From NCBI GenBank assembly GCA_002269645.1, contig NIVC01000218.1, forward strand, positions 80,407 through 144,406: DNA of 64,000 nt, read 5' to 3'. The stretch's first letter is position 1, and every line of letters begins with the position of its first letter. The notes below the pieces were generated by a model that did not search any database, had not been told where the DNA came from, and saw nothing but the letters and a program-made list of their open reading frames with translations. The position numbers and the translations under genes are program-made. Below, one piece after another: positions 1-64,000 of the stretch. This DNA is from Macrostomum lignano. Lineage: Eukaryota.

Positions 1-2581
1 CAAAAAAATACACTACTTTTTTACTAAGTAAATCTTCCATAGTACTCCATAAAGGAATAATAGGAAAGCAAAAAGAGAGGGAGAGTGATAATCATTCTTC
101 TCTTTTCTTGCCCCTTTTGCTTTCTCTCCTCTGAACTCCTCTAACTCTTATTTATTTAGAGTAGTATAGAGAATTTAGTAAAAAAATATACATATTCCAC
201 TATTTTAGCTGTTTTTGCACTTTTAGGTAGGAAGACTTAGATTTAAGAAATTTTTAGTTTGCCTAAAATATTCTCTATAGTGAGTTTAGGGAAAGGTGCA
301 AAATTTTGTATCATTTGGTTGAGTTGTTTAGGAGTCTATGGCAAATAAGTTTGTATATAGATAGATAGATATATATACAGAGTTTTCATTTCTATGGTTT
401 GAGCAAATTAATTATAAACACTAGCCTATGCAAGCAATCACTTAATAATAGGCCTAATAAGGCTAATATAGTAATACTAAGCCTAATAATAGATTTGAAA
501 GATTGAAATCAAATAATTATCCAGAATACAGAAATTCAAAATTCAAGATTATATAGACCTTATTATTTTTCCTTCTTTTAGTAATAAAAAACTTACTTAT
601 ATTGTATAATCACAGCAGATGGAGCTCTATTTAGGTCATGTCTATACCTAGGATATTTGAATAAATTCTACAAATATGTGGGTCACATTAATGGTAAAGT
701 CTAAAAGGTAGTAAGTTGATTAACTGAAAATTGATTCAATAAAAACAGAGCAAAAATTTGACTCAGTTTACTCTCATGGCTTAAGAGTCATCTCAGTCTA
801 ACTTTTAATTTTAAGTTATGTTAAGTTAATACCATCAGTATGACTTTTTCTCTAGGAATTGGCTTCAATATATTATAGTGCCTTAGCCAATGTGGGTTGT
901 TATGCTTGTTTTTAGAATTTAGATCTTATTTTTTAATTAATCAAGGTCTTTTCATCAAAATAGTATATTTTTTATTTCAAAAAATCTGTTTTTTGTTTTT
1001 TACCTATTAAACTGCATGCATAACTTTAAAATTTCATGCTATCAATCAGCTAGTCTAATACTAAAACTGTCATGGACCTAAAAGTTAGTATATTTGAATC
1101 TAGGGCTGAAAGGTCACCAACTGACTTCTTTATTACTGATTTAAACAGTGTGACCATGGATACAACACTAAGTAAAGTTTTTTATCTTTGTTGGAACAAG
1201 CAGTCGAATGTGAATTTCAATTGGACTGCATCTCATGTTGGTAAGTTGTCAAAATATCTTATATAAATATATACGAGTATCAGTAAATCATTTTTGAAAT
1301 GTATTTATTTTCAAGTCAATGCCAAAGAAGAAGCCCTTTCTATGGAGAATGGGTTAGAAAGAGTTATTGATATAGCCTAATGCAGTAAGAAAATCGTCTC
1401 CTATGTCAATCCTGACCATTCCACTGGCGCCTGAGCACATGCGCACCAGCACTGTATGCAGATATGCACTTGTACACACGCTCACAGGGTGGGTGTATAG
1501 CAGCCCTTTGACTTTCCAATCGTTGGGCACCTAGGCCTACCAGTTCATCTGGCAGCATTGCACGCCTCTCCTCGTGTGCCTTCATTTCTTCCTTCCTCTG
1601 TTGGTTAATGTCTCCATTTATAGTTTCTCCTCATGTCTCTTTAGGCTTTATTCACCATCCATCTATTAAAAAGAACTCAGTGTAGCAAACTCCAAGGTAT
1701 TCCTAGAATACCCTAGCCAAGGATTACTTAGGTGGATAGGAAACTACATTTCATGAAAAATTATAAAAATGAATGGTTAAAAATAAAAAGGTAAAAAAAT
1801 GAATGACCTATGGTCAACTCATAGGTTTTATAAATCTATTTTATCATCTCTGTTACACATATTGTTACACAGTCAGCTAAGAATTAGAAAAAATATACAT
1901 AAAAACAATGAGTCAAGCCGTGCCATGCATTTTTATGTTGTATGTTTTTTGGTACTGGGAATGTATGTAGAATTAAAAAAATAAACATAGAATCAAAATT
2001 TTCTGAGCAAAAAGCTTTGTGAATGGACAAGCGTGGTACCTGCGGTCTAGGCTTACTGGTTTGTCTACTTACACCAGGTTCCTGCTTTTCTCTAATCCTA
2101 GTATGTAGTGTTTAAAGAACGGAGTCAGGACACCAATGAATTTTTGCAAACACTAATTCCTTTAGAATTTTATAAATTAAAAATGTCGCAATGGAAGCAG
2201 ATGCTTTCCCAAGAGCCCAACTTTTCTTTACTAGTAGTGAAGTCCCAAAATTAGCGATTTACCCGCTCTAATTATTTCCCCTAGCTAAAACTACTGTTAG
2301 TAGCGTAAAAGCATTTTTAATCCGTGCCTATTCTACTCCTTAATTAATGCCCTACTACATGAATATCAATAGAGCCATAAGAAAGGTAAAACAAATGAAA
2401 ATATGAACACAGGGTCTGCCTCCTATGAAAAGCAATAACAATTTTTCTGCTGAAAAAATAAAATCTGCTTCCTGAAATTTTCTAAGAAACGTACTTTCCC
2501 GTCCTACTTTAGTAGTCCTTGACCCTAGCAAGCTTGGAATTGAGTTTTACTTTTCAATTTCAATTGCTCTACTTTGTTCAG

Positions 2582-4465
2582 TGGCCATCTGCCGCGGAGT
2601 TCGCCACGAGGACCTGTCGAAAAGTCTCAATCAGCTGTTGCACCAGGATGCCAAATCCGTGACCGGCAGCAAAACTAGTTTAAGCGTACAATTTGTTGCT
2701 AGAAATCGTCACCGTTCTTCGGCCAATTCTCAGCAGCTGGTTGAGCAGACTCTCCGCTCATTGCACTCCGCCGCTTTGCTGCCTGGCGGTCTGCTGGCTC
2801 TGTGCAAAGCCGCCTCGCAACTGGACGCAGCTGATGTTCCCGGGCTGGGTGAAGATCGCCGGGCACAAGAGATTATCACTGATCACCGTCTGCAGGGCGT
2901 CATGTTGAAACGGCCGCGACTATTGCAACAGCTGGTTAGGCGTCATCCAGTGTTAGCTAGCGCCATAGCAACCGTTGTTAAGCGGGTGCAACAGAATGCG
3001 CAGAGTGCTCGACTGCCAACATCGGCTCGGGTGCCGCTTCTGCGGTAAGGAACTGTGGTTATGGGGAAGATGTCAGGTTCTGGCACAGCCTAGCATATTA
3101 GAACTGTGTCAGTATGGCATAGGCTGCAGTGTCAGTATGGCATAGGCTGCAGTGTCAGTATTGCATAGGCTGCAGTGTCAGTATTGCATAGGCTGCAGTG
3201 TCAGTATGGCATAGGCTGCAGTGTCAGTATGGCATAGGCTGCAGTGTCAGTATTGCATAGGCTGCAGTGTCAGTATGGCATAGGCTGCAGTGTCAGTATG
3301 GCATAGGCTGCAGTGTCAGTATGGCATAGGCTGCAGTGTCAGTATGGCATAGGCTGCAGTGTCAGTATGGCATAGGCTGCAGTGTCAGTATGGCATAGGC
3401 TAGGCTGCAGTGTCAGTATGGCATAGGCTAGGCTGCAGTGTCAGTATGCATAGGCTGCAGTGTCAGTATGGCATAGGCTAGGCTGCAGTGTCAGTATGCA
3501 TAGGCTGCAGTGTCAGTATGGCATAGGCTAGGCTGCAGTGTCAGTATGCATAGGCTGCAGTGTCAGTATGGCATAGGCTAGGCTGCAGTGTCAGTATGGC
3601 ATAGGCTAGGCTGCAGTGTCAGTATGGCATAGGCTAGGCTGCAGTGTCAGTATGCATAGGCTGCAGTGTCAGTATGGCATAGGCTAGGCTGCAGTGTCAG
3701 TATGCATAGGCTGCAGTGTCAGTATGGCATAGGCTGCAGTGTCAGTATGGCATAGGCTGCAGTGTCAGTATGGCATAGGCTGCAGTGTCAGTATGGCATA
3801 GGCTGCAGTGTCAGTATGGCATAGGCTGCAGTGTCAGTATGCATAGGCTGCAGTGTCAGTATGGCATAGGCTGCAGTGTCAGTATGGCATAGGCTGCAGT
3901 GTCAGTATGGCATAGGTAACAGTTCACGCAGCCAAGTAAATGGTTAAAATTTACTTAACTTAAGTTATTACGTTAAATAAAAAAACTTAAGTTTATTTTT
4001 CCTGGTTATCTCTGTTTATCTATAGCACTGAACATCAATTATAAGCTTGCCCTTGCGTAACGCCCCCCCCCCCAGGTCGCTGGCAACATGCCCCCTGGCG
4101 CCAATTACAACGTAGACTTCGAGTCCGTTCTAGACGAAGACGAGGACAACGATGGCGAAGGTGAGGACGGCGCCGCCGCAGCCGCCATGCCGACACCATC
4201 GCCGATGCAACGCGGATCGCGCTCGCGTCCGACCTCTTCGTCAGCTTCCGGCGGAGCTTCGGGCGGTAGCGCCGGCCAAGTGTCGTCGGATTTCCTGCGC
4301 CAAGCGATGGCGCAAGCGTTCACTCTGATTCCAGCTAGGCAGAGGTTTGCTAACCAATTGCGAGCGCTGAGAGAGATGGGCATCACCGATGAGGAGGCGG
4401 CCCTACGAGTTCTCGAGCAGAATAATGGCGACCTGGAGCTCACTATTGATCACATGTTTAATTGA
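2582..4465 (+). CDS. UBL7: Ubiquitin-like protein 7 (UBL/UBA protein), 5'-partial; exons ~2582-3030 (or -3044) and 4076-4465
   Basis: VPGLGEDRRAQEIITDHRLQGVMLKRPRLLQQLVRRHPVLASAI resembles the central region of UBL7. The C-terminal UBA domain reads QLRALREMGITDEEAALRVLEQNNGDLELTIDHMF. Acceptors ttcag (2581) and ccccag (4075). The start codon was not located. Confidence 0.85.
3106..3916. repeat. 23-bp minisatellite (GTGTCAGTATGGCATAGGCTGCA, ~35 copies, with 22/27-bp variants) in the UBL7 intron
   Basis: Tandem units read directly from the sequence. Confidence 0.97.
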
Positions 4466-4914
4466 ACTTACGCACATTCTGTTCGTGTCGCGCTACTGTT
4501 AGTATAAATATAAGTTGAACAATTTCTCTGAAATATTCACGGCTATTTGTTTCTATAAGCTGAAATTTCAGGCCCTCAAAGCGGCGGATGCAGATTAGCT
4601 CTTAGGCTTTCCGACTTGGATTGAGTAAATTCAATTGCGTTTCTACCCGTTTTTGCTTTTTTGCTTCTTTCTTCCTTCTTTCGTGTTCTTTGCTTTAAGT
4701 CAATGCGGCGTATATTATTGCCTTTTTCTGTTCAAAGCATGAGTTGAATAAAAATACGATTTCAACGTAATTGCTGCTGCAAAATAGCAAAATGATTCGC
4801 AAAGTTGTCTCTCTGATCTTTTATTTTATTGCTGCAGCAAATTTCGTCTTTAGTTTGTGTGTTCCATAAACAACATTAGATGCACTAGATCCCCTAGTTA
4901 AAATACTTAGGCAT

Positions 4915-5158
4915 TAGATCCCCCAGTTGCACTGGTGCAGAAGTCTGTGTTTTAATTGTTTATTTCATTTACTGACTGCTAATAAATGGCCACCGATGGA
5001 TACATCAAATATTCCCCATTTATACAAGTGTCTATGGCAAACATATTTTTGCCTCGGTCAATAAACTTGTCACTCAAGCATTTATTGTGCAAACGGTGCA
5101 AATAAATGAAATAAACAATTAAACCATAGACTGCTGCACCAGTGCAACTGGGGGATAT
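4915..5158. mobile_element. MITE-like element with ~55-bp terminal inverted repeats, TA-flanked
   Basis: tagatcccccagttgcactggtgcag...tttatttcattta (4915-4971) is the near-perfect reverse complement of taaatgaaataaacaattaaac...ctgcaccagtgcaactgggggatata (5103-5158). No ORF inside. Confidence 0.75.
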
Positions 5159-6389
5159 ATGATTGATCTTATTTCCCGCTGCCCCGAAAGAAATAAATTT
5201 GCACTCGGCTTTGTACCATAGACTAAAAACTTAATTTTTCATTTTAAAGATTTTAAAGTAAACAAGAAAGTTCAACAAGTTCAAAGTCCAGTTAAAGTTC
5301 AACACCACTGCCGTGCAAATTGATCTCGCCTTGGAATTCCAAATCGCGTAGCTCACTGCCACCTCGCAGACCGAAGTGATTTTTAAGTAGAAGATAATGC
5401 ATGGTTTTTAGGGTTGTATTTCTTTAAATCCCCGAGAGCCGAGAGCCAAAGTTAATACAACCCGTAAAAACCATGCATTACCTCAATTAAATCCCTGCTT
5501 TCAAACTCCGGGATGTATTTAGATACAATTCGCAAAACAGTTTGAACCATAGTGCAAAGAGGGTTAAGGGGACGCAGTCCCCTGCGGGGGTGTGGGGGCG
5601 GAGCCCCCACATGTAGTATAGTGAATTTATAAGATATTCTATGGGTTTGAGGTCAGTATTTTACTTAAATCCGTAGAGCCGAAGGCTTTCGAGATATTAA
5701 TGACATAAAATTTGAATTAAAACATTTAAACTCAAAATTCTAACATTTTAAACTACTTTAATTTTGCGGGATGTATTCAGATAAATCCAGGAGCCATACT
5801 TGTATGTTTATGGTTGAAGTTGGGGATGGAGGTGTGGGAGCAAGCTATGTCTTACCATAGACAAAATTTCATTAAGAAATTTCTCGAGTCACGAAGGAAA
5901 AGAAGAGAGAAGCTCGCTTATTTATATACATACAATAATCCTTGCAATATGTCCGGGAAAGTGATCGATTAAATCCCGCAAAATAAAATGTCAATAACCT
6001 CCCTGAAAGTGAGCTTTAAAGTGGTTTAAATCACTTAATTAAACGCTATGGTCCGCTTTCATCTCGGAAAGTCAACTAGAAAGGATTTGAAGCGAAAAAT
6101 GAGGGAAGCTGCGATTTTTTTTATGAACCTGAAAGTTCGAAAGCACGGATTTAATAGTCCATTGTCGCGGCTTGCAGTTGTACCATAGAAAGATGCCAGC
6201 GGTTCTCCTACCTCGGCGGTCTGGTGCTCCACGTGGAGGATTCTATTCTATGGTAAATTTATATCGCAGAAGTCCTTGCAGCAATATAGTTTTATTTCGT
6301 TGTATAGTAATATCTTTCTTGATTTTCACTCTGTTCGTACCATAGACTAAAAACTTAATTTGGATTTCCTTTTTTAAGCTTCTGACTTG

Positions 6390-6785
6390 GCTAATGCATA
6401 GCTTTTATTGCTAAGTTAGAAAACGGAAATCCAAAGTGGAGACAGGTTGAGCCATAGAAAACATACACAGCCTGACTGAGAAACTTGAATGAGAGACAAG
6501 GCTCAATTAAATCTAGAATCGGACGTCCAAACTTGCTATATATAGCCAGAGTTTTGTCAAAGACAAAGCACAGCCTGTATAATTCAAGAAGGCGACTGCG
6601 CGGACACGTAAACCGTCAGCTAATTGTAGCAGCAGACAGTGGAAAGTGACAGTTCAGAGTCCCATTCTAGATTTAACTGCTTGTCTTTCAGTAAATTATA
6701 AGTCAGGTTTTTGTTGTCTATGGCCCAACCTGTCTCAACCTTGGATTTCCGTTTTCTAATTTGGTAATAAAAGCTATGCATTAGC
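6390..6785. mobile_element. Fold-back/MITE-like element with long inverted repeats
   Basis: 6390-6463 and 6712-6785 are ~90% reverse-complementary. A further inverted match lies at ~6505-6525 / 6659-6678. Confidence 0.7.
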
Positions 6786-6844
6786 AGAAGCATTCAGAAG
6801 CGGACAGAAGCGGACCCAATAAACATTGACAGTGAGAGCAGTGG

Positions 6845-7790
6845 TCACTTTGATCCTATGGCACTTTGACACCGAAAAATTAATGAACTCAGTATACGTA
6901 ATATGCGTAATACGCGTAAATACTCATCGAGATCATCAGCGCATTGAACTGAATCCTCGTCACACTTTTGGGTTAGATTTGGCAGCATTAGTTTTTGCTG
7001 AGATGATACGGGCGCGTTCTCATATCTTTTGCCCGAAGGGCACGAATAGACGTCATCTTCGAAGTTGCCTGAGCACACCTTTAGGTCTCTTATGCGAACG
7101 GACTCTAGATTCACTAGCCCAGATTGTGCAGCCAGTTCGTTGCAGTCACGTCACTCCGAAGAAATTTGGCAATTGCACTCGATGGTGTTCAATGGGTTAC
7201 GCCTCAGGACCACCTGAATACGTCATAAGTAGCACGTCTTGGAAAGCGTGACTCATGGTTGTTGAATTTCTGCTGCAGATGAAGGCGAGTCGGCTGTTGG
7301 GTGACGGCATTGTCGGCTGATTTTCCATGCAGGAATGGCATTCTTGCACTCTTGCGTGCAGGAATGGATGTCTATGGTAAAATCTCACTGAAAAAGCATT
7401 AGGCGCAGAAATGCATTCCTGCACGGTTTTGTGCATTCCTGCACGATGAATAATCCGACAATGGGATTCCTTCACGTTCAATCGTGCGTGAAGGACATCG
7501 AGAACTTGTGACCGTGCAGGAATCATTCATTCCGTGTGTGTAATCAAGCGAAGAAAGTGACCACTTTTCATATTGAGTTGACACAATTTTTTAGGATCTG
7601 TGGTGTGCGCTATTATTTTCAGCACTGCACTGTCAACAGAGTAGAGAGCTAAGTTCTCCAACGGTATTGCGTACGAGTATGAGACAACAGCCAATGCTAT
7701 GTTGGTCTTGAACCACCTTGAATTGCAGCTGTGCGCACTCCTTAATCGGGTTAGCTCACGATTTATATAGCTGATCCCAAGGCTAAACAA
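6845..7790 (-). pseudogene. Possible degenerate coding remnant (weakly LRR-like), interrupted by stops and a TGCAGGAAT-repeat insertion
   Basis: Fragmentary ORFs 7527-7790 and 6845-7114, plus VVLRRNPLNTIECNC (reminiscent of an LRR C-terminal cap). Not identifiable with confidence. Confidence 0.25.
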
Positions 7791-8058
7791 ATTGAGGATT
7801 ATCTTAAAGGTTGAGTGAGATCCACTGGCGCTAAAGTCATTGACTAAGAAAGGAAGTTCATTTCTGCACTCAATTCAAGCGAGATATGCACACGCACCTA
7901 ATTTTTTCCAGCTGTTACCAGTACCTTTTATAATGCTAGCACATCAATTGTGTATTTTTACTAATGCAACAACTATAACTATTCTGAATCAATGCTTTCC
8001 TGTTAGTTGAACATGTTTCTCTAATTTTCTACAAGGCACGAGTTGTTACTATAGTCAT

Positions 8059-9233
8059 TCAGGCATGGTTAAACAGGTATTTGATGACGAGCCGCATGCC
8101 AGGATCGATGTAGATCTCTCGCAGACGTCTAGCCAGGGTGTTGTGCTCGCAGCTCCGCTCAGCAGGTGCTGGATAATGATGCAGCCGGTCTTTCGCTAGG
8201 CTGCTCACTCTGTAGACAGCGAAGGCTTGGTAGCAGGACTCCACTTTGACTGGAATGCTGTTCCGGTTTATAGCAATTTCATCCGTGATGATGCTGCGAT
8301 CGTATTCAGTAACGCTGCAGAACCGCTTCTTGCTGAAATAGGTGCGAGAGCAGGGATCGTAGAGTCCGTTTCGAAAGCGGCTGTTGGCGCAGAGTACGTC
8401 CAGTTTGGGCTTGGCACTGAAGTAGTAAATTCCCTGAGCAATGTTGTCCAAGCTCCATGGATCCCACTCCAGATCTGGATCAACTGAAATCATCAGATCA
8501 ACTTTATCTGCCAAATTGTCGTAAATGTAGTTCAGGTACATATTTCTGAGGACACTCATTGTGATGCCGCGATCAACGAGTTCTCTTCCGTACGCTGCTG
8601 TCCCCAGCCGGGTCTGTGCACCTTCCCGGACCTGTATGTGATGTTAATTTTGCACGGGGCTCTTGAGTTTATTGGCGTGCATCCGAGAATCACCGCCTGA
8701 TTGTGTTTCCGACGCACGTCGTGAAGAAACTCTCGGGTGCCATCGTTCGAGTCATTCTCAACGAAAATCATCCAGTAGTCTTTGAAGAGCTTGCCCAATC
8801 TGTGCAACTCCACGACGTTTTTCTGCAAGCGCTCCTTGGCGTTTCGCACTGACGCGACAAATACGGCAGTTTTGGTGCGCATCCAGTCTCTCCCAATACG
8901 CGTTCGATAGTTTTGGTCAAGCTCGCGATTCTCTCGTCGCATAAGAGGCATACGTTCGCGTGTATGGACGAAGTACATGGAGCTGTTCTGCAAGTGCAAG
9001 ACTTCAGCGTGTCCGTAGCTAAAATCGGAAGATTTTTTCTCAATAAGTTCAGGATCGAGTTGTGTCACAGCGCTTCTGCTGGTTCTGTCTGGACGGTTGA
9101 TAGAAAGTATAGCGTTGGGAATTTTTCTTATCTGATGAAAGTAGTCCGTTGTGAGGTGTACATGTAGCATGGATAAACAAAACAGGACATTGCATGAAAC
9201 AAGAATGCCGGCGAAAAATTTCATGCCGATCAT
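8059..9233 (-). pseudogene. Intronless type-II membrane GT-A-fold glycosyltransferase (CAP59/GT69- or GT2-like), copy 1, frameshifted by a 1-bp deletion at ~8585
   Basis: ORFs 8556-9233 and 8059-8559 together match the intact paralogue at 16505-17671. Copy 1 reads gagttctcttcc where copy 2 reads gagttcttcttcc. This could be a real mutation or an assembly error. Confidence 0.8.
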
Positions 9234-10232
9234 TTTGCTATCATGGAATGTACGTGAGCCTTTTTTGACTAGTAATAGCGCGGTAATGCATTTTTCTTTT
9301 AGGATTGGCTGTTGAATAACTCGTTTAAGAATTGGAATGATAAAAACAAATTAAAACTATATACAATATATTTTTAATTGAATTAATAACTTGGCCAAAA
9401 AAATACATTTACACAACTTTCTTCTGTAAAAACTATTTTGTTAAGCTTTTCTCGACTTTTATAACAGAATATTTTTTTTAAAAATGACACGAATTTTGAA
9501 ATGTACGATTTTCTTATAACACGTGTCTCTTTGATTTCTACTGTAATTGTCATTGTCTGTCATATATATATATATATATGCTTACGCAGCTAAAATTGCT
9601 TGTTAGAAATTTTTAGGAACTTTAAATTGGGACATCGGGCTGAAAATTATTACTGATTTCTACAGAAGTACGCGCGTACCTTTAATCATTAGGGACCCAA
9701 AAGATAACAAAATTAAATTTCTATCTGGAGTTTTTTCTGAATTGATCAAATAATTCTAAAATTTATTATTATTTATGAGTTGTTTTCTATATTTGTTTGT
9801 GTTTGTGTTTCTTGTATTGGCTAGTTAATTTACTTTTATGGGTTAACTGAAGAAATGAAGTACAGGAGTTGTTTGTATTAGTATTGCACAGTTCTTGTGT
9901 TTAGGGCCGGTCTAGCCTGTCTCGGGGTTCATTTTAAATAAATTGAATTTAAAGTAAGATACATTGACTCAGAACTTGACCTTCTTGTCCAAAATCCTTA
10001 CATTCGATGCCCGATCCGGAGAAATCCGACAAATGTATGTCATGCTTGTACACTTTATTAGAAGGCCCATATCTTAATTTGAAACAGTTAATGGACATCT
10101 TAATTCTTAACCTGATATTACCACGATCACAAAAATCTAAAATTTTGGCCCGAGGCGGCTTCCTAAATTAAGAAAAGTTGCCGTTTTTATTGCATGGTAC
10201 ATTACTTCCATAGCCTACATTGCATGTAGTAT

Positions 10233-10475
10233 GGGGTTGTAGCCTGGTGGTTAGGGCATCGGACTCGCGACTGAAAGGTCTGGGTTTCGATTCTCGAACC
10301 ACTCGGAACAATTTGTGTCCTTGAACAGGACATTTAACTCTGCATTGCTTCAGTTCACTCAGCTGTAAAATTGGGTGCCAGCAATAGCTGGGGTAATTGA
10401 GGATGTGTGTGGCGACCCTAATGCAGTCCTTGGACTGAACAGCCGTACGCAGTCTTCAAATGCGCCGCGCAATAG
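10233..10475 (+). mobile_element. tRNA-derived SINE with CORE-like central domain
   Basis: A-box-like gtagcctggtggttag and B-box-like ggtttcgattc, followed by tgtgtccttgaacaggacatttaactc...cagctgtaaaattggg (MIR/CORE-like). A second copy lies on the minus strand at ~43195-43425. Confidence 0.8.
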
Positions 10476-10769
10476 CGACAGAATTAGACACCGAATGAAC
10501 AGACACGTGCTGATCATACTTACATTCACATGCAGTCTACAGATATGATATTACCACGAGGCAAAGGGTAAGGGTGCCAAAGGGAGAGCCTTTTATGTCA
10601 TAGACACATAATTAGACAGGTACATACTATTTTATAGGAGCAGAAAGAAAGGATTCAATTTTCAAAATGGAAGAAGTGGATATCAACTTTGAAATAGACT
10701 AATTTCAACTTCGACTGGCTGGACAACTTTGAATTACTTGACTTAGCTGTAATTGGTACTGGTCTGTAG

Positions 10770-13700
10770 ACACAGCGGTAGCCCCTGAAAGCCCGTAGAC
10801 AGGTAGATGCGTGGGGCCGGTCAGGGTGGTCCGCCGGTCCGTCCTGCAGCGTGATCTTTGTAGGAAATAAGGGGGCTTGTCTAGTCGCCCAAAGGAACTA
10901 TTGTAGATGAGCCGTGGAATGCTGTCGGGCTGGGAGACCTCGTCAATGGACGGGTCGGCCCGAGGTAGCGTAGCCGGTCTCTCGTAAAGAAAGGGCAGTG
11001 AGTGACAAACAAAGTGCTGAGTATCTTTATTGTCGTACGTGCAAAAAGGGCAAAGTTCACTCTCTCGAGATCACCTCGGAGAAAGCAGTGCCTAGCGAGG
11101 TAGCCATGGCCGGTAAAGGTCATGACAAGGGCTGGAGATGATGGTGGTGCAGCTTCGCTCCGGCTTCTGCCCGCTTCTCCGCGATTTTCAGTCGAGGATC
11201 AACCCAGGCGTCGTGGCGGTTTGTCCCGACTGTGGCTTTGAGCCCCAAACGGTGGCATACCTCTTCAACTGCCCTGCCTATCTGACGCAGCTTTGTCCGG
11301 GTGATCTATGGACTAACCCGTCCAGAACCGATACGTGCAACTTTCTGGAATCGGCCGCTCTCGGACCAAGGGAACAGGGCCAAGGAAAGAGCCAAAGCCG
11401 CCCCTCCTGGCGAGTGTGTCTGCCAACTCGTTCCCCGGAAACCCTGCGCGCCCTGGGATCCACTTCAACCTGATAGTATTGCTACTGGCCAGGAGGTTGA
11501 GCTGCCGGGCGCAGTCAGCGACTGTCCGGGAGTTTGTGGTGGTGTGGCAAAGGGCCTGTAAGGCCGCTTGGCTATCAGAGTGGATAACGATAGTCTCTCC
11601 TCTCGTACCCTTGGCATTCAGTTCTGCAGCGCAAGATCGAGCTAATAGCAAGGGCTTCGTTCTGGAAGACTGTGGAGGGTCTGCCAGTGTGCTGGGCATG
11701 CGTGGCAATGACGCGGCTGTAATGATGATGCAGACCCCAAAGCCGGCGCGACCGTCTTTGATGGATCGGTGCGTGTAGCAGTGGACCTCATCCTTTGAGG
11801 GGATGATGACCTTGTAGCGCTGAAAAGATGTTGAGAGTGCAGGGTTCAACGTCAGATAAGACGTGGAGCCCGCCGCTGTCTCTCAAGTTTTTGAGGTATA
11901 AGAGGTCGGCGTGAGGCAGGAGCTTGCGCGTAGCCATGGCCCTATGGGGCAGGAAACGAATGCCAGCGTCAATTACACGGCGGGCAGTCTTAGCAGCTTC
12001 CCTGCGGACAAAGATGTCCAGCGGGGGATGTTGAGGCCATCGTAAGGAGAGCAGACGGGGGCGCTCACGATCATGCGGCATGGGCCCCCTTGCGCTCTCC
12101 TGAGAGTCTCCAGACAGGTCTTCATCCGCAGGGCGCTAGCCCAGACCATGCCGCGGTGCGAGATAGCAGGCCTAACCATTGCAGTGTAGATCCACCAGAG
12201 GTGCTTGGGGGTGCGCCCCAAAGTGGTGACGACGACCCTACGCAGTTGCGCGAGGACTGCGAGGGCCTTCTTGGCTTTTGCTTGAGCGTGGGGCGACCAG
12301 TTCAGCCTGTGGTCCAGGGTAAATACCCAGACATTTAGTCTGCTTGCAGAAGGGGATTTCCCTTCCGTAAAGCGTGAGCGGCTGAATTTGCCACTTGGTC
12401 CTGCTGGTTAACATGATCGCTGCCGTCTTAGTCTCAGAGAGCTTTAGACCACAAAGATTCGCCCATTGCTCAGCGGCGTAGAAAAATTCTGAAGAATTGA
12501 AGGTCCCTGATGTTATCTGGGGACGGACCAGACGCCACCGCGGTGACATTCTGACTACTTTGAGAATGGGGTCAGGCCGAGCATCCCGAAGGAGCTCATC
12601 GATGACCATATTCCAGAGCACTGGAGACAGCACCCCATCTTGCGGGCTACCTTTGCAGACCGAGACCGTCCTCTGGTGGCCCAGCAGACTGGCGGTGGCC
12701 GTGCGATGGCTGATCATGTACATGATCCATCTGGTGAGATTTGTGTGCGTTTGCCTCTTACAAAGAGCTCTTCCGAACGCCTCGAAGAGGACGTTATCGA
12801 AGGCGCCAATGATTTACAAGAGGGTCTCCTGAGCGAAGCCGTTTCCAAGCACGGCCTACTCAAGTTTATCGACCAGGGCGTGCAGCGCGCTTTCATTGCG
12901 TGCGACCCGCCTGAAAAGCGTGCTGGTTTTCGCTGAGAGGCTTGTTCTTCAGCTTCACAGAGAGGAGGCGCCAGAGCACCAGTCTTTCCATCAGCTTGAC
13001 CAGGGAGAAGGTCAGACTGATTGGTCTGAAGGATTTGATAGAATGGTAGTCCGGGCGGCCTGGCTTCGGAATAAAGATCACCTTTGCCTCGGTCCAAGCC
13101 TGTGGGACATGGCCAAGCGTTATGCATGCCCGAAAAAGGCTTACGCAGTTTACGCAGGAAGCCTGGGCATTTAACCGCCTCTTTTAGGAGGGCAGGTACA
13201 ATGCCGTCGGGTCCTGGGGCTTTGAAAGCTTTGAAGTAGTTTGCCGCGGTACTCTGTGATGATAGAGTCAGCCAGCGCGTGACCTCCTTCAGAGTGGCCC
13301 GGAGTGGTCAGGTTGGCCGGCTCGTTGGGGGAAAAACGCAGAGAGCATTACATCAAGCGTTTCCCCTGGGTTATCCATGGACGTGCCGTCGGTGCGTTTG
13401 ACCGAGGAGAGCTTAGACATTTTGTCCAGCGTTGCTTTTGAATTGCTTTAACAATTCTGGAGGTGGAGTGTAAGCCTCTAGCTCCTCGCAGTATTGACGC
13501 CATTTCTGAGCTTTCGCGTTCCTGACCTGCCTTTTAAACTCATGGATTGCTTCATGATAGGCGGTTTGGTCCGCTGGGCTCTTGGCTTCAGTTGCTCTGC
13601 AATGGAGTCTCTTAGCACTGCGACGGAGGTTGCCGAGCTCGGGATTCCACCACTGCGCAGATTTTTTCCCTTTATAGGCTTTTAAAGGACAGGATGCCTC

Positions 13701-14995
13701 AAAGGCGGCGGTTAGCGTTTCTGTCAACAAAGTCGCGCACTCATCCGCTCCTTGGCAAGTCGACGTGATCGTGGATGGTTGGCCGGAAAACCGATAAACT
13801 CCTTCAGGGCGAGCCCGAAGGTTTCCCAATCAGTGTTTCTGATGTCCAGTCTCCATGTAACACGATTTTGCTGCGCGCGGCCATCAGGTTGAAGGAGATG
13901 AACTTGTGATCGGAGAGTGAGAGGCTGGAAGCACCCGCCAGGCAATGCTTTTGTAGAGCCCGGGTGTTGCGAGTGTGGTATCGATCACCTCCTATCAGCG
14001 CCCGTTGTCAAATGTAGGGGTGGACCCAGAGTTGCAGAACTCAAGGGTCGTAGAGGCAACGTAGGCTAGGAGTCTTCGCCTCTCTGATTAATGCCCTTGC
14101 TGCCCCAGTGAGTATGGTGGGCGTTGAATGTCGCCGGCAACCATGAGCTCGCAGTTTTTGGCAGAGCAAAGCTCGACCAGCGTAGCGAGGGTTCTAACGA
14201 CGACCGCAGCATCACCTGGTAGGTAAAGCGAGGCAATGAGAGTGGTTTTTCCAGGAAGGAGATCTTCAGATTGGATGACGCAGATGTCCCTGTTAGACAG
14301 GTCCGATCTGTGTCACGCGCTGAGCGTTTTGCCGGGAAAAATGCAGTCTCTGGGAGGCTGATTGGCACTGCCGGGGTAAGTATAGAAACAGTTGTAGCCG
14401 GAAGGGGCGTTCTGAGGCTAACCTCTGAGGGTCCAAGGTTCCTGGACGAGGATGAGCCCCGGTATGTGGAGCTCGGCCTAACGCATAAGGTTGACCGAGG
14501 CTGCGACGCAGTGCTGCAAGTTGATCGGCATCGGATTCCCAGGCTGCTGATCATTATCACGCAGTTGGGGAATCGTGGAGCAGGTCATCCTCCTCAGAGG
14601 TCATCCTACTCATCCTCGGAGGTGGTTGGCCCGCAGACCTCCATGGGAGTTTCAGCGTCCTCGGCAGTTAAGGTGGCTGTGGAGTCCTCCGCGGACGTGA
14701 GCCCAGCGTGGACGTTTCCGTCGCCTCCCCTGTATGCTTCGGCGCCGTCACTACCCATACCCTCCGCCTCGTTGGTCAGGTCGATGCGGGTGACGCCAAC
14801 TTCCTAGTGAGTGACAGCCTCTAACCAGTCAGTCAGCGCCTCCACGCTTTTAACCTGGTCTTCTGGCTGTTGGGTTGGAGCACGAGAAGTGCAGACCCGC
14901 TCAAGATGCGCCCGGAGGTTCCTGGCCTGGTCCAGCGCGCGCTGAACCAGACCGGACCTCCGGGGGCTCCTGGTAGGTCTGCAGTTGCTCACTTT
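10770..14995 (-). mobile_element. Decayed LOA/R1-type non-LTR retrotransposon (APE endonuclease, RT, RNase H, CCHC knuckle) with many frameshifts
   Basis: APE start INLQHC...LILVQEPW (~14530-14430) and FNAHHTHWGS. RT motifs IPKPGR..SFRPISL, KGSPQ.GVLSPVLWNMVIDELL and IYTAMVRP. RNase H IHSDSQAALQAL...WIPGRAGFPGNELADTLA (11313-11849). C-terminal FTGHG...CPFC...H..CP (~10950-11125). Ends are approximate. Confidence 0.9.
11138..11330 (+). mobile_element. 3'-terminal fragment of a different (I/Ingi/Nimb-like) LINE embedded antisense in the LOA-type element
   Basis: QLRSGFCPLL..FQSRI....CPDC....T..YLFNCP...TQL.P.DLWTNP is the typical C-terminal zinc-knuckle region of I-group LINEs. Confidence 0.7.
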
Positions 14996-15916
14996 CTCAG
15001 CTTCTCAGCTTCAGAGGCCTCTAACCAATTGGTTCGATTTCGCCAATGGCCACAATAATTTTTGGTTACTCCACCAAAGCTGCCATGCGATTCACTCTTC
15101 ATGCATGTACGAACGTATGTGGGCCAACCTCCGGGGCATACAAAGTGTGTACATGCACAGCCAGACGATAAGAGAGTCAGGCCGGGCCGGACGCTATGCA
15201 CCCTGTCTAAGCGTGTGGTATGTTGTACGTGTCCGTGTGCGGGGTGACACTTCTCAGGTGTCAGTTTTTGGCGGCGGTGCCCAAAGCGCCTATGTGAACG
15301 ATATAAACTAGCCATCCTGGTGTGAGTTTTCGCACATAATAATTCCAACCTACAGCTCATCTCCATTGAAGGCTACTTCAGGTGCCAATGGCGCGCCTTT
15401 GCAGATTTTGGTAGACATTTTCCCGCCAATCTACTAAACGTAGCACTCTACGAAAAGTAGTATCGAAAAGTGCGTCAATGACGAAAACTGTTAATGAGAG
15501 TAGCGGGTTTTTATATTCACCCCATGGAGAAAGAAAGGAATGGATGATGGAGTGCTAATCTGACTGAGATATTTTTGTTTTGCTCTTTTTCGACTTTTGG
15601 CACCTAGCTGGTACCCCCCGACACACTTATCAAATTGTTTTGGCTTAATCCGCTTACATATACATGTATGCATTGTGCGTAGGCACAAAATCCGCCTAAG
15701 TAGATAAAGCTGTCTCCATTGAATTACTGATCCTGTTTGTCACACGTACGCAAGTCTGCACATAAACAAAAACTATAATTTGCTACAAAGTACAAATCAT
15801 CTACGCAAGTTAAACCCTGTTTTGCCACCTGTTGCCATAACTTATCGCGTATTTTTGTGAAATTTTGTTATTGCCAACAGTGAAAATATTTTTGCTTAAT
15901 GTTTTTGTGTTGCCCT

Positions 15917-16045
15917 CCAGGGGCGCCAGCACCAAGGGGCTTTTAGCACCTGGGGCTTTAGCACCAGGGGCGCCAGCACCAGAGGCGCCAGCACCAGAGG
16001 CGCCAGCACCAGAGGCGCCAGCACCAGGGGCGCCAGCACCAGGGA
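15917..16045. repeat. 15-bp tandem repeat (AGRGGCGCCAGCACC)
   Basis: About 8 units read directly. Confidence 0.85.
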
Positions 16046-16504
16046 CTTTTTAGCACCAGGGGCGTTAGCAGGAGCCTATCAGTAGCACGTGCATATCAAT
16101 CTAGATCTCATTTCACAAGCTCATGCAATACTTCGCAGAGTCAACACTAATATAAGCTTATCCGGCATATGATCAGTCTGGACAAAATATGCTTATGAGT
16201 GAGCAACAGCTGTTCTCTTCTATAGCATCTGTTTTCTTTATGGATATGCAGCACAAAGGATCGATGCAAAATACTTACAAAACAAGGTCGCCCGATCGAG
16301 CGAGTTTAACCTTATTTTTGCAACCTGTTTACCATCCATGCATGCAGGTGCTCACATGCAATACACTGTAGGTATCATATTTTTTTGTATTTTTAGTCTT
16401 TCGCAAGAAAATTACTTTTTTGTCGTTTACTACTTTTATTACTCCCTTCACCTCCAGTTTTAGTAGCATAAATTAGACTCAATCTGTAGCTATTAATGAA
16501 CCAT

Positions 16505-17671
16505 TCAGGTATGATCGAACATCGCTTTGATGACGAGCCGCATGCCAGGATCGATGTAGATCTCTCGCAGACGTCTAGCCAGGGTGTTGTGCTCGCAGCT
16601 CCGCTCAGCAGGTGCTGGATAATGATGCAGCCGGTCTTTCGCTAGGCTGCTCACTCTGTAGACAGCGAAGGCTTGGTAGCAGGACTCCACTTTGACTGGA
16701 ATGCTGTTCCGGTTTATAGCAATTTCATCCGTGATGATGCTGCGATCGTCTTCGGTAACGCTGCAGAACCGCTTCTTGCTGAAATACGTTCGAGCACAGG
16801 GATCGTAGAGTACATTTGAAAAGCGGCTGTTGGCGCAAAGTACGTCCAGTTTGGGCTTGGCGCTGAAGTAGTAAATTCCCTGAGCAATGTTGTCCAAGCT
16901 CCATGGATCCCACTCCAGATCTGGATCAACTGAAATCATCAGATCAACTTTATCTGCCAAACTGTCGTAAATGTAGTTCAGGTACATATTTCTGAGGACA
17001 CTCATTGTGATGCCGCGATCAACGAGTTCTTCTTCCGTACGCTGCTGTCCCCAGCCGGGTCTGTGCACCTTCCCGGACCTGTATGTGATGTTAATTTTGC
17101 ACGGGGCTCTTGAGTTTATTGGCGTGCATCCGAGAATCACCGTCTGATTGTGTTTCCGACGCACGTCGTGAAGAAACTCTCGGGTGCCATCGTTCGAGTC
17201 ATTCTCAACGAAAATCATCCAGTAGTCTTTGAAGAGCTTGCCCAATCTTTGCAACTCCACGACGTTTTTCTGCAAGCGCTCCTTGGCGTTTCGCACTGAC
17301 GCGACAAATACGGCAGTTTTGGTGCGCATCCAGTCTCTCCCAATACGCGTTCGATAGTTTTGGTCAAGCTCGCGATTCTCTCGTCGCATAAGAGGCATAC
17401 GTTCGCGTGTATGGACGAAGTACATGGAGCTGTTCTGCAAGTCCAAGACTTCAGCGTGTCCGTAGCTAAAATCGGAAGATTTTTTCTCAATAAGTTCAGG
17501 ATCGAGTTGTGTCACACGGTGTTTGCTTCGCTCTAGCTGATTGATAAAAATAATACCATTTGTAAATTTTCCGAATTGATAGAAGTAGTCCGTTGTGAGA
17601 TGTATCATGGATATACAAAACAAAACATTGAATGAAACAAGAAGGCAGGCAAAAAGTTTCTTGTCAAACAT
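16505..17671 (-). CDS. Intronless type-II membrane GT-A-fold glycosyltransferase (CAP59/GT69- or GT2-like), copy 2, intact (388 aa from ATG 17671)
   Basis: N-terminal TM (LFACLLVSFNVLFCISMI). Motifs AVFVASVRN, FKDYWMIFVENDSNDGTREFL, LRNMYLNYI, the DxD-like DPDL, PVKVESC and CEHNTL. The ORF track extends it upstream to a TTG at 17755. Confidence 0.85.
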   Translation of the reverse strand: MFDKKLFACLLVSFNVLFCISMIHLTTDYFYQFGKFTNGIIFINQLERSKHRVTQLDPELIEKKSSDFSYGHAEVLDLQNSSMYFVHTRERMPLMRRENRELDQNYRTRIGRDWMRTKTAVFVASVRNAKERLQKNVVELQRLGKLFKDYWMIFVENDSNDGTREFLHDVRRKHNQTVILGCTPINSRAPCKINITYRSGKVHRPGWGQQRTEEELVDRGITMSVLRNMYLNYIYDSLADKVDLMISVDPDLEWDPWSLDNIAQGIYYFSAKPKLDVLCANSRFSNVLYDPCARTYFSKKRFCSVTEDDRSIITDEIAINRNSIPVKVESCYQAFAVYRVSSLAKDRLHHYPAPAERSCEHNTLARRLREIYIDPGMRLVIKAMFDHT

Positions 17672-18505
17672 TTTGTTGCGTACTTGATTCGTTTGTTTGT
17701 TTTTTGCCGTGACAATTTTTTTACCAGTCGTTGACTTGTAGAAAAAGCTTAACACTAGAAGTACTATCTGAATTAAAAAGCTTTATTTTATTGTGATTCG
17801 CACTCTTCACTCTTTTTATACTTCACGAAATGCTACTTGTTAAAACTGTTTGACAATTTTAGTGAATTGGAAGAAAATATAACTATGGTAATAGTTTTAA
17901 TTAAAGTAGTTGTAGATTTAATTTTTTAAATTACGGTTGATTATTTACTTTTGTTATTTTTATAAAACTTTTGTGTAAAATTTAAAATAACCTAAAATAA
18001 CTATGCTCACTTAGCATGTTGCGCGGCCTGATGACGCCTGAGCCTGAGCCTGATTTTATGTAAGCTATTGAACTTTTTCGTCATCTCGATGCTACAGTGT
18101 ATAGTGCAATGCAATATAATTGAAGTGCAGTGTATGTCAGGTATAGGATCGGATGAATTATACTTTTCATTGCTGTAACTATTGACTTGCAAGGAAGTTA
18201 TAAGATAAATTTCTATAAAGTTATAAGCAAAATAAATTAAAAAAGAGGTGAAAAAACTTTCTTATGAACTAATTATGTTGTAAATACAATTTTAATTTAA
18301 TAATGTTTGAGATTTCAAGGAGAATTTGAAAATTTTGAATTGATTTTTGTTCATAACAAAAGTAGATAGGCTAGGCCTAGGCCTATGACGTATATTATTA
18401 TAATATTTAAACAAAAGTGCTAACTTTAATTATTTTTTTCAATAATGAAAAAGTTGTTAAATTCAGGTAATGTAGCTCGCTTGATAAACAGTGAATAAAT
18501 GAAGG

Positions 18506-18720
18506 AAATGAAGAAGGATTAACATGTTTTCAATGCCAATGCATTTTGTCCACAATGGACATTGTTTAGGCTCACTAAATTTATTAAACAAAGTGAAAGT
18601 TTTTTGCTCTTATATATAGGCCTATATTGACTTGAAGAATTAACTATTTGACAAGAGTCAAAATTAAGTATATAACAAAGTACATAAGTTTGGTTAAAAG
18701 GTGTGGTACAAATCAAAACA
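18506..18720 (-). repeat. Inverted copy of the terminal (pLTR-like) segment of the Penelope-like element
   Basis: Reverse-complement match to 20621-20826, e.g. acatgttttcaatgccaatgcattttgtccacaatggacattg versus caatgtccattgtggacataatgcattggcattgaaaacatgt. Confidence 0.85.
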
Positions 18721-19559
18721 GTTTATTCTAGTTAATGAACAAGCAAAAAAGTTAAAGCTGATGCAGCTAGATCCCCTATGGCAAGCTGATTGTTCAGAGT
18801 AGGTTGTTGGGCCTTAATGTGCCATGGGCATAGCCTATGGCTATGCCTAGCCATCCATCTATAGCTATGCCATGGGTAATCCCCTTGAATCCAGTCCATT
18901 TTGGCAACAGGTCATTTTGACAATAACCATTTCGGCAATAATTCTTAAATCGGATTTTGAATGTATTCTTATCTCATAGCAACAAAAAATTCAGAACTTA
19001 CACAAATTTACAACCTTTGTTAAATGTTGTTAAAATGAATTATAGTGTAAAACTTTATATTAAACTTTTTACAAGCTTAGTTAAAACTATGTTAAAACAA
19101 ATTTTAATGTAAAACCTAATCAATGCATTGACAGTATAAAACCTTGACACTGATGGACGCTTGGACACTAAAAGTATGGTAAAACAAATGAATTATAATA
19201 AGAATTTAATGTTCTTAAGAAATGACAAGAAAAAAGCTTGTAGAGGACTTTATATATTAGTCCATTCAAATTACAATTCGTATATGATGTTTACTCTTCC
19301 ACAGGGGTATTCATGCCACTGTATGCAAGTAGCAACGCCTCAAGAGTTCTGGTGCCAGCTTTGTACTCTGCCCAAAGGCGGAAAAAGGCCTTCTGCCTTG
19401 CATGCACTGCTGGCCTTGTTTCTGAAATGTTTCAACAGTTTCAACAAAATGCCTGCTGGGGGGTAGTTCACTATACCATAGATACTTGTAATTTTTCTAT
19501 CATATTTGTCGCCAAAATTGTCATTGTGATGTCGCTGAAATAGACAAGTACTGTCCCCT

Positions 19560-20826
19560 TTGACTCCCTTGGCTCCTACCTTGGCTAATCTCTGCATGGC
19601 TCATTGGGAAAAGAACTGGATGATCCTTTTGTGCACTCCTAGCTTCTACAAATGTTTTGTTGATGATACTTTTGCTATCTTTGAAGGCAAAACTAAGAAT
19701 GATAAGTTTTTTTAAAGCCATCAACTCCACTCATTTAAATATCAATTTCACTGTTAAAGGAGAAGGCAGAAAGCTCCAGTAGCTCCCTTTCCTTGACATT
19801 AATGTGGATGCATCTAGTGAAACTATTAATACCACTGTGTTCAAAAAGCCTAGCTTCACTAGTCTCATGCTGAGGTTTGATTCCCTCTACCCAATGCAAT
19901 GGAAAATTGGTCTGGTCTGCTGCTTTATATTTCTTTACTATGCATTTTCCATCTGCAGCTCGTGAGATCTGTTTCACAATGAGATTTAATAGCTGATCTG
20001 GTTGCTTAGTCTTAATGGCTACCCAAAAAACTTTGTTTCTAGGATTATTAACAAATTTCTAAGTAAACCTTAACAAAGCTAAGTGAACCTTATTGCTTGA
20101 AAATCTATGAGCCTGATATTCCTATGTTAACTTTTGACTTTTGTTGGATTTTGCTCTATTGAGTTTAAAGATTGAAAAGTTATTCCATAAAAACCTCAAA
20201 GCTGAAATTTGTGTTGTCTTTTGAACCAAAAAGATTGCTAAGTTTGTGAGCAATCTGAAACCCAGTGTGCCCCAACCTCTCACTGCAGGTGTTGTCTACA
20301 AATTTAATTGCTCTGGCAACCAAAGCATTTCCTATATAGGAAAGACCAAACAACACCCGTACACAAAGGTTAAAGAACACTAGCTAAAAAACTCTGCCAT
20401 TAATGAACATTTGCTCACCTGCAAGATCTGTTGTGATATCAAACTATATAAAATGATTTAGACTACAGAATTTTGTCAGAATGATAACAAACTTAGCTTA
20501 TTAGAGGCTATGCACAATGCACATCAAAGCCCAACAACTTACTCTTAATAATCAGCTTGCCATGGGGAGGCTAGCCATCAGCTTCAACTTTTTTAGCTTG
20601 CTCAATAACCGGACTGGATTGTTTTGATTTGTACCACACCTTTTACCTAAACTTATGTACACTGTAATGTACTAATTTTTTACTACTATCAAATAGTTAA
20701 ATGTTCCAGTCAATATATAAGAGCAAAAAACTTTTACTTCATTTAATACATTTAGTAAGCCCTGACAATGTCCATTGTGGACATAATGCATTGGCATTGA
20801 AAACATGTTGATTATCTCCTTCATTT
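19560..20826 (+). mobile_element. Degenerate Penelope-like retroelement (RT + GIY-YIG endonuclease + terminal repeat)
   Basis: PLAPTLANLCMAHWEK (~19567), FVDDTFAIF (~19660), LPFLDINV (~19785), KPSFTSLMLRFDS.YP.QWK.GLV. GIY-YIG reads GVVYKFNC...YIGKT...KEH (~20288-20370), then NDNKLSLLEA. Many stops and frameshifts. Confidence 0.85.
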
Positions 20827-22900
20827 AAAAAGTTGTTAACATTTGTATAAAAAAAGTTTTTTTAATTAGTTAAACTTAAATATATGATGGAAATGTAACC
20901 TTTTTGATAAAAGTAAAGAATTTTGTTATAGATATAAACTTTTTGTTGACTGTTAAGTTTTGTGTTATCATTTTTTAGATTTTTTATTCAGCTTTACTAT
21001 GAGTTTTAAATTGCATAAAAAACAAAGTTTTTTATTCTACCTTTATAGTTGCAACCATATATGTTAGGAACTAGTAAAAATTGCATGTTTTTATTTTTTT
21101 AATGCTTTAAAACATAGTCTTTAGCATAGGCTATACTACTAAACTGATTTAAATGGTCTTAAATTATAATAAAAAAGATAGATAGTTACATAAATATATA
21201 TAGTTACTAAGCTTTGGGCAATGTTAGACTTAGCCTTAGACATCAAATTTTTATCACTGATTTTATATTTAGGAACATTCAAAACTTACTTGTATAGATA
21301 GTATAGCTAGGCTTAGTGTTATTTTAGTCTTAAGAGTTGTCTAGATATAAAATATTAAATGGTATATTTATACTTTAAAATTTAAAACTAAATTAAAACA
21401 TTTATTAATTTTACCCATATATAGATATTGCCTTAAATTTTACATTATTAAAATGATTTTTTGACAAGGCATTTTATATTATTAATATAGCAAAATTGTT
21501 ACTCTTGCCTTATAAATTTGAGCCCAGATTTCATCAAAAGCAATAGTATCTTAGATTTCAAGACATATTCTATTTTATTTGTCTTATGATTTAGTATAGA
21601 AAAAAGCTTCAAAAAGCTTTCCCCTTTTGGATTTAAAAAGTATATTGACTTTTCATATTTTAAATGATAAAACACAACATTTTGATATAACTGAGAACTC
21701 CATGAGCAACAAAGATTTCTTCCTCAACTTTTTGCTCTATAGGCCCATATAGAGTTTTGTATGTAAAAAAATTAAAATCATTTTTCCTCTAATAAAAATT
21801 GAAAAAAAAATTGTTAAGAGCTGTATAAAATAAAAAGAAGAAAGAAAGACAAACAAATAAAAAATTAAAGCAACAAATACTCTATATTTGAAGCCTAAAC
21901 AAAACTATTTTAATTATATGAAGAGAAAAGCTTTGTTGAAAAAGAATCCAGGTTATTTTACTCATAATAAAAAAAAATTATTTGAACTAAAAAACTTTTG
22001 CTTAAAATAAGTTGATTTAACAAATGTTTTATTTTATTCTTTTTTATTTATATCTTTAAGTTGAATTTGATTAAACTAACAAAAGATTTTTTTGAAGATG
22101 TTATCATTCTTAATGGTATAAATAATTAAAATAAATGAGTAAGAAATATATTTCTAGGACTAAAAGTAATATATTCTAAAAAGTCAAAAGTTTGATTTTT
22201 TAATAGACCCTAGCCAATTTTTATAAATATCTATACTAGTTGTAGGTCTACTTTATGTATTCTTACAATTTCACATGCCAATATATATTGCAAATATCTA
22301 TTCTTGTATTGTAAGCCTAACAAAGAATAATACAATGTAGAAGTAAAAAATAGGTCTTAAATGCAGAAATTTATTGTAACAATATGTCAAGGTCATAAAA
22401 GGAATATTGATTCTTATACAAAGACTTATCAAATGAGTTATTGACATGTCTATTGAAAAGATCAAATGTTGGACCTCTTATAACATGCCTTACTCACCTG
22501 TAATACACTATAGTGAGAATGATATAATCCTATTCTTAGATATATAGCATTATAAATCTATTGCCACTTGCTCAAAACCTTTTAGCAAAACAACCTAGGC
22601 CTAGTATTGTGAAAATAAGTTTTGGTAAAATGGCTTTTGAAAAAATGACCTGATATAGTTACAAAAAGGCTTGAGATAAAACTATTTATTTAAAAAAAAA
22701 CTATTGCATTGATTAGGTAAAATTTATAGGTATTATTTATGGCAAGCAATTTCTTGAATATATATAATATATAAATATATTATAAAAAAATATATAGAAA
22801 TATATAATACATCATTATTAGTTATTAATATATCTAAATACACTATTTTGCAGGATCAATCTCATTAAGATTTTCATCAGTCAAGCACAGACAGGCTTAA

Positions 22901-25900
22901 ATGTCTACAAATCTGCCTGTTGGCCCAGCACCAACTGTAGGACTATTGGGCTTTTTTGATGGCATTGAATCCTCATCTGGAGCTGGAGCTGCAGAATCGG
23001 CTACTGCTGAGGCTGGGCCACCAGCATCATTGCTGCTGGTTGACCAAGATGGCAGCAGTGTTGGCTGTGCTGATCACCATGAAGCTATTAGGTAAATACA
23101 TGTATATCTTTATGATGCTACAAGCCTGTGTTTTTAAGGCTACAATCGTTATCTAAACTATGTGTACATACCATAAGATATATATTTTATAGACTAAGTT
23201 TTCATGTTTACATCAAATTTGAGAAATCTAAACTATCATTGGGGAATGTCTAGATATGGAATTCGATGTGTCTATTAAATCAAGAATGGGAGATGTCTAG
23301 ACCGTGATTGGAAGATGTCTAGACTAGGATTTGGATTTGTCTAGACCATGATTGATATTTGTCTAGATCAGGACTGGGAGTTGTCTAAATCACGATTGAT
23401 CCCGACAGTTAATTGATATTTGTCTAAATGCTTTCGTAATAAGTGGAACCTAGGTATGTATTTGGCATTGAAGAAGACAATTGCTTTCTTTGAAAGAGGT
23501 CTATTGCTATTCTAATTATTGTTTACTGCACAGGACTAATAGTTTTTCTACTTTAAAATTCTCACTACTTGTGAGTAGGCACGGTCGAGCAAAGCAAACT
23601 GCTTCCGCAGCAGGCAGCGCTGTTGTTGAAGACAACGTCTATCGATTGAATCACCTGCCCTGGGTGGCCCTGACAGAATCAGATAGTCACGTGCTCGATT
23701 CAACATTGACGTCATTGAAATCGCGCTCGGTGGCCACAGTTCTAGCTGGGGCTAGATTTTTTAAAGACGTTCTGGCTCGCGATTTTCCAGCGGAAGTGTT
23801 TCTACAGAGGAGCGGACTGCTAGCCTGTCTGGTTGGCTTGGCGGCTGGCGGCAGCGGAGGCGGCGGCAAGGAGGCGAACTCCGGCGAGTCGGCAGTTGCC
23901 GAGCTGGCCATCGATTCTCTGCTGCTGTATAGCGACAGATTGGCCGAAAGAATGGGACAGGTATGTGCTGTTGGGCTACGTTTTACCGGACAGTTTCAGA
24001 ATAGAACTCAGACAGTTTCAGAATTGAGATTGGACAGTTTCAGAATAGAACTCAGACAGTTTCAGAATTGAGATTGGACAGTTTCAGAATAGAACTCAGA
24101 CAGTTTCAGAATTGAGATTGGACAGTTTCAGAATAGAACTCAGACAGTTTCAGAATAGAACTCAGACAGTTTCAGAATTGAGATTGGACAGTTTCAGAAT
24201 AGAACTCAGACAGTTTCAGAATTGAGATTGGACAGTTTCAGAATAGAACTCAGACAGTTTCAGAATTGAGATTGGACAGTTTCAGAATAGAACTCAGACA
24301 GTTTCAGAATTGAGATTGGACAGTTTCAGAATAGAACTCAGACAGTTTCAGAATTGAGATTGGACAGTTTCAGAATAGAACTCAGACAGTTTCAGAATAG
24401 AACTCAGACAGTTTCAGAATTGAGATTGGACAGTTTCAGAATAGAACTCAGACAGTTTCAGAATAGAACTCGGATAGTTTCAGAATAAAACTCGGACAGT
24501 TTCAGAATAGAACTCGGACAGTTTCAGAATAGAACTCGGACAGTTTCAGAATAAAACTCGGACTGTTTCAGAATAGAACCCGGGCAGTTTCAATCAGAAG
24601 AGAACCCGCACAGTTTCATAATAGAACGTACATATACCCTAACCAAGCGAAGCCAAACCAAACCAAGGCATTAGATCCGGATTGTCACGTGCCGCCTCGT
24701 TCAGCCGTGCGTCGACGTCAATCTGCCAACGAAGACGGCCGCGACGACGCGGCAGAAGACTTTATGGACAACGACGAAGACGAGAATAACAGTTTAGATT
24801 GGAACGCTGCCGATTCAACTGCTCTAGTGGATCCCGATCTGCAGTGGTCGGCTCCTCGGTGCGCCATCGAATTGGCCGGAGTTGCCGTCGGCTGGCTAGG
24901 CAGGGCCACTGTTGAAGCTTCGTCATCGCCGTCAACTCGTAGACTGCAATTGGCTCTGAGCGGAGCCAGCCTGCTAGGGATGTGCATCGGTGAGGATGCC
25001 TGTCTGGCTTCTATGCCCGACCGTCTGGCTGGGCTGCTGGACCTGTGGGCCACTGTGCTGCATCGGCGGAGTCTGCGCGATGAAGTTTCTGCGCTAGCAG
25101 ATGTAGCTCTGGCTTATCGACGAGTGTACGCTACTCTGCTACCCTGCTTAATCGATTTAACTATGCGCCTGGCTGTTAACTCGTCCGGTTGCGTTAGCGA
25201 TGTTGCCTGGCAACGGTTGCCAAGGTCTACTAGGCAAGAATTATTAGAGGCGTGCCGTTGCGAAGCTAGTCTATTAGGCCTATCGAATTATCGAAGGCGG
25301 CAATTATTGACTCTGCTATTTTCTTCCGGTGTTGAGCCGGCCAGCGCTGACTGTCTGGTTGAGCGGCGCAGCTTGGACAGTCTCGGCCTGGCCATGTCGG
25401 CCGCCTGTCGGTTTCTTCGACAGGCTCCGGATGCCGCTGGATCGTCGGTTGAACTGTTCGAACTGTTAGACGAAGTGGCGCCAGTAGCTTTGCCGGCGGT
25501 TGGCGTGGCCGGTTGCGTCGGCTTTGTAGTGCAATTTGTTCAGGCCTATTCCAGAGCTTTGGCTATGCGTGACTCGGCATCTGCGGCCGCTAGAGGCGTG
25601 TTGCTAGGCCTGCTGGCGCATAGGCAGGCCACGTTGAGAAAGCGTACCTATGCTACCTGCCTGTTCGTGCTGCAGACTGCCCTGTCGATTGATTCGGCTA
25701 TGGAGCCTGGGAGTTGCGAATTTCGGCGGGCTAGGTTCCTGTTGGATAGGGACGTGCTGTACCAGGTGCGAAGTTAAAGGCTTCTCAAGTTCAAAGCTTC
25801 ATCATGAGCTCGATTCTAATAAACAGCTTCTCAAGTTCAATGCTTCACCATAAGCTCGATTGTAATACACAGCTTCTCAAGTTCAGTGCTTCGTCATAAG

Positions 25901-28900
25901 CTCGATTATAATACACAGCTTCTCAATTTCAAAGCTTCATCATGAGCTCGATTCTAGTACACAGCTTCTCAAGTTCAAAGCTTCATCATAAGCTCGATTA
26001 TAATACACAGCTTCTCAATTTCAAAGCTTCATCATGAGCTCGATTCTAGTACACAGCTTCTCAAGTTCAAAGCTTCATCATAAGCTCGATTATAATACAC
26101 AGCTTCTCAAGTTCAAAGCTTCATCATAAGCTCGATTGTAATCACAGCTTCTCAAGTTCAAAGCTTCATCATAAGCTCGATTGTAATAAACAGCTTCTTG
26201 ACTTTAAAGCTTCATCATAAGCTCGATTACTCGACACTGTTTTTACTACTGTATCAACGGTCTTATAATAAAACTTTTTTATGGTTTAAATATGAATTAA
26301 CTTCAATACAGATCGCCATGTTCGGCTTAGACTCTGAGGCGCCGCCCGAAGTACGAGAGATGGCCCAGGAGCTGCTCTGCCGTGTGCTTGAATCAAGGCC
26401 CTATACTGATGCTGACACCTGGCGCAGGGTAGTAGAAACCTGTCAGCTAGTTTTGCCTGTTTTGCAGGTAAATTTTTTTTGGCCTTTTTAATCAATTCAG
26501 TATGCAACTATATGTAATTAATGACGGTCATAGGGTCATAAAAAGACAGACTGAGCGGGAGATAGATAGAGTGGTAGATAGACAGATAGAGTGAGAGATA
26601 GACATAGTGGGAAATAGACAGATAGAGTGAGAGATAGACAGATAGAGTGAGAGACAGACAGATAGAGTGAGAGATAGGCAGATAGAGTGGGAGATAGACA
26701 GATAGAGTGAGAGATAGACATAGTGGGAGATAGACAGATAGAGTGGATGATAAACAAATAGAGTGAGAGATAGACAGATAGAGTGAGAGATAGACAGATA
26801 GAGTGAGAGATAGACATAGTGGGAGATAGACAGATAGAGTGAGAGACAGACAGATAGAGTGAGAGATAGGCAGATAGAGTGGGAGATAGACAGATAGAGT
26901 GAGAGATAGACATAGTGGGAGATAGACAGATAGAGTGGATGATAAACAAATAGAGTGAGAGATAGACAGATAGAGTGAGAGATAGACATAGTGGGAGATA
27001 GACAGATAGAGTGAGAGACAGACAGATAGAGTGAGAGATAGACATAGTGGGAGATAGACAGATAGAGTGAGAGACAGACAGATAGAGTGAGAGATAGGCA
27101 GATAGAGTGGGAGATAGACAGATAGAGTGAGAGATAGACATAGTGGGAGATAGACAGATAGAGTGAGAGATAGACAGATAGAGTGAGAGATAGACAGATA
27201 GACATAGTGCGAGATAGACAGATAGAGTGAGAGATAGACAGATAGAGTGAGAGACAGACAGATAGAGTGAGAGATAGGCAGATAGAGTGGGAGATAGACA
27301 GATAGAGTGAGAGATAGACATAGTGGGAGATAGACAGATAGAGTGGATGATAAACAAATAGAGTGAGAGATAGACAGATAGAGTGAGAGATAGACATAGT
27401 GGGAGATAGACAGATAGAGTGAGAGACAGACAGATAGAGTGAGAGATAGACATAGTGGGAGATAGACAGATAGAGTGAGAGACAGACAGATAGAGTGAGA
27501 GATAGGCAGATAGAGTGGGAGATAGACAGATAGAGTGAGAGATAGACATAGTGGGAGATAGACAGATAGAGTGAGAGATAGACAGATAGAGTGAGAGATA
27601 GACAGATAGACATAGTGCGAGATAGACAGATAGAGTGAGAGATAGACAGATAGAGTGAGAGACAGACAGATAGAGTGAGAGATAGGCAGATAGAGTGGGA
27701 GATAGACAGATAGAGTGAGAGATAGACATAGTGGGAGATAGACAGATAGAGTGGATGATAAACAAATAGAGTGAGAGATAGACAGATAGAGTGAGAGATA
27801 GACATAGTGGGAGATAGACAGATAGAGTGAGAGATAGACAGATAGAGTGAGAGATAGACAGATAGACATAGTGGGAGATAGACAGATAGAGTGGGAGATA
27901 GACAGATAGAGTGAGAGATAGACAGATAGAGTAGGAGATAGACAGATAGAGTGGGAGATAGACAGATAGTGAGAGATAGACAGATAGACATAGTGGGAGA
28001 TAGACAGATAGAGTGGGAGATAAACAGATAGAGTGGAAGATAGACAGGTAGAGAGGGAGATAGATAGAGAGGAAGATAGAGTGGTGGACAGACAGACAGT
28101 GCGGGAGACAGACTGAGCGGGAGATAGATGGAGTGGGTGTGAGATAAAAGATGAAGAGCGTGATCGATAAATAAGGGAGCTATTAATGAATACACAGGCA
28201 GCCACCAGTAGACGAAAACTAGGCGATATGTATCGAAATGGCCAGACATAGAGCTACATGTACATTCACACTCGTTGCACCCAACAGGCGCACACAGACC
28301 TGGAGTCGGGATTCGGCCGCTGCCTGCTGGCATTCTGCGGCACCCAGTCCGGCCCAGTGGCCGACGCCATGTCTCGCCTACAGCGAATGCGCGCCTGTCT
28401 TCGCCTGCTCTACTCGCCAGACGTTGACGTTCGTCGCGAAGGCGTAGCCCGAGCTTGCGCTTTTCTAACGGCCGAAACCGATTCGGACGCGAAGCAGCCG
28501 GTGTTTCTCGACGTCAATCTCAAGCATATGATGAATTTAGTGTATGTTGATCAGCAACAGCCGAGGCAGTTGGAGACCGCGTCAACTCTAGATCCATCTA
28601 TGCAGATTGAAGGATTGAATAAAGTGTACGAGATTTTCCGGCGCGGCCCGTCCGAGGGCGGAGTTGATCCGGCTGTGAGGAAAAGTGCCGGAGAGCAGGT
28701 GAATTATTGATTTATTGATTGATGGCTTTTGGCAGGAACATTCATGTGACATCCTTCGTTATAGAGTTTCTAAAATGTTCTGATGCCACTCGGATCTGTG
28801 TTTCCCCCTCTCAGCTCCCTCTCCCCCTCTCTCAGATTCCTCTCCCCCTCTCAGCTCCTTATTCCACCTCTCAGATCCCTCTCCCCCTCTCAGCTCCCTC

Positions 28901-31900
28901 TCCCCCTCTCAGTTCCCTCTCCCCCTCTCAGATCCCTCTCCCCTCTCAGTTCCCTCTCCCCCTCTCAGATCCCTCTCCCCTCTCAGATCCCTCTCCCCCC
29001 TCTCAGATCCCTCTCCCCCTCTCAGATCCCTCTTCCCTCTCTCAGATTCCTCTCCCCCTCTCAGCTCCTTATTCCACCTCTCAGATCCCTCTCCCCCTCT
29101 CAGTTCCCTCTCCCCCCTCTCAGATCCCTCTCCCCTCTCAGTTCCCTCTCCCCCTCTCAGATCCCTCTCCCCCCTCTCAGATCCCTCTCCCCCTCTCAGT
29201 TCCCTCTCCCCCCTCTCAGATCCCTCTCCCCCTCTCAGTTCCCTCTCCCCCTCTCAGATCCCTCTCCCCCTCTCAGTTCCCTCTCCCCCTCTCAGATCCC
29301 TCTCCCCCTCTCAGTTCCCTCTCCCCCTCTCAGATCCCTCTCGCCCTCTCAGCTCCCTCTCCCCCTCTCAGCTCCCTCTCCCCCTCTCTCAGATCCCTTT
29401 TCTATTCTCTCAGATCCCTCTCCCCCTCTTAGCTCCCTCTTCCTCTCTCTCAGATCCCTCTTCCTCTCTCTCAGATCCCTCTTCCTCTCTCTCAGATCCC
29501 TCTTCCTCTCTCTCAGATCCCTCTTCCTCTCTCTCAGATCCCTCTTCCTCTCTCTCAGATCCCTCTTCCTCTCTCTCAGATCCCTCTTCCTCTCTCTTAG
29601 ATCCCTCTTCCTCTCTCTCAGACCCCTCTTCCCCCTCGCTCAGATCTCTCTTGCCCATCTCTTAGATAATTCCTTCTTACTTGGTGTTTCTCCCTCATAC
29701 TCTATCTCTAAAAAGTAAATTTTCTAAACATTTGTATCCCCATTCCGTCACCGACAGGTGAGCATATTCCTGCAGAATCCCGGCCTGCACCGGCACTTCA
29801 TCGTGAACCTATCCGGCCTCCAGTACACCATGGATTTAATACAGCGCTGCCTTCGCCGAGACGAAGCCTATCTAAGCATGGTACTGCCCGCCTGTATCTC
29901 CATACTCCGCCGCCTGGCCCTGTTGAATCGCGAAGTTCGCCGACTCCTAGCCGAGGACTACACAGTCTACTCTTGCGCGGTACGCTGCGCTCTGCATCTG
30001 AACTATGACTCATCCTGCAAGCTCGAGGTCAGCCAGTTGCTAGCCCTACTGCTATACGACGAGATGACGCCGCCGGTGCCCAAAACTGTCAATGATTTCT
30101 CTTTACCAGCCGGATTGGTTCGACGCTTGAAACTGCCGTTTCGCTGTACAACCTACGATTTAGCTAATCCCCACGCTGCTCAAGCTGATAGCTGTGGTGT
30201 AGATTCTCTAGCTGGTCAGCGATCGCTTCGGTTGCTATGGAATCTGGCTTGGCAGGCCGGCGGTAGCCGGACCAGACTGCTAGCTCTGGCCGATAAGCAG
30301 CCAGACGTACTAGAAGACTATTCTGAACGAATGCGGCTTAGCGAATTAGATTGGCACCTGTTGAGAGCCGGATGCGCCAGTTGGTTGGCAGCTGAAGCTA
30401 TTCAAGATTTATCTGGCGCTAAAGATCATGCGGTTGCTGGATGGGCAGTGGATCGACTGACTGTCTGCCGACTGATGACCGAGTACCAGCATGAAGACGC
30501 TGATAGTCCACAGGCGGTGTACGAAGACGAATGGGACAGCTTTGATGAAGATGGTGAGTTTGCTCTATTCTGTTCTAACTCTGCTCTAACTCTTAATCCG
30601 CTGCATTGTTACCCACCCGACCCGTAATCCCCCCCCTAATCCGCTGCACTGCTCCTGCTCATAATCCTGATCTAAATTGCCATTATAATAAATCTTCTAA
30701 ACTGCTTTTCCCAATACAGGCAACAACAATAAAAAGCAGTCGAAAAGCAGAGCCAGCGGCCAACGCTCATCCGGCAACCTAGAAGAAGAAGCAGAAGAAG
30801 AGATCGAAGAGCAACCCAGCTCAGCCAGCCGTGTCGATGGCAGCAATAGCGATGCCACCTCAGACGATAATCCTACCTGGATTGATGCAGCCGACAGGTT
30901 CGTTCGAGTTCGTCCAGCTTCCAGCGCTGACTACCGCCTGCTGTGCCGCCTACTCGATTTGCTACTCACCGATTTGGCTTCTCAGAACAATAATAGTAGT
31001 GGTCGGATACGGTTGTTAAATTGGCTATTGAGTCGATTGGCTCCGCCGGACGGGGTCCTGCTCTATATTGTTGCTATGGGCGACGCGTTAGTTTGCGATA
31101 CGGACAGCGAACGATTGGCGGATGCTAAACGACGCGCCTGGAGATCTTCTGTAGCTCTGGCCGGTGCTGTGGCCGACTGTCTGCTACTTGATCATGCAGT
31201 CGGCACTGAGCAATTGGATTTGGATGCCGCGGCTACGTTTGTATCCACTGTGGCATTCTATCTGGTTAGGAGATTACTAGCTGGCAAGCATTTGCGTCAG
31301 TTGGCTCAACTACACGACTGTCTATCGGCTCTGTTGCGACTTACATCGACAAGTGCTGCTGCTGCTGATGCTGGACAACTGCAGTCTGTTTCATCTGGCT
31401 GGAACTGGGCCACCGCCTGTCCTTTGCAGGCTGAGGAGCCGCTTAGATTAGCCTGTCTAGAAGCTGTTGGTCAGGTTAGTTTTCGCCGCTGCCGTCATTC
31501 TTATCTACCTTAATTGCCTCTCCAGTATCGTATTCTAGACCTCTTTGATGTTGCCGTCATTCTTATCTACCTTAATTGCCTCTCCAGTATCGTATTCTTG
31601 ATATCTTTGATGTTGCCGACATTCTTAGCTACCTTAATTGCCTCTCCAGTATCGTATTCTTGATATCTTTGATGTTGCCGACATTCTTATCTACCTTAAT
31701 TGCCTCTCCAGTATCGTATTCTCGATCTCTTTGAAGTTACCGCCATCCTTATCTACTCTAATTGCCTTTCCAGTATCGTATTCTCGATCTCTTTGAAGTT
31801 ACCGACATTCTTATCTACCTTAATTGCCTCTCCAGTATCGTATTCTTGATATCTTTGATGTTGCCGACATTCTTAGCTACCTTAATTGCCTATCCAGTAT

Positions 31901-34900
31901 CGTATTCTTGATCTCTTTGATGTTGCCGCCATTCTTTTCTACCTTAATTGCCTCTCCAGTATCGTATTCTCGATCTCTTTGATGTTGCTGCCATTCTTAT
32001 CTACCTTAATTGCCTCTCCAGTATCGTATTCTTGATATCTTTGATGTTGCCGACATTCTTATCTACCTTAATTGCCTTTCCAGTATCGTATTCTTGATCT
32101 TTTTGAAGTTACCGCCATTCTTATCTACCTTAATTGCCTCTCCAGTATCGTATTCTCGATCTCTTTGAAGTTACCGCCATTCTTATCTACTCTAATTGCC
32201 TTTCCAGTATCGTATTCTCGATCTCTTTGAAGTTACCGACATTCTTATCTACCTTAATTGCCTCTCCAGTATCGTATTCTCGATCTCTTTGATGTTGCCG
32301 CCATTCTTATCTACCTTAATTGCCTTTCCAGTATCGTATTCTTGATCTCTTTGATGTTGCCGAAATTCGTATCTATTTTCATTGCTCTTCATTACCTGTC
32401 CCTCTACTATCCCAGGTGATGGACTCATTATTACGCGACAGAGTCGACGTTCGCGACTCTTTTATGGGCCACGGCAGCCTGCTGTGCCTACTAGGCCTAT
32501 TGCGCAATCTAGCCGCCGATTGTCAAGGCCAAGCTCAAGGTCAAACACTGCCGCCTCTAAACGCTTGGAAAATTCCGCTCAACTGGGCCTGCCTACTAGT
32601 GGCCGGCCGTCACCAGCTGTTAACAGCCGCCGCTTTAGATTTCCTAGCCTGCCTGTGCCGCATTTCCGACTCAGCCGCTGCGGCCGTGCATTCCGCCCTG
32701 GAATCGGCCGGCGTTAGCGCCGACGGCGCCTGGGGCCTCGGCCTGGCACTGCTGCGGCCCGGCGCCATTGCCGGCTGCAGTCCGCTAGTTCGTGCCCAAG
32801 CCTGCGACCTTCTGGCCTCGTTGATTGCCGCTTCAGCTGCCGCCGCTGGAAGCGGAACGGACGCCCAGAAGCGACTGGCGTCGGAGAGCAGTCAGCTGGT
32901 GTCTTCTTTGGCTCGGCAGTTGTTAGCCTACTGGCCCGAGCCGGAGCTGCCGCCTAGCGCCGTTGTCCTTCACTCCGGCGCTGGGGTTAGGCGGCAGGCA
33001 CCGCCGGGCGTCTGTACGCCTCGATTGCTGGCTGGGATTTGTCGACTATTACAAAATCTGTGCTGCCTAATGCCGAACAGATTGCCAGCGGAACTGGCCG
33101 AGCTGAAGGTGCATGTTTCGGCATTTTTTATGTATCTATCAAGACGACGAATCATTTGACATAGCTATAACTTCTATAAGTTCACGACCCAGTTTTGAAG
33201 CTGCTTTATCCATCATTTACTCATATCCTCTTCTTTAACCCATTCAGCCCGTCTTTGACCAATTCAGCCCGTCTTTGACCCATTCAACCCATTTTTGACC
33301 CATTCAACTCATCTATGACCCATTCAACTCATCTATGACCCATTCAGCCTATCTTTGACCCATTTAGCCTATCTTTGACCCATTCAACTAATCTATGACC
33401 CATTCAGCCTATCTTTGACCCATTCAGCCTATATTTGACCCATTCAGCCCGTCTTTGACCATTCAACCCATCTATGACCCATTCAACCCGCATTTGACCC
33501 AGTTGAATTTCCTTGACTTGCGGCCCATCTTGACCCAATCAACTTATGAAACCGATTTTAACAAATCCTAAAGCAAACGAAAGGTTCGATTTCCACTCCT
33601 ATTCCCCAGGTGACATCGCTACTAATCGGCCTGCTGGACCCGGGCCTACTGGAGCAGTGCGCTCGGTCTGGTCAGCTGCCCGACCGTCTGGCTCAGCCAA
33701 CCTGCTCTGTGCTTCGCCTTCTTCGCCTATTGGCCTGCGACGATTTGCGATTGCGCGCGCGACTGTTGCACGACGACCGACTGCTTGGCCGGCTGGTACG
33801 GCTGCTCAAATTGCGCTGGAGCTGGGGCGCCGGCTCAAGTGGACAGTCGGGGAAGTCGTCGCCGCGGCCTCCACAACCTGCAATGCTGCGACTGTGGACT
33901 GAGGCTTGTCAAACTTTGACTCTGCTTACATATGGGCGAGAGTTGGGTAAGGGGTTGTCTCCTATCTATTGAAGCCATGTGGGCTTCACTTGATTCAGAT
34001 TGATTTATTGTTACTTGTGGGTCAGTATGGGTCAAGGCCCAATGTGGGTCTGGGTTCGTTCAATGTCGGTAAAGGTAGGTATTGTGTGCGTACATCTAGT
34101 AGTAAACCAGTGCTTCTCTATTTTTGGTTGGTACAGGTCGCGTTGACCCGGGCGCAGTGAATCACGTTGCCGCGGCGCTGGCCAATCGATTGCCAGCCTG
34201 TTTGTCGGCGCTGTCTCGCCTGTTGGATTATGACGACTGCGTTGGTGCTGTTGCTGGCAGTGGCTGTCAGAGCGAGGGCTCCAGATCTGCTCTGCTACTC
34301 TGCCATGCTGTTTTGCATTCGCCAGATTTAAAACCGCTGCTGGACAAGCCTAGAGGTGGCGGCGGCGGAGAGTGCGAGGGTGGAGAAGATGCGGAAAGCT
34401 TGGAAAAGGTTGGTTAATATTTTATTAGGTTGGAACTTCCAATGTATCAGATTAGTTTTGAGCGTATCTGAGTGGGCTTCAGTGTATCTGAGTAGTTTTC
34501 AGTGTATCTGAGTAGGTTTCCATGTATCTGAGTAGGTTTCAGTGTATCTGAGTAGGTTTCAGTGTATCTGAGTAGGTTTCAGTGTATCTGAGTAGGTTTC
34601 AGTGTATCTGAGTAGGTTTCAGTGTATCTGAGTAGGTTTCAGTGTATCTGAGTAGGTTTCAATATCTGAGTAGGTTTCAGTGTATCTGAGTAGGTTTCCG
34701 TGTATCTGAGTAGGTTTCAGTGTATCTGAGTAGGATTCCGTGTATCTGAGTAGGTTTCCGTGTATCTGAGTAGGATTCCGTGTATCTGAGTATGTTTCCG
34801 TGTATCTGAGTAGGTTTCCGTGTATCTGAGTAGGTTTCCGTGTATCTGAGTAGGTTTCAGTGTATCTGAGTAGGTTTCAGTGTATCTGAGTAGGTTTCAG

Positions 34901-36783
34901 TGTATCTGAGTAGGTTTCAGTGTACGTGTACTTAAGCAGGTTAAAATGCATTTGGGTAGGTTGATATGCATGAGTGAGCCGTATCAAATTTTAGTTAGCA
35001 TATTTTTCCACAGGCCGGCTCCAATTTCGCCACCCTGGGCGCTCGCTTCGCCCACCGCCTGATGCGCCGCTACGACACCCTGTGGACTCTGCCATCGTCA
35101 GTCGCGAATTCTCCAAACGCTGCCATCGCTGGCATCGCCGAAGACCGCGCCACCCTGACAGCCGCGCTAAAGATGCTTCTATTAGCCTCGCGATCAGCTA
35201 AAACCGCGGCATTAAACGCCGGCTTTGTTGAAGCCCTATTAGAAACCTTTCGTCGGCCCAGTTTGACTTCGAGCGAAGCTCGGCAAACTGCCGAATTGTT
35301 GCAACACCTGATGCACTCGATGCCCGAAGCTAAGCTGGCCGCCGCGTCTGGTTGCTGCCTAGCCGATCGGGTGCAACGTCTGTGGCCAACTGCGCTGACG
35401 CAACCGGCTCTGATGCTGGCCATCCTTCGCCTGCTAGCCGTGTTCACCTCACCGCCTCCGTCCAGATGCGCCGGCCTGTCTGCGGGTCTGATCCAAGCTC
35501 TACTGCGATTGGCTGGCCAGGATAACCAGCTGTGGCGCGAGGCTGATCTGGTTGGTTGCGACGATTGAAGTCTTGATCTTTAATGTTCTCACCCAGCTAA
35601 TGTACATTCACTCTGACCAAGCTCAAACCCCCAATGTACATGCACCCTGACCAAGCTCAAACCCACTCCATGTCTAAGATTCCACCCACCCCAATGTACA
35701 CTCGCTCTTATCAGCCTCCTATCCCACCCACCCAATGTACACTCGCTCTTATCAGACTCCAATCCCACCCACCCAATGTACACTCGCTCTTATCAGCCTC
35801 CTATCCCACCCACCCAATGTACACTCGCTCTTATCAGACTCCAATCCCACCCACCCAATGTGCACTCGCTCTTATCAGCCTCCTATCCCACCCACCCAAT
35901 GTAAACTCGCTCTTATCAGCCTCCTATCCCACCCACCCAATGTACACTCGCTCTTATCAGCCTCCTATCCCACCCACCCAATGTACACTCGCTCTTATCA
36001 GCCTCCTATCCCACCCACCCAATGTGCACTCGCTCTTATCAGCCTCCTATCCCACCCACCCAATGTAAACTCGCTCTTATCAGCCTCCTATCCCACCCAC
36101 CCAATGTACACTCGCTCTTATCAGCCTCCTATCCCACCCACCCAATGTACACTCGCTCTTATCAGCCTCCTATTCCACCCACCCAATGTACACTCGCTCT
36201 TATCAGCCTCCTATCCCACCCACCCAATGTACACTCGCTCTTATCAGCCTCCTATCCCACCCACCCAATGTACACTCGCTCTTATCAGCCTCCTATCTCA
36301 CCCACCCAATGTACACTCGCTCTTATCAGCCTCCTATCCCACCCACCCAATGTACACTCGCTCTTATCAACCGAGTAGTTCACTTGACTTTCACTGCAGA
36401 TCCGTCGCGCCTGCTTCTCCGTTCTGTCCAACGCTGCCCTGACCAGCCCCGAGCTCCGATCCAGCCTGGTTAAAAGCCGCTTCGTTGAACGATTCAATGC
36501 CTTACCGTCTGGCGAGCAGCAGCTGTCGAAATCTGGCAAATCAGCTGCGGCTGATTGGCTGAGACTGTTGGGCAATTTGAGCATCTCGCCCGATGGCCAG
36601 GTGGCTCTGTTAAGCCAGCCCTCGTGTCTGCAGAAATTGTGCGATTTGGCTACTACCAACGATCTGCGTAGACAGGTTTGAAATGCTCTGTTCTGTTTTT
36701 AACCTATGTAGCGGTTTTTACAGAACCCATACATAGATCGACACTGAGACACAGACTACAGACAGACAGACAGACACACACAC

Positions 36784-36852
<69 letters not shown>

Positions 36853-36889
36853 TAGATAGACAGACACACAGAAATTAACACAGACAGGC

Positions 36890-36928
<39 letters not shown>

Positions 36929-39900
36929 TAGACAGACACACAAACAGCAACAACAGAGTACGCTGCCAGATCACAAAAGCAGCGTCAGATGGCGCGCTTC
37001 AAAGCTTGGGCGCGAACAAAAGCCGCACCGCCGGCAGAGTCCGGGGCGCCGGCGTCAGCCAGCAGACAGTCGACGTAGCGCCGAGTCCTCGCCTGTCCCC
37101 GCCGGTAGGGTGCCTGCAACGTAAGTAGCAGCACCTCCTGCACCGGCTCCGGGCAGTAGGCCTCGGCGCGGATGACGTGGCCTGCCAGCTGGAGTCGCCG
37201 ACGGCGCAGCAGATCGCTAGGACGGGCCAGGCCGGCGCGATGATAGAGCGCCGTGTTGGTGACTCGCTCGTTGCCGATCTTGAAGGCGGCGCGCAGCAGG
37301 CCAGCGTGCGCCGCGTCGACTTGAGCCTCGAGCGAGTCTGTCAGCGTCCAGGTCTCGGCGTTGTATAACAGGACGGTCTCGATCACCGCCTGGAACAGCG
37401 CCGCCCTCTGGCGGTCCGGTAGGGCCTCGGACTGCAGGACTGACCTTATAGAACGAAAGGCAGCCCAAGCAAGTCCTCGGCGACGCCGCAGATCCTCGCG
37501 GACGTCGGGAACCAGACCGCCGAGGTAGACGAACTGCTGACATCTTGGAAGCTCACTCGCCTGTCCGTCAGCGCCTCGGCAGAAGATTGCAGCCTCGGTG
37601 TCGTCCGGCACGCATAGCACGACGGTCTTCTGCGTGTTGACCACCAGGCCGACGCTCGCCGCAACGGCAACCAGCCTATCCAGCTGTCGTTGGGCGCCCT
37701 CGACGGTCGAGGACAGCAGGGCGAGGTCATCGGCGTAGCCAAGCACGCTGAGCCGTCTCTCCGGTTGGCGTCGACCCACGCGTCGCCGCAGCAGGAAGCC
37801 GTCGTCGTTGGAAGGCAGAGCAGTCCGTAGCACCCAGTCAAGCACCAGAATAAATAGGAACGGCGCTAGCGTATCTCCCTGGAGCACCCCGGAGGATGTC
37901 TCGAAGAAATCCGATAGGCCGTCCGGTGTTGAGACAGCAGCCGTCGTGCCGTGGTACAGCGCCATGACAGCAGAAATCAGCAGCTCTGGCACGTTGTACG
38001 CACGGAGCACCTCTGGGAGCGCGTCCCTCACGACCGAGTCGAAAGCCTTCCTGAAATCGACGAAGATCAGGATCAGGGTCAACTGGCGGATGCGCGCCTC
38101 CTCGATGACTCGTCGAAGAGCCAGGATCTGCGTCACTGTGCCGTGATGGGGCCGGAATCCGTTCTGCTCAGGTCGCAGGTACGGGTCCAGCACAGGCTGT
38201 AACCGCGATAGCAGCATGCGGTTGAACAGCTTCGCGGCGCAGGACTGTAGGCAGATGCCTCGATGCTCCTCGAGCTTGGTGGTGCCCGGCTTCTTTGGAA
38301 TGGCGACGATGTGCGCCGTGGTCCATTCGTTTGGCGCCACCTCACCGGAAAGCACGCTGTTCATCACTCTGGCGACCTCAGTGGCCACGCAGTGGATCCG
38401 CAGCGCCTCGGTGGGCACCTCGTCCGGACCAAGCGCTTTGCCGCCCGGCGACTGCCGAGCGAACTTCACAACGTCGGCTGTGCTGACTGGGGCAACATTG
38501 AAGCTCTCCTCCGCCGGCAACGGCGTCTCCGGCGGCAGCCTCAGAGCCTCAGAGGGGGCGGCGCGTTGACAATGGCGGCGAAGAACTCGCGCAGCTCGTT
38601 CCTGCGCTCGTCCGGAGTGTCGCCTGCCAGGTTGAGCGCGATGCGCCGCTTTCGCCCCGTCAGAGTGTTGATGGCGGACCAGGCCACGCGCCCTCTGGCA
38701 TCGGGCCCTGCGGCAGAGACGGCTTGGATGGCGTCATCGACAGCGGACTGCTGCCGCTGCAGGTAGACAGCCGCCAGAGCCTCCTCCGCCTCGCGAGTTG
38801 GCCGCCCACTCAGACGGAGCCTCTCCAGATCTTCCCTCGCTTCGTCGATCGCGGGGTCGTCCTGCCAGACCGGCTGCCCGCGCTGGGCCGGTCGCATCAG
38901 CGGGACTGCTTGCTCCGCAGCGGCTCGAACTGCAGCGCTCACCTCCGCGTACTCGGCTCCTCCACGCTTGTCGCCCAGCGCAGTGACAAAGGCACCGGCA
39001 AAGCGACGTCGCGTCTCGGCGTCCCTGAGCGCGCGGTAGTAGCGCCGCGGTGGCCGCTTTGGCGGACGGTAGAGCGGGTCCCGAAGCCGAAGGTCGCAGA
39101 TGAGCAGTCGATGGTCGGACCGCAGAGCCAGCGGCGTAATGGTGTGGCAGTTGGTGACGCGGCGGCGCTCACGAAAGCGCACAAGCACGTGGTCGAGCTG
39201 TGCCAGCCTCCGCGTAGCGTTCCGGCCACGCGCGTTCCGCCGCCTCCGCTTGCAGCCCACGAAGGTCGCGAGCCTGCCCGGCGACTTGCGGAATCTGGTG
39301 TTGGCCGACACCATGTCCTGTCTCTCCAGGAAGTCCTCTAGCGCTCCGGTGTTGCCGTTCTCGCGCGCTGTCACAAACAGCGATCGCTCGGACCTACGCA
39401 GAACTGCGTTCAGGTCTCCGAGAATGACCACTGTGTCACGTTGCGCCATCTCCTCCACCCGCACCGAGAGTTGCTCGAAGAAGGCCTGAGCCTCATCGGA
39501 GCGGGTAGCAGGCGGCGCATACGCGCAGAACAGGCGGGTGTTCCGGCCGCGAAGCCGGACGTCGACCCGAAGCAGCCGAGAAGACAGGGAGATGCAGCGA
39601 CAGCTCTGCTGCAGCCTCGGTCCGATCAGCGCTCCAACTCCTCCACGGCCTCGCTCATCCGCTGAGGTGTACCAGAGTGTCCAACCGGCGCCCAGGTCCT
39701 CACAGTGAAGTCCGGGGTCGGCTCTGATAGACACCTCCTGTAGTGCGATGACATCACAGCTGAGGTCGAGCGCTAGCCTCGCCAGCAGCCCTCTCCGCCA
39801 TGTGGCCTTGAGAGTGCGGCAGTTCAGCGTCCCGACCCGAAGCGTGCCCTCTGGTACGGCTGGGGCTCGATGCTGGTGAGCCTCATGGTCCCCGGCGCCA

Positions 39901-40452
39901 CCCGGAAGATCCAATTGGGCCAGCGCAGCAGCAGCTCGGCGGGCGGCGCCACGTTGCCGACCTCGCCAGTTTCGCTCGCGACGGCGTTCAACTCGCCGAC
40001 GCGCGCTCCGCTGCCCTCGCTTGGTCCTGCCGCATTTGGCCGCCGCAGCAGTTAAGCGCGGCTCTCCACTCTCACCACGAGGAGGTAGCGGCATTTATCT
40101 GCACCGTGGTGCAAATAAATTAAGACTGCAAATAAATTAAGACTGCAAATAAATTAAGACTGCAAATAAATTAAGACTGCAAATAAATTAAGACTGCAAA
40201 TAAATTAAGACTGCAAATAAATTAAGACACACAGACACACAGAGATACAGAGACACAGATACAGATACAGATACAGACACAGACACAGACACAGACACAT
40301 ACAGGTACAGACACACAGACACACAGAGATTAACACAGACAGGCAGACAGACAGACAGACAGATAGACAGACACACAGAGATTAACACAGACAGGCAGAC
40401 AGACAGACAGACAGACAGATAGACAGACACACAGAGATTAACACAGACAGGC

Positions 40453-40483
<31 letters not shown>

Positions 40484-40524
40484 TAGACAGACACACAGAG
40501 ATTAACACAGACAGACAGACAGAC

Positions 40525-40561
<37 letters not shown>

Positions 40562-41109
40562 CTAAGACAGACAGACAGACAGACAGACAGACACTAAGAC
40601 AGACAGACAGACAGACAGACAGACTGCCCGCCTACCCACCGCAGTGCCGAGCCCTGCTGTGTCTCCGCAACCTGTCCTGCCACCCGGGCCTGCGCATGCG
40701 CATCCTGGCCTGTCAGCAGCGCCTAACGGACTGCCTGCAGTCGGCCATGAAGCCCTGCCAGCGATTGCTCCGTAGCCAGCAGATGCCCAGGCCGAGACGG
40801 TCGCAGCAGCAGCGGCAGAAGCAGAACGAACTGGCACGGGAGGCTCGACTCCTGGCCCTGACTGCGTCCCTGCTCCGAGCGCTGCTGCATGGCAACCAGA
40901 GGGCTAAGGCGCAGCTGCGTTCGATCAGCGGCTTGGCTGACACGTTGGCTGGCCTATACGAAACTCTGCTATCGTCTTTGACAGCAGCCGAGCAGCAGCA
41001 GCAGCAACAGCAACAACAGAAATTGCTTCTACTAGAAGATCTCTCGCCAGAAGAAGCCGGTTTCCTGTTGCGAGATTTAAAACTAGTATTGACCGCTCTG
41101 CAACCTTAG
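22901..41109 (+). CDS. RTTN: Rotatin; 13 coding exons: 22901-23091, 23579-23960, 24668-25765, 26312-26467, 28288-28698, 29758-30553, 30720-31474, 32416-33108, 33610-33946, 34137-34408, 35014-35550, 36400-36675, 40645-41109 (~2122 aa)
   Basis: [16 protein letters not shown]...[34 protein letters not shown] and [12 protein letters not shown] match Rotatin blocks in collinear order. All introns are GT-AG and phase-compatible, totalling 6369 nt (2123 codons). The 5' end is uncertain. Confidence 0.93.
23986..24620. repeat. 22-bp minisatellite with alternating monomers (GGACAGTTTCAGAATAGAACTC / AGACAGTTTCAGAATTGAGATT), RTTN intron 2
   Basis: Read directly. Confidence 0.95.
25778..26228. repeat. 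~46-bp minisatellite (CAGCTTCTCAAGTTCAAAGCTTCATCATAAGCTCGATTATAATACA), RTTN intron 3
   Basis: About 10 units read directly. Confidence 0.95.
26540..28140. repeat. GATA/GACA/GAGT-rich compound satellite with a 408-bp higher-order period, RTTN intron 4
   Basis: The diagnostic variant gtggatgataaacaaata recurs at ~26743, 26935, 27343 and 27751. Confidence 0.95.
28795..29650. repeat. CT-rich minisatellite (CTCTCAGATCCCTCTCCCC-type, 18-21 bp), RTTN intron 5
   Basis: Read directly. Confidence 0.95.
31495..32375. repeat. 62-bp minisatellite (~14 copies), RTTN intron 7
   Basis: Unit ccgtcattcttatctaccttaattgcctctccagtatcgtattct.gatctctttgatgttg. Confidence 0.95.
33235..33540. repeat. ~19-bp degenerate minisatellite (GACCCATTCAGCCTATCTTT), RTTN intron 8
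   Basis: Read directly. Confidence 0.9.
34480..34925. repeat. 20-bp minisatellite (AGTGTATCTGAGTAGGTTTC), RTTN intron 10
   Basis: About 22 units read directly. Confidence 0.95.
35600..36368. repeat. 40-bp minisatellite (CCCAATGTACACTCGCTCTTATCAGCCTCCTATCCCACCA), RTTN intron 11
   Basis: About 17 units read directly. Confidence 0.95.
36745..36940. repeat. (GACA)n compound microsatellite, left flank of the RTE insertion
   Basis: Read directly. Confidence 0.95.
36941..40110 (-). mobile_element. RTE-clade non-LTR retrotransposon, nearly intact (APE + RT), antisense in RTTN intron 12
   Basis: APE motifs [24 protein letters not shown] and LDHVLV..SDHR (38541-40094). RT motifs [40 protein letters not shown] and YADD (36985-38520). 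The two ORFs are separated only by an 8-bp duplication at 38537-38552. Confidence 0.95.
40111..40622. repeat. 7 x 17-bp repeat (GCAAATAAATTAAGACT, 40111-40228) followed by a (GACA)n compound microsatellite
   Basis: Read directly. Confidence 0.95.
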
Positions 41110-41774
41110 CAAGTCAAACAAAGGGATAATTAAAGCCAATTAGCCGAGGAACGGCGAGTGCTAATTAGATGACGAGGCATTTCATTATTATACTCCCGCT
41201 GTTTACCCGCACGGATATCTGATAGGATTTTGCAATTGCAACAAAAAACAAAATGTTTTGTTTTACCGTTTCCCTGGCGCTGGAACGCATTTTTATCTAC
41301 TCTGAAATGCTACTGTTGTTAGTAGTAATCCCGTCCAATTATTTATTATTGTTTAAAATTGATTTATGTGCCATTTTTACTTTAAAAATTTGTAAGGCTA
41401 ATTGTTTGTGTTTTACTCTTTTGTGGACCAACAATTTATTTCATGCTCATTTTTTAACATGGCTTTAGTTGCGTACAAATTTTCAACTTTTTATATTAAA
41501 CTAGTTCCCTACCCCTGTTTCTGTGGCTGTTGGACCGTTCGGTAGGATGCAAAATTCACATTCGAAATCTGCGCTTCGTTGCAGTTTCTTTTTGCATTCG
41601 TTCCATTTTCTAATGCATTCTGTATTTTGCTTGTGCGAGCTATCAAATATAATTGTGCACTGATTGCGTTGACCGCCAAGCTCGCTTTAAGGTTGTGTCT
41701 TCTTGTCCCTTCTGTCAGATGGTCTCCGATATTTAATTAGCTTTGACTTAGTTAAGTCCTTTTGGATCTGCCTC

Positions 41775-41818
41775 AGTCTGTCTGTGTGTCTGTCTGCCTG
41801 TCTGTCTTAGTGTCTCTG

Positions 41819-41859
<41 letters not shown>

Positions 41860-41938
41860 TAGTGTCTGTCTGTCTGTCTGTCTGTGTGTCTGTCTGTCTG
41901 TCTGTCTGTGTGTCTGTCTGTCTGTCTGTCTGTCTGTG

Positions 41939-41993
<55 letters not shown>

Positions 41994-41994
41994 G

Positions 41995-42041
<47 letters not shown>

Positions 42042-42076
42042 CTGTGTGTCCGTCTGTCTGTCTGTCTGTCTGTCTG

Positions 42077-42131
<55 letters not shown>

Positions 42132-42240
42132 CTGTGTGTCCGTCTGTCTGTCTGTCTGTCTGTCTGTGTCTGTCTGTCTGTGTGTCTGTCTGTCTGTCTA
42201 ACTGTCTGCCTGCCTGTCTATTTGTCTATCTGTTTCTCGG
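41775..42240. repeat. (TCTG)n microsatellite between RTTN and COMMD3
   Basis: Read directly. It contains gtcttagtgtct, the reverse complement of the agacactaagac motif at 40560-40600. Confidence 0.95.
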
Positions 42241-42401
42241 TTTTAATTTGTGCCTTTTAGGCTTCTCTATTTCAGTGTCTGTCTAATTGGCTATCTGTCT
42301 TACAGTAGAGTCTCAAGCGTCTATCCATCTGCCTCAGTACTTGTACCTCATTGTTCACAGCCCGAACCGATCCGGAACCCGAGCCAGATTAAAGAACAAC
42401 T

Positions 42402-43022
42402 ATGGAGCTGCCACAACAATTTGCCACCGTATTTCGCTGTTGCGTAGAGCAACTGCCCGCCGACCGATTCCGTGGCCTGTGCGAGGCCGCCTGTCTGATG
42501 TTGCACTATTCCAGTGATAGAGATTGGTTTAAAAAGTCTGACAATAACGAAGCCGCCCCAGCTGCTCCATCGGATCCTTTAGACAAAGAAATCTGTTCAG
42601 TGCTCTGCGCCCTACTAGCTGAAGCATTGAGTCGCGGTGTGAGCTTGAAAGTATTGCTAGCCTGCGCGGAGGAGCGCGGCTTGATTGGCGAACACCTGTC
42701 AGTGCTGACTGATTGTGTCAGCTCGGCCTGGCCTAGTCTCGAGCGTCGAGCTCTGCTAGCTCCCCTGGCAACTGGGCAAGAGGCGTCGCTGGGTCACATT
42801 GTTGACACCCAATGGCGATTAGTCTACGAAACGGGTGCCGCCAATTCTGGTCGGTCAGATGAGCCAGTTCATTATCAGCTTGGCCTGGCGACTGTCGGGC
42901 AGCCAATTGGAGTTCGATTTGTGTGTACGAAGCATCAGCTGATGGATTTGCTCAGTCAGACTAGAGAAGCTCTGCGTGCTGTTGAATCCGTAGCGTCCGG
43001 CGATGCTAAATCCACTCGTTAA
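42402..43022 (+). CDS. COMMD3: COMM domain-containing protein 3 (intronless coding region, 206 aa)
   Basis: MELPQQFATVF start and the COMM domain HIVDTQWRLVYE...VRFVCTKHQLMDLLSQTREALRAVE most resemble COMMD3 (MELSES..., HITDVSWRLEY, ISFSCSMEQLQDLV). Confidence 0.8.
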   Translation: MELPQQFATVFRCCVEQLPADRFRGLCEAACLMLHYSSDRDWFKKSDNNEAAPAAPSDPLDKEICSVLCALLAEALSRGVSLKVLLACAEERGLIGEHLSVLTDCVSSAWPSLERRALLAPLATGQEASLGHIVDTQWRLVYETGAANSGRSDEPVHYQLGLATVGQPIGVRFVCTKHQLMDLLSQTREALRAVESVASGDAKSTR

Positions 43023-43194
43023 TGAGGGAAATGACTATTTATACTATTTATTTATTCTTATTTAAGAATTCGACACTGCCATCTTTTTACTTTTGTCTAT
43101 GGTCAAAACACCGTCTGTTTCACTGTACGTGAAGACACATCTGGTTATAATTGATTACACCCGCCCTAATGGCCAGATAGGCAACCGACAGCTG

Positions 43195-43425
43195 AGCGTC
43201 GCATCTGAAGGCTGCGTACGGCTGTTCATCCAAGGACTGGGGGTCGCCACACAGCCTCAATTACCCCAGCTAATGCTGGCACCCATTTTACAGCTGGGTA
43301 AACTGAAGCAATGCAGAGTTAAGTGTCTTGCTCAAGGACACAAATTGTTCCGAGTGGTATCAGGAATCGAACCCCCGACCTTCAAGTCGTAAATCGAACG
43401 CTCTAACCACTAGGCTACAACACCC
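43195..43425 (-). mobile_element. Second copy of the tRNA-derived CORE-type SINE
   Basis: The reverse complement matches 10233-10475 across head, core and tail (gtggcgacc...gtccttgg..gaacagccgtacgcag). Confidence 0.8.
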
Positions 43426-44129
43426 TCAACGCTTAACGCGCTCCCCTTGCACGGTTTTGGCCATAGACAATAGCCGAAGCTAATTGAATGCTCGACTTTT
43501 AAAATAAAATGAAAAATGCTGTAATAAAATTTGGCGGTCTCATAAATTTTATATATTTAAGCGATTGTTCAAATTTTATCGTTGATTACTTTTGCATAAT
43601 AAATCAATATTTTTAGTATTATCTAGTATTATTCTAGTATTGTTAATTCCACTTATATTTACACAAATTTGGTGCTGAATAATTTTTTAAAAAATTCTGT
43701 AAAATTAAGTGCGATTTTGAATAAAGAATGCAATATTGATCATTATATTTTATATTACGAATAAACTATCGGTTTTATTGTTATTAATTTGATTGTGTTA
43801 CTTACAGTAGTTTGTTCTGTAAATAAACATTTCCGGTTCCAGTGATTTGTTGTTGGATCGGTTGACAGTTGAACAGGTGTAAGGAAAGTACGCACAAATG
43901 TACACTGCGCAAGCTTAGTGTACATTCATCCCTGTTACCCCTCTGAGTTTATATCAATCTAAGATAAGAGATAACAAATGTATTTTTATACTCGTCACGT
44001 GAATTCTCGGCGCTAAAGACGGCGACAGTAAGCAATGGAAACACGATAATTGACTGTCGAAATTTTACATGTTACAGATAGGAGTTTAGCTGAGGGTTTA
44101 GGAGTTCAAGTTTAGGAATTAGGATTTAG

Positions 44130-45065
44130 GTTCGGCATTCGGGTTCAGGAATTAGGTTAGGGTTCAGGAATTAGGTTAGGGTTTAGGGTTGAGAATTAAG
44201 GTTTAGGTTAGGGTTGAGGAATTAGGGTTTAGGTTAGGGTTGAGGAATCAGGGTTTAGGTTAGGGTTGAGGAATCAGTGTTTAGGTTAGGGTTGAGGAAT
44301 CAGGGTTAGGTTAGGGTTGAGGAATCAGGGTTAGGTTAGGGTTGAGGAATCAGGGTTTAGGTTTGGGTTGAGGAATCAGTGTTTAGGTTAGGGTTGAGGA
44401 ATCAGGGTTAGGTTAGGGTTGAGGAATCAGGGTTAGGTTAGGGTTGAGGAATCAGGGTTTAGGTTAGGGTTGAGGAATCAGGGTTAGGTTAGGGTTGAGG
44501 AATTAGGGTTTTGGTTAGGGTTGAGGAATCAGGGTTTTGGTTAGGGTTGAGGAATCAGGGTTTAGGTTAGGGTTGAGGAATCAGGGTTTAGGTTAGGGTT
44601 GAGGAATCAGGGTTTAGGTTAGGGTTGAGGAATCAGGGTTTAGGTTAGGGTTGAGGAATCAGTGTTTAGGTTAGGGTTGAGGAATCAGGGTTAGGTTAGG
44701 GTTGAGGAATCAGGGTTAGGTTAGGGTTGAGGAATCAGGGTTTAGGTTAGGGTTGAGGAATCAGGGTTTAGGTTTGGGTTGAGGAATCAGGGTTTAGGTT
44801 AGGGTTGAGGAATCAGGGTTTAGGTTAGGGTTGAGGAATCAGGGTTTAGGTTAGGGTTGAGGAATCAGGGTTTAGGTTAGGGTTGAGGAATCAGGGTTAG
44901 GTTAGGGTTGAGGAATTAGGGTTTTGGTTAGGGTTGAGGAATCAGGGTTTAGGTTAGGGTTGAGGAATCAGGGTTTAGGTTAGGGTTGAGGAATCAGGGT
45001 TAGGTTAGGGTTGAGGAATCAGGGTTAGGTTAGGGTTGAGGAATCAGGGTTTAGGTTAGGGTTGT
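44130..45065. repeat. Telomere-like 25/26-bp minisatellite (AGGTTAGGGTTGAGGAATCAGGGTTT, ~35 units)
   Basis: Each unit carries TTAGGG and TCAGGG. The array is bracketed by imperfect inverted repeats at 44043-44076 and 45079-45112. Confidence 0.93.
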
Positions 45066-45362
45066 CACAAATTCAATTTGTGACAATCGAAATGTCGATA
45101 TTCAATTGTCGTAGAATGAGAACTGGTAGTCTTCCTGTGAAAAATTACTAATTACGATAATGAAGTATGATTTATATGATAAAGGACTTGAAAAAATGTA
45201 AAAAAATCTACCCTATTAAGTATTATGTCTGGAAGGTTTATATGTAATTACCAAAATCACATTGCATTTGGTAGATCCCCGATTAATTATCAAACTATCT
45301 TCTCTTTCAGATCCTTGAAATTAAATAATCTTACGCTCAAATCAACGCATAAGAGACAGCAA

Positions 45363-48300
45363 ATGGACTCGGCCTCTAGCAAGCCAGCAGCTTCCGGCAA
45401 TGTTGACATTGGCAACAGTGGCGACAAGCGCGGTCAAGGGCGTCGATTGGCTCTGCTAAGTGTTACTGACAAGTCTGGCCTAGTTGACTTTGCTCGCCAG
45501 CTGGTTCAACGGCATGGCTACGATCTTGTATCTTCGGGTGGCACTGCATCTGTCCTGTCTCAGGCTGGCATTCCTGTGCAAGAGGTAGGGTCACTGGGAT
45601 TGGAAGCGAAGCCAGGGCTTTTTATTGGTTCACTGAAGTGTCACTAAAAAAGCTTTTTTGGTCACTGAAAAGTCCCAGAATGTTTAATGGGCCTCTAAAG
45701 TGTCCCAGAGGATTCCTGGATCATTGGCGGGTCTTAGAGAGTCCTAGTGTGTTGTCGAAATGTCTTTAAAAGTTTGTTGGGCCACTAAAGTGTCCTCGAG
45801 GGTTTGGTGAGTCACTGAATTGTCCTTGAGAGTTTGGTGAGTCACTGAAATATCCTCGAGGGTTTGGTGAGTCACTGAATTGTCCTTGAGAGTTTGGTGA
45901 GTCACTGAAATATCCTCGAGGGTTTGGTGAGTCACTGAATTGTCCTTGAGAGTTTGGTGAGTCACTGAAATATCCTTGAGAGTTTGGTGAGTCACTGAAA
46001 TATCCTTGAGAGTTTGGTGAGTCACTGAATAGTCCTTGAGAGTTTGGTGAGTCACTGAATTGTCCTTGAGAGTTTGGTGAGTCACTGAAATATCCTCGAG
46101 GGTTTGGTGAGTCACTGAATTGTCCTTGAGAGTTTGGTGAGTCACTGAAATATCCTTGAGAGTTTGGTGAGTCACTGAAATGTCCTTGAGAGTTTGGTGA
46201 GTCACTGAATTGTCCTCGAGGGTTTGTGAGTCACTGAATTGTCCTTGAAGGTTTGGTGAGTCACTGAATTGTCCTCGAGGGTTTGTGAGTCACTGAATTG
46301 TCCTTGAGAGTTTGGTGAGTCACTGAAATATCCTTGAGGGTTTGGTGAGTCACTGAATTGTCCTCGAGGGTTTGGTGAGTCACTGAATTGTCCTCGAGAG
46401 TTTGTGAGTCACTGAATTGTCCTCGAGGGTTTGTGAGTCACTGAATTGTCCTCGAGGGTTTGTGAGTCACTGAATTGTCCTCGAGGGTTTGTGAGTCACT
46501 GAATTGTCCTTGAGAGTTTGTGAGTCACTGAATTGTCCTCGAGGGTTTGTGAGTCACTGAATTGTCCTCGAGGGTTTGTGAGTCACTGAATTGTCCTCGA
46601 GGGTTTGTGAGTCACTGAATTGTCATTGTAGGTTTGGTGAGTCACTGAATTGTCCTTGTAGGTTTGGTGAGTCACTGAAATGTCATTGTAGGTTTGGTGA
46701 GTCACTGAATTGTCCTTGAGAGTTTAGTGACTCGCTGAAGTTTCCTTGTAATGTCGAACTCAAGGTTAAAAAGTATAATCGATACCTCTGATCTCTTAAT
46801 TTAATAAACTCATCCACAAATAATATCTGCTCAAAAAACGGGTTGCATTCGGTCAGGTTAGCGATCTCACCGGCTTTCCCGAGATGCTGGGCGGCCGAGT
46901 CAAGACGCTTCATCCGGCCATCCACGCCGGGATCCTGTCCCGTTCGGACAATCCCAGCGACGCGGCCGATATGTCGGCCAGAGGCCTGCGTCAAATTGAC
47001 ATGGTGGTCTGCAACCTGTACGCATTTCAATCCGTGGTGGCTTCGGACACCGTGGATCCCAGTCAAGCCATTGAAAGCGTAGACATCGGCGGCGTGGCTC
47101 TGCTACGCGCGGCCGCTAAGAATCATTGTCGAGTTGTTGTGGTCTGCCAGCCCGGAGACTATGACGCCATCCTGACTGAGCTGGCCGCTCCGGATGGCGG
47201 ACACGAGGTGACTGCGGCCACTCGAAAGCGGCTGGCTGTTCAAGCATTCTGTCACACGTCTGACTACGATGCTGCAATTGCGGGCTATTTTGGTCGGGCC
47301 TATTTTGGCCAATATCAGGATATTAATTTCATACCGTTAAGGTGAGTTAATAGGGTCTGTCGTATTGCTTATCTACTACATACAGAAGAAATACAGTGGA
47401 AATAACAGAATAGGTACTTTGCGTTTACAATTACATGCTAAATACTCTACTTATAGTAAAAATATGGGAATTGGGTTAGGGTTAGGGTAAGTAGGAAATT
47501 TTCAAATTCAACAAAATTCGCATTGTTTTTTCTATTTGTGTTTATTTGGTTTTTGTTTATCCGCTGCAAGACACTAACCGCCTCCGGCCTCCAAAGAGGG
47601 CAGAATGTCCTAGTCCACATATACTAAATCGAAAGTAATTTCTTAGTAGCTAATTAAATATTCGCCTACACCACCCAGGTACGGCATGAATCCCCATCAG
47701 GTACCGGCCAGCATCTCTCATCCGCTTGGCCTCAGCCTGCCCATAGTAACCAAATGCGGCTCGCCAGGCTACGTGAATCTCCTAGACGCATTGAACGCCT
47801 GGCAACTAGTTCGAGAACTGCGCGAAGCTCTCGGCGCCCCGGCCGCTGCATCGTTTAAACACGTCTCGCCTGCCGGTGCGGCAATCGGCACCCTGCCGAT
47901 CGATCCGGAGACTGCAGCTGCTTGTATGGTGGCCGACCTCGCCGCCGAACTGACCCCGCTAGCCGTTGCCTACGCCAGAGCTCGCTCGGCCGATCGAATG
48001 TCCTCCTTTGGCGACTTTATCGCCCTGTCCGACCCGTGCGACCTGGCCACGGCCAGGGTGATTTCTAGGGAAGTGTCGGATGGAATTATTGCGCCCGGCT
48101 ACGAGCCCGACGCCTTTGAATTGTTGCAAAAGAAGAAGGGCGGCAAGTATTGCATACTGGCTATGGATCCGGACTTCCAGCCGCGTGAGTTGCCGGGAGG
48201 AGATACATGAGGAAGAGACTGGAGAGTAGATGAGGGAGAGACTGGCGAGTAGATGAGGGAGAGACTGGAGAGTAGATGAGGAAGAGACTGGAGAGTAACT

Positions 48301-49976
48301 GAGGAAGAGACTGGAGAGTAGATAGGGAGAGACTGGAGAGTAAATGAGGGAGAGACTGGAGAGTAGATAGGGAGAGACTGGAGAGTAGATAGGGAGAGAC
48401 TGGAGAGTAGATGAGGAAGAGACTGGAGAGTAACTGAGGAAGAGACTGGAGAGTAGATAGGGAGAGACTGGAGAGTAAATGGGGGAGAGACTGGAGAGTA
48501 GATAGGGAGAGACTGGAGAGTAGATGAGGAAGAGACTGGAGAGTAAATGAGGGAGAGACTGGAGAGTAGATGAGGGAGAGACTGGAGAGTAAATGAGGGA
48601 GAGACTGGAGAGTAGATAGGGAGAGACGAGAGTAGATAGGGAGAGACTGGAGAGTAGATAGGGAGAGACTGGAGAGTAGATAGGGAGAGACTTGAGAGTA
48701 GATAGGTAGAAATTGTAATGTAGATAGAGAGAGACTGGAGAGTAGATAGGGAGAGACTGGAGAGTAGATAGATAGAGACTTGAGGGTAGATAGGTAGAAA
48801 TTGTAATGTAGATAGGGAGAGACTTGAGAGTAGATAGGTAGAAATTGTAATGTAGATAGAGAGAGACTGGAGAGTAGATAGATAGAGACTTGAGAGTAGA
48901 TAGGTAGAAATTGTAATGTAGATAGAGAGAGACTTGAGAGTAGATAGGTAGAAATTGTAATGTAGATAGAGAGAGACTGGAGAGTAGATAGATAGAGACT
49001 TGAGAGTAGATAGGTAGAAATTGTAATGTAGATAGAGAGAGACTTGAGAGTAGATAGGTAGAAATTGTAATGTAGATAGAGAGAGACTGGAGAGTAGATA
49101 GGGAGAGACTCGAGACTCGATAGGGAGAGATTGGAGAGCAGATAAGGGAGATAGGGAGAGAATAAAATAGATATGGACAAAGTAGAGAGAGTAGATGTGT
49201 AGATTAGCGAGTAGATTACCGTAAACTGGGCTTTAGAATGACAGTAAGCATCGGCTCTTAGGTCTCAAATGGCAGCCAGGGGTGAGTAAAGGTCAGTTCA
49301 GTTGAGTAGCTAAAAGTACATATTTTAGCGGCGCATTCCACCCGCAGCACTGGAAGAATCGCGCACCCTGTTCGGCCTCCGCCTGCGCCAGCGACGCAAC
49401 GACGCTCGCATCGACCCGGCGGAGATGTTCGCCAAATTCTCCGCTGACGCTCGCCGCGACCTCACTGTGGCCACCATTGCCGTGAAGTACACGCAGTCCA
49501 ACAGCGTGTGTCTGGCCAAGGACGGCCAAGTCGTGGGCATCGGCGCCGGGCAGCAGTCGCGAGTTCACTGCACCCGCCTGGCCGCCAGCAAAGCTGACAA
49601 TTGGTGGCTGCGCCGGCATCCGAGGGCTGCTGAGTTGCGTTTTAAACGCGGCGTGAAACGACCGGAGATTGCTAATTATATCGATCGGTTCGTTGCCGAC
49701 GAACTGCTGTCCGGCGATGCCGAGCTGCTGGAGGACGCGGCTACTCGGCCGCTGGGGCCGGAAGAGCGCCGGGTTTGGCTGGAGAAGCTGACGGGCGTCT
49801 GTCTGAGTTCGGACGCGTTCTTCCCGTTCCGTGACAGCATCGACAGGGCGGCCAAGTCGGGCGTCAAATTTGTGTCGGCGCCGGGCGGCTCCGCTAACGA
49901 CGCCGAAGTGCTGGAGGCTTGCGGTCAGCACGGCATTGAGATCGCATTCTCTAATACTAGGCTGTTTCATCATTGA
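45363..49976 (+). CDS. ATIC: Bifunctional AICAR transformylase/IMP cyclohydrolase (PurH); exons 45363-45584, 46857-47341, 47679-48184, 49348-49976 (613 aa)
   Basis: [42 protein letters not shown]-like [65 protein letters not shown] and RLFHH*. Splice phases are consistent. Confidence 0.97.
45795..46735. repeat. 29/30-bp minisatellite (GAGGGTTTGGTGAGTCACTGAATTGTCCTC), ATIC intron 1; 31 copies of TGAGTCA
   Basis: Counted directly. Confidence 0.96.
48200..49190. repeat. GA-rich compound minisatellite (GAGACTGGAGAGTAGATAGGGA-type), ATIC intron 3
   Basis: Read directly. Confidence 0.93.
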
Positions 49977-50019
49977 GCGAGATTGACTAGCGATTATCGG
50001 TTTTCGCTGATTGGGTTCA

Positions 50020-50330
50020 GATTGTGTTAGTAGCAATTATCGATTTTTGTTAATTGGGTTTAGATTGTGTTAGTAGCAATTATCGATTTTTGTTAATCGG
50101 GTTTAGATTGTGTTATTAGTAGCAATTATCGATTTTTGTTAATTAGGTTTAGATAGTGTTAGTAGCAATTATCGATTTTTGTTAATTGGGTTAAGATTGT
50201 GTTAGTAGCAATTATCGATTTTTGTTAATTGGGTTTAGATTGTGTTAGTAGCAGGTTTAGTGTGTCAGGATTGTGTTAGGCAGGATTATCGATTTTTGTT
50301 AACTATCGATTTCGTTTATTGATTATAGGA
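50020..50330. repeat. ~43-bp tandem repeat immediately 3' of the ATIC stop
   Basis: ttagattgtgttagtagcaattatcgatttttgttaattgggt, ~6 copies. Confidence 0.88.
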
Positions 50331-51109
50331 ATAGCTTCCATTGGTTCCAATTTTCAGCACGCTGATAATCGATATTTAAACTAATAATATGAACTATGTT
50401 GCTATTAGTGAGTTAATTAAGTATCGATAATGGTTGTCATTATCTATTTAGAGTTACTTCATTTTCGTTATTAATCGGTCGGTTATCGATTATTTATTGA
50501 TTCTGTAGCTGCTTAACTATTTGGACCTGAATTATTCATTGATAAATTTCAAAATTCAAAACTTCAAATTGCTGCTTGTCCCGGTTAAAGTTTTCTATAA
50601 ATTGCGTTTGTTTTTTCAAGTAAATAATCTCGCAGCTGTTTTTGGCGCTAATAACTAAATTATTATTAAAAGTAGCGCCACTGTACCGAAGCAAAGTTCG
50701 CTGTTTAAATTATACACAAATACAATTCGATAACCGCATTAACAGTTAAGATTCAATGCAACACCTTTTTGCTATTGCTGACGTTTCTTTAAACCGAATG
50801 ATTATTTTTGTCCTTCAGTTGTTTTCTCGATTGACTTGTTAAAATGATTAGCAAGGCTTTATTACCTACTAGCAACTGTTACTCATTGACCAATTTGGCG
50901 AAATCGATTCACGTGGGATTCATTCGATTCTAGATTCGAGAATTTAGTGTGAGATTATTGATTGTAAAAATATCTTTCCTGTAATTTGTAAGAAATTCAG
51001 TACAAACACCTAGATGCTAATGAGCAGATGCAGCATCCTAATTCTTTAAATTTCAACGCTTTGCTGCACAATCGTTTAGCATTTCAAGAACATAGACAGC
51101 AGCCTACAG

Positions 51110-51690
51110 GTCATGGGACAGCACAAGTGGCTATGGAAGCTCTTGCATGTCAATTGTGGTCATAATGACAGGGATTGACAGCACAAGTGGCTATGGAAGC
51201 TCTTGCAGGTCAATTGTGGTCATAATGACAGGGATTGACAGCACAAGTGGCTATGGAAGCTCTTGCAGGTCAATTGTGGTCATAATGACAGCACAAGTGG
51301 CTATGAAAGCTCTTGCAGGTCACTGCGGTGACTGTGGTCATAATGACAGCAAGTGGCTATGGCATCCTGAAGGTCACTGTGGTGACTGCGTTCATAATGA
51401 CAGCACAAGTGGCTATGGCAGCCTGCAGGTCACTGTGGTCATAATGACAGCACAAGTGGCTATGGCAGCCTGCAGGTCACTGTGGTCATAATGACAGCAC
51501 AAGTGGCTATGGAAGCTCTTGCAGGTCACTGGTGACTGCGGTCATAATGACAGCGCAGGTAGCTATGGCAGCCTGCAGGTCACTGTGAGTGATGACTGCG
51601 GTCATAGGGACAGCACAGGTAGCTACATGTACATGTATGGCAGCCTGCAGGTCACTGTGATGGCTGCGGTCATAATGACAGCTATTACAG
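51110..51690. repeat. Degenerate compound minisatellite (GGTCATAATGACAGCACAAGTGGCTATGG...)
   Basis: Read directly. Confidence 0.88.
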
Positions 51691-52224
51691 GTAGCTATGG
51701 CTTACATCAACATGTAAGCCTACATCACTACATCATGCTTACATCATGTCGATTAGGAAATGAAAAGAACACAGAAATGTTTTGTTGTTCAAAAAGAAGC
51801 GCAATGGCCAAACCAAGGTGAAAGCAACAAACAGCTTTCGCAGTAAATTACCCAAAATCAACCTTGTGGTCGCCCAGGTAAACCAACATATTGATTGCCT
51901 TGTGTATTTGTTCGTGCTGTTGTTTAAACTGAATAAAACAAACAATAAACGAAGTGAAAAATATCAAAAAGCTGACAGAAAGGCGCGACTAAAATTTAAA
52001 ATATTAAGCTAAGCTAAACTATGCTGTGGGCGCGTGCGAATGTGCATTGACCACATTTGCAAAGTTTCAATATTTTTTTTCACTGTGAAAAACAAAAAAC
52101 GACAAATAGTTAATTGAAAAATAACTTTTATCTCTTCAGCTGTTTAGTTCAATTGCGTAATTAAGTAAAAACAAACGTGAATATTATAGCCCATTCACTC
52201 TCTTACTAAATATACAGGACCACT

Positions 52225-52650
52225 CCCCTAATGTACATTGACCCTCTCTTCCTAATGTACATTGACTCTCTTCCTAATGTACATTGACTCTCTCTCCCTA
52301 ATGTACAATAACCCTCTCTCCCTAATGTACATTGACTCTCTCTACCTAATGTACATTGACCCTCTCTCCCTAATGTACATTGATCCTCTCTCCCTAATGT
52401 ACATTGACCCTCTCTCCCTAATGCACATTGATCCTCTCTCCCTAATGTAAATTTACTCTCTCTCTAATGTACATTGACCCTTTCACACTAAATGTACGCT
52501 GGCCCGCTCTCCCTAATGTACATTGACTCCCTCTACCTAATGTACATTGACTCTCTCTACCTAATGTACATTGACCCTTTCTACCTAATGTACATTGACC
52601 TCTCTCTCCCTAATGTACACTGACGCGCTCTCTCTAATGTACATTGACCG
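52225..52650. repeat. 24-bp minisatellite (CCTAATGTACATTGACCCTCTCTC)
   Basis: About 17 units read directly. Confidence 0.92.
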
Positions 52651-54129
52651 CCTCTCACTGAAAGGCAAAAATTCATGGGCCTGTGCATTCAATTGCCCTT
52701 ACAAAACCACTCATAAACAACAAATGTGCAGCGGTGAGACAGGGAAATTAATTATTACTTTTTAACACATCAATCTAAAAGTAAAGTAGGAGGCAAAAAA
52801 TAAAAGAATGAATTACTCCATTTTGTTAGCTAAAATATGTTTCTACAACTATTATTATTATCATTAGTAGTAGTAGTAGTAGTAAAACTAATATGATCTA
52901 TAACTACATAAAAGTTTTGAGCCAGCTCAATTAAATGCTTAAGGTATTCAGATTCGAATCGAATCAATAGTATAATTCAACAGCTGCATTTTATATCAAC
53001 TACTTACTATTAGTACTATATATATGATGGTGTGCACAAGTCAATTGCTGAAGCAGACCGGATAGACAGACACGAGATAAAAAAGCAGAGATTGAAAGAA
53101 GAAAAAACGCACTGTTTTGTTAATTTTCTAAAACTGTAACTAATTGCTGTTCTACAGAAAAACTGCTACTCACGCACGCGCGCTTACTCAAGCTTAAAAG
53201 AGCACCTTAGCTATGAGAAAAAGTATTGGTGACCTTAAATATTTCTAGGTAATTAAAAGACTGACAGATTAATCTAGTATTTAATGAACTAAAAAGAACT
53301 TCAAGCAAAAAAAATTCAAACAATAAAATATACTAATAAGCTATTTGCATTGGAAATCACATGAAAATTTGTTAATAACTACACGGCAAACTGTAAAACA
53401 GCCATTCTAAACCTACCTAAAGTATTCGAAGCAGATGCATACAGAAATTATACAATAATATACTAATTTACTTAATAAAACAAAGATTGCTACTAAGAGT
53501 AGACAGTAGCTAATTTAATTAATAAAGATAATTTTGCTTGGGCTACATAATTTAGTTCGATACTTTATAAGGGACAATTTGTATTCATAATTTTTAAAGA
53601 TAAATACTAAGTTACTAAACTCAAGAATGCTACTTACAGTAGCTAAATTAGGTAAACTTTTTCATAGTAACAGTGGAAGCTAATTTCGGCAAAGCTACAT
53701 TTGCTCAAAAGATTATAAAATCACAAGGGGAGACAATAGCAGAAAATACAAGCTAACGGGTTTGCAATCTTTTCTTTCAAAATAAAAGTGCACATAAATA
53801 AACAATCCTTGTACACCGTATATAGGCCCCATTAATTTTTTGTCTAAATTTGCTTAACAAATGCAATTCTTATTCTTTGCAAAACGCAAAGTAATTTGAT
53901 AAAAAATTATCTATAGCTCCGTCAGAAGTCAGTTAAAATACAATGCCGCCAATTATTGACGACATTTCGAAAGCTTTGTAGGAAAAACTATGTAGGCAAG
54001 GAGCCTTCAGTCTTATTAATGTGTACCGCTGCATGCGTTGGTAAAAGAGAGGGTTGGCGTTGAAAATAAATCATCTTTGGTGTTCAAAATCAAAATGAGG
54101 CAGGGAGTGAAAGGAGGGTAAAGACAGGA

Positions 54130-54845
54130 GAGTAGAGAATGGAGTAGGTAGAGAAGGGAGAGTAGGTAGAGAAGGGAGAGTAGGCAGAGAAGGGAGAGTA
54201 GGTAGAGAATGGAGAGTAGGTAGAGAATGGAGAGTAGGTAGAGAAGGGAGAGTAGGCAGAGAAGGGAGAGTAGGTAGAGAATGAAGAGTAGGTAGAGAAG
54301 GGAGAGTAGGTAGAGAAGGGAGAGTAGGTAGAGAAGGGAGAGTAGGCAGAGAAGGGAGAGTAGGTAGAGAATGAAGAGTAGGTAGAGAAGGGAGAGTAGG
54401 TAGAGAATGGAGAGTAGGTAGAGAATGGAGAGTAGGTAGAGAAGGGAGGGTAGGCAGAGAAGGGAGAGTAGGTAGAGAAGGGAGAGTAGGTAGAGAAGGG
54501 AGAGTAGGTAGAGAAGGGAGGGTAGGCAGAGAAGGGAGAGTAGGTAGAGAAGGGAGAGTAGGTAGAGAATGGAGAGTAGGTAGAGAAGGGAGGGTAGGCA
54601 GAGAAGGGAGAGTAGGTAGAGAAGGGAGAGTAGGTAGAGAAGGGAGAGTAGGTAGAGAAGGGAGAGTAGGTAGAGAAGGGAGAGTAGGTAGAGAAGGGAG
54701 AGTAGGTAGAGAATGGAGAGTAGGTAGAGAAGGGAGAGTAGGTAGAGAATGGAGAGTAGGTAGAGAAGGGAGAGTAGGTAGAGAAGGGAGAGTAGGTAGA
54801 GAATGGAGAGTAGGTAGAGAAAGGAGAGTAAGTAGAGAATGGAAG
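54130..54845. repeat. 18-bp minisatellite (GAGAGTAGGTAGAGAAGG) downstream of the ENPP gene
   Basis: About 39 units read directly. Confidence 0.95.
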
Positions 54846-55084
54846 CAATGGTAGAGCAGGAAATGAAGAGGCTCAAAGTGAGACTCAGTATAAGAGGGCT
54901 TGAAAGAGCTGGAGGCTACAGAAATATTGACACAGTAGCTAATCAGCTACAGAAGAAGCAGAAGAAGCAGAAGAAGCAGAAGAAGCAGAATCAGAAGAAG
55001 ACGGAATTGAGCAATGCATCTATGCATATTGGTGCAATAAAGCACTCAGCTAATATCCTCACTGGGAAACAACTAGCAAAATTG

Positions 55085-58000
55085 TCAGAGTTCAAAAACC
55101 AGCTGCAGCGTCATCAGCAGCAGAATCGCCGCTGCACTGCTACTAGAAGAAGACCGACAGATTACAGATTCTGCACCGGAAGTAGGCGACTTGGCGTTGA
55201 GTCTATCGAGCATCAGGGCCGCTGATTCGTCGTTGTGTTTCCTCTCCATACCCGAGGCGGGGTCATCATCATCCTTTAGCAGCAGGTCGCCGAGCAGTCG
55301 AGAGCTGCTCTGACGTCGCCAGATCCGATTCCGATAATGCTGCTCGCTATCCTTCAATCCTAGCAGGCGCCTCATCAACGGATAAACATCCAGACTCTCT
55401 ACTGCATCGAAGCCTATAGTAGCATTGCTCAGGAATTTGCCAGGCTGAACCAGAGGCCCGGCTACTAACACTGCCGTGTGCATATCCTTAGCAACCGGGT
55501 CGTAGCCGTGCCAGCCCCTGGCCGGCCCGCTGGAATAGCTGGGATAGTGCCGGTGGAATGTTTCTACGAAAATGCCCGGCTCGGCCAGCAGAGAGATCGG
55601 CGGCAGGCGGGCGCTGACCGCCGGCTGCTCAGGCTGGTTGGCCACCCGAGGGTAGAAACGGCTGATCAGCTGGGCGTCTGTCAGCACCTCCACGTGCGGG
55701 TGCTGGCTCTGCATCAGCTGCGGCGGTGGGGTTGGGTTCGTTTTCACTCACTTATTCACTCACTTATTCACTCACTTATTCACTCACTTATTCGCTCACT
55801 TATTCACTCACTTATTCGCTCACTCCTTTACTCACCCATTCACTCACTCACTTATTAACTCAACCATTCATTCACTTCTTCACTCACCTATCTAATCACT
55901 ACTTCGCTCACTCTTTCACTCACTCATTCACTCAACCATTCACTCGCTTATTTACTCACCCATTCACTCAATCATTCACACACTCCCTCGTTTACTTGCT
56001 CACTCACTCACTCACTCACTCACTCACTCATCAATTCACTTATTCACTCACTCAGCCATTTACTCAATCACTCGCTCACTCACCTGCATCATCTGCCACA
56101 GGCTCTGATTCTTGCCGGGCACTGGCCACACGCCCACAGCGGCCCCAACGTGCACAACCCGCAGCACATCGGAGTGCTTAGCGAAATTCTGCAGATCAGC
56201 CCGATCAGCCTTGACCACCCCGGACATGCCGTGATCCCCAATCACCAGCAGGTGAGCGCCGGCGCTGGCGCCCCAGTCGCTGTCAACAATCTGCTTAGTA
56301 GCCAACCTGACCAGCACGTCAATCTGACGCAGAAGCCGGCGCCGATTAGTGGCAGACTCGGGGCCAAACCGATGCCCGCCCCAGTCTAGCAGATCGACGT
56401 ACAGCACCACTAAATCGGCGTAGCCATTGCGCATCGATTTTGCACCTGCGCGTGCATTTCATATTGCGTCATGAGTTAGCTGGTTCAACATTATTTAGTA
56501 ACAAATATCTTAGCTCGCTACTAACAGTAGAGAAATTAGAATCTTATGCTAACAATGTTTTTATCTAAAAATCTAAACGACTCTACATATCGGCAAATTC
56601 ACAAATTTATTAATTTACTACTACGGAGCAAAGTTTATTGTCAAGAAAGACCAAAACAGACTACTGACTACAGCAACAATGATAGTTGTACTTTTAACTA
56701 ACAAGAAAGTTACGTATTTACCTAACATATTGGCGCAAAGGCAGGGAGTTCTAAAGAAAAAAGGCAAATTCTATTTATATCAATCAATTACAGTACTTAT
56801 AGTAGTTTTTCTGTGTAATTTTTGTTTAGCTTTTACCAATCGACGAGGTGAAAATAACAGGGCGTAGAAAATAAGATGTTGAGACTATTGATGGAGGAAA
56901 GTAAAATTAATTAGCAGAATTTTAGCTACTGAAAGTAGAAGGTATAGAAAATTGTTCCAGAAACACTACTAACAGTATAAAGCAATCTATAAAGTTATCT
57001 ACTCAACATATCGGCAATATTTATCTCACCTTCTAACAATGCCGATTGAACCTCTTCTAAAGGGGCCATTGTGCGATAGGGCCTGGCGCACACGGATGGA
57101 CCGTAGTTGCCAGAGTAGGCGCAACCGGGAAGGTAATATAACAGGCTGCGCCTGCCTACCCTCGAAAGCGAGTCCCACAGTGTCTCAACTCCCAGTTCGG
57201 TGTGCAGAAGCGACATCAGACCGGGCGAACTCTTATTGAATATGGCATCCAACGATGGGTCGTAGTTTTCATTGCCAACCAGGCCGTGATGGTGAGGATA
57301 GACGCCTTAAGGAATGCAAATTAGTACTAATAGTAGTGTAGAGATTTTAGGAAATAATTAATAAAATTTAGTATTGATAAACATAGATTTCGAAATTCCG
57401 GATTCAACAGATTTCGGATTCTAAGACTTTTAAGATTTTGGAAATTGAGATGCCTAGATACTGGACCATTTTAAATTTGGGATTCTCGGATTCCGGATTT
57501 TGAGATTTAAGATTTTCAGATTCAGGATTTGGGATTTAGGATTAGGGATTCTTTGATTCAGGATTTCGGGATTAGGGATTCTCAGATTCAGGATTTGGGA
57601 TTCTCAGATTCAGGATTTTGGGATTAGGGATTCTTTGATTCAGGATTTTGGGATTAGGGATTCTTTGATTCAGGATTTTGGGATTAGGATTCTTTGATTC
57701 AGGATTTTGGGATTAGGATTCTTTGATTCAGGATATTGGGATTAGGATTCTTTGATTCAGGATTTTGGGATTAGGATTCTTTGATTCAGGATATTGGGAT
57801 TTGGGATTCTCAGATTCAGGATTTGGGATTCTTAGATTCGGGATTTTAACGATTAGGGATATTCTCAGATTAAATATTTTTGGGGATTTGGGAGTCTCAG
57901 ATTAAATATTTTTGGGGATTTGGGATTTTTACTTTCCATTTTTGGGATTCGCGGTTTCAGGATTCAAGCAATAAAGAACTCACCGGTAAACATGGAGTAG

Positions 58001-58263
58001 ATGTTGGGCAGGCACAGGCTAGGGTACACTGGTCTCAACGGCAGAACGGAAGCGCCACGCTGCCTGAGGCGAGAAAAGCCAGTCAGATTGGAATCCAACG
58101 GATAATCCCAGCGAAGGCCGTCTAGCAGCAGAACGAAGAGCGGCGCCTGGCCTCCAGACGACGAAGCCGACGAAATCGCATGGCAACCGGCTGGCAACCG
58201 GCAACTAGCGATTAGTAGCCACGTGTACAAACTAATCGAAGACAATGCCGAGGTCATTAACAT
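55085..58263 (-). CDS. ENPP-family (ENPP6-like) ecto-nucleotide pyrophosphatase/phosphodiesterase; exons 58263-57984, 57305-57030, 56445-56084, 55717-55085 (516 aa)
   Basis: Signal peptide; LLLDGLRWDY; VYPSLCLPNIYSMFTGVYPHHHGLVGN; DWGGHRFGP; VIGDHGM; GWHGYD; DVYPLMRRLLGL; hydrophobic, GPI-signal-like C-terminus. All introns are GT-AG and phase-compatible. Confidence 0.9.
55745..56080. repeat. (CACT/CATT)n-rich repeat, ENPP intron 3
   Basis: Read directly. Confidence 0.9.
57400..57960. repeat. ~29-30-bp minisatellite (GATTCAGGATTTTGGGATTAGGATTCTTT), ENPP intron 1
   Basis: Read directly. Confidence 0.88.
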
Positions 58264-58544
58264 TCCAAGGAGAACTTACTGCTTTTCTGAAGTTCGGCTC
58301 TGCAAACGACTGGGAAAAGTAATTTGAAGAAAAAAACAATAAAGTTAGTTAAACCAGACTATATAGTAGCAATGAAGAGCTGTGTGCACGCAATAAATCA
58401 TGTAGCCTCTATATATCATAAAGCATTATAGTAAGCTCAATAGAAACACCTGCCATATAATGGGGTACTTTAGGAAACAGGGCGGCCATGAATAACTGAC
58501 GCACGGCAATCTCGTGTTCTTGGTATACAAACAGAAAATAGACA

Positions 58545-58851
58545 GCAGAATGACAGACGGACAGACAGGCAGGCAGACAGACAGGCAGGAAAGCAAACAG
58601 ACAGGCAGACAGGCAGACAGACAGAGACAGACAGACAGACAGCAGACACTAAAACAGACAGACAGACGGACACTAAGGCACTAAGACAGAAAGACAGGCA
58701 GACACTAAGACAGACAGACAGACAGATAGACAGACACTAAGGCACTAAGACAGAAAGACAGACAGATAGACAGACACTAAGACACTAAGACAGACAGACA
58801 GACAGATAGACAGACACTAAGACACTAAGACAGAAAGACAGGCAGACACTA

Positions 58852-58900
<49 letters not shown>

Positions 58901-59095
58901 CTAAGACAGACAGACAGACAGACACTAAGACAGAAAGACAGACAGACACTAAGACACGAAGACAGACACTAAGACACTAAGACAGACACTAAGACACGAA
59001 GACAGACACTAAGACACTAAGACAGACACTAAGACACTAAGACAGACACTAAGACACTAAGACACTAAGACAGACAGACAGACAGACAGACACAC
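58545..59095. repeat. (GACA)n compound microsatellite with CACTAAGACAG motifs
   Basis: Read directly; same family as 40228-40622. Confidence 0.93.
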
Positions 59096-59914
59096 AGAGT
59101 CAGATTCTATAGAAACAGGTGTTACCATTAAGCCGCAAGGTGCACTAAGGTGACATCTGCAAACATAAGCCAGCTTATCTATAACAAAAGAAAAAATTAA
59201 AAGTTCTTGCAAGACATAGCGATAGTAAAAATCGTTATGCTTTTAATCAGTTTATTTAACTATTTTCATTTTCTCCGATACACACATATAGTACTACTTA
59301 TCATCACTAGTTCAGTAGTTTATTCGCGCCTAATTAGAGACAAGAATCGGAGGGAAACACTCGATACTAATGGAAATAAACCATATAAATATTGAACAAC
59401 TTACGTAGAAAGTACAACATTATAATAACGGCATTGGTTTCCGTGTGGATATAAGATTTAAAAAATTGTCTTTATCAAAATCATCTCTAAGGTGCAAATA
59501 TTCCGCGTAATCAATGTTTAACTTAGCGAAGTTCATGATGTACTCATACTGCTAGGAGATAATTCTATTCGTTTAAAAAGGACACCAGGACATTTAAAAA
59601 ACCAAGTTAGGTTTTTGAAAACTTTGGAAAAATTGCATTTTACGAACTAATGTAACTGGTTTGTGCAAATTTAAATAAATAAGCAAGCTAGAAAAAAAGT
59701 ATAATCAATATTTATCATATAGTACTGACAGTAGGTTGATTGACTACGCGAAAAAATATAAATAACACAAACCAGTCAATCGGCAGCGGATAGAAACTGT
59801 TGAAAACTTAGTAATAAACTTATTAATAAGCACTCTTACAGAAGCATTTATTTAATAAATATATTTATCAAGAATCTAGCAATGTACATGCACAGATAAA
59901 TACAGCAAGAAAGC

Positions 59915-60800
59915 GCTCTACTTCCGGCTAGCAAATGATGTACTATTGATAGGGCAGTTATACCCTACTTCCGGTTGGCATCTGGTGTACTATTAGGCGA
60001 CTGTTAAACCTTAACTTTCGTTTAGCAACTGGTACATTATGTGACTGCCAAACCATACTTCCGGTTGGCAACTGATGTGCCTTAGGGGGACTGTTAAACA
60101 TTACTTCCGGTTGGCAACAGATGTACTATTAGGAGACTGTTAAACCCTACTTCCGGTTGGCATCTGATGTATCATAGGGGGACTGTTAAACATTACTTCC
60201 GGTTGGCATCTGATGTGTCATAGGGGGACTGTTAAACATTACTTCCGGTTGGCATCTGATGTGTCATAGGGGGACTGTTAAACATTACTTCCGGTTGGCA
60301 TCTAATGTACTATTAGGTGACTGTTAAACATTACTTCCGGTTGGCATCTAATGTACTATTAGGTGACTGTTAAACATTACTTCCGGTTGGCATCTGATGT
60401 GTCATAGGGGGACTGTTAAACATTACTTCCGGTTGGCATCTGATGTGTCATAGGGGGACTGTTAAACCCTACTTCCGGTTGGCATCTGATGTGTCATAGG
60501 GGGACTGTTAAACCCTACTTCCGGTTGGCATCTGATGTGTCATAGGGGGACTGTTAAAGCCTACTTCCGGTTGGCATCTGATATATCATAGGGGGACTGT
60601 TAAAGCCTACTTCCGGTTGGCATCTGATATATCATAGGGGGACTGTTAAAGCCTACTTCCGGTTGGCATCTGATATATCATAGGGGGACTGTTAAAGCCT
60701 ACTTCCGGTTGGCATCTGATATATCATAGGGGGACTGTTAAAGCCTACTTCCGGTTGGCATCTGATGTATCATAGGGGGTGTTGAACTCTACTTCCGGTT
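59915..60800. repeat. 46-bp minisatellite carrying 19 copies of ACTTCCGG
   Basis: Unit tacttccggttggcatctgatgtgtcatagggggactgttaaacat; copies counted directly. Confidence 0.95.
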
Positions 60801-61734
60801 TTCAGCGAAAGAAACACATCTCGGTGTCAACAGATTGTTAAGCATGCATACACAACCAGTAAACTGTTTCCAGGAATAAGCAATAAAAGTACAAAAAACG
60901 AAGGGGGGGCACAATGAGCAAGCCAAATGAACTGGCTAGTATAAAAAAGCAGCAAGAGAAAATCTGTATAAAACACGCAATGCATGGTTACTAAATTCCG
61001 AACATGACATGGCAGGGCATTTAGGATACACAATTTAATGGAATAAAAATGGAGTTAAAACACCATAGAGATGATGTTGTTAGCTTACCTGTAATACTAA
61101 CAAATACATAATTATAGTGACAAATAGCAATGGTTTTCAAACTGTAAAATACAATATAGCGAAAGCAATTACAAAATGAAAGCGGGAAATACAAAACGAA
61201 AAACTGGTCAATTATTTTCTCACTATCGTGAGACATACGCTCATATAAAGTAGAAGATAAAGAATTGGCCAAACTCAAAAAAAGACAAAAAATAATTAAA
61301 TTATCTCCGTATTAATTTGTCAATTGGTTTGTCAAAAAGTCAGCACAACAAATTTGCTTTAAATCATACAGAATTTAAGACTGGCCTTTATCTAAGATTT
61401 AAAAGGACTATAGCGAGAATAATTAAATAGTATAAATATTTATATTACTGTCAGTAGGCAAGTCTGGACTCTTAAGTAGATAAAAAATAAGTACAATTTA
61501 TAGCAATGAGGAATGAATGGGCAACACAGACAAGCAGAAGATAAATATGTAGATTACTACTGGCAATAAAAGCCGTACATAGATGGAACGTTTTGGTCAT
61601 TATTTTGGAAAATTTCAAATTTATAGCAGTTTGTCCTACAGTACTTTTGCAAAATTTGTTTTATTCTCTTGGTGATTTTATATGTACGAGCTAAATGTGA
61701 TTTTAAATGTACATTATGTTGGGTTTGGGGGTTA

Positions 61735-62057
61735 AGCGTGTGTGTACATTGGGGTGGGTTTGGGGGTAAGTGGGTGTGTACATTGATTGGGGTGGGTTTG
61801 GGGAAGAGAGTGTGTACATTGGGGTGGGTTTGGGGAAGAGAGTGTGTACATTGGGGTGGGTTTGGGGAAGAGAGTGTGTACATTGGGGTGGGTTTGGGGG
61901 TAAGAGAGTGTGTACATTGGGGTGGGTTTGGGAAGTGTGTACATTGGGGTGGGTTTGGGAAGTGTGTACATTGGGGTGGGTTTGGGAAGTGTGTACATTG
62001 GGGTGGGTTTGGGAAGTGTGTACATTGGGGTGGGTTTGGGAAGTGTGTACATTGGGG
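61735..62057. repeat. 27-31-bp minisatellite (GTGTGTACATTGGGGTGGGTTTGGGAA)
   Basis: Read directly. Confidence 0.93.
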
Positions 62058-62184
62058 GCAGACTGGGGTTTGTAGGACCGCGTAAAAGTGATAATAAATA
62101 TTTGCCTGTCTAATGAATCATCAGAAACTCCGACTACAGCAGAGGATAGCCCAAGTTCAAGCCAAAATCAAGGCCACAGCCAGT

Positions 62185-62559
62185 TCAACCTTGCGCCAAT
62201 TCGAAGTCGTCATCATCTGTAGTGCTGTCGCTACCACTACGCCCGTCCGAGAATACAATCCGATGTCCTTGGTCGCCGTCGGCATTTTCAATGTCCTCGT
62301 CTTCGTCTTCAATATCGGCGGAAGCCAGAGGCGCAGCTTGCCTCTGTTGTTGCTGCTGCTGCTGCTGCCCTTTCAGCCTGATAGCCAGATCTCTTTCTAG
62401 TTGATCGATCCTTCGCCGAAGATCTTCATTCTCGGTTGTCAATGACGCCATGCTATGACGTAATTCGGTCATACAGGCTGTCAGTTCGGTCACTTTAGAC
62501 TGCAGCGAGGCGACAACAGCATCGGGTACGTCTCGAGCAGGACGAATTGGTTGCTGCTT
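62185..62559 (-). CDS. Probable last coding exon of an unidentified coiled-coil protein; upstream exons probably lie beyond the window
   Basis: Acceptor tttcttctag (62560-61) opens KQQPIRPARDVPDAVVASLQSKVTELTACMTELRHSMASLTTENEDLRRRIDQLERDL (heptad pattern), then poly-Q and an acidic tail, with TGA at 62185-87. Exon-like GC content. Confidence 0.65.
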   Translation of the reverse strand, partial: KQQPIRPARDVPDAVVASLQSKVTELTACMTELRHSMASLTTENEDLRRRIDQLERDLAIRLKGQQQQQQQQRQAAPLASADIEDEDEDIENADGDQGHRIVFSDGRSGSDSTTDDDDFELAQG

Positions 62560-62829
62560 CTAGAAGAAAGCCAGGCGGGCAAATAGGTGGGAGAGAAACT
62601 TCTTAATTTCGATGGTTGACCTGGCGCTTTTTAAACTAGTGTTCATGGGAAATTTGAAAACAAACAACATAAATTAAATTAAAAGCAACAGAACAAATGT
62701 GCAATACGTACATGAAAAAAATGATCCTTTGAGTGCACTTTTGATTAGCTCTTGGGCATGCTTATCTATCAAGAACATGTCTATTATTTCTGGGGTAGTT
62801 TGGTCATATGCATCATCTAGCTGGGTGGT

Positions 62830-63680
62830 GTCTGGTCATAGACTATCGCCTCTATAGGGGAGTCTGGTCATAGGTGAGAGTCTGAGAGTCTAGTCATAGG
62901 GGAGAGTCTGGTCATAAGGGAGAGTCTGGTCATAGGGGAGATTCTGTTCATAGAGGAGAGTCTGGTCATAGGGGAGAGTCTGGTCATAAGGGAGAGTCTG
63001 GTCATAGGTGAGAGTCTGCTCATAGATTATAAGAGTCTGGTCATAGGTTAGAGTATGGTTATAGTGGAGAATCTGGTCATAGGTGAGAGTCTAGTCATAG
63101 GGAAGAGTCTGGTTATAATTGAAAGTCTGGTCATAGGTGAGAGTCTAGTCATAGGGAAGAGTCTGGTTATAATTGAAAGTCTGGTCATAGGTGAGAGTCT
63201 GGTCATAGGTGAGAGTCTGGTCATAGGGGAGAGTGGTCATAGGTGAGAGTCTGGTCATAGGTTAGAGTCTGGTCATAGGGGAGAGTGGTCATAGGTGAGA
63301 GTCTGGTCATAGGTGAGAGTCTAGTCATAGGGAAGAGTCTGGTTATAATTGAAAGTCTGGTCATAGGTGAGAGTCTAGTCATAGGGAAGAGTCTGGTTAT
63401 AATTGAAAGTCTGGTCATAGGTGAGAGTCTGGTCATAGGTGAGAGTCTGGTCATAGGGGAGAGTGGTCATAGGTGAGAGTCTGGTCATAGGTTAGAGTCT
63501 GGTCATAGGGGAGAGTGGTCATAGGTGAGAGTCTGGTCATAGGTGAGAGTCTGGTCATAGGTTAGAGTCTGGTCATAGGGGAGAGTGGTCATAGGTGAGA
63601 GTCTGGTCATAGGTGAGAGTCTGGTCATAGGTTAGAGTCTGGTCATAGGGGAGAGTGGTCATAGGTGAGTCTGGTCATAA
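62830..63680. repeat. 18-bp minisatellite (GGTCATAGGTGAGAGTCT) with variant higher-order blocks
   Basis: Read directly. Confidence 0.93.
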
Positions 63681-64000
63681 ACTATAATTTTCAAGGCTTG
63701 TAAAATGACGAAATACATCCAGAGGAAATTATAGAATTTAAGGACAACAAAAAATTCAAATAACTAATCACCGCAATTCTTCTTTCTTACCTATTACTTA
63801 TGAGATAGAATAAAAAACCAAAAATAGGATTAAAAAAAAAAGAAACTGACCAAAACCACCATAAGCTACTGACTTTAGTAACAACACAACAGTTAAACAC
63901 AACAAATGTTTATGCTTTAAAGGTTAAAAGCAAGTAGAAATGCGTTCTACTCAATCATTGAGTTTACCTATACACGTGGAAAAACAGATGCCACCGAACT

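What the first reader, a model, noticed from the sequence alone, without database searches (positions are those of the whole stretch)
8059..17671. Duplicated intronless glycosyltransferases of a family atypical for animals (HGT candidate)
The proteins carry the signature K.AVF...VRN...L..LG..FKDY....VENDS.D.TR.FL ... LRN.YL.YI ... D.D ... PV.V.SC ... CEH..L ... Y.DP.M. I recognise this as a GT-A-fold group related to fungal CAP59/CMT1 (GT69) and GT2-like enzymes, best known from fungi, protists, bacteria and giant viruses. Both copies are intronless, whereas most host genes here have minisatellite-filled introns, and they sit in a TE-rich island. They have an N-terminal TM anchor and stem typical of Golgi enzymes, suggesting a domesticated foreign glycosylation activity (e.g. 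for mucus or adhesive glycans). Family assignment and function are inference.
Basis: partly seen in the sequence, partly recalled or inferred. Interest (0 to 1): 0.7.

Follow-up and report, generated by a model that had tools for sequence, protein, structure and literature searches.

The report
Virus-like glycosyltransferase gene pair in a flatworm
Two neighbouring intronless genes in the flatworm Macrostomum lignano encode membrane-anchored sugar-transferring enzymes of a family (CAP59/Cmt1-like) that was found in no other named animal and whose closest identifiable relatives are in giant viruses, so an old gene transfer followed by expansion in this flatworm lineage is the most likely origin.

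Summary
The window is Macrostomum lignano DNA, 99.86% collinear with GCA_002269645.1. It carries two same-strand, single-exon paralogues: copy A (16505-17671, intact, 388 aa) and copy B (8059-9233). Copy B is split here by a 1-bp deletion at 8583 but is intact in the other assembly.

Each protein has an N-terminal membrane anchor, a stem and a GT-A catalytic domain (ENDSxD, DPD, CEH). Copy A itself gets no Pfam hit. However, 34 of 60 family members match PF11735 (CAP59_mtransfer) at E<=1e-6, so the CAP59/GT69-like assignment holds by transitive homology.

M. lignano has at least six paralogue groups. With two fragments from unidentified organisms they form one clade (100/100 bootstrap). No homologue from another named animal turned up. 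The nearest labelled relatives are giant-virus proteins (Marseilleviridae, GVMAGs); Bacteroidota homologues are more distant.

Synonymous sites are saturated between paralogues while dN is only 0.17-0.28, which indicates long purifying selection. Synonymous divergence differs 14-fold along A versus B, which indicates gene conversion. Host linkage, transposons and host-like GC3 exclude contamination.

Ancient horizontal acquisition is the best reading. The donor is unresolved, and substrate, expression and biological role are unknown. This is a new member of a known kind, of moderate interest.

The parts
16505..17671 (-). Copy A: intact single-exon CDS, 388 aa plus stop, of a type II membrane GT-A glycosyltransferase (CAP59/Cmt1-like)
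   Evidence: ORF. It is 100% identical in GCA_002269645.1. Homologues; fold.
8059..9233 (-). Copy B: paralogous CDS (the P0001 / BOX15_Mlig008488g3 locus). In this window a 1-bp deletion breaks it into two ORFs, 8556-9233 and 8059-8559.
   Evidence: The gene is intact (391 aa) in the other assembly.
8582..8584 (-). Site of the 1-bp deletion (GG to G) that frameshifts copy B in this window
   Evidence: Pairwise alignment to L002.
17600..17659 (-). N-terminal signal-anchor / transmembrane segment of copy A (residues 5-24, LFACLLVSFNVLFCISMIHL)
   Evidence: Kyte-Doolittle 19-residue mean of 2.18, and the only segment above 1.6. AlphaFold models helix 4-49.
17327..17599 (-). Stem region of copy A (residues about 25-115), low model confidence, with one N-glycosylation sequon (N80)
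   Evidence: pLDDT below 50 for residues 34-57 and 79-95. Sequons.
16523..17326 (-). GT-A catalytic domain of copy A (residues about 116-383)
   Evidence: Alternating strand/helix pattern with pLDDT of about 85-97. Foldseek matches to GT-A enzymes and to a Marseillevirus glycosyltransferase.
17189..17206 (-). ENDSND motif (residues 156-161) directly after strand 2. Inferred to be the nucleotide-binding motif equivalent to the GT2 'DDGSxD'.
   Evidence: E156, N157, S159 and D161 are invariant in the 60-sequence alignment. It aligns to the ArnC 'IDDGSSDNS' stretch.
16919..16927 (-). D249-P-D251, the DXD motif at the end of strand 4. Inferred to be the metal / nucleotide-sugar phosphate binding site.
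   Evidence: D251 is invariant and D249 is conserved in at least 90% of sequences. Its position follows strand 244-248.
16589..16597 (-). C359-E360-H361 motif, family signature. The His is inferred to be the C-terminal metal ligand.
   Evidence: C359 is invariant and E360/H361 are conserved in at least 90% of sequences.
16526..17516 (-). Copy-A side of the near-identical tract shared with copy B (about 8080-9069). Interpreted as a gene-conversion tract.
   Evidence: Identity is about 99% here against about 75% in the first 170 nt. dS is 0.039 in the core against 0.56 at the N-terminus.
16435..16440 (-). AATAAA about 65 nt downstream of the copy A stop codon (candidate polyadenylation signal)
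   Evidence: Read directly from the sequence. Function not tested.
17814..17820 (-). TATAAAA about 145 nt upstream of the copy A ATG, in a 28% GC flank (candidate core promoter element)
   Evidence: Read directly from the sequence. Function not tested.
11313..14560 (-). Degraded retroelement between the two copies (RNase H and reverse-transcriptase fragments in broken frames). Context only, not part of the genes.
   Evidence: Pfam RNase_H at 1.4e-07 and an RVT_1 fragment. GC is 0.51-0.55.
1072..4465 (+). Neighbouring intron-containing host gene (340-aa product in the NCBI annotation). One intron holds a 23-bp minisatellite (3106-3916). This shows physical linkage to ordinary host DNA.
   Evidence: Called gene in L002. 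Collinearity, minisatellite, weak CUE/UBA-like C-terminus.

Best explanation
These are two tandem, same-orientation members of a flatworm-lineage gene family. The family encodes type II (N-terminal anchor, luminal stem) metal-dependent GT-A glycosyltransferases and is a divergent branch of the CAP59/Cmt1-like (Pfam PF11735, GT69-like) group.

Inferred mechanism. The protein sits in the ER/Golgi membrane with its catalytic domain in the lumen. It binds a nucleotide-sugar through the ENDSxD loop. It binds the diphosphate with a divalent cation through D249-x-D251 and H361. It then transfers one sugar to a secretory-pathway acceptor, either a glycoprotein or a glycolipid. Donor and acceptor are unknown; GDP-mannose with an alpha-1,3 linkage is only an analogy to fungal Cmt1.

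Inferred origin. A single ancient horizontal acquisition occurred in an ancestor within the Macrostomum lineage. The source was the gene pool now seen in giant viruses (Marseilleviridae and other Nucleocytoviricota) and in uncultured microbes.

After acquisition the gene adapted to host composition and expanded to at least six paralogue groups under purifying selection. Copy A and copy B are still being homogenised by gene conversion.

Shown here: gene structure, fold, family membership by transitive homology, monophyly of the flatworm clade, host linkage, purifying selection and the conversion pattern. Inferred: HGT and its direction, cellular location, chemistry and biological role.
For: Identity and integration.
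- The window is collinear at 99.86% over 18.4 kb with M. lignano contig NIVC01002680.1.
- The genes lie 3.6 kb from an intron-containing host gene and among LINE/retroelement remnants and minisatellites.
- Paralogues sit on contigs of up to 832 kb.
- GC3 is 0.57, within the host exon range of 0.50-0.64.

Fold.
- AlphaFold catalytic core pLDDT is about 85-97.
- Foldseek matches PDB GT-A enzymes at E about 1e-7 and probability 1.0.
- The BFVD top hit is 'Glycosyltransferase [Marseillevirus LCMAC102]' at E 1.4e-23, 26% identity, TM 0.76.

Family.
- The profile search found 2507 representatives at E<=1e-3.
- 53 of 60 members match PF11735 at E<=0.01 and 34 of 60 at E<=1e-6. GT2 matches only 1 of 60 at that level.
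- P0004 scores 32.1 bits against a cut-off of 28.8.

Conserved catalytic-type residues.
- E156, N157, S159, D161, R164, R219, R227, D251, D290 and C359 are invariant across 60 sequences.
- D249, E360 and H361 are conserved in at least 90%.

Distribution.
- The only named proteins among the hits are from M. lignano. The 37 other clusters looked up are metagenome-only.
- 139 relatives were found on IMG/VR giant-virus stretches, including complete isolate genomes of 347-380 kb.
- The best viral match scores 113 bits against about 52-57 bits for Bacteroidota homologues.

Phylogeny.
- All M. lignano paralogues plus two fragments from unidentified organisms form one clade in 100 of 100 NJ bootstraps.
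- That clade sits inside the virus/metagenome radiation, with a Bacteroidota clade outside.

Selection.
- Copy A versus P0002 gives pS of 0.79-0.81 (saturated) and dN of 0.17-0.28.

Gene conversion.
- dS is 0.56 in codons 1-54 and 0.039 in codons 55-381. The flanks are unalignable.
Against: - The window protein itself has no Pfam hit at E<=1, so family membership rests on transitive homology.
- The tree is neighbour-joining on sequences that are 25-30% identical. Deep nodes are weak and the rooting is arbitrary.
- The immediate sister of the flatworm clade is made of unlabelled metagenome proteins (86 of 100 replicates). These could come from viruses, protists or other uncultured organisms.
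- Fungal GT69 sequences could not be fetched, so vertical descent from an opisthokont ancestor with many losses was not tested by phylogeny.
- Only about 40 of the 150 best representatives could be checked for their source, so a named eukaryotic homologue among the rest cannot be excluded.
- No flanking virus-derived genes remain.
- No expression evidence was obtained, and no exact product was on record in the read-assembly collection.
- Copy B is frameshifted in this window.
Confidence: 0.6

Rival explanations
1. Vertical inheritance. The family descends from an ancestral eukaryotic or opisthokont CAP59/GT69-type gene. It was retained in the Macrostomum lineage and lost in nearly all other animals. 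The giant-virus copies are captures from eukaryotic hosts.
For: - The Pfam family was defined on fungal (opisthokont) enzymes, and members also occur in a green alga (PMC5509433).
- The paralogues are old: synonymous sites are saturated.
- Base composition is host-like.
- The sister group of the flatworm clade is unlabelled.
- Fungal sequences were not in my tree.
Against: - No homologue from any other named animal appeared in searches of 5.8 and 1.84 billion proteins. Many independent losses would therefore be required.
- M. lignano proteins score lower against the fungal-based PF11735 model (no hit at E<=1 for copy A; at most 27.6 bits for a paralogue) than viral and metagenome members do (E down to 8e-14).
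- Similarity to viral and metagenome proteins extends into the juxtamembrane region outside the Pfam domain.
- Every paralogue examined is intronless.
Confidence: 0.22
2. Contamination or a chimeric assembly join. On this reading the glycosyltransferase genes belong to a virus, food organism or microbe and not to the flatworm genome.
For: The closest labelled relatives are viral. The genes are intronless and sit in AT-rich DNA.
Against: - The same 18.4-kb arrangement appears in a second public assembly at 99.86% identity.
- The genes are flanked on both sides by flatworm-type minisatellites, LINE/retroelement remnants and an intron-containing host gene.
- At least six paralogue groups lie on large M. 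lignano contigs of 115-832 kb.
- Identity to any viral protein is only about 30%.
Confidence: 0.02
3. Remnant of a recently integrated giant-virus genome (an endogenous viral element), with the two genes as passengers and not domesticated host genes.
For: Virus-like relatives, lack of introns, and a transposon-invaded neighbourhood.
Against: - No other virus-like ORFs lie in the flanks; the ORFs of 100 aa or more between and around the copies are retroelement fragments or have no match.
- The paralogues are dispersed and ancient, with saturated synonymous sites.
- dN is far below dS.
- GC3 is host-like.
- Relatives from two other unidentified organisms nest inside the M. lignano paralogue radiation.
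Confidence: 0.03
4. One or both copies are decaying pseudogenes with no present function. Copy B in particular is inactivated by the frameshift at 8583.
For: - Copy B is split into two ORFs in this window.
- Omega for A versus B is about 0.3-0.44, on few substitutions.
- No transcript evidence was obtained.
Against: - Copy A is intact in both assemblies, and copy B is intact in GCA_002269645.1.
- The deletion lies in a GG dinucleotide, a typical site for a long-read indel error.
- All family-invariant residues are retained in both copies.
- Purifying selection across paralogue groups has been long-lasting.
Confidence: 0.12

Closest known systems
Fungal GT69 / CAP59_mtransfer family (Cryptococcus neoformans Cmt1p and Cap59, Neurospora GT69-2, Aspergillus ClpA)
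   Same: - Same Pfam family by transitive homology: 34 of 60 relatives at E<=1e-6, with near full-length coverage of the model (3-232 of 242 in P0004).
- Type II membrane topology.
- Golgi-type architecture. GT69-2 is Golgi-localised according to PMC8092235.
   Different: - Copy A itself scores below any reportable Pfam threshold.
- The flatworm clade carries its own insertion (about residues 196-218, YRSGKVHRPGWGQQRTEEELVDRG) and conserved blocks such as LDNIAQGxYYF.
- The host is an animal.
- Mannosyltransferase activity is not shown.
Giant-virus glycosyltransferases of the same family (Marseilleviridae isolates, Marseillevirus LCMAC102 A0A481YUL9, GVMAG contigs; more distantly Sylvanvirus and ChoanoV1 proteins)
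   Same: - Closest labelled relatives in both sequence and predicted structure: about 26-33% identity, Foldseek E 1.4e-23, TM 0.76.
- Same N-terminal anchor, same ENDSxD / DxD / CEH motifs and same conserved cysteines.
- Similarity extends upstream of the Pfam domain.
   Different: - The viral proteins are shorter (about 300-340 aa) with a short stem.
- The flatworm proteins have a stem about 60-80 residues longer plus the clade-specific insertion.
- None of the viral proteins is biochemically characterised, as far as my reading shows.
Bacterial homologues (mostly Bacteroidota MAGs, and Pedobacter sp.)
   Same: Same family and motifs, about 290-300 aa.
   Different: - More distant: 26-31% identity over shorter stretches and about half the bit score of the viral matches.
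- They form a separate outer clade.
- Some 'bacterial' MAG contigs are the same DNA as giant-virus MAG contigs.
GT2-type GT-A enzymes with solved structures (TarP, RmlT, ArnC) and COLGALT1 (GT25)
   Same: Shared GT-A fold and a shared N-terminal nucleotide-binding half.
   Different: - Only 11-16% identity, with TM of 0.33-0.45.
- Pfam GT2 matches are partial (about 50 residues) and below threshold.
- Not the same family.

Membership tests
Pfam PF11735 CAP59_mtransfer (CAZy GT69-like) | The protein itself matches the family HMM at or above the gathering score (28.8 bits) | tested here: not met
   Copy A has no hit at E<=1. Copy B (P0001) scores 17.0 bits and paralogue P0002 scores 27.6 bits.
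Pfam PF11735 CAP59_mtransfer (CAZy GT69-like) | Homology to bona fide members shown through intermediate sequences | tested here: met
   The profile search links copy A to 2507 representatives. Of 60 aligned members, 53 hit PF11735 at E<=0.01 and 34 at E<=1e-6, with a best value of 8e-14. P0004 scores 32.1 bits over model positions 3-232 of 242.
Pfam PF11735 CAP59_mtransfer (CAZy GT69-like) | GT-A fold with a DXD motif after strand 4 | tested here: met
   AlphaFold model and Foldseek hits. D249-P-D251 follows strand 244-248. D251 is invariant and D249 is conserved in at least 90%.
Pfam PF11735 CAP59_mtransfer (CAZy GT69-like) | Type II membrane protein of the Golgi | tested here: inconclusive
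   A single N-terminal hydrophobic segment (residues 5-24) and a stem are present. Localisation cannot be tested with these tools.
Pfam PF11735 CAP59_mtransfer (CAZy GT69-like) | GDP-mannose-dependent alpha-1,3-mannosyltransferase activity, the activity of Cmt1p | not testable with these tools
   Requires an enzyme assay. About 25% identity or less to characterised members gives no basis for inferring specificity.
Glycosyltransferase family 2 (PF00535). UniRef names paralogues 'Glycosyltransferase family 2 protein'. | Match to the GT2 HMM above the gathering score (23.3 bits) over the domain | tested here: not met
   There are only partial matches of about 50 residues to the N-terminal nucleotide-binding part: 13.9-21.7 bits in relatives and none in copy A. 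Only 1 of 60 members matches at E<=1e-6.
Horizontally acquired gene in an animal genome | Physically linked to undoubted host DNA, i.e. not contamination | tested here: met
   Collinear in a second assembly. Adjacent intron-containing gene, LINEs and minisatellites. Paralogues lie on contigs of 115-832 kb.
Horizontally acquired gene in an animal genome | No orthologues in other animals | tested here: inconclusive
   No named animal other than M. lignano appeared in any search. All 37 other clusters looked up are metagenome-only. However, only about 40 of the top 150 representatives could be traced, and two clade members come from unidentified organisms.
Horizontally acquired gene in an animal genome | Nested within a non-animal clade in a supported phylogeny | tested here: inconclusive
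   The NJ tree places the flatworm clade (100/100) inside the virus/metagenome radiation. Deep nodes are weak, the root is arbitrary, the sister group is unlabelled, and fungal GT69 was not included.
Horizontally acquired gene in an animal genome | Functional in the host (expressed, under selection) | tested here: inconclusive
   Purifying selection is shown (dS saturated, dN 0.17-0.28). Expression was not tested, and no exact product is on record in read assemblies.

The most novel reading that the evidence does not exclude
An ancestor of macrostomid flatworms captured a membrane glycosyltransferase directly from an infecting giant virus (Nucleocytoviricota, Marseilleviridae-like). The gene was then amplified into a multigene family that now builds lineage-specific glycans, for example on adhesive, mucus or reproductive secretions. 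This would be a rare documented case of a giant-virus gene domesticated and expanded in a bilaterian animal. It would also be indirect evidence that such viruses once infected flatworms.
Probability: 0.2. Interest if true: 0.65.

Novelty: new member of a known kind. Interest (0 to 1): 0.45.

Why it matters
If the horizontal origin holds, Macrostomum lignano carries an expanded, selectively maintained family of secretory-pathway glycosyltransferases that other named animals appear to lack. M. lignano is a laboratory model with transgenesis and RNAi.

That would give a tractable case for studying how a foreign glycosylation enzyme is integrated into an animal's Golgi machinery. It would also point to lineage-specific glycans, which matter for lectin-based work on flatworm adhesion, mucus and reproduction.

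It would add a data point on gene flow between giant viruses (or their hosts) and animals. The tandem pair is also a clear small example of gene conversion keeping catalytic domains identical while the membrane anchor and stem diverge.

If the origin is instead vertical with massive loss, the finding is an ordinary lineage-specific gene family.

Tried and rejected
- Direct Pfam, NCBIfam and PDB sequence searches with the window protein returned nothing useful. The profile search against PDB gave only sub-threshold GT2 N-terminal matches.
- The word-indexed protein search with a 60-sequence alignment returned only 13 proteins and no new names.
- An attempt to use the 60-sequence alignment for locus finding failed because it had no conserved stretch. 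Smaller alignments worked.
- The metagenome scan with a flatworm-clade alignment found only a giant-virus contig already held.
- Exact-product look-ups for copy A (388-aa and 416-aa versions) found nothing, so no transcript evidence was obtained.
- Literature searches found nothing on these genes. The terms tried were M. lignano plus HGT, glycosyltransferase or giant virus; the gene identifiers; and PF11735.
- Retroposition as the origin of the A/B pair was rejected. Similarity stops at the ATG and the stop codon without covering the UTRs, and synonymous divergence is mosaic.
- The retroelement between the copies is not related to the LINE at 36985-40094.
- GT2 membership was rejected.
- Contamination was rejected.

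Full report
WHAT IS THERE

The window is Macrostomum lignano DNA. The best protein hit is a hypothetical protein of that species. Window positions 1-18403 are collinear at 99.86% identity with contig NIVC01002680.1 of assembly GCA_002269645.1.

- Copy A runs 16505-17671, 388 aa from the first ATG. It is intact and 100% identical in the other assembly.
- Copy B runs 8059-9233. In this window it is split into two ORFs by loss of one G at about 8583 (GAAGAGGAAC to GAAGAGAAC).
- In the other assembly copy B is intact and annotated as BOX15_Mlig008488g3 (P0001, 391 aa).
- I cannot tell whether the deletion is an assembly indel, an allele or a real inactivation.

No third copy exists in the window.

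GENE ANATOMY

Both genes are single exons, collinear with every homologue. Paralogue P0002 is also single-exon.

DNA similarity between A and B begins at the ATG and ends at the stop codon. The flanks cannot be aligned.

Divergence inside the coding region is mosaic.
- Identity is about 75% over the first 170 nt (membrane anchor and start of the stem).
- It is about 99% over the next 990 nt, apart from a patch at codons 285-308.
- The last few codons are again diverged.
- Synonymous divergence is 0.56 in codons 1-54 but 0.039 in codons 55-381.

I read this as an old tandem duplication whose catalytic part is being homogenised by gene conversion. Retroposition does not fit the pattern.

Copy A has a TATAAAA about 145 nt upstream of the ATG, in a 28% GC flank. 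It has an AATAAA about 65 nt after the stop codon. Neither signal was tested.

THE PROTEIN

- Residues 5-24 are the only strongly hydrophobic segment.
- A stem of low model confidence follows.
- A well-modelled alpha/beta domain runs from about residue 116 to 383.

Foldseek places the model among GT-A glycosyltransferases in the PDB. The hits are COLGALT1, RmlT, TarP, ArnC and GalNAc-T2, at E about 1e-7, probability 1.0 and TM 0.35-0.45. No close solved relative exists by sequence.

Across 60 family members several residues are invariant or nearly so.
- ENDSxD (156-161) follows strand 2, in the position of the GT2 nucleotide-binding 'DDGSxD'.
- D249-x-D251 lies at the end of strand 4, the canonical DXD position.
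- C359-E-H361 lies near the C-terminus.
- Several arginines and cysteines are also conserved.

From established GT-A enzymology I infer a divalent-cation-dependent transfer from a nucleotide-sugar in the lumen of the secretory pathway. Donor and acceptor cannot be inferred at this distance.

FAMILY ASSIGNMENT

Copy A alone gets no Pfam match. Its paralogues and more distant relatives do.
- P0002 scores 27.6 bits and P0004 scores 32.1 bits, against a cut-off of 28.8 for PF11735 CAP59_mtransfer.
- Of 60 aligned members, 53 match at E<=0.01 and 34 at E<=1e-6.
- GT2 (PF00535) gives only short sub-threshold matches.

The flatworm branch is divergent enough to fail the direct test.

Characterised members of this family are fungal. 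Examples are the Golgi alpha-1,3-mannosyltransferase Cmt1p and Neurospora GT69-2 (PMC8092235).

DISTRIBUTION

A profile search of 1.84 billion representatives found 2507 relatives, 140 of them at E<=1e-30.

The top hits are further M. lignano paralogues.
- There are at least six groups sharing 36-69% identity with copy A.
- They comprise many gene models, on contigs of up to 832 kb.

One 212-aa fragment from a sequencing run (SRR31628434) and one from a JGI metagenome are 57-58% identical to one M. lignano paralogue group. Both are followed by flatworm-style minisatellites.

All 37 other clusters I could trace come from metagenomes only.

Labelled relatives come from two sources.
- Giant viruses: 139 relatives on IMG/VR stretches, including GVMAGs and complete isolate genomes of 347-380 kb. 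From memory, those lengths match Marseilleviridae isolates.
- Bacteroidota and a few other bacterial MAGs.

The best viral structural match is 'Glycosyltransferase [Marseillevirus LCMAC102]', at E 1.4e-23 and TM 0.76.

The contig of the first non-flatworm hit carries densely packed genes, including an RNA polymerase Rpb6 subunit and a protein kinase.

Two 'bacterial' MAG contigs are the same DNA as giant-virus MAG contigs.

PHYLOGENY AND SELECTION

In neighbour-joining trees (205 and 256 sequences, about 250 columns) the results are as follows.
- The M. lignano paralogues form one clade in 100 of 100 bootstraps.
- When the two unidentified-organism fragments are added, they fall inside that clade. 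The combined clade has 100/100 support; M. lignano alone has 0/100.
- Family diversification therefore predates the split from those organisms.
- The clade sits within the virus/metagenome radiation, and 11 bacterial sequences (mostly Bacteroidota) form an outer group.
- Its immediate sister is unlabelled metagenome proteins, and deep nodes are weak.

Between copy A and P0002, synonymous sites are saturated (pS 0.79-0.81) while dN is 0.17-0.28. The family has therefore been under purifying selection in the host for a long time.

GC3 is 0.57, within the range of neighbouring host exons.

CONTEXT

- A degraded retroelement with RNase H and reverse-transcriptase fragments lies between the copies.
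- An apparently intact LINE lies at 36985-40094.
- The window is full of 18-62 bp minisatellites.
- An intron-containing host gene ends 3.6 kb from copy B.
- No virus-like ORFs flank the genes.

INTERPRETATION

The best reading (confidence about 0.6) has three parts.
- A single ancient horizontal acquisition brought in a CAP59-like GT-A glycosyltransferase from the gene pool now seen in giant viruses and uncultured microbes.
- The gene was then domesticated and expanded.
- Gene conversion is still acting between this tandem pair.

The main rival (about 0.2) is vertical descent from an opisthokont GT69 gene with loss in nearly all animals. I could not test it properly because fungal sequences could not be fetched.

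Contamination and a recent endogenous giant-virus insertion are effectively excluded. Copy B may be a pseudogene in some haplotypes.

NOVELTY

I found no literature on these genes. Public databases call them hypothetical proteins or 'GT2-like'.

The enzyme type and the phenomenon of foreign glycosyltransferases in animals are both known. This is therefore a new member of a known kind, of moderate interest. It would be more interesting if a direct giant-virus origin and a lineage-specific glycan function were demonstrated.

Noticed in passing
window 36985-40094 (-): An apparently intact non-LTR (LINE) retrotransposon. It has a 517-aa ORF with an Exo_endo_phos endonuclease domain and a 511-aa ORF with a full RVT_1 domain (E 3e-29). 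GC is 64-67%, far above the window mean of 45%.
   Followed up: partly
window 11313-14560 (-): A degraded retroelement between the two glycosyltransferase copies, with RNase H and a reverse-transcriptase fragment in broken frames. It is not related at the DNA level to the LINE at 37-40 kb.
   Followed up: partly
window 1072-4465 (+): A host gene (340-aa product in the NCBI annotation). One intron is filled by a 23-bp minisatellite (3106-3916, about 34 copies). The last exon ends in a weak CUE/UBA-like motif (Pfam CUE 21.7 bits).
   Followed up: partly
window 26560-28068, 28803-29651, 31490-32375, 44183-45064, 45772-46748, 48199-49151, 54142-54843, 59957-60800, 62883-63679: Very many long minisatellite arrays (periods 18-62 bp, up to 77 copies). 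They cause the extreme GC/AT-skew blocks and the spurious long ORFs in the mechanical ORF list, for example the 601-aa ORF at 26528-28333.
   Followed up: partly
window 10233-10471 and 43193-43424: A dispersed repeat of about 240 bp, 85% identical, in inverted orientation. Its nature is unknown.
   Followed up: no
window 42402-43022 (+): A 206-aa ORF with a weak COMM-domain match (19.6 bits, below the cut-off of 22.4). It may be an exon of a host COMMD gene.
   Followed up: no
L038/L032 (GTDB 'bacterium isolate WB9_2_064') versus L024/L020 (IMG/VR GVMAG-S-3300012000-65): Contigs filed under a bacterial MAG in the genome collection are 99.8-99.9% identical to contigs of a giant-virus MAG. The same DNA has been binned both ways, so 'bacterial' labels for this family need care. 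The CPR 'Colwellbacteria' contig L028 also clusters with virus-type sequences.
   Followed up: partly
L126 (Logan SRR31628434, 1193 bp) and L127 (JGI 3300040801, 932 bp): Fragments from unidentified organisms encode proteins 57-58% identical to M. lignano paralogue P0158/P0159. Minisatellite-like repeats follow the stop codon. L126 has a frame change between its N- and C-terminal halves. They are probably other macrostomid flatworms.
   Followed up: partly
Family members P0112, P0115 and others in alignment A3; BFVD A0A5B8HVK7 (ChoanoV1): Some virus or metagenome members of the family are fused to DUF4214 domains (Pfam E down to 6e-34). The flatworm proteins lack this architecture.
   Followed up: no
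Paralogues P0006/P0158 (alignment A7): One M. lignano paralogue group has ENES in place of the otherwise invariant ENDS in the nucleotide-binding loop. The P0006 gene model also has an aberrant C-terminus lacking CEH. This may reflect a gene-model error or a degenerate copy.
   Followed up: no
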